From an uncultured Anaerolineales bacterium (GTDB taxonomy: Bacteria; Chloroflexota; Anaerolineae; Anaerolineales; E44-bin32): a stretch of 64,000 nucleotides of DNA. The stretch is from assembly GCA_965195195.1 (NCBI GenBank), contig CBDAFF010000029.1, positions 6,553 through 70,552 of the forward strand, read 5' to 3'. Below the pieces are notes generated by a model. The model was not told the origin of the DNA. It ran no database searches and saw only the letters and a program-made list of their open reading frames with translations. The position numbers were made by a program, and so were the translations under genes. Below are positions 1-64,000 of this stretch, piece by piece (position 1 is the stretch's first letter; each line of letters begins with the position of its first letter).

Positions 1-2629
1 CACCTGCTCTCCTGGCGTAAATCCTAACCCTGTCATTTTGGTAAACAAGCTCCATGAATGCATCAAACTTTCCATCAAAGATTGGTTGGTAGGTCATTCG
101 TTCAAGTTCTCCAACGTAGACATACTTCACATTATAGGTATTCAAGATCTGTAGAGTTTGGTCCCAATCCGGGGACTTAAACAGGGTCCTGACATCCTCT
201 TCCCGTGTTCCGTGAAATTGGTATCCGCCGCGCCACTGGCTTTCATGACCGGGCCAGCCGATAACGGTGGGGAATCCCGTATGCACAGATACCCTCGCAA
301 AGTACGAATAGCTGCCGCCAACGGCCTCTGCAACAACCCCGACCTCCAGATTATCACTCATCCATTGGATCGCTTCGCGATCCTCTTCGGTTGCATAGAC
401 AGGGTGCATCGCTCCATTCAACGTTCGGTCATGGACCGGGTCAAAGCTGTTGGTTTTTGTCCAAACAGAAAGGGCAGGATAGATGAGACCGGCAAGCAGC
501 GGGAGAACTGTGAGTATCTTCACGGGGATCATCTTCGCGCTACGTTTAGACCAGATCACATCCATCACGTATGCTGCCGCGAGGGCCCATAAGATCCAGG
601 CTGCAAAGTAGAATTTGAAAATCGTATTCATGCGCAGCCCGAATTGATCTTTGAGGTAGAAAAACTCGGGTCCAAGGATCAAAAGCGCCCCAATGGTGAT
701 CATCATTAGGATGAAAGGCCCTGATTTTATATCGTCCGCGGTATCTTTCCACACCCGTCTAATGAGCACAACAGCGGCAGCGATCATCACCGCTAAGCCA
801 ATCGCTGTCCATGACTGCGTTAACCGCAGCATGATCGTCGCTTGAGCTGCATCTCGAAGACTTTCCATCCCCATGCTGCTGAGGATCGCCCCCATCCCGA
901 TGACGTTTGCGCCCACAAGGTAAATCATAGCTGCTAAAAGCCACGAGAGAATCAAGAGTGCTAACGGGAGCCCCAGGCTTATTCCGAAAAGCCACTTTCC
1001 CTCCGCTCGCCTTCTTCCCTGCGTCACGCGCATGATAAGCCAGACGCTCAAAGGGATGAATAAGACCGCGAACATGATGAAGAAATGGAGGAATCGGGTG
1101 GGATGCATCAAGTGCGGCAGGATACCGCCCGCCTGTGAAGAGAATGAGGGATACCAGGGAAGATAAAACAAAATGGCTGCCACGATGATTGCTAGGCTCG
1201 TCGTGAGCACCGATTTAACCCAAGTCGTGAGCGGGAGCGTCCGGCTCCTCCAAATCATCACACAGAAGAGCAAGCTGAAATATATTGGGAAATCCCAGGT
1301 ATTCAAGAATGCCAGCGCCCCGAAGAGCCAGGCGCCAAACCAGAACTCGAGCTTACTGAGAGAAGATGGCAGCACCCCCCCCGCGACCGCTCCGACAATA
1401 AGCACGCCCCCAATAATGAGCCCGCCGCTCCCGATACCTTTGATGATGGAAATGAATGCTGCGGAGATCCCAACACCAGCCGCTCCAGCTTTCAACCCCA
1501 GGACGACCACGACGATCGCCGCGGCCAAACTCAGGGTAATCAACACATTTTTACGCAGATTGCGAGTCCATTTCACCTCACCCAAATGAAAAGGTCTCCG
1601 CTGTCCCTGGAGGAAAATCTGGAAAGCGAAGGCGATCACCAAGAGCACAAAGGGCATCGCCAGAAGGTGTGGGTGATTGTCCGCAAGCAGGAAAGAGAAG
1701 AACGGGAATTCGTCGATCGACTGTAATCCGAGTGGTAAACCATTGAGATCGAGATCCCTGATCACGCGTGATGAGCGCCACCACCACAAATGTCGATCCG
1801 GCATCCAGCTCGCATCGAGATAGGGTGGCATTTCCAAGTCGGCAAGCCCAATCCAGGTCCAAAAAGGCGATGCTAATAAACCGTCGGCGTTCGTCGTCCA
1901 GAAGACATATTTAGAATGAAGGACCTCGAGGAAGCCTCCTAAATTTCCGCTGATCAAGACGAAGAGCGGCGCAAGGAGCGGTGAAACTCGTTTTACACGA
2001 CCAGGCGTCCGTCGGGCGAGGAAATTAAATGCGAGGGAGTACGTGCCCAGGGCGACCAACGCAAACCAGAGACTGTTCGCAAGGTTGAAGGTGATTCCAG
2101 AGGCAACGCCCGTGAGCCGGGTGAGCAAGGCCAGAAGTATGTAGCCAAAGTAATAATAGGAGATCGCATAGCCCGAGAGCCATGGGTCGTGAGGCGGAAA
2201 ACTATCTGACTGAAGAATCGCATTTAAGAACGCGAGCTCCATCGGCTTTTCTGTGTTGGCGATTTCCGGGTTGTTCGCCCGTACAAACGCCCAGACTAAG
2301 AACGCGAGCAGGAAAAGGGTCTCCATGATAAGAACTGTGGAGCGGTGTTTTTTAAGCCAATCGAGTAAATCACGCCAGGTGCTGCGCCCAATCCATACAC
2401 TCAATCCCAGGAGCGCAAGAACTGCCATCACCGCTCCGCCAAGACTCGGTTGGAATAGCCGCAACGTGGCTCCCATCCAAAAAAGATATCCGGCCAGGAG
2501 TAATCCGAGCGCCCTGGCGAAACCATAGCCGCGGTCCTCGAGGCGTCCGAAGATCCGCCAGGCTACTGGCAGGGCTAGAGCGCCCAGAAGCGTGCTAATC
2601 AACCACCAGATGAAAACGTCTTGAATCAC
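1..2629 (-). CDS. DUF2298-like GT-C-type polytopic membrane protein; 3' end runs off the left window edge (about 876 codons in view)
   Basis: Absent from the ORF track (no in-window stop). Manual reverse-complement translation is open from GTG at 2629 to base 1: (M)IQDVFIWWLISTLLGALALPVAWRIFGRLEDRGYGF ... KPMELAFLNAILQSDSFPPHDPWLSGYAISYYYFGY ... IDEFPFFSFLLADNHPH ... RMNTIFKFYFAAW ... GWPGHESQWRG ... NVKYVYVGELER. Each block has a counterpart in the 1654-aa neighbour. Family name is from memory and needs an HMM. Confidence 0.8.
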   Translation of the reverse strand, partial: MIQDVFIWWLISTLLGALALPVAWRIFGRLEDRGYGFARALGLLLAGYLFWMGATLRLFQPSLGGAVMAVLALLGLSVWIGRSTWRDLLDWLKKHRSTVLIMETLFLLAFLVWAFVRANNPEIANTEKPMELAFLNAILQSDSFPPHDPWLSGYAISYYYFGYILLALLTRLTGVASGITFNLANSLWFALVALGTYSLAFNFLARRTPGRVKRVSPLLAPLFVLISGNLGGFLEVLHSKYVFWTTNADGLLASPFWTWIGLADLEMPPYLDASWMPDRHLWWWRSSRVIRDLDLNGLPLGLQSIDEFPFFSFLLADNHPHLLAMPFVLLVIAFAFQIFLQGQRRPFHLGEVKWTRNLRKNVLITLSLAAAIVVVVLGLKAGAAGVGISAAFISIIKGIGSGGLIIGGVLIVGAVAGGVLPSSLSKLEFWFGAWLFGALAFLNTWDFPIYFSLLFCVMIWRSRTLPLTTWVKSVLTTSLAIIVAAILFYLPWYPSFSSQAGGILPHLMHPTRFLHFFIMFAVLFIPLSVWLIMRVTQGRRRAEGKWLFGISLGLPLALLILSWLLAAMIYLVGANVIGMGAILSSMGMESLRDAAQATIMLRLTQSWTAIGLAVMIAAAVVLIRRVWKDTADDIKSGPFILMMITIGALLILGPEFFYLKDQFGLRMNTIFKFYFAAWILWALAAAYVMDVIWSKRSAKMIPVKILTVLPLLAGLIYPALSVWTKTNSFDPVHDRTLNGAMHPVYATEEDREAIQWMSDNLEVGVVAEAVGGSYSYFARVSVHTGFPTVIGWPGHESQWRGGYQFHGTREEDVRTLFKSPDWDQTLQILNTYNVKYVYVGELERMTYQPIFDGKFDAFMELVYQNDRVRIYARRAG

Positions 2630-5600
2630 CTTACAACCTCATAGATCACAGTATTCCCCACCTGGAAGACGGTCCGGAGGCTTCCTTCAGATTCCATGGC
2701 AAGGAATTTGTCCAAAGCGTGTGTAGGACAACGCAGGCTTGAGGTTTCATCCTCGGGGTGTTCCAGTTCACATTCATCAGGTGAGATCGGGAACGATGTC
2801 GGCATCCCCAGCGGCCAACCGCGTAGATCACAGGAGATGCCCGGAATACTCGCCTCCGGCCAGCACGGATAGACCTCGGCATAGTAAGCGCGTTCGAGCC
2901 CACCGACGATGACATACTTAACATTATATTCATCGAGGAAGTCGTTTGCCTCCGTGATCGATCGCGTGAGATAGAATTTTGTTATCTGGAATAGCCGCTC
3001 GTCCGTCTCAGTGTTTTCCGCGGCGACGCGCTGCTGGGTTTGATGCCAGCGCCATCCCAGGACGCCAGGGAGACCGGTGTAGATCGAATAGCGCGAACCC
3101 CAGCGATACTCGGGAATATTCGCCTCCGCGATAACAGGGGAACCCTCAACATTTTCCTGCAGCCAACGAATTGCTTGATAATCCTCTCCCAAGGGGAGCT
3201 TCTCGCCCAACTCAAAGCGGTATGCGTAATCCATGTAGAGCATGCCGTCGAGCGTTCTAGGGGCCGTTACCGTCATGCGGTCCCGGACTTTCGCTAATGA
3301 TCCCGTGAGAGGATACAGAGCGGCAGAGAATAAAAGTAAAACCGTTGCCACCAGCCAAATCCACCGCCAAACACGATTCCATTTGGGGAGAGATGCATAC
3401 GTCCATGCAAGAGCTGCGGCTGCAGCCAGGCTGAAGAGCTCCCACACCTGGAGGTAGAATTTGAAGACCGTGTTCATGCGCCCGATATCCCCCTTGAGCA
3501 CCACGACCTCCACGACAAACGTGAGGACCAACCCGGTTCCCACGAAGAAAAGCACGATCCGCTTGCCTATCGACAGACCAGGTCGCAGCAGCAGTATCAG
3601 CGCCCATACGCCGAGAGGGATGACAATCAGTGCAATCTGATATCCAACACCCATTAGCCAGGTGGTACCGGCCACAATGAGAATAGCCGCAGATCCAATC
3701 CACATCGCAATCGGCCGCAGCCGGTTCAACTCTGTGATCGGGGTTTGAGCCAGCCACTCGCGAGTTTCCCATGCCATCCAGGCTGCAACCAGGAAGAGAA
3801 AGACTCCATGCACCGTCAGGTAATCGATCAGGGGTGTCAGCGACCCCTTCCAGATCTCTGCGGACATATATCCCTGCCCGTACCACTGGTGGAAGGGCTG
3901 ATAGAGGAATTGGGAAAATGCTATAAGCAGGATGGAATAAAGCGCTGCTTCTGTGATCTGAGGCAGATTAAATTCTCGATCGCGCCACCACACAGCGACA
4001 ATGACGGCGAGCACTCCTAACACCCAATACACAGGGAAATCCCAGGTATTTACAAGTCGCAGCGCGCCAAGCGTTAAACCGCCGACAAACAAGGCCAAAG
4101 CGATGTCGATCTTCCCTCGACGGCGAAGTTGGGTGACAGAAAGAATCCACGAAAGACCCCAGGCAAGACTCAGGATGGTGAGGGAACGGCTGATCATGTG
4201 AGCGTGTAGATCGGCGTATAGAAAAGTGAAGAAGGGGAATTCTGTGATCGGTCCTGGTTCACCCTCGCCGGGGGTTATCATCCGGCTCGGGTTCCAATAC
4301 CACTGGTCCATCGGATAGGGAAGCGGAGACTTGTACGTCAGGTAACTTACAAATCCCTTGGCCGCTTGACCCGCTCCAACGAAGTACCTACCCTCTTCAA
4401 CCCCTGCTGGAGTGCCGATCTGTTTAAACCCATCATAGAACATCCTGGCCGTGCCCAGATTTCCAAAAACCACAAGCAGGAGCGCAGCGATGAGACCCGC
4501 CAATTTGGGATTCGCCTTAGCGCGAAGAGACACATTCTGGGAGAAGGAACGTACCAGATGGTAGCCCACGCTGTACGCGCACAATGCCAGGATCGAGAAG
4601 AGCGTTGGGATAATGAGATTGTAGGCTGTCGCCGGGATAATACCCAGCAATTTCACCGGCATGCCGACGAGCACAAAACCGTAATAGTAGTAGTTGATAT
4701 ACCCGCCAGCGAACCAGGGGTCATAAGGGGGGAAAGTTGAACTTTTAATTACTGCGTTCAGATAGGAGAAGTCCATTGGCTTCTCCCCACCTTTTGCCGG
4801 GTGCCATAAATCAGGATTCCCGAATCGAATCGCGAGATCGAGGAGGAAAAAGCTAAGCGCAAATACTTCCACCCAGAGAATATCCCGCCATTGCGTCCGG
4901 AAGAATGTGGAAAGTTCCTCGCGGTCACGCCAGGCGAGGGCGAAGGAAACAGCCGCGAGCAGCAGCAACACAATAAAGAGCGTCAAGCGGCTGACTGTAA
5001 TCCCAAGACTCCCGAAGATCCAGGCGCCCCAGGAGAACAACAGCAGTCCGATCAGCCGCGAGAGAGCATAGCCGCCATCATGAAACCTTCGGAAGACGAC
5101 TCGCGTTATGGGATAAATCAGGAGGCCCAAAACCCCCAACGCTACCCACCAGACGATGGCGCTCAACAATCCCGAGCGGTTAACAATGCTCTCCGTGTTG
5201 AATATCTCTGACCAGGTACCCTCGTCCTGCTGTCGCTGCCACTGATCCGTAGAAAGCAATAGTTCTTTCCCTGTAGTACTCCCGGCGTCCTTCGGCAGCA
5301 CATGGACGACGCCGCTCACATCGACCTGGGAAAGAATGTCGAAAACTTTTTCGGCGCTGAAATCCGCATCCCGCTTAAAGATCAACACCTTCGGATGATC
5401 GTAAACTGTAAACGCTTCTTCTGCGAATTGATCGTTGATCTCCAGCGCCCCGATTGATGGGTGGCTTTCAAAAACCTCAACGAGTGAATACCCTAATCGG
5501 CCGGCGTACAATCCCACCTCTGCGGTCGCGCCACACGTGGGGACATCCATTCCATCAGGGCAACCGAATAGTTCGCGGTAGAAGACGGATGTAAGTGGGT

Positions 5601-7590
5601 AGCGGATCGGAACGCGGGGGATCGTTCCATACTGCCGATTGGAGGAGATCATAAGATAATCCCCCTGCTCCAAATATTCTACAATTCTCTCGAGCTTATC
5701 TGGGAATCCGCTGTCATCATCGTCCTGGTTATCATGCCAATAAAGTTCGAGATTTTGCACCTCATATCTGCCGCCGAGTCCTCGTCCATCAACTCCCCAC
5801 GGTAAACCGTCATCCCAGGTTGTCTCATGCACCAAGACAGTTGGGCGCATATACAGGGATGGTTCACCCGTATTTTCGAGAATCAGGAACAAGCGAGTGT
5901 CTGGATCGATGCTAAAGGATCGGTCGAGTTGGATTTCAACCCGAATCTCTTCACCCGCGCGCACTTCGCCCTGGTATTCCCCGCGCGCGTAAACATCCCC
6001 GGCATGAGGTTCATCTGCGAGCGTCACAGAAAGGTCCAGGACACCGCCCTGGCCATCGCCCGTCGAGACGTAGGGTAGTAGAACACCGCTTATGACCGCG
6101 GATACGTCTGTAGAGATTTCCGTTGTATAGGTGTCCCCGGAGTTTAATTCAAAGGGTACGGGCATGGGTATTGTTTCGTAAAACGTCTCCCCATCAGCCT
6201 CACCCACCAGATTTACGACAGCCGGAATACTCCTATAAATCCAACGCGATGCAGATACCCGGGTGAGCGGTTCCGAGTATATCGAATGGAAGGCAAAGGC
6301 CCACAAAGCCGTCCCCAGGACAGTGACCAATCCAACCAACAGCACACCAACTCGGGCTGCCTTTTGCCATTGGGCTTTGAGCTCCGGGACACTCTCCCAT
6401 GCATGCCAGAGCACCCAGGCTGCCAGCAACGCCAGTGTTGGATAGACCGGCAATTGGTAGCGCATCGCCTTGGTGAAATTGATCGATTGCCAGATGAACA
6501 TGCCGGCTGTCCAGACCACCAGGATCAAATACCGCTCCCACCGTCCCCGAATCATCTCAATCAGGGCCCACCCCAAACCGATCCAGCCCAGGATCGCGAG
6601 TGGTATGCCCATTCCCCAGAGGATCAAATTTTTCAGTGAGAAGAAGATCGGGGCGCGGTCAGCCCACTGAAGTGCATAAGGAGCATCGGTGTTGCCTGCC
6701 TGCTGGCTTCGGACTTCCGCCATATTCGCCAGCCACTTCGGGTTGAACTTCACGTTAAGGAATCCCGGTCCTTCAAAAGCGTAGGGTTGGAAAATACGGA
6801 AGACCAGGAGTGACAGGAGCGCTGCAGCGAATAAGAAAACGAGCGTGCGGGAGATAACAGCGGACCTTTGATCAGAGGGAGCATTGAGAATATTCGTGAG
6901 TCCAGCAAGCGCTACAGCGACCGCCAGAGGAGCTGCGCTGATCTTGGAAGCCACTGCCAGCCCCAGCATGACACCGAAGAGCAGATAGTCACTGAGCTTC
7001 CCCTCACCGATAACTCGAACGGAGAAATACAGGCCGGCAAGTATAAATACATTGGCAAGCGGGTCGACGACGAAGAAATGTGCGTGTTGAATTAACAAAA
7101 CCGAAAGAGTTGTAAACAGCGCGGCCAGGATCCCCACCCGACGATTGAAGAGTCGCTCCCCGATAAGGTAAATTAGAAGGATGGATACGAGATCTGAGAT
7201 TCCTGAAACAGCCCTCCCTAAGAGGTGGACCTCGTCATAACCTGACATCCCGGTCCATTCGGCCAGATAGCGGACGAGGAAGATGGGGAACGTACCATAG
7301 ACGAAGAAGCCATGCCCAGCGTTATGTGGATTGAGAGGGGATGTATCAGTGTTGAAATATTCCCCGATGGACTGTGGAGGGTGGATCGAGGTCTCAACCA
7401 TCGTGAGAAAACGTTCGTCCGGGTGAAGATGGGTACCAGAATCCCAATTCAAGCCGGTGAAGCGTAGATACGCAGCCAGACCGAGAACCGCGACCAGGAG
7501 AAACCCAACCATGAGATCCGAAAGAACCCTGGATCTTTCTTTTTCAGGCGGCTCGTATTCTTGCTCTATGGGCGTTTCAACTTCGACCAT
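2626..7590 (-). CDS. 1654-aa polytopic membrane protein: N-terminal GT-C/GT39-like module, soluble middle region, C-terminal DUF2298-like module
   Basis: Track ORF. N-terminus has LHPDERFLTMVE and many hydrophobic helices. Residues ~800-1654 parallel the downstream paralog (MDFSYLNAVIKSSTFPPYDPWFAGGYINYYYYGF, ITEFPFFTFLYADLHAH, RMNTVFKFYLQVW, GWRWHQTQQR). Stop TGA 2626-2628 overlaps the GTG of the next gene. Confidence 0.85.
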   Translation of the reverse strand: MVEVETPIEQEYEPPEKERSRVLSDLMVGFLLVAVLGLAAYLRFTGLNWDSGTHLHPDERFLTMVETSIHPPQSIGEYFNTDTSPLNPHNAGHGFFVYGTFPIFLVRYLAEWTGMSGYDEVHLLGRAVSGISDLVSILLIYLIGERLFNRRVGILAALFTTLSVLLIQHAHFFVVDPLANVFILAGLYFSVRVIGEGKLSDYLLFGVMLGLAVASKISAAPLAVAVALAGLTNILNAPSDQRSAVISRTLVFLFAAALLSLLVFRIFQPYAFEGPGFLNVKFNPKWLANMAEVRSQQAGNTDAPYALQWADRAPIFFSLKNLILWGMGIPLAILGWIGLGWALIEMIRGRWERYLILVVWTAGMFIWQSINFTKAMRYQLPVYPTLALLAAWVLWHAWESVPELKAQWQKAARVGVLLVGLVTVLGTALWAFAFHSIYSEPLTRVSASRWIYRSIPAVVNLVGEADGETFYETIPMPVPFELNSGDTYTTEISTDVSAVISGVLLPYVSTGDGQGGVLDLSVTLADEPHAGDVYARGEYQGEVRAGEEIRVEIQLDRSFSIDPDTRLFLILENTGEPSLYMRPTVLVHETTWDDGLPWGVDGRGLGGRYEVQNLELYWHDNQDDDDSGFPDKLERIVEYLEQGDYLMISSNRQYGTIPRVPIRYPLTSVFYRELFGCPDGMDVPTCGATAEVGLYAGRLGYSLVEVFESHPSIGALEINDQFAEEAFTVYDHPKVLIFKRDADFSAEKVFDILSQVDVSGVVHVLPKDAGSTTGKELLLSTDQWQRQQDEGTWSEIFNTESIVNRSGLLSAIVWWVALGVLGLLIYPITRVVFRRFHDGGYALSRLIGLLLFSWGAWIFGSLGITVSRLTLFIVLLLLAAVSFALAWRDREELSTFFRTQWRDILWVEVFALSFFLLDLAIRFGNPDLWHPAKGGEKPMDFSYLNAVIKSSTFPPYDPWFAGGYINYYYYGFVLVGMPVKLLGIIPATAYNLIIPTLFSILALCAYSVGYHLVRSFSQNVSLRAKANPKLAGLIAALLLVVFGNLGTARMFYDGFKQIGTPAGVEEGRYFVGAGQAAKGFVSYLTYKSPLPYPMDQWYWNPSRMITPGEGEPGPITEFPFFTFLYADLHAHMISRSLTILSLAWGLSWILSVTQLRRRGKIDIALALFVGGLTLGALRLVNTWDFPVYWVLGVLAVIVAVWWRDREFNLPQITEAALYSILLIAFSQFLYQPFHQWYGQGYMSAEIWKGSLTPLIDYLTVHGVFLFLVAAWMAWETREWLAQTPITELNRLRPIAMWIGSAAILIVAGTTWLMGVGYQIALIVIPLGVWALILLLRPGLSIGKRIVLFFVGTGLVLTFVVEVVVLKGDIGRMNTVFKFYLQVWELFSLAAAAALAWTYASLPKWNRVWRWIWLVATVLLLFSAALYPLTGSLAKVRDRMTVTAPRTLDGMLYMDYAYRFELGEKLPLGEDYQAIRWLQENVEGSPVIAEANIPEYRWGSRYSIYTGLPGVLGWRWHQTQQRVAAENTETDERLFQITKFYLTRSITEANDFLDEYNVKYVIVGGLERAYYAEVYPCWPEASIPGISCDLRGWPLGMPTSFPISPDECELEHPEDETSSLRCPTHALDKFLAMESEGSLRTVFQVGNTVIYEVVR

Positions 7591-7592
7591 AA

Positions 7593-9803
7593 TTACTCGG
7601 TTTCCCGAACCGCTTCCAGATGAGAGTCAGGGACGGAAGGCACTGACAGAATAATAAAATTCTTCCCCTCGATATTGTTTGGATATTCTGTAATCCGTGC
7701 AAGGGGGTACAGCTCCTTGAGCTTCTGAAGGGATTCCACGTCATCCGGATGGAGCAGGAAGAGCTGCGGCCGAGATTCGGAGGTTGTACTCGCGAATTCC
7801 TCCGCGGAAATGGCGTAATCCCTTGTAGGTTGACCTGCGTTTATCCCGACAAGCCGTGTGTCAACCCAATGGGGGAAGGCAACAACATGCGCGGTTTCAT
7901 AATCGCCGATCGATTCAGCAAAATTCTGGATCACGGCGCCTGCTTGCGACGTGTTCCATGCAGAGCGGAGAAAAAGGTCTTGATATTCTTTGAAAACGAG
8001 ATGGAAATTCAATCGACCCGCTACTAGCAGGAGCAACCCTGTGAACACTAGGCTGATGACGACCGTCCGACGCCCTTTCCAATGGGTTTCGATCCAATCC
8101 GGAATTGCCGCAAACGCTAATCCAGCAAGGATGAAAACGGGCACAATCGCCCCCGCAGCCCGGTTTGTAGCAGGATTCTCAGCTGGAAAGGCAAGCGATA
8201 GCGTGGAAGGGAGCTGGAGAATGGGGATCGAGACGAGAATGAACAAATCGATCCAGCGTCGGTAGCGCACAAAGCGGGTCAGGGCGATAACTACTCCAAG
8301 AGAAAACAGAGCACCAGTGACCCAATCCAGTGCTGGACGGTGCGGGATAGAGTTTACCCATACTTCACCATTATCCCAGTTGAACATTTTTAAGCCGTTC
8401 CAGACGTTTGCTAAGAAAATCTGTATTGCGGGATCGGATAATTCCCTCTCGGTGCTCCCATAGCGCGTGGTCATCCTGTAGATCACCTCATCCGGGCGAT
8501 TCACGGCAATTCTCACAAGGGGCATGAGCACAATTAGAGCGACTAGACCTATGACTACGAGCAGCGTAATCATCTCCCGGCGCTGCTCGCGCGAATCCTT
8601 AAACAGGAGATACAGGCCAACACCAACGGCGATAGCGATGGGGATAACTCGCGCCGGACTGTACCCATGGAGCCCCATGCCGACGACTAACCCGCAAAGC
8701 AGGAAATCATTTCGATTGCGAGTACGGATTCCCTTGGCCAAGTAATAAAAAGCTGGCGCGACGAATAAAGGATAAAGTGGAAACCGAAGCCCCACCCGGC
8801 TGATCACATTTGGCCAATACGCGATCCCGGTCAGGACCATGGCCGCGAGAGCAACCCGCTTGCCCCCGACTTCTTTGCCGAGGAGATAAATGAAAGGTAG
8901 TGTTAGAACCCCCGCCAGGGCTGTGCCGATTTTCAAGGTGAGATGGGAAATCCCCGTGCCCAACAATTTATCCGTCGCTGCAGCCATGTAAAACTGCAGA
9001 GCCTCACGCCCGGTGTTCCTCGAGAAAAAGATCGAGTATTTTCCATTGAGCACATCGACGACGTCCAGCAGTTTCTCAGCATGATCGCTGACCATCTCCG
9101 GCGGAACCGTATCGAGGAGATAGAACCTGAAGTAGATTGAAAGGCCGAAGCCTGCAAGAACTAGAAGCTCCCAGCCAGAGAACGATAGGCGAAGATTTGG
9201 GTCAGCCAACCAACTTTTGAACCTTCTCCACCAGCTCATCAGGGGGAATTCTCCCTCCCAGAAAGCCAGCAGGACGGTGATGACAGAAGCGGTCCAGAAG
9301 ACCATAGTCAAAAAATCGAAGAGGTTATTCCCAGAGGTGAGGAAAGTCAGCAAAGAAAGAATAAGTGCCGCAGCTAATAATGCGGGACGATAGGAGACGG
9401 GACTGAATTTCTCATTTGATGTGGTTGGTGGCCTAAAGTGAAAATCATCTACCCAGGTCCCCCAAGCGATAACTACAGCAGCCAGGATGTACAGTGCAAT
9501 GCTGATCCAGATCGAACCACTCCGGCGTTCCAGGCCAAATTGCGCTGTAAGCGCAAGCAGCAGCGCAACCGGCAATCGAAATTGAGATGCCGAAAAATGA
9601 AATGTCGGCAAAGTTGCCTCTGGCTGAGACTCTTCGTCCAAATCTACCGGCGGGTCAACAACCGCACTCTCTACAGGTCCTTCTGGGATAGGGAGTGGAC
9701 GCCCACGGGCCAGGGATTTCAACCAATCGAGGACGCTCGGCTCCCCCAGTTCTTGCGGATTGGAATCAGGAATTGGGTTAGGTTCCGGCTCAGATGAGGT
9801 CAT
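7593..9803 (-). CDS. Glycosyltransferase family 39 / ArnT-PMT_2-like lipid-carrier-dependent membrane glycosyltransferase
   Basis: 736-aa ORF, multi-TM. Segment GKEVGGKRVALAAMVLTGIAYWPNVISRVGLRFPLYP...GLHGYSPARVIPI resembles ArnT/PMT_2 family proteins. Ends 2 nt before the 1654-aa gene start. Confidence 0.7.
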   Translation of the reverse strand: MTSSEPEPNPIPDSNPQELGEPSVLDWLKSLARGRPLPIPEGPVESAVVDPPVDLDEESQPEATLPTFHFSASQFRLPVALLLALTAQFGLERRSGSIWISIALYILAAVVIAWGTWVDDFHFRPPTTSNEKFSPVSYRPALLAAALILSLLTFLTSGNNLFDFLTMVFWTASVITVLLAFWEGEFPLMSWWRRFKSWLADPNLRLSFSGWELLVLAGFGLSIYFRFYLLDTVPPEMVSDHAEKLLDVVDVLNGKYSIFFSRNTGREALQFYMAAATDKLLGTGISHLTLKIGTALAGVLTLPFIYLLGKEVGGKRVALAAMVLTGIAYWPNVISRVGLRFPLYPLFVAPAFYYLAKGIRTRNRNDFLLCGLVVGMGLHGYSPARVIPIAIAVGVGLYLLFKDSREQRREMITLLVVIGLVALIVLMPLVRIAVNRPDEVIYRMTTRYGSTERELSDPAIQIFLANVWNGLKMFNWDNGEVWVNSIPHRPALDWVTGALFSLGVVIALTRFVRYRRWIDLFILVSIPILQLPSTLSLAFPAENPATNRAAGAIVPVFILAGLAFAAIPDWIETHWKGRRTVVISLVFTGLLLLVAGRLNFHLVFKEYQDLFLRSAWNTSQAGAVIQNFAESIGDYETAHVVAFPHWVDTRLVGINAGQPTRDYAISAEEFASTTSESRPQLFLLHPDDVESLQKLKELYPLARITEYPNNIEGKNFIILSVPSVPDSHLEAVRETE

Positions 9804-10582
9804 TGTTTGCGCACCAGATAGAAGCTATAAGTTCCGTTCTCGGTCGGCGACGTATCATAGTATCGTCGCACCAGCCGATCCGTCAAACCAAGATTCCAAC
9901 GATAAGGGGCGAGAATCCACTTGCCGCATAGCTTGTGCGGGAGTAAGCAGGGTCCGCCGAAGTAATGCCCCCACTCCAGAACATGCAGGGAGGATGGAGG
10001 AAAGTAGCGGAAGGTTCTCTCGATCGTGAAACCGGCTGCTGATAATCGCCGCTCCCACCCTCCCTCATCGTCGAGATTAATCGTTCGCGACATGCGCATA
10101 AACCAACTTTCATACGACTTCCCCAGAGCAGGAAGCCCCACTCCTGAGAGCTTCTGGGGGAGGCTCAGCTGCGTGCGATAGCCCGGGTTGGGCACCGTGA
10201 ACACAAATGGCGCTCCTGTTTTTAACACTCGACCCACATCATGCAGAACCGCGTCAAGATGCGGTATGTGTTCAAGCACCGAGTTGCTGAAAGCCGAAGC
10301 GATTGAATTGTCCGGGAGCGGCATGCGCGCCCCATCTGCTTGCAAAAGGAGATCATACACATGGCGTGACTGGGTTTCACGCATGATCGGTAGATCAGGG
10401 TCGACCCCGATCTCAATCGGGCGGTCAAACGCGATCGTCGCAAAATGCCCATCACCACAACCTACATCGAGAGTCGGTGACGGGAGATCCAGGCCTTCGT
10501 AGTAGCTGGCTTCAATAGCCCGCAGAAGTGCTCGGAAGTACGGCAGATCACGCAGATGCAGCCAAAAATAATCTTTCGTCAT
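9800..10582 (-). CDS. Class I SAM-dependent methyltransferase
   Basis: Motif I LDVGCGDGHFA and the later SNSVLEHIPH are typical of the Methyltransf_11 type. 4-bp overlap with the GT39-like gene start (9800-9803). Confidence 0.8.
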   Translation of the reverse strand: MTKDYFWLHLRDLPYFRALLRAIEASYYEGLDLPSPTLDVGCGDGHFATIAFDRPIEIGVDPDLPIMRETQSRHVYDLLLQADGARMPLPDNSIASAFSNSVLEHIPHLDAVLHDVGRVLKTGAPFVFTVPNPGYRTQLSLPQKLSGVGLPALGKSYESWFMRMSRTINLDDEGGWERRLSAAGFTIERTFRYFPPSSLHVLEWGHYFGGPCLLPHKLCGKWILAPYRWNLGLTDRLVRRYYDTSPTENGTYSFYLVRKQ

Positions 10583-10595
10583 GTACTTATGAGTT

Positions 10596-11750
10596 TCACA
10601 CTTTCGAAGTTAATTCGGCAAATATGGTTTCATACTTTGCCGATACAACTTCGCTTGAGTATTGTGCCATGACGCTGACACGGTCGCGCCTGTAATCCGC
10701 AGGATTCCTGAGGATCTGGAGAAGGGCAGCGGCCAGCTCGTCTGCATCCCCAGGAGGGAATGTTAAGCCCATACCCGTTGCCGTAGTAGGCTGCCGGACT
10801 CCGGGGAGGTCGCTGGCCACAACCGGAGTTCCCGAGAGCATTGATTCCACCTGAACCATCCCGAAACTCTCCGTGCTGTTTAAGCTGGGGAGCACCGTAA
10901 CATCGCACATCTTAAAGAAAGCCGCAAACTCACTCTGCTGGAGAATTCCTAAGAAAGCCCAATGGTCACCAAGCGCCTCGATCTGTGGGAGAAGGCGGAG
11001 GCGATATGCTTCCTCGCCCAATACATTTTCATGCTGACCAACATAAAGAACGCGGGCGCGCGGCATTTCTTTGAGAACGATCGGCATCGCCTGGGCGAGC
11101 ACCTCGGCACCTTTCTCTGTCGCCAGGCGTGCGGCCATGCCAATTACAGGATTCCCCTGGACAATATTGAAGCGCTCGCGCATGGATTGGATAACGAGGG
11201 GATCCGGTTCGGGCATTTCGATCGGAGGCGGAATGACTTCGACCTTATCGAGCCTATCATCTAAAATCGACGATTCTTCTGCATAATCCCGTGAGTTAAC
11301 TACGATCACATTCGCGGTTTTTGTCGAAATCATATTCGCCATATTTGAGACCAGGTTTGCGACCGTGTTCAAAGGTGAGGACGGCAGCAGGAGATCGCAA
11401 TGGTAAGTCATCACTACAGGCACACCAAAGGCGCGTCCAAGAAGCGAAAGAGGAGCGGCTTCGAGCTGCGGGACGTGCAGGTGAAGGATGTCATGCTTTG
11501 GGATCAACCGCGCAGCTCGGTAGAGGAAAGTTGGCATGATCGGGCCCTTGCTCACATTAAACAAAACCGGCACTCGCCTTACGTCCACACCATCCATTTT
11601 TTCAAGCGGTTGAAGAGATTGCTCGTATTGCGAAGTTAAGACCGTAACCTGGTGCCCGTGAGAAACAAGCATTCGCGCCAGGCGTTCCGTGTATACCGTC
11701 AGGCCGGAAAAATGAGGGCGATAGTAATATAGTGTGTTTAGAATGCGCAT
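10596..11750 (-). CDS. GT4-family (GT-B fold) glycosyltransferase
   Basis: Start moved from the track start (11831) to ATG at 11750 (MRILNTLYYYRPHFSGLTVY), which removes the overlap with the upstream gene. C-terminal STESFGMVQVESMLSGTPVVASD matches the GT4 E-x7-E region. Confidence 0.85.
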   Translation of the reverse strand: MRILNTLYYYRPHFSGLTVYTERLARMLVSHGHQVTVLTSQYEQSLQPLEKMDGVDVRRVPVLFNVSKGPIMPTFLYRAARLIPKHDILHLHVPQLEAAPLSLLGRAFGVPVVMTYHCDLLLPSSPLNTVANLVSNMANMISTKTANVIVVNSRDYAEESSILDDRLDKVEVIPPPIEMPEPDPLVIQSMRERFNIVQGNPVIGMAARLATEKGAEVLAQAMPIVLKEMPRARVLYVGQHENVLGEEAYRLRLLPQIEALGDHWAFLGILQQSEFAAFFKMCDVTVLPSLNSTESFGMVQVESMLSGTPVVASDLPGVRQPTTATGMGLTFPPGDADELAAALLQILRNPADYRRDRVSVMAQYSSEVVSAKYETIFAELTSKV

Positions 11751-11763
11751 ATCAACCCGCTTG

Positions 11764-12762
11764 CTAATTCGAGCCAGTGAGGAGCCACTTGCGAATATCC
11801 CGGTACAACCCTGAGACAGTCTCTCCTTCATTCAGTAAAGCAATGAAACCGAAGAGAGATCCTAATGCATAAACCATTCCATGAATGGTGAGCGAGATGG
11901 CCAAGGCCTCCGCTGTTGGAACATCAAACACAGAGAGCGCCAATACTCCTGCCACCTCAAACACGCCGAAATAACCCGGCACTGATGGAATTGCTCCACC
12001 AAGCAATGTTATCGTTAACATGAAGAACGCCCAGGTCCATTCCGCTTCGGGGATGAGGGCTCTCATGATCAACCAATACTCCACCCCAGCGAGAGCCCAA
12101 GTGATCACCATCCAACCAAGACTCGTGAAAAATAATCGAGGATCTTGAAGCGCCTGCAAGCCTTGCCGCACGCGTTCCCAGGCGGCCATCCAACGCTTTT
12201 CGCCTCCGGGAAGCCAGCTGACAACGCTTTCAATCCATTCAGGCTTGCGTATAAGAAGCCAAAGAACGGCAATAATAATAAACAGGACAACAGCGATGGA
12301 TAGTCCAGTGCGTGGTACGTTGGGAAAGCCGGCGACATGAGGAAGCAGTGCGAAAAGCAAACCTAAGGCAATCGCGAGATCAAACAACCGTTCAACAAGG
12401 ATTGAGGAAAGGACCGATAAAATCGATCCACCTGGATGTCTACCCAGTAGAACAGCCCGTCCCACCTCACCCAGGCGCCACGGAAGAATGTTATTTAGAA
12501 GATAGCCTTCATTCAGCGCGGCAAGTACACGACCGAATCCATATTTGTTATTCATCATTGTTTTCCATGCCGCTGTACGCGCCAGCATGGAAGCCAGGTA
12601 AACAACGACCGCAAGAAGCAAGAAACGCGCGTCCATCCTCTTTAACGCGGCGAGAAGCGGTTCCCAGCCAGCCCAGCGTAGAACCAGGGTCAGGGCTACA
12701 GCGCTGATGAGTATTCCCAGTAGGAGGCCAAGAAATCTGCGCGAGTTTCGTGACATTGACAT
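11764..12762 (-). CDS. Flippase-like / UPF0104 (LPG-synthase TM-region) family membrane protein
   Basis: Multi-TM with the family-typical PWRLGEVGRAVLL (P-x-R-x-GE-x2-R). Start is uncertain: track start 12816, internal MSMSRNSRRFLGLLLG at 12762 preferred. Confidence 0.65.
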   Translation of the reverse strand: MSMSRNSRRFLGLLLGILISAVALTLVLRWAGWEPLLAALKRMDARFLLLAVVVYLASMLARTAAWKTMMNNKYGFGRVLAALNEGYLLNNILPWRLGEVGRAVLLGRHPGGSILSVLSSILVERLFDLAIALGLLFALLPHVAGFPNVPRTGLSIAVVLFIIIAVLWLLIRKPEWIESVVSWLPGGEKRWMAAWERVRQGLQALQDPRLFFTSLGWMVITWALAGVEYWLIMRALIPEAEWTWAFFMLTITLLGGAIPSVPGYFGVFEVAGVLALSVFDVPTAEALAISLTIHGMVYALGSLFGFIALLNEGETVSGLYRDIRKWLLTGSN

Positions 12763-12912
12763 CAGGCGAGGATTATACACCGTTGATGATGCAGGCACCG
12801 TTTTTCGTACACACAAACCACGCTTTAGCCATTTCGTCCATCCTCAGGCATCCACTCCTTCCAAGTGATCGGAGAACGACCTTCTCGTTATGATTCTCTG
12901 GTAGAAGGTTAT

Positions 12913-13689
12913 TTAAGACGTGAATACGGTATCCAGCAAGTCATCTGTGCTTCGTGATTGAGCATCTTTTCGCAGCCATGTCAGGAACTCGATATTCCCC
13001 TTCGGACCACGCAAAGGCGAACAAATGAGCCCCTGAGGCGCAAGCGAGTGTTTGAGGGCAAAATCCAGAACTTGCTGGGTTACATCACGATGCACAGAGG
13101 GATCGCGAACAACCCCACCTTTTCCGACACGATCTGGCCCAGCTTCAAACTGCGGTTTGATTAAAGCGATCACATCTCCCCCCGGCTCCAACCATCCAAC
13201 GACGACCGGCAGCAGCTTCCGGAGTGAGATAAAGGAGACATCCATTGTTACAAGATGGACACGCTCAGGAAGTGCCTCCAAATAACGAGCGTTCGTCTTC
13301 TCAATCACGACAACACGAGCGTCGTTTCGTAATTTCCAATGGAGCAGTCCCTTTCCCACGTCGATCGCATACACACGCGCAGCCCCATGTTGTAGGAGAC
13401 AATCGGTGAACCCTCCGGTTGAAGCGCCGACATCGGCACACCGTCGCCCCTCCACGGTTACCGCAAATGTCTCCATAGCTCCTAGTAATTTCTCTCCTCC
13501 GCGGGAGACAAATCGTGGTCCGGAGGCTACCTCAATCAACATCCCCGGTTCTGCTTTTTGAGATGCTTTATGAATCAACTGTCCTTCCACTCGAACGAGC
13601 CCGGCCATGATCAATTTTTGCGCCGTGGAACGGCTTTCGGCGAGACCGCGGTCAACGAGTAGAAGATCGATACGTTTCTTGCTGGACAT
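12913..13689 (-). CDS. tlyA: TlyA-family rRNA 2'-O-methyltransferase (hemolysin A-like)
   Basis: N-terminal S4-like RIDLLLVDRGLAESRSTAQKLI plus FtsJ-like MTase motif CADVGASTGGFTDCLLQHGA. Confidence 0.9.
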   Translation of the reverse strand: MSSKKRIDLLLVDRGLAESRSTAQKLIMAGLVRVEGQLIHKASQKAEPGMLIEVASGPRFVSRGGEKLLGAMETFAVTVEGRRCADVGASTGGFTDCLLQHGAARVYAIDVGKGLLHWKLRNDARVVVIEKTNARYLEALPERVHLVTMDVSFISLRKLLPVVVGWLEPGGDVIALIKPQFEAGPDRVGKGGVVRDPSVHRDVTQQVLDFALKHSLAPQGLICSPLRGPKGNIEFLTWLRKDAQSRSTDDLLDTVFTS

Positions 13690-13792
13690 AATCCCGATTG
13701 TACTTCAATCCTCACATTCAACCCATTTTCATAACGGGAATAACGTGATCGAGGCGCCCCATCTCTTGCCCCCCTCAGAGGTTCCTGCTATC

Positions 13793-14674
13793 ATGCGGCC
13801 CATGCTCAAAAATCTACTGAAGGCCATGCGCCCCAAGCAATGGGTCAAGAATGGCATTATCTTCACGGCACTTGTTTTCGATCAGCAATTGTTAAATCTA
13901 TCGTCATTCCTAAGAACCTTTGGAGGGTTCTTAATATTCTGTTTGGGAGCAAGCGCAGTCTATCTCATCAATGACCTCGCTGACCTCGAACAAGACCGGC
14001 AGCACCCTGTGAAGCGAACACGCCCGCTCGCCTCAGGAAAACTCTCAAAGAACGTCGCGACAGTTGCCGCGGTTCTCTTCTCGGTCACAGCCCTCGGTCT
14101 CGGATTCTGGCTCGAAATCAAGTTCGGTCTCATCCTTCTTACCTATATGGTTTTGAACTTGTTATATTCTTTTTACCTAAAACACATCCCCATCATCGAT
14201 GTTCTAGTCATCGCCGCCGGTTTTGTCCTTCGCGTAGCGGCCGGAGTAGTGCTCATCACGGTTCAGCGATTTTCCCCTTGGATGTATGTCTGTGTTACTT
14301 TAATCTCACTTTTCATGGGTTTGGGGAAGAGGCGCGCAGAGATGGTTCTATTAGCGGACGATGCGAATTCTCATCGACGCGTGTTAGATGGCTACACTCT
14401 CTCGTTCATCGATCACCTGCTTTCGATTGTCTCCAGCACAACGATCCTCGCGTACTGTCTGTATACTTTCTCCGCTGAGAATCTCCCTGGCAATCACTTA
14501 ATGATGTTGACGATCCCCTTTGTAATCTATGGAATCTTCCGCTATCTATTTCTTATCCACGTAAAAGCCAAAGGCGGCGCACCGGAAGAACTCCTTCTTT
14601 CCGATAAACCACTCATGGCAACGGTTGCACTCTGGGGTTTAACCGCCGTCGCCATCTTATACTTCTCCCTATGA
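13793..14674 (+). CDS. UbiA-family prenyltransferase, decaprenyl-phosphate phosphoribosyltransferase (DPPR synthase)-like
   Basis: LLKAMRPKQWVKNGIIFTALVF and YLINDLADLEQDRQHPVKRTRPLASG (NDxxD plus RP-x-ASG) resemble the Rv3806c-type family. Track start 13607 overlaps tlyA, so ATG 13793 (MRPMLKNLL) is preferred. Confidence 0.75.
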   Translation: MRPMLKNLLKAMRPKQWVKNGIIFTALVFDQQLLNLSSFLRTFGGFLIFCLGASAVYLINDLADLEQDRQHPVKRTRPLASGKLSKNVATVAAVLFSVTALGLGFWLEIKFGLILLTYMVLNLLYSFYLKHIPIIDVLVIAAGFVLRVAAGVVLITVQRFSPWMYVCVTLISLFMGLGKRRAEMVLLADDANSHRRVLDGYTLSFIDHLLSIVSSTTILAYCLYTFSAENLPGNHLMMLTIPFVIYGIFRYLFLIHVKAKGGAPEELLLSDKPLMATVALWGLTAVAILYFSL

Positions 14675-15606
14675 CCCTGGCCAGCGCTTCTGGCAAAGCT
14701 ATACTCTTCGGGGAACATGCGGTTGTTTACGGTCAGCCCGCTATAGCTGTTCCTCTTAACCATATCCGTGTGACGGTTCAAGTTGAAAACCTCGATCCAG
14801 GAACAACTGGCGTACTCATAGACGCACCCGACATCAGCCAGTCCTATTGGCTCCACGAAGCGGATGGGGAAAATCCTTTGGCATCCGCAGTGCGCTTTAC
14901 GCTTGACGAACTCAGTGTGGAAGCGCCTGTAGATATCCATTTGACTATCCGCTCCCAGCTCCCCATTGCCTCGGGGCTCGGATCAAGCGCGGCTGTCTCT
15001 GTCGCCGTCATCCGCGCTTTGAGCACCCACATGGCGAAACCACTCGAAGTCGAAACGGTCTCCAAGATCGCTTACACAGTCGAGTGCATCCATCACGGCA
15101 CACCGTCCGGGATTGACAACACCGTAGTCGCCTACGAAAGACCAGTCTACTTCGTTCGCGAACACAAACCAGAGCTCATACCTATTTCCACACCGCTCAA
15201 TCTGATTGTTGGGGACACAGGCGTGGCGATGAGAACCACTATACCGGTGAGCCTGCTGCGTGAACGCTGGGAAAAAGACCCGGGGACATACGGGGGATGG
15301 TTCGAAGAGATTGGTGAAATCGCAATAAAAGCCCGGACTATGCTAGAAACGGGCTCTATCGAGTCTTTGGGCGCTCTGATGGATCAAAACCAGACGCTGC
15401 TGGAAGATATGGGGCTTAGTTCTTTTGAACTTCAACGTCTCATCAGAGCAGCTCGCAAGGCCGGCGCTTTAGGCGCCAAACTTTCGGGTGCAGGAATGGG
15501 CGGGATTATGCTCGCACTTGTTGAGCCGGACACCGCGCAAATCATTGAAACCGCTCTTCGAAAAGCCGGGGCAAAACAGGTTTTCATAACAGAGGTGGAC
15601 GGATGA
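14671..15606 (+). CDS. mvk: Mevalonate kinase (GHMP kinase)
   Basis: GKAILFGEHAVVYGQPAIAVPL N-terminus and GHMP motif PIASGLGSSAAVSVA. ATGA overlap with the ubiA-like stop. Confidence 0.85.
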   Translation: MTLASASGKAILFGEHAVVYGQPAIAVPLNHIRVTVQVENLDPGTTGVLIDAPDISQSYWLHEADGENPLASAVRFTLDELSVEAPVDIHLTIRSQLPIASGLGSSAAVSVAVIRALSTHMAKPLEVETVSKIAYTVECIHHGTPSGIDNTVVAYERPVYFVREHKPELIPISTPLNLIVGDTGVAMRTTIPVSLLRERWEKDPGTYGGWFEEIGEIAIKARTMLETGSIESLGALMDQNQTLLEDMGLSSFELQRLIRAARKAGALGAKLSGAGMGGIMLALVEPDTAQIIETALRKAGAKQVFITEVDG

Positions 15607-16373
15607 TTTTCCTCAAGCTTGGCGGCTCCCTAATCACAGATAAATCACAGACCGAAACAGCTCGCCTGGAAGTGATCGATAGGTTGGCCACTGAGATCCA
15701 GGATGTTCGCAGGGAGAACCCGGAATTAACGATCCTTCTCGGGCACGGTTCGGGGTCTTTTGGCCACCATGCTGCCGCGAAATTCGGCACCCATCATGGC
15801 GCATCGACAATTGATGATTGGAAAGGGGTCGCCGCGGTCTGGAAAGCGGCTAATAAGCTGCACCGGTTCGTAATGGACTCACTACTGGCGGCTGGTCTGC
15901 CGGTCATCTCTTTCCCTCCTTCCGCTTCTGCTCTCGCACAGGACGGTGAGTTGATAAGCCTCGCGATCCAACCTATTCAACTAGCGTTGTCAAAAGGTTT
16001 GATCCCCGTGACCCATGGCGACGTAGTGTTCGATGAAACCCGAGGAGCAACGATCGCTTCGACTGAAGCCATCTTCTCCTATTTAATCGAGACAATAAAA
16101 CCCAGCCGCATCTTACTTTCAGGCCTTACTCCTGGTGTATACGATCATTCCGGGGAGATCCTACCCTCAATCTCCCAGGCCGAATTTGCCGAACTCATTT
16201 TCGCAGATGATGCGCCAATGGATGTTACCGGCGGTATGAAAATGAAAGTCAAATACGCGCTGGCATTCGCAAAACAATTATCGGGCGCTGAAGTACGCAT
16301 CTTTTCTGGCGAGGTCCCCGGCCACTTACGAGAGGTGCTCCTCGGTTCACCAAGGGGGACGTTGATCACGTAG
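15603..16373 (+). CDS. ipk: Isopentenyl phosphate kinase (amino-acid-kinase fold)
   Basis: MIFLKLGGSLITDK and LLGHGSGSFGH are the signatures I recall for IPK. ATGA overlap with the mvk stop. Confidence 0.75.
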   Translation: MIFLKLGGSLITDKSQTETARLEVIDRLATEIQDVRRENPELTILLGHGSGSFGHHAAAKFGTHHGASTIDDWKGVAAVWKAANKLHRFVMDSLLAAGLPVISFPPSASALAQDGELISLAIQPIQLALSKGLIPVTHGDVVFDETRGATIASTEAIFSYLIETIKPSRILLSGLTPGVYDHSGEILPSISQAEFAELIFADDAPMDVTGGMKMKVKYALAFAKQLSGAEVRIFSGEVPGHLREVLLGSPRGTLIT

Positions 16374-16454
16374 CAACGGTCTTTTCCGTCATAAGAGCAA
16401 TCAATTCCCAATATTCAGGTGGGAAAACGCGTCCACTTCAGGGAAGGACGTAAC

Positions 16455-16483
16455 TTGATATCAATCACCGATTGCTCTAGACT
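16455..16483 (+). promoter_or_regulatory. Candidate sigma-70-type promoter for panB
   Basis: TTGATA (16455-16460), 17-nt spacer, TAGACT (16478-16483), about 45 nt upstream of the panB ATG. Confidence 0.25.
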
Positions 16484-16527
16484 CCGATCTATAACCTAAA
16501 TAATATTCAATCATTAGGAGGTCGAAA

Positions 16528-17385
16528 ATGAGTGATCGGAAAAAGGTCACCCTGCGAACATTGTTTAAAAAGGTTGAGGAAGGCGTGCCCATCACAATGC
16601 TGACGTGCTACGACTACCCGACCGCCCACTTCCAGGAGCAGGCAGAAGTCGATATGATTCTAGTTGGGGATAGCCTGGGCATGACGATGCTGGGCTACGA
16701 TTCAACGCTGCCGGTGACCATGAATGACATGATTCGGCATACGCAGGCAGTCCGGCGCGGTTCCCATAATGCCTGGTTGATCGGCGATATGCCCTATATG
16801 AGCTACCAACCGAGTGTGGAAACAGCCATACGCAGCGCCGGCAGATTCATGGCAGAAGCCAGTTGTGATGCCATTAAACTTGAGGGAGGAGCCGAGATCG
16901 TCCCACAGATTAAGGGTATCCTGGCTGCAGGGATCCCGGTGATGGGACACCTGGGATTGACTCCGCAGAGCGTGAGTGCTTTAGGCGGTTTTCGTGTCCA
17001 GGGGAAAGGCGCTGTACAGGCGAAGAAAATCATGGACGACGCCAAAGCACTCGAGGAAGCGGGCGTCTTTGCCATCCTGTTTGAGATGATCCCGGATCGT
17101 CTCAGCACATTGATCACAGAGAGCATGGAGACATGCTTCAATATCAGCCTGGGCTCAGGTCCTGATGCTCACGGGCAGTTGCTTATTTACCATGATATGT
17201 TCGGTCTCTACCCAAAATTCAAGCCGCGGATGGCGAAGGTTTACGCTGATGTCGGGAAAACCATCACCGATGGTCTTAAAGAGTATGTTGACGAAGTGAA
17301 AAGTAAAACCTTCCCCCAGCCGGAAAATTGGTTTGGGATCTCCGACGAAGAGTATGACGAGTTGATGAAACTAATCAAGGGATAA
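16528..17385 (+). CDS. panB: 3-methyl-2-oxobutanoate hydroxymethyltransferase (ketopantoate hydroxymethyltransferase)
   Basis: ITMLTCYDYPTA, LVGDSLGMTMLGY, AIKLEGG are classic PanB blocks. AGGAGG precedes the ATG. Confidence 0.9.
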   Translation: MSDRKKVTLRTLFKKVEEGVPITMLTCYDYPTAHFQEQAEVDMILVGDSLGMTMLGYDSTLPVTMNDMIRHTQAVRRGSHNAWLIGDMPYMSYQPSVETAIRSAGRFMAEASCDAIKLEGGAEIVPQIKGILAAGIPVMGHLGLTPQSVSALGGFRVQGKGAVQAKKIMDDAKALEEAGVFAILFEMIPDRLSTLITESMETCFNISLGSGPDAHGQLLIYHDMFGLYPKFKPRMAKVYADVGKTITDGLKEYVDEVKSKTFPQPENWFGISDEEYDELMKLIKG

Positions 17386-17421
17386 TCTAGCGAATGTACG
17401 TTTAGAAAAGGAGTAAATTCT

Positions 17422-18690
17422 ATGACCGAGGATATTCGTGCTCTCTTGCAGATACCCACTTCGCGCCTGGATGCTATAAATCAGATCCTTGCAGATCCCG
17501 ACATGAAGATCATCAACGATTTCTTAGATGTGGTTGCGAAATACGGCACACCAGAGGAAATTAATGCGAAAGCCGAAGCCGCAAGGCAGATGCCCGTCTT
17601 GCGCGAGAAGGTCGCAAAAACCCAGCCCGATTACTTGAAAGATCTGGACTGGCTTCAGGAACAGCGCGAAAAAGGCGCTTTCATCAGCATCGACGAATAT
17701 CGCAAGAAAGTTCTCGGCGAGCGAGCCGAGAAGATGTCATTCAATGATGATTTCGCCGTTACCCTCGAGATCAGCGCCTGTCAGTACTTCCCATATGTGA
17801 TTCTAGCTGCGAAACGGGCGATCGCGGAGGGGCTATTGATGCCCAGCAGGTTCATCCGCGTGCGTCAAATGAAGGAGCAGGAAGAGGATGGTGATCTCCC
17901 GGCTTTCGCAGCCGCCATGCAGATCGTCGGTGCCAGCTACGTGGAGACCCTCGACACAAAGGGTACTGACGGATCAAATGTTCATCTAGGCGGTCCCGAG
18001 ACCATCACCGGGTATTTCGGTGGAGTGGGTCAGCCGAATGAGTATGCTTTGAAATGGTTGGATGAATTCCTCTACTATTACACCAACTACGGCATCCGGC
18101 AGGTCTTGAATATAAATCCCGGAACAGTCCTTCTCGGGTACCTTCTCCATCGGCTCGGTGTTGACAATGAGTTCAAGATCTCGGTCTATATGGGGAATGA
18201 CAATCCGTACGCGGCGTTCTGGACGCTTATCGGCGCCAAGCTCTTCAGCCGGGAGGATGGGACCTCTCCGTTGATCGGTTTCAATTGGAGCAATTCCATC
18301 AACAATGAGACGATGGAGATCACGGCCCAATTCAGGAAGGATCTGGGATTTGAGGATGTGGTTCGATACGAACACCACATCGTTGAGACCTATAAAAGCA
18401 TCGTCCGCCAGCCTTACAACCGGCGCGATGAGTTGATCGAGATTGCCGATCATGTCGCCAATATTTCCGCTAAACACGAGGGGGCTGATCCCGAAATTGA
18501 CGTCAAGCGAGAACATCCAAGCGATATATTGGATTACTTCCGCGACAAAGAGGAAATCATCGAAACGGGCGATTGGGACTATCTGACCTTGAATTTCAGC
18601 GACAAGCTTGACTCCCTAAACAAGACCGCCTGGGCATTGACGGAGAATGGACTTTCTTTCATCGCCGCTGAGCATCTTCACGCTAAATAG
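17422..18690 (+). CDS. Conserved-looking hypothetical protein (422 aa), family not recognised
   Basis: Long ORF 36 nt after panB with AAAGGAG before the ATG. Globular-looking composition and no TM segments. I recognise no motif. Confidence 0.6.
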   Translation: MTEDIRALLQIPTSRLDAINQILADPDMKIINDFLDVVAKYGTPEEINAKAEAARQMPVLREKVAKTQPDYLKDLDWLQEQREKGAFISIDEYRKKVLGERAEKMSFNDDFAVTLEISACQYFPYVILAAKRAIAEGLLMPSRFIRVRQMKEQEEDGDLPAFAAAMQIVGASYVETLDTKGTDGSNVHLGGPETITGYFGGVGQPNEYALKWLDEFLYYYTNYGIRQVLNINPGTVLLGYLLHRLGVDNEFKISVYMGNDNPYAAFWTLIGAKLFSREDGTSPLIGFNWSNSINNETMEITAQFRKDLGFEDVVRYEHHIVETYKSIVRQPYNRRDELIEIADHVANISAKHEGADPEIDVKREHPSDILDYFRDKEEIIETGDWDYLTLNFSDKLDSLNKTAWALTENGLSFIAAEHLHAK

Positions 18691-18774
18691 CGATCCTTGA
18701 TTGCGAGCAGGTGGAAACGCCGGCCCGGTAACTCGCTAATGGGTTAGAAAGAAAGGATCCAATCATAAGAAATT

Positions 18775-19311
18775 ATGGATCCAACGGATAACCCCGTTAC
18801 AAACAAAGATGTCTGGGGAAGCACTGCAGTTTTCGCCATCATCGGCATTCTGCTGCTGCTTCCCCTGCTTTTCGTTTACCAAGATGTGGATTTCTTGCCA
18901 TCGCCGCAGGCAATCATTGCCGCCTCTGGAATTTTTTGGGGTGTTTTGAGTGTCTTCGCCTTCAGGGCATTCTGGGAGCTTTACTACCAGCACTTCTACC
19001 CCGGGTGGGTTCGTCCCCTCGCTCCGCTAAACATCTTCCTATACGCCGCATTCGGCTTTGTCTTATGGTTCCTGGCCAACAGTTTCAATACACTCCCAGT
19101 ATTGGTTTTCATTCTTCTTGGGGGGATCGAGGGTCTCTTGGAACACGTGATTGGGGTTTATGGCCTGCGGATCCTCGAAAAAGTACCCGTATTCAATGCG
19201 CTTAATCCTGGTCCAGTGTTCATTTTCTCATTCTTCGAGTACATCGTGTATTGGTCAATCGTAGCCTGGCTTGCGGTTGCACTGACCAAGTTCATACCCC
19301 AGGTGTTCTAA
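18775..19311 (+). CDS. Hypothetical integral membrane protein (about 5 TM)
   Basis: 178-aa hydrophobic ORF (FAIIGILLLLPLLFVY, LPVLVFILLGGIEGLLEH). Confidence 0.5.
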   Translation: MDPTDNPVTNKDVWGSTAVFAIIGILLLLPLLFVYQDVDFLPSPQAIIAASGIFWGVLSVFAFRAFWELYYQHFYPGWVRPLAPLNIFLYAAFGFVLWFLANSFNTLPVLVFILLGGIEGLLEHVIGVYGLRILEKVPVFNALNPGPVFIFSFFEYIVYWSIVAWLAVALTKFIPQVF

Positions 19312-19621
19312 CCTCGCAATTAAGTGGCAGATAGCCTGTCGGCGGCGATGTTCCTGTACTGCCCCCACACCCCCTGAGGACGATCGGTTTCGGTTTTACG
19401 TTTCAAAGGGATGTCTCTTAGGAGACATATAGCAGTGCTCAGGGGATATATATTGTGGTCGTTCCCAGATTGGTGAGGGGTTGATGGTTTATTGTGGAGT
19501 GCGGAAGCTCTACTTCCGGTCGCAGATAGTGCCTGTACTTTGAGTTTTGAGCGTAAATATCCTGCAGGTTCATCCTCCAGAGGATTATTTCCTGAGCCCT
19601 ACATGATTTGCGGCACCGTGA

Positions 19622-20116
19622 TCATTGCGGTGGCGCTTCCAGAATGGGTACACCAGAGGCGTCACCCGTGAGCGTTACAGCCCCGCTCCAAACCCAGCCA
19701 TCCTTGCCCTCGTCGATCCGTCGGATGTACCACCAGGTCCCATTTGTCTCGGACTCAAAACGCCCTTCAACGAATGCCCGCTGTCCCTCTAAAAAGAAAT
19801 CGAGACTGTCGTAACTCTCATCCGGTCCAAAACGGACATAAGCGTTGTAATCCGCCATGACTACAGGCTGGCCGGGCGTAGGAGTTACGGTCATTGCAGG
19901 AGTCGGGCTCTCAAGGGGTGGCGCCGGAGAGGGTGTGACGGGTATCGGCGGTGGAGTCTGAAAAGTCGCTTGCTTCGTCAGCTCGGCATCCGCATACGCT
20001 GTGGCTATCACCGCCTCGCTAGACCGTGTGGAGGACGCTCCCGTCCCAGCCCTACACGCGCCCACCAATATTGCCAGAGCTACCAACAGCGCTCCAATAA
20101 CACCCCGTCTCAACAT
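19622..20116 (-). CDS. Predicted lipoprotein with C-terminal bacterial SH3-like domain
   Basis: Internal start MLRRGVIGALLVALAILVGAC (lipobox LVGAC). Pro/Thr linker. C-terminus YVRFGPDESYDSLDFFLEGQRAFVEGRFESETNGTWWYI is SH3b-like. Confidence 0.5.
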   Translation of the reverse strand: MLRRGVIGALLVALAILVGACRAGTGASSTRSSEAVIATAYADAELTKQATFQTPPPIPVTPSPAPPLESPTPAMTVTPTPGQPVVMADYNAYVRFGPDESYDSLDFFLEGQRAFVEGRFESETNGTWWYIRRIDEGKDGWVWSGAVTLTGDASGVPILEAPPQ

Positions 20117-20308
20117 ATCCGTTAGATTCTCCTGACAACCCCTTCGAACCAGCTGGCATAAGAGTTGCATACGTTTAATCCGGATGAGTATACCGCAGAC
20201 GAGCCGTTCCGAACCATCTCATCTAAAATCATGGAAATAATGAGTTAATCCGATTGGTACATCTTTCCTCTCTACGTCTTCACCTACGTCGTGCTATGAT
20301 GCTCTTAT

Positions 20309-21298
20309 ATGGCGAGTACATCAAATGTAACCGCCGCTGCTCGCTCACGCCAAGAAGAGGTTGAAGTGCCTCCTGAAGAGACAATTGCGCAGCCGGTAGC
20401 GGAACAAGATACCGAATATCTGACCGCATTGGAACGCCTAGAGCGTGCGCAGGAACGCATGCTCTCGGCAGCTATTGCATTCTGTGATGGGTTAATCAGC
20501 GCCGGTCAATTGCGCGCCGTTCGAGAACTCCTGCGGGAACAAGAGAGTAAAATCGACGCCATGGGAGGAATTCAAGCTTCCCCATTCATCGGGGAGGTTC
20601 ATGACGACTCGGCTTCTCCACCACCGGAGATGAAGAGTCCAGCCCCCGTTATTGAAGAGAGTGTTGCTCAAGCAATCACAGAAGAACCCTCCATAGAAGA
20701 TATCGACGACCCGGAACTCCGCCGTCGGTTAGAAACACTTGATGGTAAGATCGCTCGCCTTGAACAGGATTTTCAACAAGGGCGGATTAACGCATCCCAA
20801 TATCGTGCCATTTACCGCCACTACATGGGGCAGCGTGAAGTCGCCCTGCGCATGCGCCAGACCGATCCAGACAGCAACCGCTGGGAGATGGTCCTGGAGG
20901 AAGGCAAAACTCGCTTCCTGCTGCAATTGAATGAAGCTGCCTGCTACAGCGTTGGTTTGTATAACATTCAATCCAAGGAACGCATCTTCGTTGATGGTAA
21001 AATGCCTGAATCAGCAGAGGATGCGATGGCGCTTTTGGGAACCTTCAGCACAAGCGAGGACGAATCCCCTGATGGAAGGCTTTTCGCTACGACATCCGAC
21101 AGCGGCGAAACATTACTCCTCATCCCGGGTGCTTTCACAGTCAGTCTGGCTGTTTTCTCACAAGATCCGCCATCTTGGCAAGTCCGCGCGCTTCATGAAG
21201 TGCACCGCAACTTCGAGGCTGCCAACCGGCCAGCGCTCCTGCGTGGTGAAACAGATAAACTTATCTTCCCCGATCTCAGCCGATTCATTAAAAGCTGA
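20309..21298 (+). CDS. Hypothetical acidic protein with coiled-coil-like N-terminal half
   Basis: 329-aa ORF. No recognised motif. Confidence 0.45.
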   Translation: MASTSNVTAAARSRQEEVEVPPEETIAQPVAEQDTEYLTALERLERAQERMLSAAIAFCDGLISAGQLRAVRELLREQESKIDAMGGIQASPFIGEVHDDSASPPPEMKSPAPVIEESVAQAITEEPSIEDIDDPELRRRLETLDGKIARLEQDFQQGRINASQYRAIYRHYMGQREVALRMRQTDPDSNRWEMVLEEGKTRFLLQLNEAACYSVGLYNIQSKERIFVDGKMPESAEDAMALLGTFSTSEDESPDGRLFATTSDSGETLLLIPGAFTVSLAVFSQDPPSWQVRALHEVHRNFEAANRPALLRGETDKLIFPDLSRFIKS

Positions 21299-21353
21299 TT
21301 GCCCCGCACACATGCATTGAAGGTAATTTCTCAGATTCCTCGGGGGATTGTCT

Positions 21354-21391
21354 GAGGAGTCCCCGGGACGAATTTAATCCCCGGGGTCCTC
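21354..21391 (+). terminator. Hairpin terminator between convergent genes
   Basis: GAGGAGTCCCCGGGA ... TCCCCGGGGTCCTC imperfect stem followed by a T-rich run (CTTTACACCGTATGCTTTTTCTTCTTTT). Confidence 0.4.
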
Positions 21392-21416
21392 TTTACACCG
21401 TATGCTTTTTCTTCTT

Positions 21417-22160
21417 TTAAAGAGACACTCCCTGTTCTTCTAGAGCCAGCCTCTGGATTCGGATCAAATGCCCAATCGAGCTATTTGCTAGATGAAGTAT
21501 CTTCTGTAAAGCATCGGTCGTGATGGGTTCTCGTTCGGCTGTACCTTGAATTTCAATGAGTTCCCCTTGTTCATTCATAACGATATTGACATCCGCTTCA
21601 GCAGCTGAATCCTCAGCATAATCAAGATCTACGATTGGAATGCCATCCAGCAGTCCGATGCTAACCGCCGCGATCGGTGATTTATAGAGTTCTCCGACGG
21701 GATCGCCTGCAGCATTCTGACTGCTTAGCGCTATGGCAAGAGCGACATACCCTCCCGTAATCGCCGCGGTTCGGGTACCGCTATCAGCCTGCAGCACATC
21801 ACAATCGACAATGCAGGTGATGGGAGGAAGCACCTCCAAGTTGAACCCTGCACGCAGGCTTCGTCCGATCATACGCCGGATCTCCTGGCTGCGGGCTCTT
21901 GGCTTGCCGACTTCACGCGCAGTTCGCTGCTGCGTTGCCCGCGGGAGCATGGCGTATTCGGCGGTGATCCACCCTCCCTGTGCATTGCGCGCCTTCATCC
22001 ACTTGGGAACCCCTTTTTCAATCGTCACATTGCAAAGCACACGCGTGTCCCCCAATTCAAGAAGCACCGATCCCTCCGGGTAATCGATATAGCCCGGTGT
22101 GATCGAGATCGGTCTCAATTCATCTACCGCGCGCCCCCCATGTCGAACGATCGTCGTCAT
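21417..22160 (-). CDS. rph: Ribonuclease PH
   Basis: GRAVDELRPISITPGYIDYPEGSVLLELGDTRVLC and ADSGTRTAAITGGYVAL are RNase PH blocks. Confidence 0.9.
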   Translation of the reverse strand: MTTIVRHGGRAVDELRPISITPGYIDYPEGSVLLELGDTRVLCNVTIEKGVPKWMKARNAQGGWITAEYAMLPRATQQRTAREVGKPRARSQEIRRMIGRSLRAGFNLEVLPPITCIVDCDVLQADSGTRTAAITGGYVALAIALSSQNAAGDPVGELYKSPIAAVSIGLLDGIPIVDLDYAEDSAAEADVNIVMNEQGELIEIQGTAEREPITTDALQKILHLANSSIGHLIRIQRLALEEQGVSL

Positions 22161-22224
22161 CCACGTTTCTCCAAGAGAATTTCAGCCATTTTTAAGAGTT
22201 GATCCTTAAAGCGAGAAGAAGCCA

Positions 22225-24057
22225 TCACTCCAATTCAATATATCGATCCACCCTCCCCTCGATAACATCCATACTGCTCTTCCAGAATGCCGGGTTGCGC
22301 AGATCGATGTCAAATCGTGCCGCGAGATCTGCGGAGTTCCCCATGCCGGTACCACGCAGGAGACTCTCATAATCTGGGATGAAATCCTCACCCCGCTCCT
22401 GGTAAAGGGCAAATAAACCCAATCCGAAGAGCTGTCCAAATGCATAGGGGAAGTTATAGAACGATCGCGAGGGGCTGTAGTAATGCGGCTTCCACGCCCA
22501 CATGTACGGATGTCGATATCGCTCATCAAGCCCATCGGCGTACGTTTCCGCCTGACAGCGGAGCATAATCTCACAGAAATCGTCCGCAGAGAGTTCGGCA
22601 TCTGCGCGTTTCTCGAAGACCTCGGACTCAAAAAGGTAGCGGGAGTAGATATCAACGATTACCCCCGAAGCCCCAACGAGGGAGGTCTCCAGGATTGAAA
22701 GCTCTTCTTCCGAGCTTTGAGCCTGCGCTAATGCCGACTCACTAATAAGCGTCTCATTGAAGATCGATGCAGTTTCTGCGAGGGTCATTGGAGTGATACG
22801 CTGCAGTTCCGTTAGACCCCACTGACATTCGTTGTGGAATGCATGGCCGAGTTCGTGGGCAAGCGTAGAAAGTTGGTCCAATGAGCCGTCATAATTGGCA
22901 AGGATGCGAGATTCTTCATTAAGCGGGATATCCATACAGAAGGCGCCCCCTCGTTTTCCTCTTCGAGGTTCAGCATCAATCCAACGCTGGTCAAAAGCTT
23001 TCTGAGTGAATTCTGCCATCCGCGGGCTGAAGCTGCTAAAGTTGTTAACGATAAATTCTTTTGCTTCTTCGAAGGTAAAACTCTGCTCGAATCCCCCTAC
23101 CGGGGCAAATACGTCCCACCATGCAAGTGCATCTTTTCCCAATCGTTTCGCTTTTGCCTTAAAGTAACGACGGAAAGTTGGGAAAGATTCCTTCATCACG
23201 CCCAGCATCGCCTGTAAAGTGTCTCGGTCGATCCTTGTTTGTTCCAACACCTCATGGAGAGCATCTTCTCTCCCGCGCCTTTGGTTGAGCGTGAGCACCG
23301 TGCCTTTGACGCCGTTCATACAGGCTGCCAGAGGCTCACGCATGCTCTCCCAGGCTTTGATCTCGGCCTCGAAGGCTCTCCGCCGAGTTTGTTCATCAGG
23401 ATCATACCTACGGATGTTCTGCAGTGCAGCAATCGGAACATCTTCAACAACCCCTTCGCGCTCAAACGGCACGCTGATCTGCGAAGTAACACTCCCTTGC
23501 AGCTTCTGCCAGGCGCTCGCGCCGCTCAACGAAAGGTCCGACGCTAGCGCTTCTTCTTCATCTGACATGAGATATTTGCTTTGTTCTATGGTTTCCTGGA
23601 GGAAAAAATTATGATCCTTCACAGCCGGGTTGGCGGTAAGGAGACCACCAAGATCGGCTCCCTGTTTGACCACTTCCCCAAGCCAACCTTTAAAGAGGAC
23701 TTCCTGCTTTTGTATTTGAACAGTGATTCCCTCAAATTCTGATTCTTTACGTTTCGCCAGCGTATTGAAAGAATCCGTTGAAATATATCCGTATAAAAAC
23801 GCTCCGATCGTTCCTGCCAAAGCGAGAATATCATTCGTCATTTGAAGATATTCTGAGACAAGAATCGCAGTCCCTTCAATCGATGATGGGATTTCCCCTT
23901 CCCGGGAGATTTTTTCCTTATCGAGGAATTGATCGAGCTTCTTGATACGCTTGCTCAGGTCTTTGACAGCACCATCCAGTTCACTCGATTCGAGGCTCGG
24001 GTAGATGTTGCTCAATTCCCAGTGTGGCAATATTCCGAGATCTTTCTCCGATGGCAT
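22225..24057 (-). CDS. pepF: M3B-family oligoendopeptidase F
   Basis: Zinc motif HELGHAFH. Start moved to the second ATG (24057), which is preceded by AAGGAGAAG. Confidence 0.85.
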   Translation of the reverse strand: MPSEKDLGILPHWELSNIYPSLESSELDGAVKDLSKRIKKLDQFLDKEKISREGEIPSSIEGTAILVSEYLQMTNDILALAGTIGAFLYGYISTDSFNTLAKRKESEFEGITVQIQKQEVLFKGWLGEVVKQGADLGGLLTANPAVKDHNFFLQETIEQSKYLMSDEEEALASDLSLSGASAWQKLQGSVTSQISVPFEREGVVEDVPIAALQNIRRYDPDEQTRRRAFEAEIKAWESMREPLAACMNGVKGTVLTLNQRRGREDALHEVLEQTRIDRDTLQAMLGVMKESFPTFRRYFKAKAKRLGKDALAWWDVFAPVGGFEQSFTFEEAKEFIVNNFSSFSPRMAEFTQKAFDQRWIDAEPRRGKRGGAFCMDIPLNEESRILANYDGSLDQLSTLAHELGHAFHNECQWGLTELQRITPMTLAETASIFNETLISESALAQAQSSEEELSILETSLVGASGVIVDIYSRYLFESEVFEKRADAELSADDFCEIMLRCQAETYADGLDERYRHPYMWAWKPHYYSPSRSFYNFPYAFGQLFGLGLFALYQERGEDFIPDYESLLRGTGMGNSADLAARFDIDLRNPAFWKSSMDVIEGRVDRYIELE

Positions 24058-24263
24058 AAACTTCTCCTTATGAATACTTAGGTGGTACAACTAATCTCAG
24101 AGTGTGATGCTATCTCCACAAGATAAATACCCGACAGAGCTATCGGTTTGTGGTATCTGAATAGAAAACCTATGCGTAAAGTAGGTTTGGATAGTTGGCT
24201 ATGCGCAGCTTCCTAGAGGGGCGGGCTTCTTTACTTCCCGCAAATTCCCTCAGCTCGACGCGG

Positions 24264-24479
24264 CTAGTCTTTGTCCGAAAACTTGAAGGAGACCTTGATC
24301 TTCGCTCGGTACGTGACGACTTTGCCATTTTCAATTTGCATATCAAGATCGGTGACTTCCGCGATCCGCAAATCCCGCAAGGAGACACCAGCTCTCTCCA
24401 CTGCTGCTGCCGCAGCCTTCTCCCAGGATTCGTCGCTCGTCCCAACAAGCTCAATAACTTTGTAAACACTATCGGTCAT
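24264..24479 (-). CDS. Dodecin-family flavin-binding protein
   Basis: 71 aa, SVYKVIELVGTSDESWEKAAAAAVERA ... VVTYRAKIKVSFKF matches the dodecin pattern. Confidence 0.8.
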   Translation of the reverse strand: MTDSVYKVIELVGTSDESWEKAAAAAVERAGVSLRDLRIAEVTDLDMQIENGKVVTYRAKIKVSFKFSDKD

Positions 24480-24711
24480 GGCATTCTCCCTTCCTATCCT
24501 CTCAGTCTAGAATATCAGGCGCCAAATGGCAATTCGCTTTGGAAATATCATTCCAACATTCAGGGCAGTTTCATCAAATTAACAATCGTTGTTTACGCCC
24601 TCAGCGCGGGTTCCGTTTAGACAAAGAGCCAGCGCAGCTATCAGAATCTGGAGGAAACGGATAGAAACGGCAGGATCCTCCCGCTTCTCATTTCTTGAAT
24701 CTGCGGAACCA

Positions 24712-25221
24712 TTACCTGCCGGACTTATTACCTTCTTGCCAATGCTTAATAGTCTGCCGATGCTCAGGGTAGTGCCAGAATGTATTCGCCGCTACCATCT
24801 CCCAAAGCGGTGAACCCGAACGCCAGGCGAGAGAATCCGCTCGCGTAAGCAAATCTTCCGGGATCCCTTCGACTACCTGCACGACTTCTTCTGCAAAATG
24901 GTTGAAGTCAGCCAGTACTTCTTTCAATTCTCGCTCGCGGTCCTCTTTGAGGGTTTGCTCATTCCAGCGGTCGAGATCATCCCATGTCATCCCCGGGGGA
25001 AGCTGCTGCGGCACTTCCCCTCTTTTTACGACATCCAACCACTCAACCATCCGTTTTTCCCAGACAACGATGTGGGCAACATAATCTTTTACAGACCAGC
25101 CATCCTCCTCCAGAGGAATCAACATTTCGCTTTCGGAGACAATACCTAAAAGAGCTACGAGCTTAATACGCTCATCGCGGATCCTTTGGATCAGGTCTTG
25201 CTTATCTCCAGGTGCGTCCAT
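24712..25221 (-). CDS. ClbS/DfsB (DUF1706)-like four-helix-bundle protein (DinB superfamily)
   Basis: WSVKDYVAHIVVWEKRMVEWL and PPGMTWDDLDRWNEQTL resemble the ClbS/DfsB pattern (from memory). Confidence 0.5.
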   Translation of the reverse strand: MDAPGDKQDLIQRIRDERIKLVALLGIVSESEMLIPLEEDGWSVKDYVAHIVVWEKRMVEWLDVVKRGEVPQQLPPGMTWDDLDRWNEQTLKEDRERELKEVLADFNHFAEEVVQVVEGIPEDLLTRADSLAWRSGSPLWEMVAANTFWHYPEHRQTIKHWQEGNKSGR

Positions 25222-25315
25222 CCTAAAACCTCACGAAGAGTCTTTCAACAAGACGATTCGATGACTGCGGGCTCAGAAAGCCGGTCCGCAGCAACTTTGT
25301 AAGGCCTCATTGAAC

Positions 25316-25702
25316 TCAACGTATCCCGGTGTCAATGGCGATATCTAAACGCGTAACTTCATTGGGTCGGATTTCAACCTGCGCCGGCAAACCTTTTGCG
25401 AAGTCGATTCCCGAATGGTTGATATCGACTACATAAGTCCCCGCTGGCAATACGATTTCATAATCCCCGGCAGCGTTAATCGAGGCGCGCGCGATTTCCT
25501 TGCGCCCCCTTTGATCAAAGATCACGATCTGCCTGGCGGCGTACATCTCAGGGTTCGGCGTTGGCTCCGGCACACCCTCTTGGATAGCCGGCTGGAGGGG
25601 GCCGATTGAAACATCGCCCTTCAATATTCCCTCAGGAGCTGGCGCGACCTGGCAGGCGAAAAGAAGGACGAAAAGCGAGATGAAAATGGTCCGTTTAATC
25701 AT
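25316..25702 (-). CDS. Predicted lipoprotein with carboxypeptidase-regulatory-like beta-sandwich
   Basis: Internal start MIKRTIFISLFVLLFAC (lipobox) after a GAGGGGAGAGG SD. GDYEIVLPAGTYVVD motif. Confidence 0.45.
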   Translation of the reverse strand: MIKRTIFISLFVLLFACQVAPAPEGILKGDVSIGPLQPAIQEGVPEPTPNPEMYAARQIVIFDQRGRKEIARASINAAGDYEIVLPAGTYVVDINHSGIDFAKGLPAQVEIRPNEVTRLDIAIDTGIR

Positions 25703-25833
25703 GGGGTCGCCTCTCCCCTCGTTTATCCGCAACTTCCGAGGTATATCCGGGTGATTCTCTTTTCTAAGACCTGGAAGTAAATCTCTCAAACACCCAAGTC
25801 CGAGTCGTGCTTGATCGTGTAATGCCCTCCTGC

Positions 25834-26724
25834 TCACATGCCGCTATCCATGACCCCGCAGTCATCATCGCCGAATTCTATCTCGATTGTGGAATGGGCG
25901 AAGGCAAGTTCGCGGACAAGTTCAAGGATTTCCTTTCGGAGGCAGAGCACTTGCTCTTTCGAGACATCCTCGTCCACAACGATATGTGACGTGAGAACAT
26001 GATGTTCGCCATCCAGAGACCAAACATGGGTGTGGTGAGTCGAGCAGACATGCTCCATCCCATTTAATCGCTCATCGATTGAGGTGACGTCTACATTCTC
26101 CGGGACTGCCTGGAGAAACAACGCCAGAGTCTCTTTCAGGTTCTTCAAGACATTGTAGAGAATATAGATTGTGATGAGGATGGAGAGAAGCGGGTCGAGA
26201 ATATATAAGTCCGTAAATAATAGAACGATACTTACAACGAGAACCGCAACCCAGCCCAGGACATCCTCGATCAGATGCCAGGCGATGGCGCGGGCGTTGA
26301 GCGATTTCTCCCCTCTCAGTCGAATCGCCGCAAGCCCATTGACGACTACTCCCAAGATTGAAAAAAGGATCATCCCCTGCGCGTTTGTTTGCTGAGGCGC
26401 CCACAAACGAGGGATTGCTTCACTGAGGATGAAAATCGACCCAACAATCATTACAACTGTGCTGATAACAGCTCCGAGCAATGAGAAGCGCCTGTAGCCA
26501 TAAGAGAATTGCGGATCTCCATCGCGCTGCGCAACGCGATCCAAATACCATGCCAGGCCGAGAGAGAGACTATCTCCGAGATCATGAACTGCATCAGAAA
26601 GGATAGCAACACTATTCGTCATTAACCCGCCAATGACCTCAAGCAAGGTAAACCCTAGGTTAAGGAAAAAAGCAGTGCGCAGATTCGCTTCGGTGCCTCT
26701 GTTGTGTACGTGATTATGAGTCAT
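25834..26724 (-). CDS. Cation diffusion facilitator (CzcD/ZitB-like) metal efflux transporter
   Basis: His-rich N-terminus MTHNHVHN, LLEVIGGLMTNSVAILSDAVHDLGD, HLIEDVLGW. Track start 26751 is TTG; ATG 26724 preferred. Confidence 0.85.
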   Translation of the reverse strand: MTHNHVHNRGTEANLRTAFFLNLGFTLLEVIGGLMTNSVAILSDAVHDLGDSLSLGLAWYLDRVAQRDGDPQFSYGYRRFSLLGAVISTVVMIVGSIFILSEAIPRLWAPQQTNAQGMILFSILGVVVNGLAAIRLRGEKSLNARAIAWHLIEDVLGWVAVLVVSIVLLFTDLYILDPLLSILITIYILYNVLKNLKETLALFLQAVPENVDVTSIDERLNGMEHVCSTHHTHVWSLDGEHHVLTSHIVVDEDVSKEQVLCLRKEILELVRELAFAHSTIEIEFGDDDCGVMDSGM

Positions 26725-26921
26725 GATCCCGATTCTACCGTAGAGATGCAAGAATATCAGGCGATGCGAGCGAGGTGGTGATACATCTCAATGCACCTAG
26801 GAGTATAACTTTTTACCCTGGAAGTCTGCCAGCCGATATCTGTCTAGTGGCTATGCGCAGTTTCTGATGTGTGAGAAACGAAAATATCAGACGGCGCGTT
26901 TTTCTAATCTGCCAGCAATGC

Positions 26922-27086
26922 TCACGAATCTTGCTTGGCCAGGTATTCTTGATACTGTTTCCATCCCGGGCACCAGGTAGTGTGCCAGCGCCAGATCTTA
27001 CTCACCAGAGAATTGGGATTGTTCTCGGACTTCTTTCTCAACGGGCACTCCGCGCACCTCGGTATTTCCTTACCATTCTCCGTCAT
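26922..27086 (-). CDS. Small Cys-containing hypothetical protein (54 aa)
   Basis: MTENGKEIPRCAECPLRK...WHTTWCPGW after AGAGGA. The longer track ORF overlaps the upstream gene. Confidence 0.3.
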   Translation of the reverse strand: MTENGKEIPRCAECPLRKKSENNPNSLVSKIWRWHTTWCPGWKQYQEYLAKQDS

Positions 27087-27148
27087 AATTGTTTGTCCTC
27101 TGTTATCCGATGAAGTGAGTTTTGGAATCCACATCAAGAAAAAGCGCC

Positions 27149-27610
27149 TTAGTCCCCTTGCACATCCGTAAAAGCTTTCCACGTCATCACAATTGGCAGC
27201 ATTCCCATAATGAAGAGCGTCGTGTTCAATGCTGCATTGAACGCGACTTTATGATAGAGCGTGATGCTGGTGTCCACGACATACCATAACAGCAAGCCCA
27301 CAACCATGGCATCACGCGCCCAGCGCTCCTGCCTGTAAAACGGGTAGCGGGTGATGAAAACCATGAACACGCCCCAACCGGCGACGGTCGCACCTAAAAC
27401 GCCATAGATCCACTGCATGAAGAGGGCGCTTGCGTGTGGGACTGGACCATCGCCCCAGAATACCGGATTTACGCGATTGTTCATCAAATCAAAGATAGGT
27501 GTCGCATTCAAGAGTGCCATCGCCAATCCGAACAAAACGATAATCCAACTCACAACAAGCAACCAACGCTGCCAGAATTCGAAGTTTTTCATTACAAAAT
27601 CTCCTTTCAT
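27149..27610 (-). CDS. Hypothetical membrane protein (4 TM)
   Basis: Hydrophobic 153-aa ORF. No motif recognised. Confidence 0.45.
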   Translation of the reverse strand: MKGDFVMKNFEFWQRWLLVVSWIIVLFGLAMALLNATPIFDLMNNRVNPVFWGDGPVPHASALFMQWIYGVLGATVAGWGVFMVFITRYPFYRQERWARDAMVVGLLLWYVVDTSITLYHKVAFNAALNTTLFIMGMLPIVMTWKAFTDVQGD

Positions 27611-27685
27611 CTAACCTGGAAAACTAGAGACAATCTGCATCCCCATTGCACAGAAAAAAATGGTTAAGTCTAACTACCTTCATTA

Positions 27686-28468
27686 TTACTTTGTAGTCTT
27701 CCTCTTGGTGAAACGCAGACCAGACCAAGTTTGATCAATGGCGCTGATCTTGAAATCCACCAGGCCGGAGGCAAGGCCAAGCTTCCGCACGATATTCTGG
27801 CTGAGATCGCTTTCCACGTCAGAGGATTTCTTCGGCCAGATGATCCACAACCCGGCCGAATCACCGAAGACAAACATCTTACGCATGCCTTTCTCAAGTT
27901 CCTCACGAGAGCGAACGAACCAAAGTGTTAGATCGCCAATAGACTGCAATCCTGATTTTAAGACCGCACCCTCTGGCAGTTCACCCAGCGTCTCTTGGAT
28001 TCCCTTTGGGGCATTAACCAGAGCAACTACGGTGTTTTCTTTGATACCAAGTTTCTTCGGCAACGGTGTCCCAGAATAACCTGCCATAATCGAAGTCGGG
28101 ACAACCGGATTGGTGGGGGGTGAATCGATCGTCTTTCGGAGTGGATCATCAATCTGATCCCACGGCGTGTAAACAGCATCGGGCAGCAATTCCTTGATGC
28201 CCTCGACCTTGTTTAGCTCCCCTCCGAAAAAAACCAACGGTATATTTCTGGTCGCTTTGTGTATGCGAATCCCCAGAGCGAAATCTCTTCCTTGTGATGG
28301 CAGACGGCTAAGATCGATAACAAATGCAGCGGGTGGGTCCTGCCTTATCTTATTCAAACTATCCTGATCAAGAAGCGAGGATTCCACCTTGTATCCTGCC
28401 CTCTTTAGGATTTCAGCCTTCTCCTCGACTTCAGATTCCTTCCAATGGATCAATCGAACGCGCAGCAT
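27686..28468 (-). CDS. DUF3052-like protein with N-terminal receiver-like domain
   Basis: C-terminal half GYSGTPLPKKLGIKENTVVALVNAP...LWIIWPKKSS...DQTWSGLRF resembles DUF3052 (from memory). Confidence 0.5.
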   Translation of the reverse strand: MLRVRLIHWKESEVEEKAEILKRAGYKVESSLLDQDSLNKIRQDPPAAFVIDLSRLPSQGRDFALGIRIHKATRNIPLVFFGGELNKVEGIKELLPDAVYTPWDQIDDPLRKTIDSPPTNPVVPTSIMAGYSGTPLPKKLGIKENTVVALVNAPKGIQETLGELPEGAVLKSGLQSIGDLTLWFVRSREELEKGMRKMFVFGDSAGLWIIWPKKSSDVESDLSQNIVRKLGLASGLVDFKISAIDQTWSGLRFTKRKTTK

Positions 28469-28598
28469 TCATAACTCCAGATTAAGGCTGTGGTGTAGGT
28501 ATCTGCCAGCGCATTAAACCAGTACGAATATTGTACGATGATGAAGGGCCTGTATTGATTTTTATCTTCAGACGGCTCCTTCGAGTGTGCTGGCTGTC

Positions 28599-29075
28599 TT
28601 ATTCCTTTGTACCAAACATATCTTCTGGCATCTGCACAGCGACGACCTCCCCTTGCGCGCAAATCTTCCCTTCAGCGGAAAGGGTTGTCTCGACGATAAC
28701 TTTACGACCTTTTATCTCCTTCACCGTTCCTCGAATTTCTAAGGGGACGCCCAGAGGAGTCGGACGGAGATAGTTGACATGCAACGAAGCCGTCACGAAA
28801 CGCAGCGGGGGATCTGTGTCCATCTCACGCCCCTCTGCTCGATAAGCCGCGGCAGAAGCGGTCCCCGTTGAATGACAGTCGATCAGCGAAGCGATTAATC
28901 CACCATACACATATCCTGGAATAGCGATGTGGCTGGGCCGCGGAGTGTATCGGGCCACGGTTTCATCACCATCCCAATAACTCTTGATTTGAAGTCCATC
29001 TTTATTAAGACGACCACATCCGTAGCAATAGCTTAAGTCGTCGGGGTAGTTATCCTGAAACGCTTCCTTAGCCAT
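28599..29075 (-). CDS. PaaI-family hotdog-fold thioesterase
   Basis: Start at ATG 29075 after GGGAGG. YVYGGLIASLIDCHSTG is a hotdog motif. N-terminal CYGCG. Confidence 0.7.
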   Translation of the reverse strand: MAKEAFQDNYPDDLSYCYGCGRLNKDGLQIKSYWDGDETVARYTPRPSHIAIPGYVYGGLIASLIDCHSTGTASAAAYRAEGREMDTDPPLRFVTASLHVNYLRPTPLGVPLEIRGTVKEIKGRKVIVETTLSAEGKICAQGEVVAVQMPEDMFGTKE

Positions 29076-29115
29076 GAAATGAAACCTCCCTTGCAGATCT
29101 TTCAATAATTTTCGG

Positions 29116-29580
29116 TTATGAAAAGTAGGCTTTTGTATAAGGGTGAACTTCCGGCGATTTAATTAGCTCTGCGATATCCCACCACTGGTACTCTGTATGC
29201 TGCTCAGGAGGCAGGTTCGCCAAGGGCGACTCAAGGATAAATTTATGCGCCAGGACGATAAAGTGCGTCCCATAACCCGCTTCCGCAGCGAAATTGTCCT
29301 CGTAAAAATGCTCGAATACACCTACAAATTCCACAGTGGATGAAATGGATTCCACCCCCAGTTCTTCCCTTATGATGCGGCGAAGCGCCTGGTCGAGTCG
29401 TTCTCCCTTGCGGATCCTGCCACCAGGCACAAACCATTTCCCTTGTGCCGGTTGGTTGCGGCGGCACCCAAGGAATATCCTGTCTTGTGAATCCTGCAGG
29501 ATGAGGTCAATCGAAACGAGAGGAGCATGCTTAACTACTTGGGTGAAAACCTGGGCGTCGAGTTCAAAGGCGTCAGACAT
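29116..29580 (-). CDS. NUDIX hydrolase, GDP-mannose mannosyl hydrolase-like
   Basis: NUDIX box GGRIRKGERLDQALRRIIREELG. Internal start MSDAFELDAQ preferred. Confidence 0.7.
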   Translation of the reverse strand: MSDAFELDAQVFTQVVKHAPLVSIDLILQDSQDRIFLGCRRNQPAQGKWFVPGGRIRKGERLDQALRRIIREELGVESISSTVEFVGVFEHFYEDNFAAEAGYGTHFIVLAHKFILESPLANLPPEQHTEYQWWDIAELIKSPEVHPYTKAYFS

Positions 29581-29710
29581 AGTCCTTAAGTTTATTATGG
29601 CGAGCACAAACCGCCAAGCATCTGGAGCAGGATCTGAGGCAGACAAAAAAAGTTGGCAATGCTGTTTTCTGTGATCTTCCCCTGAGCTGATTAGGTTGAC
29701 CCGGCCGCTT

Positions 29711-31018
29711 TTAACCCCCACCTTCTTCCGGAAAGATAAGATGGACGCCTGATGAGGAAGCGGTGAAGACCTTACCGCCTAAGCTATAAACACCTTCGGG
29801 GCATCTCCCTTGTTTCAGAGCATGTCTGATTTCTCCTGCCAGAAAAGAGCGATCCTCAATTCGAGTCTGATCAAGATTCTCGAACTCACAATGAACAGCC
29901 GTAGGGAATTGCCCGGAATTTTCCACCAGGTAATCAATCGCGTTGTGGTCCGCAATGATGCGCAGGATATGCAAGGGATCAAAATCAGGGGCGTAAGGCG
30001 GTGGCAAGAATTTCGCTCGAGAGATGAAGTCGGATTCCATGACCGCCTGCAGTGGAAGCCCCTCCGGGTTTTCATATGCCAGGAGAAATTGAATGCTTGT
30101 CGGCTTCGTGGGCCAAACGCTATATGGTAGAGCGAAAATATTACTCAGTGAAGGGATGATATCCTCTCTCCCGACTTGCTCCAATAGGCTCCGCAAATAT
30201 TCGTCATTCTTTCTGGCATTCCAAGTAATATGGCGCGGCTCTATCTGATCTAGATGTGGATGGGTGTAGAAATGATTGTAGGTAATCGCTCCATGGTCAA
30301 AGCCCCAGGCGATTGCCTCCCCCAACTTCTCCTCCCATGTCGGGAAGCTTGGGTTCGCGTAGAGCTTATCCCCCAAAGTCGCGAATAGAGCTAAGTGAAA
30401 TCCGAAATCCGGGTGGGCCTGTGAGAACTCCCACATAACCCCGATCCCTGTGCTTGTATCAGGGTCTCCACACTCGGTCAGCGTGAGTTGGTTGTTATAG
30501 AAAAGGTCATCCATTGTGATAATCAGAGGACGACGATCCTCTGGAACATGAAGATCGCCTTTCAACCAACCTTCCAGAGGAATCAGACTGTAGCCGCTAT
30601 CATAGAGACTCTGAAGGTGGGCCTGTAAATCTGGAAGCCTGGTCTTCATCGCCGTGGAAAATCTTGCCGATTCCGGCGAGAATTGGTGATAATTAAGGAT
30701 TGGGAGGCGCGGCTCCTCCTCCCAAACAGTGGCGACCAAGTGAACCCACTCGGTAGGTGTTCCATCCCCAGAAGACAGGTTGTTAGCCTGATCCGACTTT
30801 TCAATATTAATGGAACTCGTACCTGAATGGGGTACCGTGGAGGCCACATTAGATTGTGGCTCCGTCGTCAGTTCTGGGGCTATAGCTTCTACTGCAACGG
30901 CTCTTGTCCCAGCCGGAATATCGACGCCTGATGGAACCTGCTGCTCGACAGGTGTCGCGCAGGATAGAAGTAAAACGAGCGGTGCCAGCCCGATCAGCAT
31001 TGAAATCCTTGCTCTCAT
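29711..31018 (-). CDS. Predicted lipoprotein, possibly polysaccharide-deacetylase-like
   Basis: Signal/lipobox LVLLLSCATP. RPLIITMDDLFYN loosely resembles NodB motif 1. Confidence 0.4.
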   Translation of the reverse strand: MRARISMLIGLAPLVLLLSCATPVEQQVPSGVDIPAGTRAVAVEAIAPELTTEPQSNVASTVPHSGTSSINIEKSDQANNLSSGDGTPTEWVHLVATVWEEEPRLPILNYHQFSPESARFSTAMKTRLPDLQAHLQSLYDSGYSLIPLEGWLKGDLHVPEDRRPLIITMDDLFYNNQLTLTECGDPDTSTGIGVMWEFSQAHPDFGFHLALFATLGDKLYANPSFPTWEEKLGEAIAWGFDHGAITYNHFYTHPHLDQIEPRHITWNARKNDEYLRSLLEQVGREDIIPSLSNIFALPYSVWPTKPTSIQFLLAYENPEGLPLQAVMESDFISRAKFLPPPYAPDFDPLHILRIIADHNAIDYLVENSGQFPTAVHCEFENLDQTRIEDRSFLAGEIRHALKQGRCPEGVYSLGGKVFTASSSGVHLIFPEEGGG

Positions 31019-31145
31019 TGTTGTGGACCACTCGGCCTCAGCGCCGATTACCTCACAAAGGAGACAGCCATACCCTCATAGTCCTTGCCAACGACCCGAA
31101 TTATTAATTCAACCCCTCTTCGTCTAAATGCCTTCCATGGAAAGC

Positions 31146-31565
31146 CTAGAGGAAGCGGATGATCAGTGGAACTGCGATCGCGGTAAGCGCCAAAGTGCCA
31201 ATAACGCCGCTGAATAGCAGATAGCGGGCATTGTAGTTCGACATAAGCGCAGGGTCGTAATACTTCTCCACTTCATTGTCGCTATACATCTTGACCAATC
31301 CATCAAGCAGCATTTGACGGGTTCGCTTCCCAAGATTCAACGCTGAAATCGCGATCGCATTCATCAAGAGCGTCATGATAATGAAAACGATCAACACGAT
31401 GTCATTTACAGTATCGCCGCTTCTTCCAGAGGCAGCATCGGCCACACCGGAATTAATCCCGAGAACGATGAGGTTGAATGCGATGGCCGTCACCACAAAG
31501 ATCGTGTCTGTACGACTACTCTGGTTCAGTTCGCTGACGATATGGTCATGTACTTGATTTAACAT
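31146..31565 (-). CDS. Hypothetical membrane protein
   Basis: ATG 31565 preceded by AAGGAGGTAACT. 3-4 TM segments. Confidence 0.45.
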   Translation of the reverse strand: MLNQVHDHIVSELNQSSRTDTIFVVTAIAFNLIVLGINSGVADAASGRSGDTVNDIVLIVFIIMTLLMNAIAISALNLGKRTRQMLLDGLVKMYSDNEVEKYYDPALMSNYNARYLLFSGVIGTLALTAIAVPLIIRFL

Positions 31566-31699
31566 AGTTACCTCCTTGAACAATAAAGGATCACTCTTGA
31601 AGTGGTCATTTGACCTTCATAATAGGCGGAAAGGCTCGCCCATTATGAGTACTCTAAGCGTGTTAAATATTTTACATAAGAGTGCATTCTTCCGGCAAT

Positions 31700-32143
31700 T
31701 TATCCAACAACGTTACGTCGAAGGGGTTCTATCAACAGAACCGCTTCTCCTTCCACAACATTTCTTTCGTCCTGGTTGAAACATCGAGTGTTGAGGTGAA
31801 TTATATTCTTCTCCCTGCTCCACTTCGTAACTTCGACCTCTGCCGTAAGCGTATCACCAACCCTTGTGGGGTAAAGGTAATTCAATTTTTGGCTTAAGTA
31901 TATGGCACCAGGACCGGGAAGTTTCATCCCCAGAACTGCAGAGATTAATCCCGCACTTAAAATCCCATGGGCTATGCGACCCTGAAAACGTGTCCTAAGA
32001 GCAAATTCCTCGTTAACGTGAAGCGGGTTGAAATCCCCGGTAATCTCGGCAAGCGTGGCAATATCACTTTCAACAATAGTCTTTGTCAATCGTGCTGTCT
32101 CGCCTAGATCAAACTCAGAGCGAACTTCAGGGATATCCACCAT
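31700..32143 (-). CDS. MaoC-family (R)-specific enoyl-CoA hydratase/dehydratase
   Basis: GDFNPLHVNEEFA and RIAHGILSAGLIS hotdog motifs. ATG 32143 after GGAGG. Confidence 0.8.
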   Translation of the reverse strand: MVDIPEVRSEFDLGETARLTKTIVESDIATLAEITGDFNPLHVNEEFALRTRFQGRIAHGILSAGLISAVLGMKLPGPGAIYLSQKLNYLYPTRVGDTLTAEVEVTKWSREKNIIHLNTRCFNQDERNVVEGEAVLLIEPLRRNVVG

Positions 32144-32198
32144 AGGGGCCTCCGCCAAATAAATGCGATTCCTCCTCAGTCACCAAATCTTCGGCCAA

Positions 32199-32708
32199 TC
32201 ACCTGAAACGATCATCCGAGGTCTTCCCCTTGACCTCCCCCCTCGCTTCCTCCAGCCAGCCTATGCGGGCGTTCGGTCGATGGTCAAACTCGGGTACATA
32301 CGGCTTAAGATCGAGGAGCGGCGTGCCGTCCAGGACATCCAGATCATCGACATAAAGAATACCATCTTCAACACGAATCAAATTGACAATAGATAGACCA
32401 ATTGGATTAGGCCGCGTTGGTGCTCGAGTCGCAAATATTCCACGCGGGGATGTATCGAGAAAAGGGGTCACGGTGAGAGATTGTTCTCGAGTAGCGTGCA
32501 TATGGTAGAGCAGGATGATATGCGAGAACCCATCCACATCCTTTAAGCCATCCTGATATTCGGGAAATATCTCGACCCTGCCCGGACCGCTGGCTTTACT
32601 GGCGGGTTGGATGGGCATTGCTTCCAAATCCTTGAAAGGACTGCAAATAAGCCCGATCGCCTGGAAGGTTATATCCATTTGTGAGTTCTGCGCATCGTCA
32701 TTGTTCAT
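32199..32708 (-). CDS. trmO: TrmO/TsaA (YaeB)-family tRNA methyltransferase
   Basis: RPNPIGLSIVNLIRVEDGILYVDDLDVLDGTPLLDLKPY is the family signature. Confidence 0.8.
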   Translation of the reverse strand: MNNDDAQNSQMDITFQAIGLICSPFKDLEAMPIQPASKASGPGRVEIFPEYQDGLKDVDGFSHIILLYHMHATREQSLTVTPFLDTSPRGIFATRAPTRPNPIGLSIVNLIRVEDGILYVDDLDVLDGTPLLDLKPYVPEFDHRPNARIGWLEEARGEVKGKTSDDRFR

Positions 32709-33050
32709 TAGTATTCCCCTTAATCGTAACAGAGGAATGTTAAAAACCAACCTGAATGCTCCCTATGAGTTTTCTTCTTTGCTTATATTATCGCATTTAA
32801 GGTAACACGAACCGTGCGCAAATCCGAGTAATTCATTTCGAGAATTTTTTCTCGCCCGCTCGGATCCTTTGGCTAATACCTGATGACTCCACCATGAGGG
32901 TAATCTCTAACGGCTCTCCAACTCGATACAAAAACTCAATAACCGCGATCTCCCCGAGTTCTCCATTCTCCGTTCATGCTCAGTTCACAATCCTCACGCA
33001 GAATCAATGCGAAATCAAATTCACTAAAAGGAGAAAGAACATGAAAAGGA

Positions 33051-33508
33051 ATACATGGATTGGAATAGGGGCAACAGTGCTTTTGGTCGCAGCGTTGGTG
33101 GTCGTTGGTGTGATCTTCTATAACATCGGCATCTCTCGCGGAGTAGCAACTGCTGCCGACCTGGAAGGGTTTGTCTTTGCGGGTGGTCCCCTATCCCACA
33201 AAGTCTACATGGAAGGTGGCGCGGAGGGCTACCCTTTCCCTGTGCATCGCTTCCCATCCTTCTTTATGGGCCTTCTGGGATTCATACTGTTAATGGTCCT
33301 ACTGCGCGCCCTCGCCAGGTTTGTATTCTTCCCGCTATTTGGCTTCGGCGCAATGCGAATGGGTCCTCACCATCCTGGGTGGCGGCCGATGGGAAGGTAC
33401 GCCTGTCGGGATTGGGATGAGATGGATACCCCGGAATTTGTCCATAAGTGGCACTCGCAGATGCACGATACCGAAGAAAAAGACGAGGCTGATATACCCA
33501 AAGCCTGA
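33051..33508 (+). CDS. Hypothetical membrane protein with His/Trp-rich cytoplasmic tail
   Basis: ATG 33051 after AAAGGAGAAAG. MKRNTWIGIGATVLLVAALVVVG, second TM, tail GPHHPGWRPMG...HKWHSQMHD. Confidence 0.5.
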
Positions 33509-33524
33509 CCCTCGTCTCCAGCAG

Positions 33525-33565
33525 CCCGGGTGGTTTCTCGACACCACCCGGGTTTGCGCTTTTCT
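33525..33565 (+). terminator. Rho-independent terminator
   Basis: CCCGGGTGGT (33525-33534) / ACCACCCGGG (33543-33552), a perfect 10-bp stem, followed by TTTGCGCTTTTCT. Confidence 0.7.
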
Positions 33566-33645
33566 AATTAGATAAGCTGACTCACTTACCAGTTGATGTA
33601 GAATACTAGCATCTGCATCGATTCCCGCATCTGGAGGTCCCCTGT

Positions 33646-34329
33646 TTGAAGAAGATCCTAGTGGTTGATGACGAGCCGAAGATCATCCAGCTTACACAGG
33701 ATTACCTGGAGAACGCTGGCTTTTCAGTCCTAAGCGCTGGCGACGGGGAACGCGCCCTGGCTGTAATCCAAATCGAGAAGCCTGACCTTGTTGTGTTAGA
33801 CCTCGGGCTTCCTGGCATGGATGGTTTGGATGTTTGTCGATCGATCCGCAAAACATCAAACCTCCCGATCATCATGCTCACCGCACGCGATGAGGAAACC
33901 GATAAACTCGTCGGGCTGGAGCTCGGCGCCGACGATTACATCACCAAACCCTTCAGCCCGAAGGAGCTCGTCGCCAGGGTTCGGTCCGTTCTACGAAGGT
34001 CAGCGCTGGTCCAGGAAGGACGAGAAGTCATCCGGGTGGGCGATGTAACTCTGGATTTACCGCGTATGCGGGTCACCGTTGGCGGTGAGGAGATCGAGCT
34101 CACCGCGACGGAGTTCCAGCTTCTACAGGCCCTCGCCAGTCAACCTGGGCGAATCTTCACCCGTTCCCAACTTCTCAATGCCGTCCATGGTGTTGCCATC
34201 GAATCCTACGAGCGGGCGATCGACGCACACATTAAGAACATCCGCCGTAAGCTCGAACCTGTCCCGCATGAGCCGCGATACATCCAAACAGTTTACGGTG
34301 TGGGGTACCGATTTAGCGATGAAGCATAA
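33646..34329 (+). CDS. OmpR-family response regulator
   Basis: KILVVDDEP, DLVVLDLGLPGMDG, winged-helix C-terminus YIQTVYGVGYRF. TTG start. Confidence 0.9.
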   Translation: MKKILVVDDEPKIIQLTQDYLENAGFSVLSAGDGERALAVIQIEKPDLVVLDLGLPGMDGLDVCRSIRKTSNLPIIMLTARDEETDKLVGLELGADDYITKPFSPKELVARVRSVLRRSALVQEGREVIRVGDVTLDLPRMRVTVGGEEIELTATEFQLLQALASQPGRIFTRSQLLNAVHGVAIESYERAIDAHIKNIRRKLEPVPHEPRYIQTVYGVGYRFSDEA

Positions 34330-35461
34330 CGACCACCCCTCGCATCGTTTCTGGGCCAAGGCACACGAGCGCCGTTCCAAACGCCCACCCCCACACTGGT
34401 GGCCCGAGGACGAATCCTGGCCGCCAGATCCACCTCTCTGGCGAAAAAACCGCCATAAATTGTTCCCGCGCCTTGCCCTTGGAGCGCTCCTCACTTTAGT
34501 GATCGCTACTGTAACTTGCTCGGGAAGTGTTTATTTACTCACACAATTATCCCCCAGGATCGACCTTCACAAAACGGGCGCTCTGCCCATTTTCGTCGGC
34601 ATGGGCCTTCTTATCACTGCTTTGGTCTTTCAAATGGGTCGAACGATCCGACGCGTGATTTCCCCCATTGATGATCTACTTGAAGCCTCCGACAGCGTTG
34701 CGGAAGGCGACTACTCGGTAAGAGTCCCGGAGCGTGGATCCCCTGAGATGTTTGCTCTTGTGTCATCCTTCAACGCCATGGTCCGCCAACTTGAGCTGCA
34801 AGCAAACCAGCGCAATGAGCTCATGGCTGATCTCACCCATGAGCTGCGAACACCCATAACCGTAATCCAGGGAAACATAGAAGGCATTATTGATGGCGTT
34901 TACGAACGAGATGACGCTCATTTGAAAGCGCTGCTCGAGGAGACAAGACAGCTCTCCAGTTTGATCGAAGATTTACGAACGCTTGGGTTGGCTGAGAGCG
35001 GAGCACTCCAACTGCACAGAGAAGCCACTGATCTGGCATTGCTTACCAGCGAGACACTTGCCGCCTATCGCCCCAAAATTGAGGCGGCAGGTATTACCCT
35101 TAACCTGACCGTCGCAGATGGTATTCCCCCCGTCAACGTCGATCCGTTGCGATTTCGTGAGGTGCTGACCAATCTCATCGCAAACGCACTGCGCTATACA
35201 CCGTCCGGCGAAACGATCGAGGTTCAGATTGAGCAGGAGGGGGCCGATCGAGTCCGGATCATCGTCGGGGATACCGGCTCCGGGATTGACCCCAAAGACC
35301 TACCCCACATCTTCGAGCGCTTCTATAAATCGGCTGATTCTGGAGGAAGCGGCCTGGGGCTGGCTATCGCCAAGAAGCTGGTGGAAGCTCATGGGGGCGA
35401 GATCGGCGCTGAAAGCGATCCTGATCAAGGGACGCAGATCACAATTTTGCTGCCAATCTGA
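34319..35461 (+). CDS. Sensor histidine kinase (HAMP-HisKA-HATPase) with very short extracytoplasmic loop
   Basis: H-box LMADLTHELRTPIT, N/G boxes NLIANALRYTP, DTGSGI, GGSGLGLAI. Start taken at ATG 34319, overlapping the regulator stop. The track start at 34079 lies inside the regulator gene. Confidence 0.85.
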   Translation: MKHNDHPSHRFWAKAHERRSKRPPPHWWPEDESWPPDPPLWRKNRHKLFPRLALGALLTLVIATVTCSGSVYLLTQLSPRIDLHKTGALPIFVGMGLLITALVFQMGRTIRRVISPIDDLLEASDSVAEGDYSVRVPERGSPEMFALVSSFNAMVRQLELQANQRNELMADLTHELRTPITVIQGNIEGIIDGVYERDDAHLKALLEETRQLSSLIEDLRTLGLAESGALQLHREATDLALLTSETLAAYRPKIEAAGITLNLTVADGIPPVNVDPLRFREVLTNLIANALRYTPSGETIEVQIEQEGADRVRIIVGDTGSGIDPKDLPHIFERFYKSADSGGSGLGLAIAKKLVEAHGGEIGAESDPDQGTQITILLPI

Positions 35462-35611
35462 ATTGTCGTAACTAAAAGGGCTGCACAAATCAGGGGCGCG
35501 TTTGTACGTACCAACGACCCTTTCATTTTTCCGCCGAGTTTTTACCTTTGTTATTAATGGCTACACGCATATCAAAGGGCAATTTAGATCGAACGTCTCG
35601 GCATGTCTCGT

Positions 35612-36199
35612 TCATTCTAAGTATTCCCTATCAACGGCATCATCGATGAGCGACATCGCAAACTCCCAAAGCGGGAGTGCCCCTTCCTTCATAACATCAT
35701 TGCGGGAGCTCACCTGGTTCACCCTTATGCCATGTTCACGCCACGATCGCCCCTCGGTATGGTAGTTGTGGAGCAAGGGCATGAGTCTATCAATTGTGGC
35801 TGCGAATTTCGCCTCCGCTGAACTTCGCTCCTCGAACTCAGCCCAAAGCTCACGAAACTCCTCCATTTGATCCTCAGGCAGCAGACCAAAGAGACGCTCA
35901 GCCGCTTCACGCTCGCGGCTGGTTTGATCCATCACACCAGCTTCATCATAGCAGTAGGTGTCACCCGCATCGATTTCGATAATGTCGTGAATCAGAAGCA
36001 TCTTCATAGTTCGCAGCAAGTCGACAGGCTGCTCTGAATATTCTGCGAGGAGCAGCCCCATCAGGGCGACATGCCAACTGTGTTCAGCGGAGTTCTCCCG
36101 CCGGGTGCCATCGAGCAAGAAGGACTGGCGGATGACCGATTTAAGATTGTCAATTTCTAGGATAAATTGAATCTGCTGATCGAAGCGCTTTTTGTCCAT
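35612..36199 (-). CDS. HD-domain phosphohydrolase (YfbR-like)
   Basis: ENSAEHSWHVAL and LLIHDIIEIDAGD (H...HD...D). Confidence 0.7.
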   Translation of the reverse strand: MDKKRFDQQIQFILEIDNLKSVIRQSFLLDGTRRENSAEHSWHVALMGLLLAEYSEQPVDLLRTMKMLLIHDIIEIDAGDTYCYDEAGVMDQTSREREAAERLFGLLPEDQMEEFRELWAEFEERSSAEAKFAATIDRLMPLLHNYHTEGRSWREHGIRVNQVSSRNDVMKEGALPLWEFAMSLIDDAVDREYLE

Positions 36200-36295
36200 T
36201 TGCACACATCCTGTAAACGCTATTTGCAAAACCTGACCGTCACTCGAATGAAACTCGGGCGATCCAAACTTCGATATAAAACTCAGCGGTGACGA

Positions 36296-36832
36296 TTACT
36301 TCTTCGACATTGAAGGGATGATGAACGGCGTCGTCTCCTTATACTCCATATACGGCTGTCCAAATCTCGCTTCGAGTTCTTTCTCTTCGATATATTTGAG
36401 GTAAGCAAGTAGCACGACCGCGAAGCTGGTCACCAAAGCGATCGCAGACCAGGAACCAGTCCAGATCGCCAGCCCGAAATAAAGAACGATCGTCCCAAAA
36501 CTCATCGGGTTTCGGCAGTAGGCGAATGGCCCGGTGATAAGCAATGTCTGCGTCGCCATAACCGGAAGCGGCGTGCCCCGGCCACGTGTGAGCTGATCGA
36601 CGATCGACCACATTGCGAACAGCCATCCGATGAACGCCATGGCTCCACCAACGATGAGATTAATCAAGCCGAAGTCGAACCGCGATATTTGCAGCGAATG
36701 ATCAATGGCAGTTGATCCCTTAAGAATCAGATGGGGGATCAACAGGACAAAAACGACCCCCGCCAGGAGGGTCGCGATCACTCTCTCGCCCATGCCAAAT
36801 TCGCGCTCAGCCCACTTCGTGAAACGGTTCAT
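36296..36832 (-). CDS. ICMT/PEMT-like membrane methyltransferase family protein (paralog 1)
   Basis: LITGPFAYCRNPMSFGTIVLYFGLAI ... IEEKELEARFGQPYMEYK. Confidence 0.7.
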   Translation of the reverse strand: MNRFTKWAEREFGMGERVIATLLAGVVFVLLIPHLILKGSTAIDHSLQISRFDFGLINLIVGGAMAFIGWLFAMWSIVDQLTRGRGTPLPVMATQTLLITGPFAYCRNPMSFGTIVLYFGLAIWTGSWSAIALVTSFAVVLLAYLKYIEEKELEARFGQPYMEYKETTPFIIPSMSKK

Positions 36833-36876
36833 TGCCTTATCTCCTCAGGATGTAAATGGAATCATCTCCTTTGGGA

Positions 36877-37476
36877 CTAAAGATTGATTCTTGGAAGAAA
36901 TCTCCCAGTATGCTTCATATAGTGTATATACTTATCTCCGAATTTTTCAACCATGATTTTTTCCTCGCCATCTACCCTCAAGGCGATGAACAACCCGAAA
37001 AACACAACTGGTATAACAGCCAATACCCAGTTTGAAGCGAGTAAGCCCCCGCCAATATAATTCATCAAATAAGCCGTGTAGATTGGGTGACGGATAAAGC
37101 GATAAGGGCCGCTCTCCACAAGCACTTGCTCCTCTTTCAGGACAACGAAAGAGTGAAAGCTCTTTCCCAGGTGATGATGAGCGAGCCAGAGCAGCGAAAT
37201 GCCGGCAACTAAGAGGACCACTCCAAAGTACCTCAACCAGGTCGGGAAATGAATTAAATACGCCCACGAAAAGGTGCCCGGGAAGAAGATGTATTCAGCG
37301 CCGAAGATGAGTGTTACAAGTGCAGCGATGCTCCCCGGTATCAAGCGTGGACCACTATCTCGCATTTCGCTGCGACGCAAATCACCCCTTACCTTCGATT
37401 GGTAATAGATCCTGATCGCAAACATGGCGACGCCGCTCAGGATGAACAACGTTCTGAAGATGATCTCTTGATCCAT
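36877..37476 (-). CDS. ICMT/PEMT-like membrane methyltransferase family protein (paralog 2)
   Basis: LVESGPYRFIRHPIYTAYLMNYIGGG ... EEKIMVEKFGDKYIHYMK. Confidence 0.75.
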   Translation of the reverse strand: MDQEIIFRTLFILSGVAMFAIRIYYQSKVRGDLRRSEMRDSGPRLIPGSIAALVTLIFGAEYIFFPGTFSWAYLIHFPTWLRYFGVVLLVAGISLLWLAHHHLGKSFHSFVVLKEEQVLVESGPYRFIRHPIYTAYLMNYIGGGLLASNWVLAVIPVVFFGLFIALRVDGEEKIMVEKFGDKYIHYMKHTGRFLPRINL

Positions 37477-37584
37477 GGTTCAAAATCTCCAGGGCTGGAA
37501 GGGTTCTTCTACGCAGAGGCTATCGTCAAGTGACCTGGATTAATCCACCAAAATTCAGTGCGAAACGTGGTTTCAATCCACTCA

Positions 37585-38055
37585 TTACGAGTAGATCAGC
37601 CGGAAGCGCTCGCAAACTACGGGCATATCACCCGTGGGTTCTTTACCGATGGATTTACACTCCTCGGCAAAGAAAGCCCAATGGACCTCTCGCCAATAAT
37701 CCAGGCTGCGATCCCCCTCACCCTCCTCATAGGCATGCTTTTCACCTACCGAATTAAAGGCAATTACTTCGACGTCCGTCGTTTCAATAATGCACATTGG
37801 ATCACCCCGGCCATCCAGGATGATGCTAATATCGCCGACCTCGGGATAGGGTTCCCCTTCCGCATGGTAAGACCAGGCAAGTGAAGCCGTGGCAATCTTC
37901 ACGCCCCGCCTGACAAGATCCCCTAAGTTGTCAGCCATTTCAGATGTGCGCCCGAATGCCCAGGCTTCGTACTCCAAACCCTGTGTTGACCGCTCAGGTT
38001 TTAGAGAATCAAGATACGATCGCCAGTAATCCCTTACAGCTGGTGCTTCACCCAT
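37585..38055 (-). CDS. ASCH-domain protein
   Basis: EYEAWAFG...MADNLGDLVRRGVKIATASL...VIAFNSVGEKHAYEEGEGDRSLDYWREVH fits the ASCH pattern (from memory). Confidence 0.6.
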   Translation of the reverse strand: MGEAPAVRDYWRSYLDSLKPERSTQGLEYEAWAFGRTSEMADNLGDLVRRGVKIATASLAWSYHAEGEPYPEVGDISIILDGRGDPMCIIETTDVEVIAFNSVGEKHAYEEGEGDRSLDYWREVHWAFFAEECKSIGKEPTGDMPVVCERFRLIYS

Positions 38056-38072
38056 CGTTCTTCCCTCTCCCT

Positions 38073-38597
38073 TTACACACCAGCCCTACCGAACGTCAAA
38101 CGGTAGAGAATGTAATCGGCCGTGTTACCCATGAGGTTTCCCATACGGATCATGCGCAGAACAACATGGATGGCAGCCGCCTTGTCCTCACCATAGAAAA
38201 CTATGAGTTCTTGAACATTTTCAAGGGCAGGCTGTGCATCACTCTCAGCCCAGTAGCGAGCATAGATCATGGCCGGAACTTCTTCTTCGGGAGTATCTGT
38301 GGGTATCTGACCCGCTAGTAACTCGGCGAGTTCAGTGTCTGTAATACCTTCTTTAAGCGCTTCACTCGCATGGAATGTCCGACAATACCGGCACCCATTC
38401 ACTTCTGTAACAACCAGCATCAGCCGTTCACGAAAGGCAGGTGAGAGCAGCTCTCTCATCGCCCTCCGTATAATGGGCCGACGCTGGATGATGTAGCGAA
38501 AGTCTTCCCAGGCTTCACCCAGGCCTTGGTAGGTTCGCTTTTGAAACTTGTTCTTCAATGGATTTACCTCTTCACGCTTACCATATACCAGGCACAA
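38073..38597 (-). CDS. Carboxymuconolactone decarboxylase / AhpD-like family protein
   Basis: VTEVNGCRYCRTFHA (CxxC-type AhpD motif). Start is uncertain: a TTG at 38558 after GAAGAGG would remove the overlap with the upstream gene. Confidence 0.65.
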   Translation of the reverse strand: MCLVYGKREEVNPLKNKFQKRTYQGLGEAWEDFRYIIQRRPIIRRAMRELLSPAFRERLMLVVTEVNGCRYCRTFHASEALKEGITDTELAELLAGQIPTDTPEEEVPAMIYARYWAESDAQPALENVQELIVFYGEDKAAAIHVVLRMIRMGNLMGNTADYILYRLTFGRAGV

Positions 38598-39288
38598 GAC
38601 GGTACCGTGTTTGCTGCGCGAAATCCGTATATCCCGGGAGTTCCTCCATCAGCATTTTGTCCTCGTTCTTCGTGCGAATGACCAGAAATCTCAGCGCGAT
38701 TCCCGCCGGGATGAGCGCCCAAAATGAGCCGAGCATCAAGGGCATGGCAATGGAACTAACGACCCCTCCCGCATACGCCGGGTGCCGAACGAGGCGATAA
38801 GGACCTCCAGTAATGACTGATTGATCGCGATCCTCCTGGATTCGGGCAACGGATGAGAAAAACGCGTTGGTTACCATCGCCCATGTTCCAAGAACGAAGC
38901 CAAGGACGACGCCCAGCAATGCAATCCCTTGGGTTAGGAAAGACAGATCTGGTGACCAGCCGAAGCGGTCATCGAGACCAGCGATCGTCCAGATCACCAA
39001 CGGCCCGAGCAATCCAACGATCACAACCATGAGGCGATCCCCCACGGCGGCATCGTCAGCTTGCATAGCACGGCCACGTTCAACCAGTGTTTCCGGATTT
39101 GAACGGAGAACAATGAGCCTGCTGACAAGCGTGAAACCGATATGGATGCCGATATAAATCCAGGCCATGGTCCAATCAAGACGGCCCGCAGCGATGAACA
39201 AGACAAACGGTAAAAGAATAACGTATATCAAGAAGCGGACCACCATCCTCCAACCAATCCCCTTGATTCCTTCCGATTGTTTTTCCAT
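38578..39288 (-). CDS. ICMT/PEMT-like membrane methyltransferase family protein (paralog 3)
   Basis: VITGGPYRLVRHPAYAGGVVSSIAMPLMLGS ... NEDKMLMEELPGYTDF. Confidence 0.75.
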   Translation of the reverse strand: MEKQSEGIKGIGWRMVVRFLIYVILLPFVLFIAAGRLDWTMAWIYIGIHIGFTLVSRLIVLRSNPETLVERGRAMQADDAAVGDRLMVVIVGLLGPLVIWTIAGLDDRFGWSPDLSFLTQGIALLGVVLGFVLGTWAMVTNAFFSSVARIQEDRDQSVITGGPYRLVRHPAYAGGVVSSIAMPLMLGSFWALIPAGIALRFLVIRTKNEDKMLMEELPGYTDFAQQTRYRLVPGIW

Positions 39289-39329
39289 TCGCTCTCTCCA
39301 AATTGAAAATTGTTACCAACTCGTCAACT

Positions 39330-39791
39330 CTATCCGGCAATACCCTCAAGATCCGATGTGCATTGCGGACAGCGGATTGCTTCAATCGGTATATCCATGA
39401 AACAGAATGGGCACTCCTTGGTCGTGGGCTCGGATGGAGGTTCTTCCTCGGCTCTTTGGATTTTGTTTACACTACGGATGAGAAGAAAAACGGCAAATGC
39501 AACGATTACGAAAGTGATGATGGTGTTGATAAAAAGCCCATAATTAAGTGTAACAGCTCCTGCTAACTGCGCTTCCGCGACTGAGAGATAGGGGCCGGCA
39601 ACATCACCCTCGCGCAGGATGATGAATAGATTTGAGAAGTCGACATCCCCAAGTAGAAGACCAATCGGGGGCATGATGACATCATCAACAAGGGAGCTGA
39701 CAACAGACCCGAAAGAAGCCCCAAGAATGAGGCCTACCGCCATGTCGAGCACATTTCCACGCATCGCAAATTCCTTAAATTCTTTGATCAT
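39330..39791 (-). CDS. mscL: Large-conductance mechanosensitive channel with C-terminal zinc-ribbon extension
   Basis: [28 protein letters not shown] is canonical MscL. The extra tail is [24 protein letters not shown]. Confidence 0.85.
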
Positions 39792-39811
39792 CTTCAGCTC
39801 CCGGCAATCAT

Positions 39812-40483
39812 TTACTGGTGTTTCCTTTGCGCTGTCTGAATATAGTCCTCGAGCTCCATTTCCGATAATGAATTCACCGTCAGATCGGCTTTCGGCATCG
39901 GCAAATGCCGCGTCACGTCATTGGGCACAGCCACACAGAAAATACCGGCTCGCTTGACAGCCTCTACACCGTGAAGTGAATCCTCAAAAGCAATCGCTTG
40001 ATGGGGTTGGATCCCCATGTCACCGAGCACAGCCATGTATAGTTCAGGAGATGGCTTGGTATTTAATACATCGTCGGCGCAGCGAATACTTTCGAAATTG
40101 GTGTGCAAACTCAATCTAGTGAGATGCCCGAGGACCCACTTCCTGTCTGAGCTTGAAGCGACACCAAGACGCAAGTTTCGGTCTTTTGCCTCGGCGATGA
40201 GATCAAGAACGCCAGGCATGACTTCTTCTGATTTTAGAAGTTCCAATTCCCGTTGTGTACGGCGGGCACGAATCGCCGCGCGATACACTGACTCACCGAT
40301 GTGTGACTCGATAATTTCGTACGCCTCTGCAGGGTCCGTTGAACTTCCAAGAAGGCTCGCCCATTCCACTGGAGAAACTGTTATGCCATATTCGACGAAA
40401 ATCTCCTCCCACGAACGAAACATCGCCGTCTCGGTATCGAGGATCAATCCATCGAAGTCAAAAATCAGTGCCTTTATGGTCAT
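39812..40483 (-). CDS. HAD-superfamily hydrolase (beta-phosphoglucomutase-like subfamily IA)
   Basis: [16 protein letters not shown] (DxD motif I), [21 protein letters not shown]. Confidence 0.8.
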
Positions 40484-40515
40484 TAATAATCTCTTTTAGT
40501 TAGATTGTATTAGAA

Positions 40516-42351
40516 GAGTCCCCTGAAAAAAGGTTCGTAAAAATTCGCGAAATTTAGCCGATGGGGGTAGGATAACCGAAATGTCCTATACGGGGAACTC
40601 GGCATGTATAAAAGAAACCAAAACCACCTTCAACTGCCTCTCATGAGTCAATTGGATGCGCTGTCTAACAAGCGACGCAAAGGATTGGAAGAATCCTGGG
40701 CTGGAACCTTCTATAGAGAATTCTTCAGTCGTTTGAACGAAGACATCTTTGCTGATTTGTATTCCGACAAACCTTCCCGGCCGAATATCCCGGTGAATGT
40801 GCTGGCCGGGTTTGAAGTGCTCAAGGCGGGGTTTGGGTATAGCGATGAGGAGATGTATGCGGCCTATAACTACGACATGCAGATACGGTATGCATTTGGC
40901 TACCGCAATCTGGGAGAAGGGGAATTCGAACTGCGGACGATCTACAACTTCCGGCGGCGGCTCAGTGAATACATGCAAGAGAAGGGCATCAACCTGATCG
41001 AGAAAGCCTTTGAGCAGGTCAGCGACGAACAGATAGAAGCCTTTCAGTTGAAGACCGGCAAGCTCAGGGTGGACAGCACACAGATCGCCAGCAATATCCG
41101 CGAGATGAGCCGTCTGCAGCTGCTGGTGGAGGTCTTGCAGCGGGCGCAGCGCATGCTCAGCGAAGAGGATCAAAAGCACTACAAGAACGACTTTGAACCC
41201 TACCTGCAGGGGACCTCGGGCCAATATGTCTATCGCATCAAGGGTGGAGAGGCGGCGGACCATCTGCAGCCAATCGGTGAGCTGATGTACCGGCTGGTGG
41301 AGGAGCTGCGGGATGACTATGATCAGGAGCCCGGCTACCAGATGCTGGTGCGTGTCTTCCAGGAGCATTTCATCCTTGATGAAGACAAGTTGCGCTCCAA
41401 ACAGGGGGATGAACTGAGCGCCGGAAGCTTGCAATCGCCGGACGACCGGGAAGCGACCTATCGCAGAAAACGAGCTGAAGATCACCGTGGCTATGTGGCC
41501 AATCTGACCGAAACCTGCGATCCCGAAAATAAGTTCCAACTGATCAACAAGGTACAGGTAGAGCCCAACAACGTCGAAGACACCGATATGCTGGAGGAGG
41601 CGCTGCCGGACCTGAAAGAGCGCACCGACGTGAAGCAAATCTACACCGACGGTGGATACGGGAGCCCGGATGTGGACGAGGCCATGCGGGAAGCGGGGGT
41701 GGAGCAGATCCAGACCGCTATCCGGGGACGGAAGCCTGCGGAAGAGAAGCTGGGATTAGAGGATTTCGATTGGGAGACCGATGATGATGGCAGGCCCCAG
41801 GATGTCGCTTGTCCCCACGGCCAGAGGGTTGCCGTGCAGCAAAGGCGGAAAGAATATCGCTATCTGGCTTACTTTGATGCTGTAGTTTGCGACAATTGTC
41901 CATTCGCCGATCAGTGTCCGACAAAGCCGCTCAAGCGCAGAGCGGATAGAGTTTTGCGTTTCTTACAGCGAGAAGTGAACCTGACCCTGCGGCGCAAACG
42001 AAGTGCTGATATGCATGCCAGTGGGAAGAACCTGCGTGCTGCGGCCGAGTCAACGATGCGCTCGGTGAAACATCCCTTCAGGAACGGGAAACTTCCTGTA
42101 CGGGGAAAGCCCCGTGTGAGCATGATGGTCATTGCTTCTGCGGCAATGACCAATATCCGGCGTATTCATGAGTATCAGGAGAAGCTGAGAGAAGAGATAA
42201 GAAAAGCAGGAGCCGTTCAGAAACAAATGGAAGAGGCGATCACGAATGCTTTTGTTTCTTTCCTGGGTTTCCTTCAGCGTGGACTATTCAGAAAGATTGA
42301 TTCGAAAATGGCAGTCGTGAGGCTCCCAATTTGAGTTGTTTCAGAGGACTC
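40516..42351 (+). mobile_element. Intact insertion sequence, IS5/IS1182-like (1836 bp)
   Basis: Left end GAGTCCCCTGAAAAAA versus reverse complement of right end GAGTCCTCTGAAACAA (14/16). Flanked by direct repeat ATTAGAA at 40509-40515 and 42352-42358. Single transposase ORF inside. Confidence 0.85.
40604..42334 (+). CDS. IS5/IS1182-family DDE transposase (576 aa)
   Basis: N-terminal InsH-like region (RPNIPVNVLAGFEVLKAGFGYSDEEM), C-terminal Cys cluster (CPHG...CDNCPFADQCPTKP). Family call is from memory. Confidence 0.8.
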   Translation: MYKRNQNHLQLPLMSQLDALSNKRRKGLEESWAGTFYREFFSRLNEDIFADLYSDKPSRPNIPVNVLAGFEVLKAGFGYSDEEMYAAYNYDMQIRYAFGYRNLGEGEFELRTIYNFRRRLSEYMQEKGINLIEKAFEQVSDEQIEAFQLKTGKLRVDSTQIASNIREMSRLQLLVEVLQRAQRMLSEEDQKHYKNDFEPYLQGTSGQYVYRIKGGEAADHLQPIGELMYRLVEELRDDYDQEPGYQMLVRVFQEHFILDEDKLRSKQGDELSAGSLQSPDDREATYRRKRAEDHRGYVANLTETCDPENKFQLINKVQVEPNNVEDTDMLEEALPDLKERTDVKQIYTDGGYGSPDVDEAMREAGVEQIQTAIRGRKPAEEKLGLEDFDWETDDDGRPQDVACPHGQRVAVQQRRKEYRYLAYFDAVVCDNCPFADQCPTKPLKRRADRVLRFLQREVNLTLRRKRSADMHASGKNLRAAAESTMRSVKHPFRNGKLPVRGKPRVSMMVIASAAMTNIRRIHEYQEKLREEIRKAGAVQKQMEEAITNAFVSFLGFLQRGLFRKIDSKMAVVRLPI

Positions 42352-42542
42352 ATTAGAAGGGATGCCATTACATCTCACAACATCATTCCAGGGCGCCAAT
42401 ATCCATCAATCGAGAGCATTCGAAAATGAACTCCGATCGTAATAAGACGACATATATAGGATCATGGCTCGCTTCAACCGGAAAAGTATAACAAATGGAC
42501 TCGATCTCTCTGGATCTGGAAATACCGTCAACCCACAACGCG

Positions 42543-43457
42543 CTAGTTAAATAAACCATCCACGCTCAGATATCTTTGTCCTGTATCCGCGAAAATCACA
42601 ACGATACTTTTCTTGGAATTCTCTGGCCGCTCAGCGATCGTTAATGCAGCATGCGTCGCCGCTCCCGATGAGATTCCCACAAGGAGTCCCTCCTCAACAG
42701 CGATTCTTCGGCACATAGCAAATGCATCATCTTCGTTCACTAGGAAGATTTCATCGATGATCTCTCGGTCCAGCGTTTCGGGCACAAAACCCGGTGCTGT
42801 CCCCATCATGCGGTGTGGCTTGAAAACACCCTGGGATATATAGGGGGATTCTTCGGGTTCTACCGCTACCAATTGCATCTCGGGATTTTTCTCCTTCAAG
42901 TATCGCCCCGCACCGCAAATCGTCCCACCCGTCCCCAGACCGGCCACTAGAATTTCGACCTTTCCATCCGTGTCCGCCCAAATTTCTGGACCCGTTGTTT
43001 GGTAATGGGCTTTAGGGTTAGAAGGATTGACATGCTGCCCGACGTAAAAGTATTCAGGATGACTGGCAACAATCTCTTTAAGTTTCTTTCGTGCTCCTCC
43101 GGTACCTTCAGAAGCAGGAGTCAGGATCAGCTCTGCTCCAAACGCTGTTAGGATCTTCCTTCGCTCCAGGCTCTGGATCTCCGACATGACCAGGATGGCT
43201 TTATAACTTTTAATGGCCGCAAGGAATGCCACGGCCATTCCTGTGTTGCCACTCGTCGCTTCGATTAACGTGCTCCCCGGTTCTAACCGACCCTCAGCTT
43301 CCGCGTCATCGATAATCTGTAATACAGCACGGTCCTTTAAACTGAGAGGGTTCATGAACTCACATTTAGCATAGACCCGGCTGTTCTTCGCGAGACGTCC
43401 CAGCCTGAGCAGTGGAGTATTTCCAATCAATCCCATAACATTGGCGTAGGTCTTCAT
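42543..43457 (-). CDS. cysK: Cysteine synthase (PLP-dependent, CysK/CysM family)
   Basis: LIGNTPLLRL, NPLSLKDRA, ATSGNTGMAVA, GTGGTICG. Start taken at MKTYANV. Confidence 0.85.
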   Translation of the reverse strand: MKTYANVMGLIGNTPLLRLGRLAKNSRVYAKCEFMNPLSLKDRAVLQIIDDAEAEGRLEPGSTLIEATSGNTGMAVAFLAAIKSYKAILVMSEIQSLERRKILTAFGAELILTPASEGTGGARKKLKEIVASHPEYFYVGQHVNPSNPKAHYQTTGPEIWADTDGKVEILVAGLGTGGTICGAGRYLKEKNPEMQLVAVEPEESPYISQGVFKPHRMMGTAPGFVPETLDREIIDEIFLVNEDDAFAMCRRIAVEEGLLVGISSGAATHAALTIAERPENSKKSIVVIFADTGQRYLSVDGLFN

Positions 43458-43680
43458 ATATCCCTCTTCCTTTGGAGGAGAAGTCTTCATCAAGATGCTC
43501 TAGTTTGGAGATATTGTCAATATCCTGAGGAGAACGTTGGGCATAAGGAATGTTACGAAGCTCGAGACGGGGAATCAACATTGTCTGAGCTTCAGTTTAC
43601 GTCACCAAGGTAAATATCAGCCTCTTTACCATCAGCTACAAGCAGGTTTCTCAGAATTTTCGGGGAAATTCGGACGCTTT

Positions 43681-44427
43681 CTATTCCTGCTCCTTGATCC
43701 AACCCAGCGCTACCCCAAAGGACATCACAGCGAGCATAGCGGACAAGAAACCGATCACCCGTCTCCCCTTGCTAATGGCTGCCCCGCTAAAGACCGAAAG
43801 GGTAATTCCAAGGGCGCCATCAACCTTGCGAATCACTTGATCCGCTTCCTCTACCGTGCGCCCCCTTTCTACTAATGACCACTTAAGTATCGGACCACCG
43901 TCTATTCCGGGGATAGGAAGCAAGGAGACCGTGCTGAGAAATGCGTTCGTCGCGCAGGAGACATCGGCAACTTCTCGAACCAATGAATCCTTGAGCGTGA
44001 TGCGCCGAACGGCACTTGATATCACAAGAAGTATGAAGCTAAAAAGGGGTCCCCCCAATGCTCTGAGAATATGCTGCCGTGGTGTGACCAAGTCGTCATT
44101 TATATCGTAATACACACACAGGGGCATGCCCCAGGTTATGCGTATAGCATCCATCGGCTTACCAATCCTGTTCGCAGCTGCCGCATGCGCCAAATTGTGA
44201 CCCCACTCGGATCCAAGAACCACGGGCATCGTGTATGTCGCAATGCGCATCCTCTCGCCTAAGCCACGATCAGGTCGGGTCTTTCCAGCAATCCATGACA
44301 TGGTCCCCCATACAATGCACTGCGTGAGTGGAAACCATGTAAACCCTTTGACCATTAATGGCGTAGCGAATATTCGTCCGACGGAAGTTACCTCATCGTC
44401 AGGATCAAGAACAGGCGGCTTTCGCAT
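43681..44427 (-). CDS. M50 (site-2 protease)-like membrane protein with altered zinc motif
   Basis: NAFLSTVSLLPIPGIDGGPIL matches the M50 NxxPxxxLDG region. The expected HExxH reads GHNLAH (Glu replaced by Asn). Confidence 0.5.
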   Translation of the reverse strand: MRKPPVLDPDDEVTSVGRIFATPLMVKGFTWFPLTQCIVWGTMSWIAGKTRPDRGLGERMRIATYTMPVVLGSEWGHNLAHAAAANRIGKPMDAIRITWGMPLCVYYDINDDLVTPRQHILRALGGPLFSFILLVISSAVRRITLKDSLVREVADVSCATNAFLSTVSLLPIPGIDGGPILKWSLVERGRTVEEADQVIRKVDGALGITLSVFSGAAISKGRRVIGFLSAMLAVMSFGVALGWIKEQE

Positions 44428-44637
44428 ACTACGATTGTACAGAGACTGTTGGAAAAACGATCTTACCGCTACCTTACGATTTGAGCATGAAATAGCGAAG
44501 ACGCCGCAGGGGTAATATGGGTGCCGCTAGGGCTGTGGAGGAAAACCTGAAAGTGTATTGTGGGAGAGGTGTGTCGAACTGCTTGATGATCATTTAGATC
44601 GTCGATTCGGAAAACTACTCTAGTCACCCGCGGCATT

Positions 44638-44687
44638 GTCACCCCTTCTTCGCTGCTCCCCCACGCCATGCATTCGCTCGGAATGAC
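44638..44687 (-). repeat. GTCAT...GTGAC-type palindromic intergenic repeat
   Basis: Minus strand reads GTCATTCCGAGCGAATGCATGGCGTGGGGGAGCAGCGAAGAAGGGGTGAC, just 3' of the 450-aa gene. Same motif family as 46121-46217. Confidence 0.4.
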
Positions 44688-44738
44688 CTGTTTATGCACA
44701 GTCACTTCGATACGTTTCCATTTTTAAAAAAAGGATCT

Positions 44739-46091
44739 CTAGGGATTCGCGCAAGTAGGAACAAGGACTCCATCAGTAAAAGCCGCTTTGCCAAGGACAC
44801 TCGCGTAATATTCATTGACCTGGCGGATGATTTCTCGCACCTGCGAATCTCTGACCATTGCATTCCCCGCAGAATCCTTCAGCGCTAAGGTTCTCTCGAT
44901 AAACCTGACCTCTTGCTCATATGCCTGTCCCGGTCCTGTCTCGACAAACAACCCATATTCCTCAAAGCTCATCCCCTGAGTAGCCGCATACTGTGGATTG
45001 CACTCCCCGGGCTGATTTATATGGACAGCCTCATGAACAAGAATCGCTGCAATCCAGAGCACATCGGCCTGGCGAGGCGCATCGATATTATCTCGCAAAA
45101 AAGTAAACATTGTAGGATCTACACGAACGTCGCCCCTGCCGGCAACCCCGGCGATCCACTCCGGCAAATCAGTGGTGCGAACCGACACAACCACCTCGAA
45201 TAATTCTTTAACGTTGCCCTCGTCAACATTGATCCAGGCCAATGCCTCCCAGATGACATCGAGTTGTTCCTCAGAGAAACCAAAATAATCGACGTCCATG
45301 CCATTAACGATCTTATATCTATGGGGACTAACCTTCATCCAGGGTTCGATGCTGCTTCGCTCCCGATCCCAAAGAGCAATCGCTCGTCCTTCGGCATCGA
45401 TGATATGTAATCCATTCGCCAAGTTGTCCCACGGATCATTGAAGTAGCTCAGGCGACCAGGATTTGTCCATTCGATGGGCGCACCAGCCGGGAGCGAATC
45501 AATAAAGGGTTCAAGATCATCCACAGCAAAGAGCGAAAATTCACCATGTTCGTCCCTGATCCATAGGCTGGCTGCAGGATCATCCACTCCACGATAAAAA
45601 ATATCCACTTCTGTCCCCTCAGAATAGGAAGAAACGCCATTCCAGTACACTTCGACTAGAGCACGATCTCCTTGAGAGGCGATTTTCTCCACATCCAATT
45701 TCGCAACCTTAAGGCGATCGTCTAACTCATCCAGGAAAGCGCCATACGTTGCGGGATTAGAGAGGACATCCGGGGTAATCGGATTCTGGCTTGTATCTCC
45801 TCCCTCTGGGATCCACCTTTCCAGGCCATACGATGCGAGGACATCTTCAAGGGTGGCATGTGAAGTGTTTATCGGGCTGGCTTCCACTTCAGGTAAAGTT
45901 GGTGTTTCTGATGGACGTTCGGGCGGTAAGGTAGCTGCGCTAATTTCGCCCCACTCTATTGTTTCTGTCGGCGGTGCTGGTCCAGCACAGGCGACGAGGA
46001 GCATTGAGATGGCAAACAGTTTCCAAAATCTTAGGGCGATAAACTTGGTTTCTTTTAGTGGGGAAATATAAATCCAGCTACGCTTGGACAA
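44739..46091 (-). CDS. Predicted secreted lipoprotein with HExxH metalloprotease-like motif
   Basis: Lipobox MLLVACAG. AAILVHEAVHINQPGEC near the C-terminus. Confidence 0.5.
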   Translation of the reverse strand: MSKRSWIYISPLKETKFIALRFWKLFAISMLLVACAGPAPPTETIEWGEISAATLPPERPSETPTLPEVEASPINTSHATLEDVLASYGLERWIPEGGDTSQNPITPDVLSNPATYGAFLDELDDRLKVAKLDVEKIASQGDRALVEVYWNGVSSYSEGTEVDIFYRGVDDPAASLWIRDEHGEFSLFAVDDLEPFIDSLPAGAPIEWTNPGRLSYFNDPWDNLANGLHIIDAEGRAIALWDRERSSIEPWMKVSPHRYKIVNGMDVDYFGFSEEQLDVIWEALAWINVDEGNVKELFEVVVSVRTTDLPEWIAGVAGRGDVRVDPTMFTFLRDNIDAPRQADVLWIAAILVHEAVHINQPGECNPQYAATQGMSFEEYGLFVETGPGQAYEQEVRFIERTLALKDSAGNAMVRDSQVREIIRQVNEYYASVLGKAAFTDGVLVPTCANP

Positions 46092-46120
46092 GCTTCACCT
46101 CTTGTTGCAGGATTATGTGA

Positions 46121-46217
46121 TGTCATTATGAGAAGCAAAGCGACGAAGATTCTCGTTCACGGCAAGAAGCACAATTCTATTCAAAGAACGAGATGCTTCA
46201 CTTCGTTCAGCATGACA
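46121..46217. repeat. Imperfect palindromic intergenic element (GTCATT-YGAG-type arms)
   Basis: TGTCATTATGAGAAGCAAAGCGACGAAGATTCTCGTTC (46121-46158), 27-nt spacer, GAACGAGATGCTTCACTTCGTTCAGCATGACA (46186-46217). Terminal TGTCAT/ATGACA and TCTCGTTC/GAACGAGA pair. Confidence 0.5.
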
Positions 46218-46319
46218 GATTCCTGCTTGAATTCATTCTGATGCACACAATGCCGAGATGCTCTTCAAATCCAAATGATAATCGATTACGACCCCTATGC
46301 CTTAACACCCGCGGTCGAT

Positions 46320-46886
46320 CTAGAAGAATAAGAAATAGCGGGGGACCTGCTCTAAATATTGCCTATACTTATCACCATACTGTTGCAAACATGATCGTTC
46401 TTCTGCAATCACGCGAATGTGGCTCATGAAGGCACCGATGGCTATCAGTATTACCGCCACCCAAGATCCTATGGCAATGCTGATCCCTAAACATGATAAA
46501 AGAATGGATACTTGCTGAGGATTCCTCGAGATCCGGTAGAGTCCTTTGGTAACGGGCTGATCGAGCGGAGTATCTTTGAAGTTCAATAGCGAGAGCACAA
46601 ATCCAAACAATCCGAGTAAATAAATCGCGCCCCCAAGAACAAACACAACATGCCCGGTATTCAAGGGCGTCAGGATCACTAACGCAAACCATGAAAGTAT
46701 GAAGAGCTTCCCAATTGCGCTAAGGGTTTTTTGTCTTTTACTCCATGCGGATCGATCATAGAGCCTGGCGACAACACTTTTTGGGAAACTAAGCAGCAGA
46801 ATACCAAATACGACATAGAAAAAGACCAAAAGCAACCAGCCGTTTAGCAGACCTAGATTAAATTCCGGAGTGAGCTCCATCATCAA
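46320..46886 (-). CDS. ICMT/DUF1295-like membrane methyltransferase family protein (paralog 4)
   Basis: VTKGLYRISRNPQQVSILLSCLGISIAIGS ... EERSCLQQYGDKYRQYLEQVP. Confidence 0.65.
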   Translation of the reverse strand: MMMELTPEFNLGLLNGWLLLVFFYVVFGILLLSFPKSVVARLYDRSAWSKRQKTLSAIGKLFILSWFALVILTPLNTGHVVFVLGGAIYLLGLFGFVLSLLNFKDTPLDQPVTKGLYRISRNPQQVSILLSCLGISIAIGSWVAVILIAIGAFMSHIRVIAEERSCLQQYGDKYRQYLEQVPRYFLFF

Positions 46887-47184
46887 CCCCTTTCATATGC
46901 GCTGAATCATTGTGAACACTCCACAACCCATGCCACTTCTTGTCTTGCCTGTGTCAATCGCTTTTAGGTTTGAGAAACTCCGTTGATTCATCAACACCAA
47001 GTCTCAATTGGAGAGAAGCAGGAGCCTACATCGAATAAAATAATACTCGCGGGAGTTCAACAATCATCTTCGCATAACACCTTTAAAAGAACAAACCCAT
47101 TTTCATGATTGCCCACTCACACGCTGTCATATGGTTTAGAATCAAATTTCAAATTTACTTCGAGTTCCTGAGTGGGAAAACCGG

Positions 47185-48477
47185 ATGAGTAAAAACCAGG
47201 TGATTGTGATTGGGGGAGGTCCTGCCGGCCTGATGGCCGCCGGACAGGCTGCGGCGACTGGGGCTGAAACGCTTCTTCTTGAGAAAATGAGCCACCCAGG
47301 CCGCAAGCTGCTCATAACCGGTAAAGGACGTTGCAACCTAACCAATGTAGCCCCACTCGAAGAATTCATTGAACACTTCAGTCCCGATGGCCGGTTTCTG
47401 CGCTCTGCCTTTACGCGTTTCTTCACCGACGAGTTGATCGAATTATTCGAGGAGCTGGGTGTCGAAACTGTCTTAGAGCGTGGAGAACGCATCTATCCAG
47501 TGAGTAACGATGCGCAAGACGTAGTCGATGCATTGACATATTGGGTTCAAAAAAATGGCGCAAAATTGCGAACCCAAGCCAAGGTGGAGAGACTATTGAT
47601 TGAGAATAAACGGGTTGTGGGGGTACAAGTTGCCAATCCTCCTGGGTCCATCCCGAAAGCTAAATCCAAGAATCAGTCAGCATCTACCGAGTACCGGGCT
47701 AAAAGTGTGATTATCGCCACCGGAGGCGCTTCCTATCCCGGCACCGGATCGACGGGAGATGGCTACCGCTTGGCTGAAGACGTTGGCCACACCATCGTCC
47801 CCATTCGACCCGCATTAGTACCTCTTGAAACCTCAGGGAATATTGCCCCGCGGCTGCAGGGACTCAGTTTAAAAAATGTAAACGCGAGCCTGATCGTCGA
47901 TGGGAATAAACAAGCTGAAGCTTTCGGCGAAATGTTATTCACCCACTTCGGACTCTCGGGGCCAATCATCCTTTCCCTGAGCCGGAAAGTCGTCGACGCT
48001 TTGCGTGATAACCATGAGGTTGTACTTTCCATCGACCTCAAACCGGCGCTGGATGACGCAAAACTCGACTCCCGCTTGATGAGGGATTTTGATAATCACG
48101 GCAAACGGCAGTATCGAACATTGCTTCAAGAGCTGCTCCCCCGGAAGCTAATCCCGGTCTGTATTGATCTAACCGGCATCCCTCAGGATAAACGAGCACA
48201 CCAGATTACTTCAGACGAACGCAAACGTTTACGAACCTGGCTTAAAGATTTTCGATTTAATATCAGCGGACACCGGTCATTTGCCCAAGCGATCGTAACA
48301 GCAGGCGGCGTGAGTACACGCGAGGTCAATCCCCGGTCAATGGGCTCGCTCATCGTTGATGGATTGTATTTCGCTGGTGAAGTGCTAGACCTTGATGCAG
48401 ATACCGGGGGTTACAACTTACAGGGCGCATTTTCTACTGGATGGCTTGCCGGTCTCTCGGCAGCAAAAAGCAAATAG
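47185..48477 (+). CDS. HI0933/BaiN-like FAD-dependent oxidoreductase
   Basis: VIVIGGGPAGLMAA dinucleotide motif, KGRCNLTN, C-terminus GEVLDLDADTGGYNLQGAFSTGWLAG. Confidence 0.85.
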   Translation: MSKNQVIVIGGGPAGLMAAGQAAATGAETLLLEKMSHPGRKLLITGKGRCNLTNVAPLEEFIEHFSPDGRFLRSAFTRFFTDELIELFEELGVETVLERGERIYPVSNDAQDVVDALTYWVQKNGAKLRTQAKVERLLIENKRVVGVQVANPPGSIPKAKSKNQSASTEYRAKSVIIATGGASYPGTGSTGDGYRLAEDVGHTIVPIRPALVPLETSGNIAPRLQGLSLKNVNASLIVDGNKQAEAFGEMLFTHFGLSGPIILSLSRKVVDALRDNHEVVLSIDLKPALDDAKLDSRLMRDFDNHGKRQYRTLLQELLPRKLIPVCIDLTGIPQDKRAHQITSDERKRLRTWLKDFRFNISGHRSFAQAIVTAGGVSTREVNPRSMGSLIVDGLYFAGEVLDLDADTGGYNLQGAFSTGWLAGLSAAKSK

Positions 48478-48543
48478 AGAACCCTTACCAACGCTGCTAA
48501 ACCAATAAGTTAAATATCCATCCCGTCGCTACAAACTCGATCT

Positions 48544-48747
48544 CTACCCATGATCATGAGGGCTTGGTTCAATATCTTCCGCGCCGCTCATCCGACCGAT
48601 CAGTTTTTCCGGCTCATGGATTATTACAGGCAAGCACTGGGAGCAAATCGATAATTGCTCACCCTTAAATCCCAACTGCAAGAGAGGAATCTCTGACTCA
48701 CTTCGATCACAACTAAGACAAACTGCAGTCACCGTTGGTTCGCCCAT
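48544..48747 (-). CDS. Small hypothetical protein with two CxxC-like pairs
   Basis: 67 aa, CLSCD ... CSQC. AAAGAGGAG before the ATG. Candidate promoter TTGATC-17-TACGAT upstream. Confidence 0.4.
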   Translation of the reverse strand: MGEPTVTAVCLSCDRSESEIPLLQLGFKGEQLSICSQCLPVIIHEPEKLIGRMSGAEDIEPSPHDHG

Positions 48748-48897
48748 ATTTCTCCTCTTTCTTTATCGTAGGTGTCTGGGGATTCTAGATCAACACAGGT
48801 TTAAACATCCAATTTTTCGGATCCTGAGTCTACCGTAATTCGAATACCTCAGTTGGAATAATCATCAGAGAGACTACAGATACTGAGACGCCGCCTG

Positions 48898-48923
48898 TAG
48901 AGACGTTGCATGCAACGTCTCTA
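48898..48923. repeat. Perfect 26-bp palindrome
   Basis: TAGAGACGTTGCA|TGCAACGTCTCTA, with no mismatch. Lies 3' of the alpha-oxoamine synthase gene. Confidence 0.9.
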
Positions 48924-48991
48924 GCTCTGTTAAAGTTGGCGGCAATTTATGGCCACATCCTTATGGATGATAACGCCAAACACCCCGTTGA

Positions 48992-50200
48992 TTAGAGAAC
49001 GCCAACTTCTTTTCCCACTTGTTCGAAGATATCCAAAGCTCTTTCGATCTGCTCTGGCTCATGGCTGGCAGTCACAGTCGTGCGCAAACGTGCCAATCCC
49101 TCCGGAACGGCCGGCGAGATGACGGGAAGGACGAATAGATCTCGTTTATGACACTCACGTGTCATTTCAAATGCCTTCTCATCCGTTCCACATAACAAGG
49201 GCACGACTGCCGTCTCGCTTTTCATCGTATCAAAACCCCGCTCTTTGAGACCATTGATGAAGAGTTTTGTGTTTTCACGTAGCTGTTTCACCCGCCACGG
49301 TTCGTCGAGAATGACACGGAAAGATTCCATTGCCGCCGCAGCCTGCGCCGGCGGCAACGCCGCGGAGAAGATATAGGCTCGTGATTGATGGCGCAAATAT
49401 TTGATCAGGTCAGCGCTTCCGGCGATGTACCCGCCGACGCTGGGAATAGTCTTGCTTAACGTCCCCATCTTAATGTCTATCGCCCCCTCCAGGTTGTAAT
49501 ACTCCTCAATACCCCTGCCGGTCTCGCCCAGCACTCCAAGCGAATGCGCCTCATCGATCATCAGCCACGCATCGTTTTCTTTGCAAAGCTCAGCTACTGT
49601 TGGCAGGTCGATGATATCTCCATCCATGCTGAATACAGCGTCGCAGATCACCAGCTTGGCCGCCTGGGATGGTGCATCTTTCAGCCGCGCCGCCAAGTCA
49701 TCCATATCATTATGACGAAAACGAATAAATTTCGATCCTGACATCAAACATCCATCGACGATACTAGCATGGTTCAATTTATCGCTGAAAACACAATCGT
49801 GCCTGCCCACTAACGATGATATTGCCGTTAGATTGGTAACATAGCCGGACGTAAAAGAGATCGCGTCGTCCGTGCCCTTGAATTCCGCTATGGTCGCCTC
49901 CATCTCAGTATGGAGAGTCAATGTGCCCGCCAGGGTCCTGACACCATGGGTTCCTGTGCCAAAGTCATCAACCGCCTTGCGAGCGGCTGCATCGATCCGG
50001 GGATGCCCAATAAGTCCAAGATAACTGTATGAAGCGAACATACTCATCTCATGCCCATCAACTAAAACCGTTGCTGTACCATTCAGCTTACTGATGGGTA
50101 TGTTGTAATAGTAGTAATTCAATTGCTGAAGACCATTGACGCGCTCACACATGGCTCGTATTCGCCCTTCAATTGGATCCGTATCACGTTTGGGAACCAT
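48992..50200 (-). CDS. Alpha-oxoamine synthase family PLP enzyme (BioF/Kbl/SPT-like)
   Basis: SYSYLGL, DEAHSLGVLGETGRG, GTLSKTIPSVGGY (PLP lysine). Substrate not assignable from sequence. Confidence 0.85.
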   Translation of the reverse strand: MVPKRDTDPIEGRIRAMCERVNGLQQLNYYYYNIPISKLNGTATVLVDGHEMSMFASYSYLGLIGHPRIDAAARKAVDDFGTGTHGVRTLAGTLTLHTEMEATIAEFKGTDDAISFTSGYVTNLTAISSLVGRHDCVFSDKLNHASIVDGCLMSGSKFIRFRHNDMDDLAARLKDAPSQAAKLVICDAVFSMDGDIIDLPTVAELCKENDAWLMIDEAHSLGVLGETGRGIEEYYNLEGAIDIKMGTLSKTIPSVGGYIAGSADLIKYLRHQSRAYIFSAALPPAQAAAAMESFRVILDEPWRVKQLRENTKLFINGLKERGFDTMKSETAVVPLLCGTDEKAFEMTRECHKRDLFVLPVISPAVPEGLARLRTTVTASHEPEQIERALDIFEQVGKEVGVL

Positions 50201-50348
50201 GTTTAATCACCTTTCTCCGAGAATATTGCCTCCGCGCAATGACCCTCTATAAGCTGGGTTCTGCGAATGGCATTGACAGAGTTTACCCCACTTTTTCATT
50301 TTCAATTTAATCACTAACCGCGAATAATTCGCGCATCGTTGCCGCTCG

Positions 50349-50780
50349 TCATAAAGAGTTCTTTCCGTAGTCTGCCGTTGACCACCTCGCTGGTCTCATC
50401 CGGATCAGGAGCTCTTCGTCTCCTGATGTCTTGTCCACATACGCATTGCCTCTTTCTTGGCCAAGATAGCGACGGGCAATAGGTCCTAATTCTCTTTCGT
50501 GATCAGCATCCTCAATGGAGACTATGGGTCCTTCAACACTGACGTACTTATACGGAGTAGATTCATCTTGCACACATAGCGTGAATCTCCCCTCTTGCGT
50601 AAGAAGCTTTACTTTCTTTGCATTCTTGTTCGTGATGAATACGATATCACCCCCCGGTTCATAGGAGTACCATACAGGCACCAACACCGGTGCACGATCA
50701 GGAGCAGATATTCCGAGAATTCCTACATGAAGAGCCGCGAGGAAGGCTTCCCTTTCCGCGTCAGTCATGGTGAATGTCAT
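50349..50780 (-). CDS. Pyridoxamine 5'-phosphate oxidase-family (PPOX-fold) protein
   Basis: MTFTMTDAEREAFLAALHVGILGIS...PVLVPVWYSYEPGGDIVFIT. The track start (50816) is TTG. Confidence 0.65.
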   Translation of the reverse strand: MTFTMTDAEREAFLAALHVGILGISAPDRAPVLVPVWYSYEPGGDIVFITNKNAKKVKLLTQEGRFTLCVQDESTPYKYVSVEGPIVSIEDADHERELGPIARRYLGQERGNAYVDKTSGDEELLIRMRPARWSTADYGKNSL

Positions 50781-50875
50781 AATTACCTTCCCGCCACGTT
50801 TGTTGTTATCTGCCAATGGACCTATTGGATACCTTGCATCAGCGTTGATCCTCTTACCTAGCCGTGTATTATCCT

Positions 50876-51334
50876 TCAGTTTCTAGGCATCAACAAATAT
50901 ACGGCTATTACCATCACAAATAAACCACTTACACGCTGGATCGTCAATGGGATAGGCTCAATACTGCCGATTCCACGTGTATCAACGATAATGGACACGA
51001 TGAGTTGGCCAAGGATGATCGTTGCCAGTCCAGCAGCAACTCCAGCACGTTGAAGCGAAAACGAAAGCCCGGTGATGATCAATATCCCCAACGTGCCGGA
51101 TACGGCAACCATTACGACCGCAGTGGTCGGTATCTTCCATGCGCCTGACCCTTGTAGAAAGAAAAGAACGAGAACAGCAACACCAGCGATTACTCCACCA
51201 AGAAAGTTGGTAAGCAAACCAGTTCGTATGTCACCTATTATTCCGCCTACTCGACTGGTCAGTGTAGCTTGGATACCAATCGCCACTCCTGTCGCCAAAG
51301 CAGCAAAAGCCCCAATGATGATTGCAGTCCTCAA
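50876..51334 (-). CDS. DMT-superfamily small membrane transporter (YdcZ/DUF606-like)
   Basis: 152 aa, 5 TM, GIQATLTSRVGG... TTG start after GGGAGG. Confidence 0.55.
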   Translation of the reverse strand: MRTAIIIGAFAALATGVAIGIQATLTSRVGGIIGDIRTGLLTNFLGGVIAGVAVLVLFFLQGSGAWKIPTTAVVMVAVSGTLGILIITGLSFSLQRAGVAAGLATIILGQLIVSIIVDTRGIGSIEPIPLTIQRVSGLFVMVIAVYLLMPRN

Positions 51335-51387
51335 TGGTGCACCTCCCTTATCTCGATGGTTTGAATAATAGCTGAATTTAACATCAA

Positions 51388-51451
51388 GGCAACGAATTCA
51401 ATAGCTCGGTTATTCTTCTTTTCGCTTCGTGGAGGGCAATTCTGGTTAGAC
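51388..51451 (-). repeat. attC-like imperfect inverted repeat (candidate)
   Basis: Minus strand: GTCTAAC (stop TAA of the DDAH-like gene embedded) CA GAATT ... AATTC GTTGCC. AAC/GTT plus a 5-bp box pair, with a 2-nt bulge on the GTCTAAC-side arm. 64 bp. Confidence 0.35.
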
Positions 51452-52219
51452 GCTAATATCGAATATCAAACTACAACAAGTCAATGCGCCTTCAGCTTTC
51501 TGGAGCTCGGAGACATCAACGACTCTTACCCCGATCCCCTTACTCTCCAACCGGCGACGGGTCAGCGGAAAACTCTGTGGATACGCCAATTCATTACCAA
51601 CGAGTAAAGCGTTGGCTGCAAAAGGTTCACCGGGATCAATGTCAATAAATTCTATCGGGCCACCGAAACAGTTTACGTCAACCCAAGATCTGTTGATAAG
51701 CAGGGTCTGCTCACCCACGAGGGAAACCGCCGACTTTAAGTGCAAACAGCCTTCCACTTTAACAACTTCAACATCATATCCATAAGGAGCAACGATCTCC
51801 ATCAATTGTTTGATGCCAGGTATATTCGAGCGAACTGAATTACCAACGTACAAGGTCCTGCCAATCCGTAAGACATCTCCACCGTCAAGAGTGCCTGGAT
51901 CGGTTATTTGAACTATCGACCGGTATTCCTTTAAGACTTCAGCAACGCTTTGTGTTTCATTTCTCCGCAGGACTGCACCTGGTCGGGTAATAAGCGCCGC
52001 GTCATCCAATACAACGGCTGTATCTTCCACAAACACTGAATCGGGTAGCTTGGGGTCTTCTGGTAACCTTCTGACTTTGCATCCTAAGTCGATTAATAAA
52101 TTCTCATATTGAGCATGCTGAGATCGGGCGCGGTTAACATCAATTTCCTGGCGGGAAAGATGAGTCAGCTCACACTGTCCAATACTGGGGCTTACACCCC
52201 GCGTAACCGCAATTCGCAA
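51446..52219 (-). CDS. Dimethylarginine dimethylaminohydrolase / amidinotransferase-fold enzyme
   Basis: DSVFVEDTAVV, GGDVLRIG, C-terminal EGALTCCSLIF (catalytic Cys context). TTG start after AGGAAGG. Confidence 0.7.
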   Translation of the reverse strand: MRIAVTRGVSPSIGQCELTHLSRQEIDVNRARSQHAQYENLLIDLGCKVRRLPEDPKLPDSVFVEDTAVVLDDAALITRPGAVLRRNETQSVAEVLKEYRSIVQITDPGTLDGGDVLRIGRTLYVGNSVRSNIPGIKQLMEIVAPYGYDVEVVKVEGCLHLKSAVSLVGEQTLLINRSWVDVNCFGGPIEFIDIDPGEPFAANALLVGNELAYPQSFPLTRRRLESKGIGVRVVDVSELQKAEGALTCCSLIFDISV

Positions 52220-52245
52220 AGTTTTACCTTCCTGTCGCTATATGT

Positions 52246-52360
52246 ACCTAACACCTCAAGATGCATGGTCTCCGAAGCTAAGGTTCGGCCTTGGTCCTTA
52301 CGTGAAAAACACATCGCCATAACTAGTTGGCGCTTGAAGCGCAGCTGCTTTACGTTAGGG
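52246..52360 (-). repeat. attC-like terminal inverted boxes (weak candidate)
   Basis: Minus strand CCCTAAC (52354-52360) ... GTTAGGT (52246-52252), with 6 of 7 positions complementary and 101 nt apart. The interior has only local hairpins (CCGAA/TTCGG, GCGCTT/AAGCGC). Confidence 0.25.
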
Positions 52361-52377
52361 GCAATCCCAGAGTATCG

Positions 52378-52797
52378 CTAGACATTCTCAGCCTTCTGCA
52401 TCTTCATTGTCTGCCACCCACAATACGTGAACAACAAACTCGGTGCCGCGAAGATCAGGAAGAAGGGACCTCGCGGGAGGGTTCCTGAAAACAGATAATC
52501 CAGCAGGTAAAAAGCTGCCACACCACAGATCGTAAGCAACCCTCCATACAATTCCCACCTCCAGCCCAACAACAACCCCAACCACACTGCAAAGAATGCC
52601 ATCATCATTCCGATTTCACGGATCGTCAGGGTGAGAATTGGTTCAAATCCATCAGCAAGTGCTTCTCCGACGAAAATAAGTAGGATCAATGCAGCCATAA
52701 CTCCAGCCGAGATCCTCGCGATCCAACGAACGACGCTCACTGTTTTGTTTCCGTTCGTATTAGTTAAGTCGCCTCCTGAGAGCGGATATTCGTCCAC
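52378..52797 (-). CDS. Small 4-TM membrane protein (paralog of 54042..54479)
   Basis: RWIARISAG and GWRWELYGG are shared with RRIARIWSF and AWRWEKLGG in the paralog. GTG start 3 nt after the upstream stop. Confidence 0.5.
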   Translation of the reverse strand: MDEYPLSGGDLTNTNGNKTVSVVRWIARISAGVMAALILLIFVGEALADGFEPILTLTIREIGMMMAFFAVWLGLLLGWRWELYGGLLTICGVAAFYLLDYLFSGTLPRGPFFLIFAAPSLLFTYCGWQTMKMQKAENV

Positions 52798-52800
52798 GAT

Positions 52801-53250
52801 TTACTCCTCCTTTATCTCTACCCTCACTAGCAAACGTCCTGAGTTATCGTATATATCAACGTCATTGATCCCGAGGTAGAGAATGCCGCTCTCACCGATG
52901 GAATGATGGTATCGTTCACCGACCAGAAAGGGTTCATGATCACCGATGCGACCAATTAGAGCCGCATGGGAAACCCCCTCCATAACATTACATCTGCAGC
53001 GAGGATCTCCACCTGACCCGATAGCATCGAAACCTTCACCTGACCATGGCGACCATCTGCCAGACACGTAAGTAATCGTAAGAAGATCTCCAGCTTCGAC
53101 TTTGATATGCGTGTTATTCCATCCTTCCTTCGCTTCGACATTAATTATTTCAGCATCCTGCGAGCCGCCTAGATCGTATGAAAACGAACAAGCTAAAGTC
53201 ATCAGAAATAGCAATAAAATTGGGGGGAGTAATGCGAAGTTTCTTTTCAT
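52801..53250 (-). CDS. Predicted lipoprotein, beta-rich, function unknown (possibly lectin-like)
   Basis: Lipobox MTLACSF. GDLLTITYVSGRWSPWSG...ALIGRIGDHEPFLVG...LYLGINDVDIYDNSG pattern. Confidence 0.45.
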   Translation of the reverse strand: MKRNFALLPPILLLFLMTLACSFSYDLGGSQDAEIINVEAKEGWNNTHIKVEAGDLLTITYVSGRWSPWSGEGFDAIGSGGDPRCRCNVMEGVSHAALIGRIGDHEPFLVGERYHHSIGESGILYLGINDVDIYDNSGRLLVRVEIKEE

Positions 53251-53400
53251 GGTTCCCTACTTAATAGATGAGTATTGGCACCCCCGTCTTTGAACTTCGC
53301 TAAGCGAAGCGGAGCAGCCAAGCGGATACCTGCCTGCGAACGACGTGGAGTGGGTCATGAAGCATTTTGTAAGACATAGTCGTTATGGCTTAAGCCCATC

Positions 53401-53880
53401 CTAAATCCACTTTCTTACTTTCGATTTATACTGCCGCCATTCTTCTTGAAATGTCTCACTAAGCATCTCTTCTTCGACTCTTATGAAGATAATATCCATT
53501 AGGATAGCAAACATTAGAACAACAACATATGGCGAGATAGAGCCAAGCAAGAGAGAAATTCCGAAAAGGACCAACACAAAACCCAAATACATTGGGTGTC
53601 TACTATATCGATAAACCCCCTCAGTTAATAATGTCGCTGACTCCTCATAGGGTTTAACGGTGGTTTGATATTGTTTGAAATCACGATCAGCGATGAGGTT
53701 GAGCACCACCCCAATCAAAAGAGGGAATAATCCCATCAGATTCAAGGGATTCCTAACAATAGTGGCAACCGGAAAGGTGAAATGAAGTAGAAGGATGAGG
53801 ATAATTGCCACCAGTAAGTAAGTCGGAGGAAATACTTTCTTCAGCATGGTTCTTACCCTTGTATTGCCAGAGATCGGCAT
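53401..53880 (-). CDS. ICMT/PEMT-like membrane methyltransferase family protein (paralog 5)
   Basis: LLTEGVYRYSRHPMYLGFVLVLFGISLLLGS ... EEEMLSETFQEEWRQYK. An alternative start is MLKKVFPP at 53847. Confidence 0.7.
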   Translation of the reverse strand: MPISGNTRVRTMLKKVFPPTYLLVAIILILLLHFTFPVATIVRNPLNLMGLFPLLIGVVLNLIADRDFKQYQTTVKPYEESATLLTEGVYRYSRHPMYLGFVLVLFGISLLLGSISPYVVVLMFAILMDIIFIRVEEEMLSETFQEEWRQYKSKVRKWI

Positions 53881-53927
53881 AGTGGTTTGAGTTTATCCGC
53901 CCCGTTAATACCTTAGCTTACTATTTA

Positions 53928-54047
53928 AGATTCTCATTCCAGGGCTATCGCTACCAAATCGCGCAATCCACGGGTGCCTGTGCTGAGCTTGTCGAAGCAT
54001 CGGCTCCCCTAAGACCCCGATTGGGACAGGGCCACGAATGGTTAGAC
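53928..54047 (-). repeat. attC-like imperfect inverted repeat, copy of the 54646-54753 element (candidate, 3' box degenerate)
   Basis: Minus strand starts GTCTAAC with the stop TAA of the 145-aa gene embedded. CATTC-GTGGC...CCCAATCGGGG pairs collinearly with CGCGATTTGG...GCCCTGGAATG. There is no GTT at the distal end (AGAATCT). Confidence 0.35.
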
Positions 54048-54479
54048 ACCGTTCTGAAAAGTCGGCATCTTTCTCGATCTCCGCCAAGCCACCAAGAACA
54101 GTATTCCAGGAATAGCAACAACCACCAACATAAGATAAGGGATAGCTGAGCGAGGGAAATCTTGTGTGATCGGTCTTTGAATAAGAAGCAACAAAAGCGT
54201 TGCTAACTGGAAAACAAGAGCAATCGCTCCCCCCAATTTCTCCCAACGCCAGGCGATGGCTAATCCCAGAACACTCAGAAACATCAAGATTGGGGGGAGT
54301 GCTTCTACGAGAGGATAGCCCTCTACCGCGTACGGGTCAGCTTTTCCGATGGTCACCCAGTTCCATGCATAGCCAGTAAGCATCATCAGAGAGTAAACAA
54401 TGATGGGAAAGGACCAAATACGTGCAATCCGGCGAATCCTTTTCGTTACGCGATCGTCGGTGTCACTAACGTTAGTCAT
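54042..54479 (-). CDS. Small 4-TM membrane protein (paralog of 52378..52797)
   Basis: 145 aa. AAGGAGGATAAATA precedes the ATG. Motifs shared with the paralog as listed for it. Confidence 0.5.
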   Translation of the reverse strand: MTNVSDTDDRVTKRIRRIARIWSFPIIVYSLMMLTGYAWNWVTIGKADPYAVEGYPLVEALPPILMFLSVLGLAIAWRWEKLGGAIALVFQLATLLLLLIQRPITQDFPRSAIPYLMLVVVAIPGILFLVAWRRSRKMPTFQNGV

Positions 54480-54645
54480 TATTTATCCTCCTTGTTTAAT
54501 ATAACGCCCAACGGCTTTGAGCTACGTAGCCGCCTGTTTTATGGGGGGACGAAGACCCCCCGCTTTATAGAGGGCGAAGTCCCACGTTCTGTGTGGGTAG
54601 CGGCCGTGGTATCCCCGACGGCTACCGTTTATCCCCTCTCACATC

Positions 54646-54753
54646 ATACAACTTTGCTATCAAATCGCGCAATATCCTCGGGCTCCTGCTGAGCCTGTCG
54701 AAGCATCGGTTGACGAAGATCCCAGCGGTTTTCCAGGGCAGTGTTGGTTATGT
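54646..54753 (-). repeat. attC-like imperfect inverted repeat (candidate, 108 bp)
   Basis: Minus strand ACATAAC ... GTTGTAT. Collinear arm pairing (ACTGC/TTTGC-type, AAACCGC/GCGATTT, GATCTTCG/CGAGGATAT) and a central GGCTC-AGCAG-GAGCC hairpin. Starts 26 nt after the racemase stop. Confidence 0.4.
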
Positions 54754-54779
54754 AGCCAGATTTAAAAGAGTGACAACTG

Positions 54780-55472
54780 TCACTTTATCGCTTCTAAAAC
54801 AGCCTCTTCAGCATGTATAGAAGTCGTATCAAAGAGCGGGATGTCTGTATGGTGTTGTTGCACAAGCATCACAATTTCTGTACACCCCTCGATAATGCCT
54901 TCGGCCCCCCGGTCTCGCAAATCCTCAATTATCCTCAGAAACTCATCACGAGATTCATCTTGCACTTGCCCTACACAAAGTTCGTCATAGATAACGCGAT
55001 GTACGATTTCGCGGTCGGATTTGGGAGGTATAAGAACATCTAATTCATACTTCTCAACCAAACGACCTTTATAAAAATCTTCTTCCATCGTAAATCTTGT
55101 ACCTAACAAGCCGATGGTTTTCATTCCTGCTGCCTTAATTCGTTTAGCCGTTGTATCTGCAAGATGTAGAATTGGGATACTAATCGCATCCTGGACTTGA
55201 GGCGCAACCTTATGCATCGTATTTGTACAAATAAGAAGAAAATCTGCTCCGGCAGCCTCTACTTGTTTGGCAGCCTGAGTTAGAGCCTGTCCTGCACCCG
55301 CCCAATCACCGTTATGCTGCATTTCTTCAATTTCCTGAAAATCAACGCTGACCATTGCAATACGGGCTGAATGCAACCCTCCTAGTTGGGTTTTTATTCC
55401 CTCATTGATGAGACGATAGTAAAGCTCTGTTGATTCCCAACTCATTCCGCCCAGCAAGCCAATAGTTTTCAT
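54780..55472 (-). CDS. Aspartate/glutamate racemase family protein
   Basis: MKTIGLLGGMSWESTELYY, LLICTNTMH, GIIEGCTE (two catalytic Cys contexts). The track start is TTG 55481. Confidence 0.85.
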   Translation of the reverse strand: MKTIGLLGGMSWESTELYYRLINEGIKTQLGGLHSARIAMVSVDFQEIEEMQHNGDWAGAGQALTQAAKQVEAAGADFLLICTNTMHKVAPQVQDAISIPILHLADTTAKRIKAAGMKTIGLLGTRFTMEEDFYKGRLVEKYELDVLIPPKSDREIVHRVIYDELCVGQVQDESRDEFLRIIEDLRDRGAEGIIEGCTEIVMLVQQHHTDIPLFDTTSIHAEEAVLEAIK

Positions 55473-55541
55473 TTTGATCAAATCCTCTACTGAATTTGCC
55501 GAATTCCGCTAATTCTTGCTTCGCCTCATACCAATCTTAGC

Positions 55542-55614
55542 CGGTAACGTTGCGCTTCAGCGGCGTGGAGCGAGTTTGCGAGCGGAGCGTCCGACTGAAA
55601 GTGCCTTGTTATTG
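55542..55614 (-). repeat. attC-like imperfect inverted repeat (best candidate, 73 bp)
   Basis: Minus strand CAATAAC-AAGGCACTTTCAGTCGGACG ... CGCCGCTGAAGCGCAAC-GTTACCG. About 13 Watson-Crick pairs. Three single-base bulges, all on the AAC-side arm. Begins 8 nt after the cupin stop. Confidence 0.45.
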
Positions 55615-55622
55615 GTGTGGCG

Positions 55623-55952
55623 CTAATCGACAATAAAGAGCTTGGCCCCCACTGCTGTTGAGGAGCGATGAGGCTCTGCATTATCAGCAACTTGATAACT
55701 CATACCAGACTTGAGAATAAACTTGTGACCATCTTCTAGCGCTGTGTGCAATTCTCCCTCCAGGCAGAGTAAAATATGTCCTTTACTGCACCAATGATCT
55801 GCAAGATAGCTTGGAGAATACTCAACCATCCGGACTCGAATATCTCCAAATTTCTGTGTTTTCCAATAGGCAACACCGGTATCACCTTTGTGTTCAGTTC
55901 GTTCGATTTCTGACCAATTCGTAATACCGAAAGGCATATCAGTTAAATGCAT
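55623..55952 (-). CDS. Cupin-fold protein (DHCW-motif-cupin-like)
   Basis: 109 aa. YLADHWCSKGHILLCLEGEL core. AAGGAG before the ATG. Confidence 0.65.
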   Translation of the reverse strand: MHLTDMPFGITNWSEIERTEHKGDTGVAYWKTQKFGDIRVRMVEYSPSYLADHWCSKGHILLCLEGELHTALEDGHKFILKSGMSYQVADNAEPHRSSTAVGAKLFIVD

Positions 55953-55970
55953 GTGTTTTTCTCCTTAGAC

Positions 55971-56028
55971 ACATAACGGATGAGCTCACTTGCCCTGAGT
56001 AACACTGAGCCCTTCTCCTCCGTTCCGC
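55971..56028 (-). repeat. attC-like imperfect inverted repeat at the GC-rich/AT-rich boundary (candidate, 58 bp)
   Basis: Minus strand GCGGAAC GGAGGAG aaggg CTCA ... TGAG CTCATCC GTTATGT. 7-bp box with 1 mismatch, 5-nt bulge on the AAC-side arm, then a 4-bp stem. The GTTATGT box lies 18 nt before the cupin ATG. Confidence 0.4.
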
Positions 56029-56073
56029 TCAGGAAAGCCGTAGCGAATGGGCGTATCGAAGAGCTATTTAAGA

Positions 56074-57081
56074 TCAGGGCACCGTGAAATCGGTGGTTTT
56101 TTCAACACATTGCCCTCCCCCACCATCCTGGGTGCACAGCTTGAGCGTCAAGCGCGCACTATGCCCACTCGGCACAGGTGAGCCGATGGATGCAGCAATA
56201 TACCGGGTCTGCCCGGGATCCATCGCGCTCGCCCCTGGCGGGCAATCGCTGCTGGATGCCAAGAAAGGCAGCGGGTTGTTCGCGGGTCCATATAAAGTTG
56301 TGCTGGCGGTCAGGTCTTGAATGAATATCCGCGCCCACTCGAAGGCGAAATCACCAGTGTTTTTCACGGTGAAAGTTGCGTAATGTGGTAAACAAAGGCC
56401 GGTGTTCGTGAAACTCACCGTGAAGTCTGGCTCAGGCGGTCCCAGCACTTCGATCTCCACCCAAAAAGCCACGCTTCCCGTTGCCCCGATTCCAAAGATC
56501 ACCCCCTGTGGATTGCGGAGTTTAAAGTAGCCCTTGTACCCCCCTTCGCTTCCCGGCGCTGTAAGCTGCACGGAGACATCCACATTCTGATTCGTTCCGA
56601 CCGTTCCACTGGTCAACTGGACAGCAGCCGGCGCTCCCATCTGATCCCCGTGATCGAAAACAAGGTCGTACCCTGAAGTCCAGGTGCACGATCCAGTGTT
56701 TTTCAAGCGCCATGTTTTTGTGAACACATCGCCCGGCGAATAATCAGCGCCATCCGGAACAGTCACATCCGTAACAAAGACAGCGCGATCGCAGGGGATC
56801 TCCGTTGCCGTTGGCAAAGGTGTGAAGGTCGGCTTCGGCGTGGGAGAAGGTTCTTCAGTGGGCTCTTGCACTGGCGTTTGTGTCGGTTCTTCACCCCCTG
56901 GTCCCGGCGGCGGCCCTTCCTCACCTTCCTGCAAAGCCCTCTTCGTCTCAACAGCATTGATCGTCGCTTGAACCGCATCTTCAGGAGCAACGGCTCCAGA
57001 ACCTGGCAAATTACAGGCAAGGCTGCTAATCACCAAAGCGGCGAGTGGTAATAAGCTGTATAGAATCCTGGTCGGTTTCAT
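56074..57081 (-). CDS. Secreted lipoprotein with NBR1-like Ig-fold domains
   Basis: ATG 57081 after GGAGGA. Lipobox ISSLACN. Pro/Thr/Glu linker. FVTDVTVPDGADYSPGDVFTKTWRLKNTGSCTW is the NBR1-like pattern. Confidence 0.6.
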   Translation of the reverse strand: MKPTRILYSLLPLAALVISSLACNLPGSGAVAPEDAVQATINAVETKRALQEGEEGPPPGPGGEEPTQTPVQEPTEEPSPTPKPTFTPLPTATEIPCDRAVFVTDVTVPDGADYSPGDVFTKTWRLKNTGSCTWTSGYDLVFDHGDQMGAPAAVQLTSGTVGTNQNVDVSVQLTAPGSEGGYKGYFKLRNPQGVIFGIGATGSVAFWVEIEVLGPPEPDFTVSFTNTGLCLPHYATFTVKNTGDFAFEWARIFIQDLTASTTLYGPANNPLPFLASSSDCPPGASAMDPGQTRYIAASIGSPVPSGHSARLTLKLCTQDGGGGQCVEKTTDFTVP

Positions 57082-57519
57082 CGTCAATCCTCCGATCTCG
57101 TGAGAGTGTCCCTTTTGGGGATCTTCATCTACATAACGATGTTGGCTCCCTTTTGTGACACCAATTTGAGCTTTGCGTCAACAAAAACACAGATTCAGTA
57201 TATTCACCTTGCATAAAAGTGTCACTCGACAAAAGTACTACGCTTTCTACCTGACGACAACTCCGAATCTTTAACCCCTCCTTAGAAAATGTCTGCATCT
57301 GCCGTGCCCTGTCCATTTAATCATACGAAACACCCGACCTTGAATGACCGACCTCATCCCTCACACCCCCCGGGTTGACAACGAGGGTGCTTCGCACCCT
57401 TCTGCTATGAGCCCGGAGGTTCAGCTCCGGGCTCACCCTTGAGGGGAAGAAAAACCGAGCACACCACATCTTCGATTGCGCTTCCTGGTAATTACTTCTT
57501 TCGCTTGCAGGGATAAGTG

Positions 57520-57546
57520 AAAAAAGGCTGCCCTTTTGGGGCAGCC
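57520..57546 (-). terminator. Rho-independent terminator of ppdK
   Basis: Minus strand GGCTGCCCC-AAAA-GGGCAGCC followed by TTTTTT, 36 nt after the ppdK stop. Confidence 0.75.
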
Positions 57547-57582
57547 TCTCTAGTGGTTATCTACTTAGATGGTCTGGAGTTC

Positions 57583-60318
57583 TTACTTCCCCATCGCCGC
57601 ATGCGCCGCGGCTAAGCGGGCAATCGGCACGCGGAACGGCGAGCAGCTCACATAGTTCAAGCCGTATTTATGGCACAGCTTAATCGAATCTGGATCACCG
57701 CCATGCTCCCCGCAGATTCCCACCTCTAATTCCGGACGCGCCTTGCGCCCCTCCGCAGTGCACATCTCCATCAGTCGCCCTACCCCATCGCCATCGATGC
57801 TCTGGAAGGGGTTCACCGGTAGGATGCCCTGCTCAACATATGTGAGCAGGAAGTTGCGTTCGGCGTCATCGCGACTATATCCGAAGGTCATCTGTGTCAG
57901 GTCGTTGGTACCAAAGGAGAAGAACTCTGCCACGCCGGCGATCTCCTCTGATGTTAGAGCAGCTCGCGGGATCTCGATCATCGTGCCGAATTTGTAATCA
58001 AACTCGACACCTTTCGTCTCCATGACCTCACTTGCGATCTCCTCCAACCGTGGTTGGATCGCGGTTAGCTCATTGATATGGCCCGTCAAAGGAATCATCA
58101 CTTCCGGATGCGGATCGAAGCCCCGCAGTTTAACATCCGCCGCCGCTTCGAAGATCGCCCGCACCTGCATCTCGACGATCTCGGGCATGACGATACTCAA
58201 GCGCACACCACGCAGCCCCATCATCGGATTCGACTCATGCAGGTTTTCCACACTTACGAGCAGTTCTTCCTTCTCCTTCAAACCCTCTGTCTCACCCTTC
58301 GCCCGCATCGTGGCGATCTCTTCAACAAGCTCCACCAATTCGGGTAGGAACTCATGCAGAGGTGGGTCTATCAAACGGACAATCACCGGCAACCCGGTCA
58401 TCGCTTCGAAAAGACCGTCAAAATCACTGCGCTGGAAGGGCAGCAGTTTGTCGAGTTCCTTCGTACGATCTTCCGAGTTGTCCGCCAGGATCATGCGCTG
58501 CACGATCGGCAATCGTTCCTGTTCGAAGAACATGTGCTCCGTTCGGCAGAGACCAATGCCCTGCGCGCCATAATCGCGCGCCCGCCGTGCGTCTGCCGGA
58601 TAATCGGCGTTTGCCCAAACCTGCAGACCGGTTGTTGGGAATCCTTTTGGCCCTTCGCGCACATCATCTCTGGCCGTGAACTCATCCGCCCATGTTAGCA
58701 GCGTGAGCAGCTCTTCCTGCTCTTCGAAGGAAGGCATCGTAGTGGGGAGCTGCCCCAGGAAAACCTCGCCGGTCGTTCCGTCAACAGATATCCAATCCCC
58801 CTCCTCAATTGTGATGTCATTCGCCGTGAGGTTGCGTTTCTTAAGATCAAGCTTGATCTCAGACGCACCGACAATACAGGGAATGCCAAATTGACGGGCA
58901 ACAACAGCCGCGTGGCTGGTGGCTCCGCCTTCGCTCGTGAGGATGCCTTTCGAGGCCAGCATGCCGTGAACATCGTCTGGCTTGGTGAAGGGCCGTACCA
59001 TAATCACGTCCTGCCCTTCCTCTTTCGCTTTAGTTTCCGCGGTATCGGCGTCGAAATACACTCGTCCGACAGCCGCCCCCGGTGATGCATTCACGCCGCT
59101 TGCGAAGCATTTTCCCTGCTCGCGGGCGCTCTGAAGAGCTTGATGATCGTACTGAGGATGCAGCAGCGCGTCGACCTGATCCGGCGTAATACGAAGGACA
59201 GCTTCTCCCTTGCTGATCATGCCCTCATCAACAAAATCAATCGCGATCCGCATTGCCGCGTTTGCAGTGCGCTTCCCATCCCGCGTCTGCAGCATCCAGA
59301 ATTTTCCTCGCTCGATGGTGAACTCGACGTCCTGCATCTCTTGATAGTGTTCTTCTAGCTTTCCACATATATCCATAAAAGTCGCATAAGCATCGGGCAG
59401 GTCCTTCTCCAGATCGGCAATCGGCTTCGTGTTGCGAATACCAGCAACAACATCCTCGCCCTGCGCGTTGAGCAGGTAATCGCCGTAGATTTTTCTCTCG
59501 CCCGTTGCAGGATCGCGTGTGAAGGCGACGCCGGTTCCGGAATCATCGCCCATGTTACCGAAGACCATCGTCATGATATTTACGCCGGTGCCGAGATCGT
59601 GGCTGATCCCCGCAGCGTTGCGGTAATCCACAGCCCGCTTCCCGAACCATGATCCAAAAACTGCCTCAATAGAAAGACGGAGCTGCTCGTTGGGATCCTG
59701 AGGAAACTCAAAGCCCTTATGTTTTTTGATCACTTTCTTAAACATCTCGGTGATCGCCTTCCAATCCTCGGCTTCGAGCTCCGTATCCAGCTTCAGTCCC
59801 CTCTCCTCCTTGTATTCATCCATCGGCTCCTCAAAAGCCGTATCCGTTATCCCCAATACGACCGAGCCAAACATCTGGACCAATCGCCGGTAGGAGTCAT
59901 AAACGAAACGTGCATCGCCGGTAAGCTCGATCATCCCCTCCACCGACTTGTCGTTCATCCCCAGGTTCAGAACCGTATCCATCATGCCCGGCATGGAGAA
60001 CTTCGCCCCAGAACGGGAGGACACCAGGAGCGGGTTATTCGCATCACCAAAGACCTTGCCGGTCTTCTTCTCGACCGCCTTGATCGCCTCCAGAACCTGA
60101 TCCCAAAGCCCATCTGGGAGAGTCTTGTCATGCGTGAGAAAGGCGTTGCACGCCTCAGTCGTTACGGTGAAACCCGGCGGTACCGGTACGCCGATGCGGG
60201 TCATATCCGCAAGATTGGCGCCTTTGCCTCCGAGAAGAGCGCGCACACCATCCCACGAACCCGCCTTCTTCTCTGCCTGGTCGACATCATCGAATAGGTA
60301 AACCCATTTATCTGCCAT
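57583..60318 (-). CDS. ppdK: Pyruvate, phosphate dikinase
   Basis: MADKWVYLFDD...GGKGANLAEM-type N-terminus, phospho-His region GGATSHAAVVARQFGIP, C-terminal PEP-utiliser TIM barrel CGEHGGDP. ATG 60318 follows AAAGAGGA; the track start 60510 is an upstream TTG. Confidence 0.95.
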   Translation of the reverse strand: MADKWVYLFDDVDQAEKKAGSWDGVRALLGGKGANLADMTRIGVPVPPGFTVTTEACNAFLTHDKTLPDGLWDQVLEAIKAVEKKTGKVFGDANNPLLVSSRSGAKFSMPGMMDTVLNLGMNDKSVEGMIELTGDARFVYDSYRRLVQMFGSVVLGITDTAFEEPMDEYKEERGLKLDTELEAEDWKAITEMFKKVIKKHKGFEFPQDPNEQLRLSIEAVFGSWFGKRAVDYRNAAGISHDLGTGVNIMTMVFGNMGDDSGTGVAFTRDPATGERKIYGDYLLNAQGEDVVAGIRNTKPIADLEKDLPDAYATFMDICGKLEEHYQEMQDVEFTIERGKFWMLQTRDGKRTANAAMRIAIDFVDEGMISKGEAVLRITPDQVDALLHPQYDHQALQSAREQGKCFASGVNASPGAAVGRVYFDADTAETKAKEEGQDVIMVRPFTKPDDVHGMLASKGILTSEGGATSHAAVVARQFGIPCIVGASEIKLDLKKRNLTANDITIEEGDWISVDGTTGEVFLGQLPTTMPSFEEQEELLTLLTWADEFTARDDVREGPKGFPTTGLQVWANADYPADARRARDYGAQGIGLCRTEHMFFEQERLPIVQRMILADNSEDRTKELDKLLPFQRSDFDGLFEAMTGLPVIVRLIDPPLHEFLPELVELVEEIATMRAKGETEGLKEKEELLVSVENLHESNPMMGLRGVRLSIVMPEIVEMQVRAIFEAAADVKLRGFDPHPEVMIPLTGHINELTAIQPRLEEIASEVMETKGVEFDYKFGTMIEIPRAALTSEEIAGVAEFFSFGTNDLTQMTFGYSRDDAERNFLLTYVEQGILPVNPFQSIDGDGVGRLMEMCTAEGRKARPELEVGICGEHGGDPDSIKLCHKYGLNYVSCSPFRVPIARLAAAHAAMGK

Positions 60319-61016
60319 GTTGATAATCCTCTTTCGTTTAGGATGACTGTATATATGGAACGCGCCGCGTCCACCAACTTCTCGGTCACGGCGCACAAAG
60401 AAAGATGATAACCGATTTTCTAATAACTGTGAACGGGATTCATTAAATTCGAGCCTCCTCTTATTATTCAATCGTAAGGGCCGACCTGTGTGTTGGTCCG
60501 CCGCCCTCAAGCAACCAGCAATCTCCCATGACCATTGCTAAATGCTCCTTAGAGACGTCCCTTTGAAACGCAAAACCGAATCGATCGTTATCAGGGGGGC
60601 TCTGCCCAATCCGCTCCGGATTGTGTTTCAATGGGAAATAGAGTCCGAGATAGAGATATTGTATCCTTCTCGGATTTGGATGGTTGGTTTGAGCTGAGAA
60701 CTTGATGTTTAATCCGGTGGATGTGGGGGAGTGAAGTCCCCCACCGTCCCCTCGCGTGCATCCCCGAAGCAGAGCGGAGGGGGCATTGGGGGATTTAGGG
60801 GGAAGAAATAAATCATCACCTCTTCAATAGTCTATCTATTCATTCAAACGCATTGACATCAAGGCGCAGGCTGCATCTGCGACCGGACCCAACGCTTCCT
60901 GTCTCCATAAAAACTAACAACCCATCTCCAGAACACATACGGATTCACCCTAACGATCACCTGAACGCGCAGAGACCGGGGCGTCTCTACAATTTCGAAA
61001 ATGAACCCACGCTCCT

Positions 61017-61367
61017 CTACCCTCCCACCGGCAGCCCGATTAAAACCTCGCCATCCTCCACCCTCACCGGGTACGCAGGGATGTCAACGACCGCGGGAAG
61101 CGTCAGCGCCTTACCTGTTCGTAAATCAAAATGCGCCCCGTGCCGCGGGCAAACAATCTCATACGCCTCAAGCTCCCCCTCGGCCACGGGACCATCATCA
61201 TGCGAACAAACATCTGCGATGGCAAAGAATTCCCCGGCGATGTTGAATAAGGCAATCGCCTGTCCATCAATCTCGAATAGAATCCGCTCTCCATTCCCAA
61301 CCTCATCCTCCGAGGCTACTGAAACGAATTCCACATCCTCTTCTTTATAAGTCTTGTAGTTATACAT
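61017..61367 (-). CDS. Rieske [2Fe-2S] ferredoxin-like protein at the end of the suf operon
   Basis: CSHDDGPV ... CPRHGAHF Rieske ligand motifs (CxH ... CxxH). Confidence 0.8.
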   Translation of the reverse strand: MYNYKTYKEEDVEFVSVASEDEVGNGERILFEIDGQAIALFNIAGEFFAIADVCSHDDGPVAEGELEAYEIVCPRHGAHFDLRTGKALTLPAVVDIPAYPVRVEDGEVLIGLPVGG

Positions 61368-61409
61368 TCACCCCTCGGAGAAAACGCAGCCACTAAAAAT
61401 AAACAACCC

Positions 61410-61826
61410 CTAGATCATGAGCTCCTCTTCAAGCTCATCCAAACCATAAACCCCGGCTTTGAGAACCTTCAAGGAGAGCAGCGCACACTTCAACCGTACG
61501 GGCCCTAACTCAATACCCAGCATCTCAATGATGTCATTTTTCGAGAGCGTCTTAATCTCATCGAGAGTCTTGCCGACGATTGATTCAACGAGCAAATCAG
61601 CGGATGCCAAGGAAATCGCACATCCCTTTCCCGTGAACGCCGCTTCGGTAATGCGACCATCAGCGTCCACCCGCAGGTCGATACGAATTTCATCCCCACA
61701 CAACGGATTGTCGTCCTCGTATGAATAATCATGCGGGTCCAGTTCGCCCCGCATTTGTGGGTTTTTATAACGGTCTATGATCAGTTCTCGATAGAAATCA
61801 TCCATTATCCGTCTTACCTGCTCCAA
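61410..61826 (-). CDS. sufU: SufU (IscU-like) Fe-S assembly / sulfur-transfer protein
   Basis: YKNPQMRGEL, NPLCGDEI, GKGCAIS, LKCALLS are the three conserved Cys contexts. Confidence 0.85.
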   Translation of the reverse strand: MEQVRRIMDDFYRELIIDRYKNPQMRGELDPHDYSYEDDNPLCGDEIRIDLRVDADGRITEAAFTGKGCAISLASADLLVESIVGKTLDEIKTLSKNDIIEMLGIELGPVRLKCALLSLKVLKAGVYGLDELEEELMI

Positions 61827-61888
61827 ATATGATTTGCGAAAATCCTGGATCCGTGAAAAGCAGAACCGACATCGTCCCCCTTTTTGCG

Positions 61889-63136
61889 TTAGCTGAAGAT
61901 CTCTTTCACTTTGTAAAGACCCTCGATCAATTGGTCAACTTCTTCTTTCACATTGTAGATATAGAAAGAGGCGCGCGATGTAGCATCGATGTCGAAATGT
62001 TGGTGAGCCGGTTGAGCACAGTGATGGCCGGCGCGGATCGCGATCCCGAAGGAATCCAGGATGTGCGCAACGTCATGCGTGTGTATGCCATCGTAAATGA
62101 AGGAAAGCACACCGCCCTTATCTTCCGCCTCAGGGCCGTAGACTTGAATACCCGGGACTTCTTCCAAACGTTCGAGCGCGTAGGCTGTCAGCGCCTGCTC
62201 GTATTGATGTACTGCCTCCATTCCCAAGTTCGCCAGGTAGTCTACCGCCTCTCCAAAACCGATCCCCTCGGCGATCGCGGGTGTGCCGGCCTCGAATTTG
62301 TATGGCAGATCATTCATCGTGAAGCCGCCAAGCTGAACTCGCTTGATCATATCCCCACCACCGAGGAACGGCGGCATTTCTTGCAGCAATTCTTTGCGTC
62401 CATATAGTATGCCGATTCCTGTCGGACCCAGCATCTTATGCGCCGAGAACACCATGAAATCCACGCCTAGCTCCTGGACATCGACGGGCATATGCGGCAC
62501 AGATTGCGCTGCATCGATGATCACAACAGCACCCGCTCGATGTGCCTGCTCGGTCATCTCGGCGACCGGGTTGATCGTTCCCAACATATTAGACATCTGG
62601 GTGAAGGAGACTAATTTGGGCTCACGTTCGAGTAAGGCTGCAAAAGATTCCTGGTCCAATTTTCCCTGATCGGTTAATGTGACGAAATCGAGAGTCACCC
62701 CCACCTCGCTCGCCAGCATCTGCCAGGGCACGATGTTCGAGTGATGTTCCATCTCCGTCAGCAGGATATGATCACCTGCTTTGAGGTTTGCCCGGCCCCA
62801 GCTGTACGCCAGCAAGTTGAGCGACTCCGTCGTATTTCGTGTAAAGACAATCTCCCGCCAGCTCTCCGCGCCGATGAAGGAGGCGATTTTCTTGCGGCCA
62901 TTTTCATAGGCGACTGTAGCTTCCTCCGCCAGACAGTGGATGCCGCGATGGATATTTGAATTCATATGTCGATAATAAGAATCCATCGCCTCGATTACCT
63001 GCACGGGCTTCTGAGATGTCGCCGCGTTGTCCAGATAAACAAGCTGAACTCCCGGTTCCGTCTCACGTTCAAGAATTGGAAAATCCCGACGTATCGCCGG
63101 GATGTCAAGCGTGGTTGATTCGAAGGATAATCCCAT
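61889..63136 (-). CDS. sufS: Cysteine desulfurase, SufS type (class II)
   Basis: VYLDNAATSQKP, FSAHKMLGPTGIG (PLP Lys), RAGHHCAQP (catalytic Cys). Confidence 0.9.
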   Translation of the reverse strand: MGLSFESTTLDIPAIRRDFPILERETEPGVQLVYLDNAATSQKPVQVIEAMDSYYRHMNSNIHRGIHCLAEEATVAYENGRKKIASFIGAESWREIVFTRNTTESLNLLAYSWGRANLKAGDHILLTEMEHHSNIVPWQMLASEVGVTLDFVTLTDQGKLDQESFAALLEREPKLVSFTQMSNMLGTINPVAEMTEQAHRAGAVVIIDAAQSVPHMPVDVQELGVDFMVFSAHKMLGPTGIGILYGRKELLQEMPPFLGGGDMIKRVQLGGFTMNDLPYKFEAGTPAIAEGIGFGEAVDYLANLGMEAVHQYEQALTAYALERLEEVPGIQVYGPEAEDKGGVLSFIYDGIHTHDVAHILDSFGIAIRAGHHCAQPAHQHFDIDATSRASFYIYNVKEEVDQLIEGLYKVKEIFS

Positions 63137-63166
63137 TAAACCCTCACCTAGATTGTGGAATGCCTG

Positions 63167-63463
63167 TCAGGATTTGCGTTTTGCACGTTTGCGTTTTCTT
63201 TTTGCCCGACGGATGGCTTCGCTGCTGTGCTGCGTCCAGAGGACTCGATCGGGGACCATCCAGCCGTCGGTCAGGTACACGTCTTCAGTGAATTGGACTG
63301 CAACCATTTTCTCGTCCACTTGCACGACGACACCTTGCAGCCAGTCACGCACACGGCGGCCATCCCTATTATGGTCACAGTAAACTTCAACAACCTCTCC
63401 AACCGCGTGAATATGTTTATCTATCCTGTTAATTGTCGCACTGTTATCTATCTCTCTTGCCAT
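63167..63463 (-). CDS. Hypothetical 98-aa protein with poly-basic tail, embedded in the suf operon
   Basis: ORF between sufD and sufS. Beta-rich core (VGEVVEVYCD...WLQGVVVQVDEKMVAVQF) and tail RRAKRKRKRAKRKS. Confidence 0.5.
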   Translation of the reverse strand: MAREIDNSATINRIDKHIHAVGEVVEVYCDHNRDGRRVRDWLQGVVVQVDEKMVAVQFTEDVYLTDGWMVPDRVLWTQHSSEAIRRAKRKRKRAKRKS

Positions 63464-63523
63464 TTACTATCTCTCGCTTTTTATCTCAGACGGACCAGCT
63501 TATTATTGTATGGCAGTCCGCCT

Positions 63524-64000
63524 TTAATTGCCAAGTTTCGCTTCGATCATCCCCTGAAAACGCTCCCTCACGCCGTCGAAGGGGATGCGCTCCATAATGG
63601 GTGCGAAGAAGCCGTCGATCATCATTCGCTCAGCCTCCTCACGTGGAAAACCACGCGTCATCAAATAATATATCGGCAGATCTTCTAATTGGCCCACGGT
63701 CGCGCCGTGGGTACAGCGTACATCATCTGCCAGGATTTCCAAACCGGGAATCGAATCGGCGCGCGCTTTCTTGCTTAAAATCAGGTTGCGATTTGCCTGA
63801 AAACCATCCGTCTTTTGTGCCTCAGGTGCAACATAGATCATTCCCTGCCAAACAGAACGGCTCTGATCGATCAGGGCGCCCTTGTATAGCAGATCGCTCA
63901 TCGTGTTCGGCGCCAGGTGATTCTGCTGCGTATCATGATCGAAATGCTGCCGTTCGCTGGCGAAGTAAAATCCGGAGAACCGTCCCTCCGCCCCTTGCCC
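63524..64000 (-). CDS. sufD: SufD (SufB/D family) Fe-S assembly protein; 5' end beyond the right window edge
   Basis: Frame stays open to base 64000 (…GQGAEGRFSGFYFASERQHFDHDTQQNHLAPNTMSDLLYKG…). DDVRCTHGATVGQLEDLPIYYLMTRG is a SufB/D block. Its position upstream of sufS favours SufD. Confidence 0.7.
   Translation of the reverse strand, partial: GQGAEGRFSGFYFASERQHFDHDTQQNHLAPNTMSDLLYKGALIDQSRSVWQGMIYVAPEAQKTDGFQANRNLILSKKARADSIPGLEILADDVRCTHGATVGQLEDLPIYYLMTRGFPREEAERMMIDGFFAPIMERIPFDGVRERFQGMIEAKLGN

Follow-up and report, generated by a model that had tools for sequence, protein, structure and literature searches.

The upper third of a nine-ORF tract in DNA from an uncultured Anaerolineales (Chloroflexota) genome can be read, with partial support, as an eroded fragment of an integron cassette array that lacks an integrase and in which one recombination site is still recognisable; the rest of the tract consists of ordinary conserved accessory genes. 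The tract (50312-56028) lies in a stretch of 64 kb, here called the window, and an earlier note had interpreted it as a CALIN-type candidate of nine ORFs with attC-like inverted repeats in most spacers. The explanation we favour, at a probability of roughly 0.65, is that it is a reduced remnant of a long array that the lineage carries upstream of a conserved aminotransferase gene, the far half of that array being a CALIN and the near half lacking attC features. The integron idea holds for the upper part (cupin, racemase and DUF7670b), whereas the six ORFs from ICMT to PNPOx represent conserved synteny. An element of this type, a CALIN or SALIN remnant, is already a known kind, both being defined classes (PMC4889954; bioRxiv 10.1101/2022.09.11.507474).

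The nine small, co-oriented minus-strand ORFs are all present in the ORF listing, and the non-ATG starts noted previously (TTG 52219, TTG 51334, GTG 52797) are each the first start of their ORF. Their Pfam families are PNPOx, YdcZ/DMT, ADI/DDAH-like, DUF7670 (twice), PEMT/ICMT, Asp/Glu racemase and, weakly, cupin; the 149-aa lipoprotein-like ORF matched no family in the Pfam scan. As had been proposed, AT content is somewhat higher in the tract than in its flanks (GC 0.44-0.49 versus 0.52-0.57), but the GC of the segment 46001-47000 is equally low.

Table 1. Coordinates of the tract features and of the adjoining aminotransferase gene within the window.
Feature	Position	Strand	Remarks
Element a	55971-56028	-	58-nt hairpin, GCGGAAC...GAGCTCATCC GTTATGT; R' GTTATGT at 55971-55977
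Cupin ORF	55623-55952	-	109 aa; named "DHCW motif cupin fold protein" in sources
attC site b	55542-55614	-	attC-model match; starts 8 nt past cupin stop codon
Asp/Glu racemase ORF	54780-55481	-	233 aa; still adjoins cupin in L093 and L108
Spacer c	54480-54779	-	probable composite attC relic: R''-like box, D1 copy, right-arm motif
DUF7670b ORF	54042-54479	-	145 aa; ortholog in L093/L108 six to eight genes upstream of cupin, followed by attC match
Spacer d	53881-54047	-	apparent decayed attC; R'' GTCTAAC 54041-54047 overlaps stop codon
Proximal accessory segment	50349-53880	-	six ORFs
ICMT	53401-53880	-	
Lipoprotein ORF	52801-53250	-	
DUF7670a	52378-52797	-	
DDAH-like	51446-52219	-	
YdcZ	50876-51334	-	
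PNPOx	50349-50816	-	
Class I/II aminotransferase	48992-50200	-	conserved anchor gene, fixed end of tract

Site b and the apparent attC relics around it

Searches were made with an attC covariance model of our own, which was built from 26 real attC sites of gamma- and beta-proteobacterial origin with a shortened calibration, and which differs from the attC model of IntegronFinder. The seed model (R1) retrieves real attC sites, including sites outside its seed, at 24-55 bits, and the best match of model R2 in 96 kb of other Anaerolineae DNA, with filters off, scores 12.9 bits. When both strands of the 64 kb were searched with R2 and filters off, the sole significant match was site b (24.6 bits, E ~9e-4), the runner-up scoring 11.6 bits; site b also ranks top with R1 and R3. 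There is thus one model-grade attC in the whole window and not one per cassette. Since the definition of a CALIN calls for at least two sites, the window by itself falls outside that class and fits a SALIN, a single attC lacking an integrase; the CALIN designation applies to the array seen in relatives.

Site b opens with an R'' box (CAATAAC) and a 6-nt spacer, continues through triplets and extrahelical bases (CTT[T]CAG[T]CGG[A]CG) to a 22-nt loop, and returns through CG CCG CTG AAG and the spacer CGCAAC to the R' box GTTACCG. The 3-1-3-1-3-1 pattern of triplets and extrahelical bases and the CGGAC motif agree with those of 13 genuine attC sites, and the bottom strand folds at -12.5 kcal/mol versus -7.1 for the top strand. 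On sequence grounds site b is thereby identified as an attC, and it appears still close to functional form. The cupin gene is the sole ORF of the tract still trailed by a model-grade site. Its copies, at 87-92% protein identity, occur in four to five different genomic contexts, and in three of these (L093/L108, L102 and L097; L numbers denote related loci) a stretch of 20-35 nt with homology to the left arm of site b is retained. Homology stops at the stop codon in the L105 copy, and the L093 ortholog of site b has lost its AAC.

Element a, on the other side of the cupin ORF, probably combines an attC right arm with the 5' boundary of the cassette that carries cupin. Sequence shared with the cupin units of L093, L108 and L097 begins at the CGTTA of its R' box (55979), the sequences further upstream being unrelated, and its right arm resembles GCTGAGCTCATCCGTTGGAT, the right arm of an attC match in L110. 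The 5' limits of the cupin units do not all fall exactly at G|TT, shared sequence reaching 14 nt further upstream in L105, and element a itself has no attC-model match, no unpaired central spacer and a folding z-score of -1.2 to -1.4. Of the ACATAAC start box listed earlier, the copy at 55971-55977 is on the plus strand, being the reverse complement of the GTTATGT of element a; another, in gene sense, does occur at 54739-54745 past the racemase gene. Upstream of the cupin cassette lie core genes, an Ig-like lipoprotein gene and a pyruvate phosphate dikinase gene.

The block from 55979 down to 54760 is 88% identical to L093 7974-9189. Beyond it, spacer c is a mosaic whose pieces are homologous to several attC-like elements of L108: the R''-like ACATAAC is followed by one copy of the D1 repeat (54656-54709) and then by the right-arm motif AGCTCAAAGCCGTTGGGC at 54506-54523 (R' GTTGGGC 54506-54512), which ends 26 nt ahead of the DUF7670b ATG and is the single match in the window to the right-arm motif of the lineage. 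In spacer d the left arm is split by the other D1 copy (53950-54003), and the former R' now reads ATTAACG (53903-53909), GTT having become ATT. Neither spacer gives an attC-model match in the window. Our reading of spacer d as decayed is based on its alignment with attC sites downstream of the DUF7670b orthologs, at L108 10433-10523 (16.9 bits) and L093 2186-2276 (20.4 bits), the latter with a TGAC/GTCA box in place of TAAC/GTTA. Judged by these homologies, element a, the right end of c and d appear to be mutated or truncated relics of attC sites.

Most of the box inventory drawn up before is confirmed: GTCTAAC with an embedded TAA stop occurs at 51445-51451 and 54041-54047; CAATAAC, CCATAAC and CCCTAAC are situated just 3' of ORFs; and, as had been cautioned, the spacer at 50781-50875 is without boxes, the element at 53928-54047 is without a GTT and a similar hairpin lies elsewhere (60559-60635), which belongs to a separate repeat. 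Of the three best copies proposed, with bulges on the AAC-side arm, a and b stand, but 51388-51451 does not fold (-1.8 kcal/mol). Only a and b form a single AAC...GTT hairpin with bulges on that arm; spacers c, d, e, g and j gave no closing hairpin on folding. Folding z-scores against shuffled sequence are -1.7 to +0.4 for the window candidates and up to +1.1 when L093 candidates are included, which is not significant, while two real attC sites score -2.5 to -8.7. As about 45 AAC...GTT hairpins of similar energy occur in the window (both strands counted), mostly within ORFs, the hairpins alone are no more than chance would give. TAAC lies at most 45 nt from the stop codon in six of the nine window spacers. 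Across arrays the figure is 21/56 versus 18/100 control tandem spacers (P 0.007), and GTTRRRY stands ahead of the next start in 9/56 versus 2/100 (P 0.002), both P values being optimistic since orthologous spacers are not independent.

Arrays in relatives and the proximal segment

Two related Anaerolineales contigs (L114, L115) share the aminotransferase flank and carry about 35 kb of co-oriented small genes before it. The far half of the run in relatives contains eight attC-model matches in L108 (13.9-34.0 bits), all on the gene-sense strand, six of which have an upstream co-oriented ORF and begin 7-63 nt past its stop; six or more lie at most 4 kb from the next. The best (L108 7749-7875, 34 bits) has the full layout of R'', spacer, triplets, extrahelical bases and R', and in alignment A6 all 12 pooled matches are on the gene-sense strand, although most matches in relatives are weak (14-21 bits, E 0.005-0.6). 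The sites share a left arm, TAACCAATCGCTGCCCCAG, and a right-arm motif, AGCTCAAAACCGTTAGGC, with 11 copies in L108 and five in L093 that end 14-79 nt ahead of gene starts, against a background of five matches in 1.27 Mb. The clustering of attC sites in relatives and the homology of the units are shown. The cupin-racemase pair and DUF7670b are common to the window, L093 and L108, in different order, and by this homology all three genes appear to belong to the attC-bearing far half of the run. A match at L002 785-863 overlaps a tandem repeat and, by eye, the start of an apparent transposase gene remnant, and may be spurious.

Among six related Anaerolineales genomes the aminotransferase is 82-96% identical in protein sequence, and in L114 and L115 its gene marks where the long arrays end. 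Ahead of it, the gene order of the proximal segment is repeated in L002-L005, L114 and L115. The earlier note had named core synteny in relatives as evidence that would tell against a cassette array, and such synteny is found for the ICMT to PNPOx part. Neither the window copy of this segment nor its orthologs in relatives, the best-preserved genomes included, gave an attC-model match or a lineage arm motif, and changes in the segment are plain deletions, L003 keeping a 5' stub of ~40 nt from an otherwise deleted GNAT gene. The proximal segment is not demonstrably cassette-borne.

It is nevertheless conceivable, if unlikely, that the whole tract is a cassette array, as first proposed, and an old one in which ICMT to PNPOx are the oldest cassettes, farthest from a lost attI, with attC sites decayed beyond recognition. 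ICMT, DUF7670a and DDAH each have a TAAC-type box after the stop codon, and GTTRRRY-type boxes precede DDAH and YdcZ (GTTAGGT, GTTAAAT), with a near-match (GTTAGTG) ahead of the aminotransferase; the boxes are not kept in orthologous spacers, however, CCATAAC having become CCATAGT or TTATAGC in L003 and L005. Single genes come and go (L002 lacks ICMT, L007 lacks YdcZ, and L004, L114 and L115 have additional GNAT genes), but the indel limits are not at GTT, as the L003 stub illustrates, and the position of spacer g in L007, L114 and L115 holds a reversed ORF or ORF pair, only the DDAH start region being common. In favour of this reading, the genes all point the same way, are small and unrelated to one another, and include a DUF7670 paralog of a genuine cassette gene; the integron model also predicts that decay should increase with distance from the insertion end. 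On the other side, neither the proteobacterial nor a lineage model finds a match in the segment, and the better-preserved orthologous segments are equally devoid of matches and arm motifs.

Integrase, proposed mechanism and probable origin of the tract

There is no integrase in the DNA examined. The earlier observation that no intI is in view holds for the window and 81 related loci (tblastn with IntI1, E >= 0.23), Pfam scans of ten longer ORFs found a DDE transposase but no integrase, and none was found for the lineage within the contig parts examined. Integrons do occur in Chloroflexi (PMC4889954). In the remnant account, the far-half genes would be cassettes separated by attC sites of proteobacterial architecture. 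In the past an integron integrase would have captured these cassettes and changed their order, working on attC hairpins folded from the bottom strand and cleaving at G|TT. The window version would be a heavily reduced one, with cupin, racemase and DUF7670b (~54000-56030) joined directly to ICMT through PNPOx. Past integrase activity and the direction of decay are inferred, as is present inactivity, which follows from the lack of a nearby integrase and the decay of most partner sites: the tract would now be inert and vertically inherited, with ordinary deletion as its mode of change, and read-through or promoters of their own would presumably account for the expression of its genes.

It is improbable that the elements are instead lineage-specific intergenic repeats (REP-, MITE- or terminator-like) that resemble attC, in a variable accessory island with no integron history. 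Several repeat families do occupy spacers (D1, and a ~130-nt repeat in two L093 spacers), folding energies are unexceptional and no integrase is seen; yet a model built from proteobacteria alone gives L108 7749-7875 its 34 bits and full attC layout, and scores site b at 24.6 bits. Elements a and b lack a following T-run and gave no match in a terminator scan, and the strict strand bias and the placement between stop codon and next ribosome-binding site are the cassette pattern. Two attC-like matches beside isolated genes in another context (L110) would suit a repeat family, but isolated attC sites are a known product of integrase activity (bioRxiv 10.1101/2022.09.11.507474).

Least probable is that cupin and site b are a single cassette inserted alone at a non-att site (a SALIN at attG), unrelated to any array here: the single model-grade attC, the dispersal of cupin genes of 87-92% protein identity over several unrelated contexts and the core genes upstream would fit, but the cupin-racemase adjacency with the same intervening element recurs within the long arrays of L093 (88%) and L108, DUF7670b and its decayed attC derive from the same arrays, and tract and arrays end at the same aminotransferase, so that descent from the array by deletion and rearrangement is the simpler account.

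Comparison with known systems

As in a CALIN (Cury et al. 2016, PMC4889954), small unrelated ORFs of one orientation have attC sites on a single strand between them, with no integrase found nearby, and the window tract is homologous to part of the L108 array, with its at least six matches within 4 kb steps. Unlike a CALIN, the window has one model-significant site, the others being relics recognised by homology, and two thirds of the interval first proposed lies outside the attC-bearing part. The tract resembles a SALIN (Loot et al., bioRxiv 10.1101/2022.09.11.507474) in that a single CDS, cupin, precedes a single recognisable attC, and neither an integrase nor a further intact att site lies close by. 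Site b is nevertheless more readily understood as the last site left intact in a decaying array than as an isolated attG insertion, because its neighbours carry attC relics and its unit sits inside the arrays of relatives.

Site b and L108 7749-7875 share with class 1 sites (attC-aadA1, attC-cmlA5, attC-gcuC) the order R'' (nnnYAAC), spacer, 3 bp, extrahelical base, 3 bp, 3 bp, extrahelical A, stem ... GTTRRRY, as well as the (C/G)GAC motif. Site b differs in its 6-nt rather than 5-nt spacers, its three single-base bulges and the pairing of R'' and R' over just four to five of seven positions.

Sedentary chromosomal integrons, for example the VCR arrays of Vibrio, offer a further parallel. The lineage array differs from these in that no intI or attI is seen, in that its sites are far more degenerate than VCRs, and in its host, a Chloroflexota lineage known only from metagenomes. 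Xanthomonas carries sedentary chromosomal integron arrays with an inactivated intI. Like sedentary chromosomal integrons, the lineage array occupies a fixed chromosomal locus and is vertically inherited across species, its attC sites share lineage-specific left and right arm sequences, and it includes a toxin-antitoxin pair, HigB/HigA in L002.

Gene content of the tract and its surroundings

The earlier note had claimed a nine-gene, integron-like cassette array at 50312-56028 with no integrase in view. ORF calling and Pfam recover the nine small minus-strand ORFs (see table), and the tract is indeed AT-richer than its surroundings, with a GC content of 0.44-0.49 versus 0.52-0.57 immediately outside. 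Beyond the two adjacent flank genes, a pyruvate phosphate dikinase gene also flanks the tract. The window has no tRNA or tmRNA that could act as an anchor, and a scan against Rfam at gathering thresholds gave zero matches; to our knowledge, Rfam contains no attC family. Promoter-like sequences are no commoner in the tract than expected by chance (9 seen, 9.4 expected).

Coordinates of genes, elements and repeats in the window
Feature	Coordinates	Strand	Basis or remark
Class I/II aminotransferase (flank gene)	48992-50200		
PNPOx ORF	50349-50816	minus	Pfam
YdcZ/DMT ORF	50876-51334	minus	Pfam
ADI/DDAH-like ORF	51446-52219	minus	Pfam
Spacer g block	52240-52373		133 nt
DUF7670 ORF	52378-52797	minus	Pfam
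Lipoprotein-like ORF, 149 aa	52801-53250	minus	without family in Pfam
PEMT/ICMT ORF	53401-53880	minus	Pfam
Element d	53881-54047		
D1 repeat copies	53950-54003, 54656-54709		
DUF7670 ORF	54042-54479	minus	Pfam
Right-arm motif of element c	54506-54523		
Asp/Glu racemase ORF	54780-55481	minus	Pfam
Element b	55542-55614		73 nt
Cupin ORF	55623-55952	minus	weak Pfam match
Element a	55971-56028		
Ig-like lipoprotein (flank gene)	56074-57087		
Second run of small ORFs	24712-40483	mostly minus	
DDE transposase ORF, 576 aa	40604-42334	plus	DDE_Tnp_1_6, DDE_Tnp_1, DUF772

The window holds a second long run of small ORFs, which has neither an attC-model match nor the arm motifs of this lineage, so that co-orientation of small genes alone is not diagnostic in this genome. 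The sole mobile-element gene of the window, 8 kb from the tract, encodes a DDE transposase; it lies in a locally GC-rich kilobase (0.567) and is overlapped by a 350-aa antisense ORF.

Some gene families recur. PEMT/ICMT-type membrane methyltransferases and GNAT acetyltransferases are found over and over in and around the arrays (window 46320-46886 and 53401-53880; related loci L093, L108 and L114), with at least three ICMT-type genes in each array of the relatives. DUF7670 occurs in two to three copies. The cupin (109 aa), a "DHCW motif cupin fold protein", keeps 75-92% identity between very different sources (proteins P0001-P0120), including Achromobacter, Janthinobacterium, Noviherbaspirillum, Desulfosarcina, Syntrophales, Zixibacteria and Chloroflexota; it is either extremely conserved or spreading widely between phyla. 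The Achromobacter copy has unremarkable chromosomal surroundings, and that locus gives no match to the attC model.

Hairpins, covariance models and element b

The boxes quoted in the earlier note are all present, but ACATAAC (55971-55977) lies on the plus strand and is thus the complement of element a's GTT box. Among the three repeats it had ranked as the best copies, a and b do fold as one AAC...GTT hairpin, whereas 51388-51451 does not; nor did whole-spacer or per-element folding give a single hairpin of this kind in the other spacers. Folding sets a and b apart from the rest but is no proof of anything. When the window was scanned by brute force, about 45 comparable AAC...GTT hairpins came up, counting both strands, most of them within ORFs, and the criterion was therefore dropped. 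Folding z-scores are -1.7 to +0.4 for the window candidates, versus -2.5 to -8.7 for two real attC sites. On this evidence, hairpins by themselves are no more than is expected by chance. We rejected the idea that a and b are intrinsic terminators, as there is no T-run after either of them.

Array spacers show a mild enrichment of the boxes, in counts that include orthologous spacers more than once: TAAC occurs within 45 nt of the stop codon in 21 of 56 array spacers versus 18 of 100 controls (P 0.007), and GTTRRRY ahead of the next start in 9/56 versus 2/100 (P 0.002). Elsewhere in the window, a sequence of about 80 nt (TTCGGTTTTACGTTTCAAAGGGATGTCTCTTAGGAG...) is present in two inverted copies (19370-19543 and 60520-60913), the best stretches of which are 84-92% identical. 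The pyruvate phosphate dikinase gene lies just downstream of one copy, which forms a strong hairpin (60559-60635) and has an AAGGAG-like box at its end. This repeat, which has no match in Rfam, might act as a common leader or regulatory element.

Covariance models were built from the attC sites of plasmid integron arrays, namely class 1 arrays, a VCR array of Vibrio and an integron on an Aliivibrio plasmid. Thirteen sites arranged in blocks gave the seed model R1. MAFFT misaligned the right arms of full-length sites and was replaced by equal-length trimmed sites for the seed, to which the real sites were then realigned. A common layout was found in 13/13 sites, consisting of R''(7), a spacer(5), 3 bp, an extrahelical base, 3 bp, an optional extra base, 3 bp, an extrahelical A, and the stem, followed on the other side by a spacer(5-6) and R'(7); the (C/G)GAC motif is in all of them. 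R1 detects real attC sites, including those outside the seed, at 24-55 bits. R2 comprises 26 real proteobacterial sites realigned to R1, and the window was searched with filters off; both models are home-made, with rough E-values.

Element b is the sole significant R2 match in the window, at 24.6 bits (E about 9e-4, a rough value) on this home-made model, which is not attC_4. The runner-up in the window has 11.6 bits, and that within the tract 8.7 bits on the wrong strand. The best match in 96 kb of other Anaerolineae DNA under the same search is 12.9 bits, and in about 385 kb searched alike nothing beyond the small-gene arrays and the related locus L110 exceeds 12.9 bits. R3, a lineage-trained model made from the matches in relatives, adds no sites in the window.

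The sequence of b, which begins 8 nt past the cupin stop codon, reads CAATAAC AAGGCA CTT[T]CAG[T]CGG[A]CG ... CG CCG CTG AAG CGCAAC GTTACCG. From CAATAAC to GTTACCG it is an imperfect hairpin within the range of about 55-140 nt taken for attC, and its bottom strand gives the better fold of the two strands, with the R boxes paired and G-T wobbles extending the pairing. Extrahelical bases are on the R''-L'' arm only (CTT[T]CAG[T]CGG[A]CG against CG CCG CTG AAG), there is an unpaired central spacer, and the spacers AAGGCA and CGCAAC have 6 nt each (5-6 being usual). The same 3-1-3-1-3-1 pattern is seen in attC-VIM4, attC-aacA4, attC-arr3 and the VCRs. Orthologs of b follow the cupin gene in L108, at 13.9 bits, and in L093, with the AAC lost. 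Judged by score and architecture, b appears to be a near-intact attC site.

The array in relatives and probable attC relics in the window

Two long contigs were reached through homologs of cupin, DUF7670b and ICMT, one of 63 kb from JGI (L093 and L115) and one of 64.6 kb in GCA_964445415.1 (L108 and L114). In both, about 35 kb with some 45 co-oriented small genes precede the same aminotransferase flank. The proximal order (ICMT-GNAT-lipoprotein-DUF7670a-(reversed pair)-DDAH-YdcZ-PNPOx) is that of the window, with cupin-racemase 14 genes farther out and DUF7670b at a further distance of six to eight genes.

Matches to the attC models in relatives are mostly weak. R2 has eight in L108 (13.9-34.0 bits), all on the gene-sense strand, and the six that are downstream of a co-oriented ORF start 7-63 nt past its stop; the top match (GCCCAAC AAGCG GTT G CAG CCG A CCGCC ... 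GTTAGAC) has an E-value of about 2e-6. When up to 4 mismatches are allowed, a right-arm motif of this lineage, AGCTCAAAACCGTTAGGC, is found in L108 11 times and in L093 five times, always in gene sense, as compared with a background of 5 matches in 1.27 Mb; in L108 it ends 14-79 nt ahead of a gene start. The far part of the run in relatives is probably a real attC cluster.

Two further repeats were seen in relatives. L093 has a shared repeat of about 130 nt at 2850-3040 and 5697-5930 (CGCGAGGCGCGATA...GTAAGAATATTGGGATGAA...GAGGCTGTTAGGC) with a canonical-looking R' box at its end, which may be a second, longer attC family, unscored by the proteobacterial model. At 740-1000 of L002, three tandem copies of a unit of about 25 nt (GACATAGGTAACA.AAATTCTAAG) follow a HigB/HigA toxin-antitoxin pair and lead into what, judged by eye, are the first 30 or so codons of a transposase gene (MPWKGVTVSEQRQRFIEDYL...), which we take by eye to resemble the IS481 family. 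A 20-bit attC-model match at 785-863 overlaps both the tandem copies and this start, and may be spurious.

Nearer the aminotransferase, the comparison of which places the window in Anaerolineales, the picture is one of synteny. The order DUF7670b-ICMT-lipoprotein-DUF7670a-DDAH-YdcZ-PNPOx-aminotransferase recurs with single-gene differences in species-level relatives (82-96% protein identity), and these differences amount to ordinary deletions; the GNAT gene, for example, is intact in L004 and reduced to its first 40 nt or so in L003. The aminotransferase-proximal 11 kb in relatives has no model match and no arm motif. The lower two thirds of the interval is accessory synteny, conserved and lacking attC evidence in every genome examined; it may be very old cassette material.

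Unlike b, none of the other seven elements (a, c, d, e, g, h, j) combines a significant score with a closing AAC/GTT hairpin. R1, R2 and R3 have no match in a, c, d, e, g and j, and only 9.4 bits (E 4.6) in h. Element a folds as one hairpin but without a central spacer. The cupin-racemase block (55979 to 54760) is 88% identical to L093, and the homology starts at the CGTTA of a's R' box, upstream of which the sequence is unrelated; as the boundaries of the cupin unit across contexts are only approximate, they were not used as strong evidence. Two elements, d and the right end of c, show homology with attC sites or attC arms in relatives. Element d aligns with the attC following DUF7670b orthologs; its left arm holds the inserted repeat D1 and its GTT has changed to ATT, which explains the earlier caveat, rightly made, that the element at 53928-54047 lacks the GTT. 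Element c is a patchwork of three pieces: a left arm, a loop-like stretch and, just ahead of DUF7670b, a right-arm motif. On these alignments, the upper third of the tract (about 54000-56030) is probably what remains, in reduced form, of an attC cluster that spans the lineage and lacks an integrase; it keeps one near-intact site, b, and three probable relics, namely a, the right end of c, and d.

D1 was found only within small-gene arrays of this clade, being present also in L002, L003, L004 and L005, and in d it lies inside the former attC left arm. Its core, CTTCGACA(A/G)GCTCAGCA, seems similar to a widespread palindromic repeat, "FDKLR/LRQAQ", that appears in translated form in numerous hypothetical proteins.

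Spacer g is a block between 8-nt direct repeats (TAGCGATA / TAGCGACA), present in the window, L003 and L005 and missing as a block from L002 and L004. Its boxes, CCCTAAC and GTTAGGT, are complementary at 6/7 positions, and it has no attC-like fold and no attC-model match. We rejected a MITE or ORF-less cassette, since there are no terminal inverted repeats and L007, L114 and L115 carry a reversed ORF or ORF pair at this position; the block may be a deletion remnant.

Integrase, class assignment and known integrons

A tblastn search with IntI1 (the query being 100% identical to plasmid intI1) of the window and 81 related loci had a best E-value of 0.23. No Phage_integrase domain was found in ten longer ORFs by Pfam scan, and none is on record among the called genes around the relatives' arrays. 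A complete integron, with an integrase gene adjoining the array, was thus not found in the 64 kb window, out of a source contig of 142.6 kb, or in the 81 related loci. attI sites are integrase-specific and poorly conserved.

The earlier note had also put the tract forward as a candidate CALIN (cluster of attC sites lacking integrase), a class defined by at least two attC sites (PMC4889954). Requiring at least two same-strand attC sites within 4 kb by covariance model and no integrase nearby, we find this in L108, with 8 same-strand matches in 16 kb; in the window only b, at 24.6 bits on the home-made model, has E <1, and the assignment does not stand. A SALIN (single attC lacking integrase) has one attC site (bioRxiv 10.1101/2022.09.11.507474), which is the situation of b, just after the cupin gene in a window with no integrase. 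By published definitions the window is therefore a SALIN, while the same locus in relatives is a CALIN.

As a more far-reaching reading we tentatively put forward, with a probability of about 0.3, an integrase-less array of about 35 kb that is fixed next to one aminotransferase gene and inherited across several species, with attC sites ranging from near-intact at the far end to none at the fixed end, on which an integron integrase from another place in the genome would now and then act in trans. Such occasional action is suggested by differences in cassette order and content between species. If this reading is true, the locus would record attC decay as a natural time series and would also be a chromosomal array that is still being shuffled, in a phylum with essentially unstudied integron biology.

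The relatives point to several routes of attC decay: a GTT to ATT point change, loss of AAC, insertion of a repeat into an arm, and fusion of arms. Together with the observation that an apparent nine-cassette array by eye may hold just one model-acceptable site, this helps in assessing CALIN and SALIN calls made on metagenome-assembled genomes. The window offers an example, from an uncultured Anaerolineales bacterium, of integron-derived cassettes surviving without an integrase. It leaves the knowledge of integrons unchanged: elements of this integron-derived kind were already known, as were integrons in Chloroflexi (PMC4889954).
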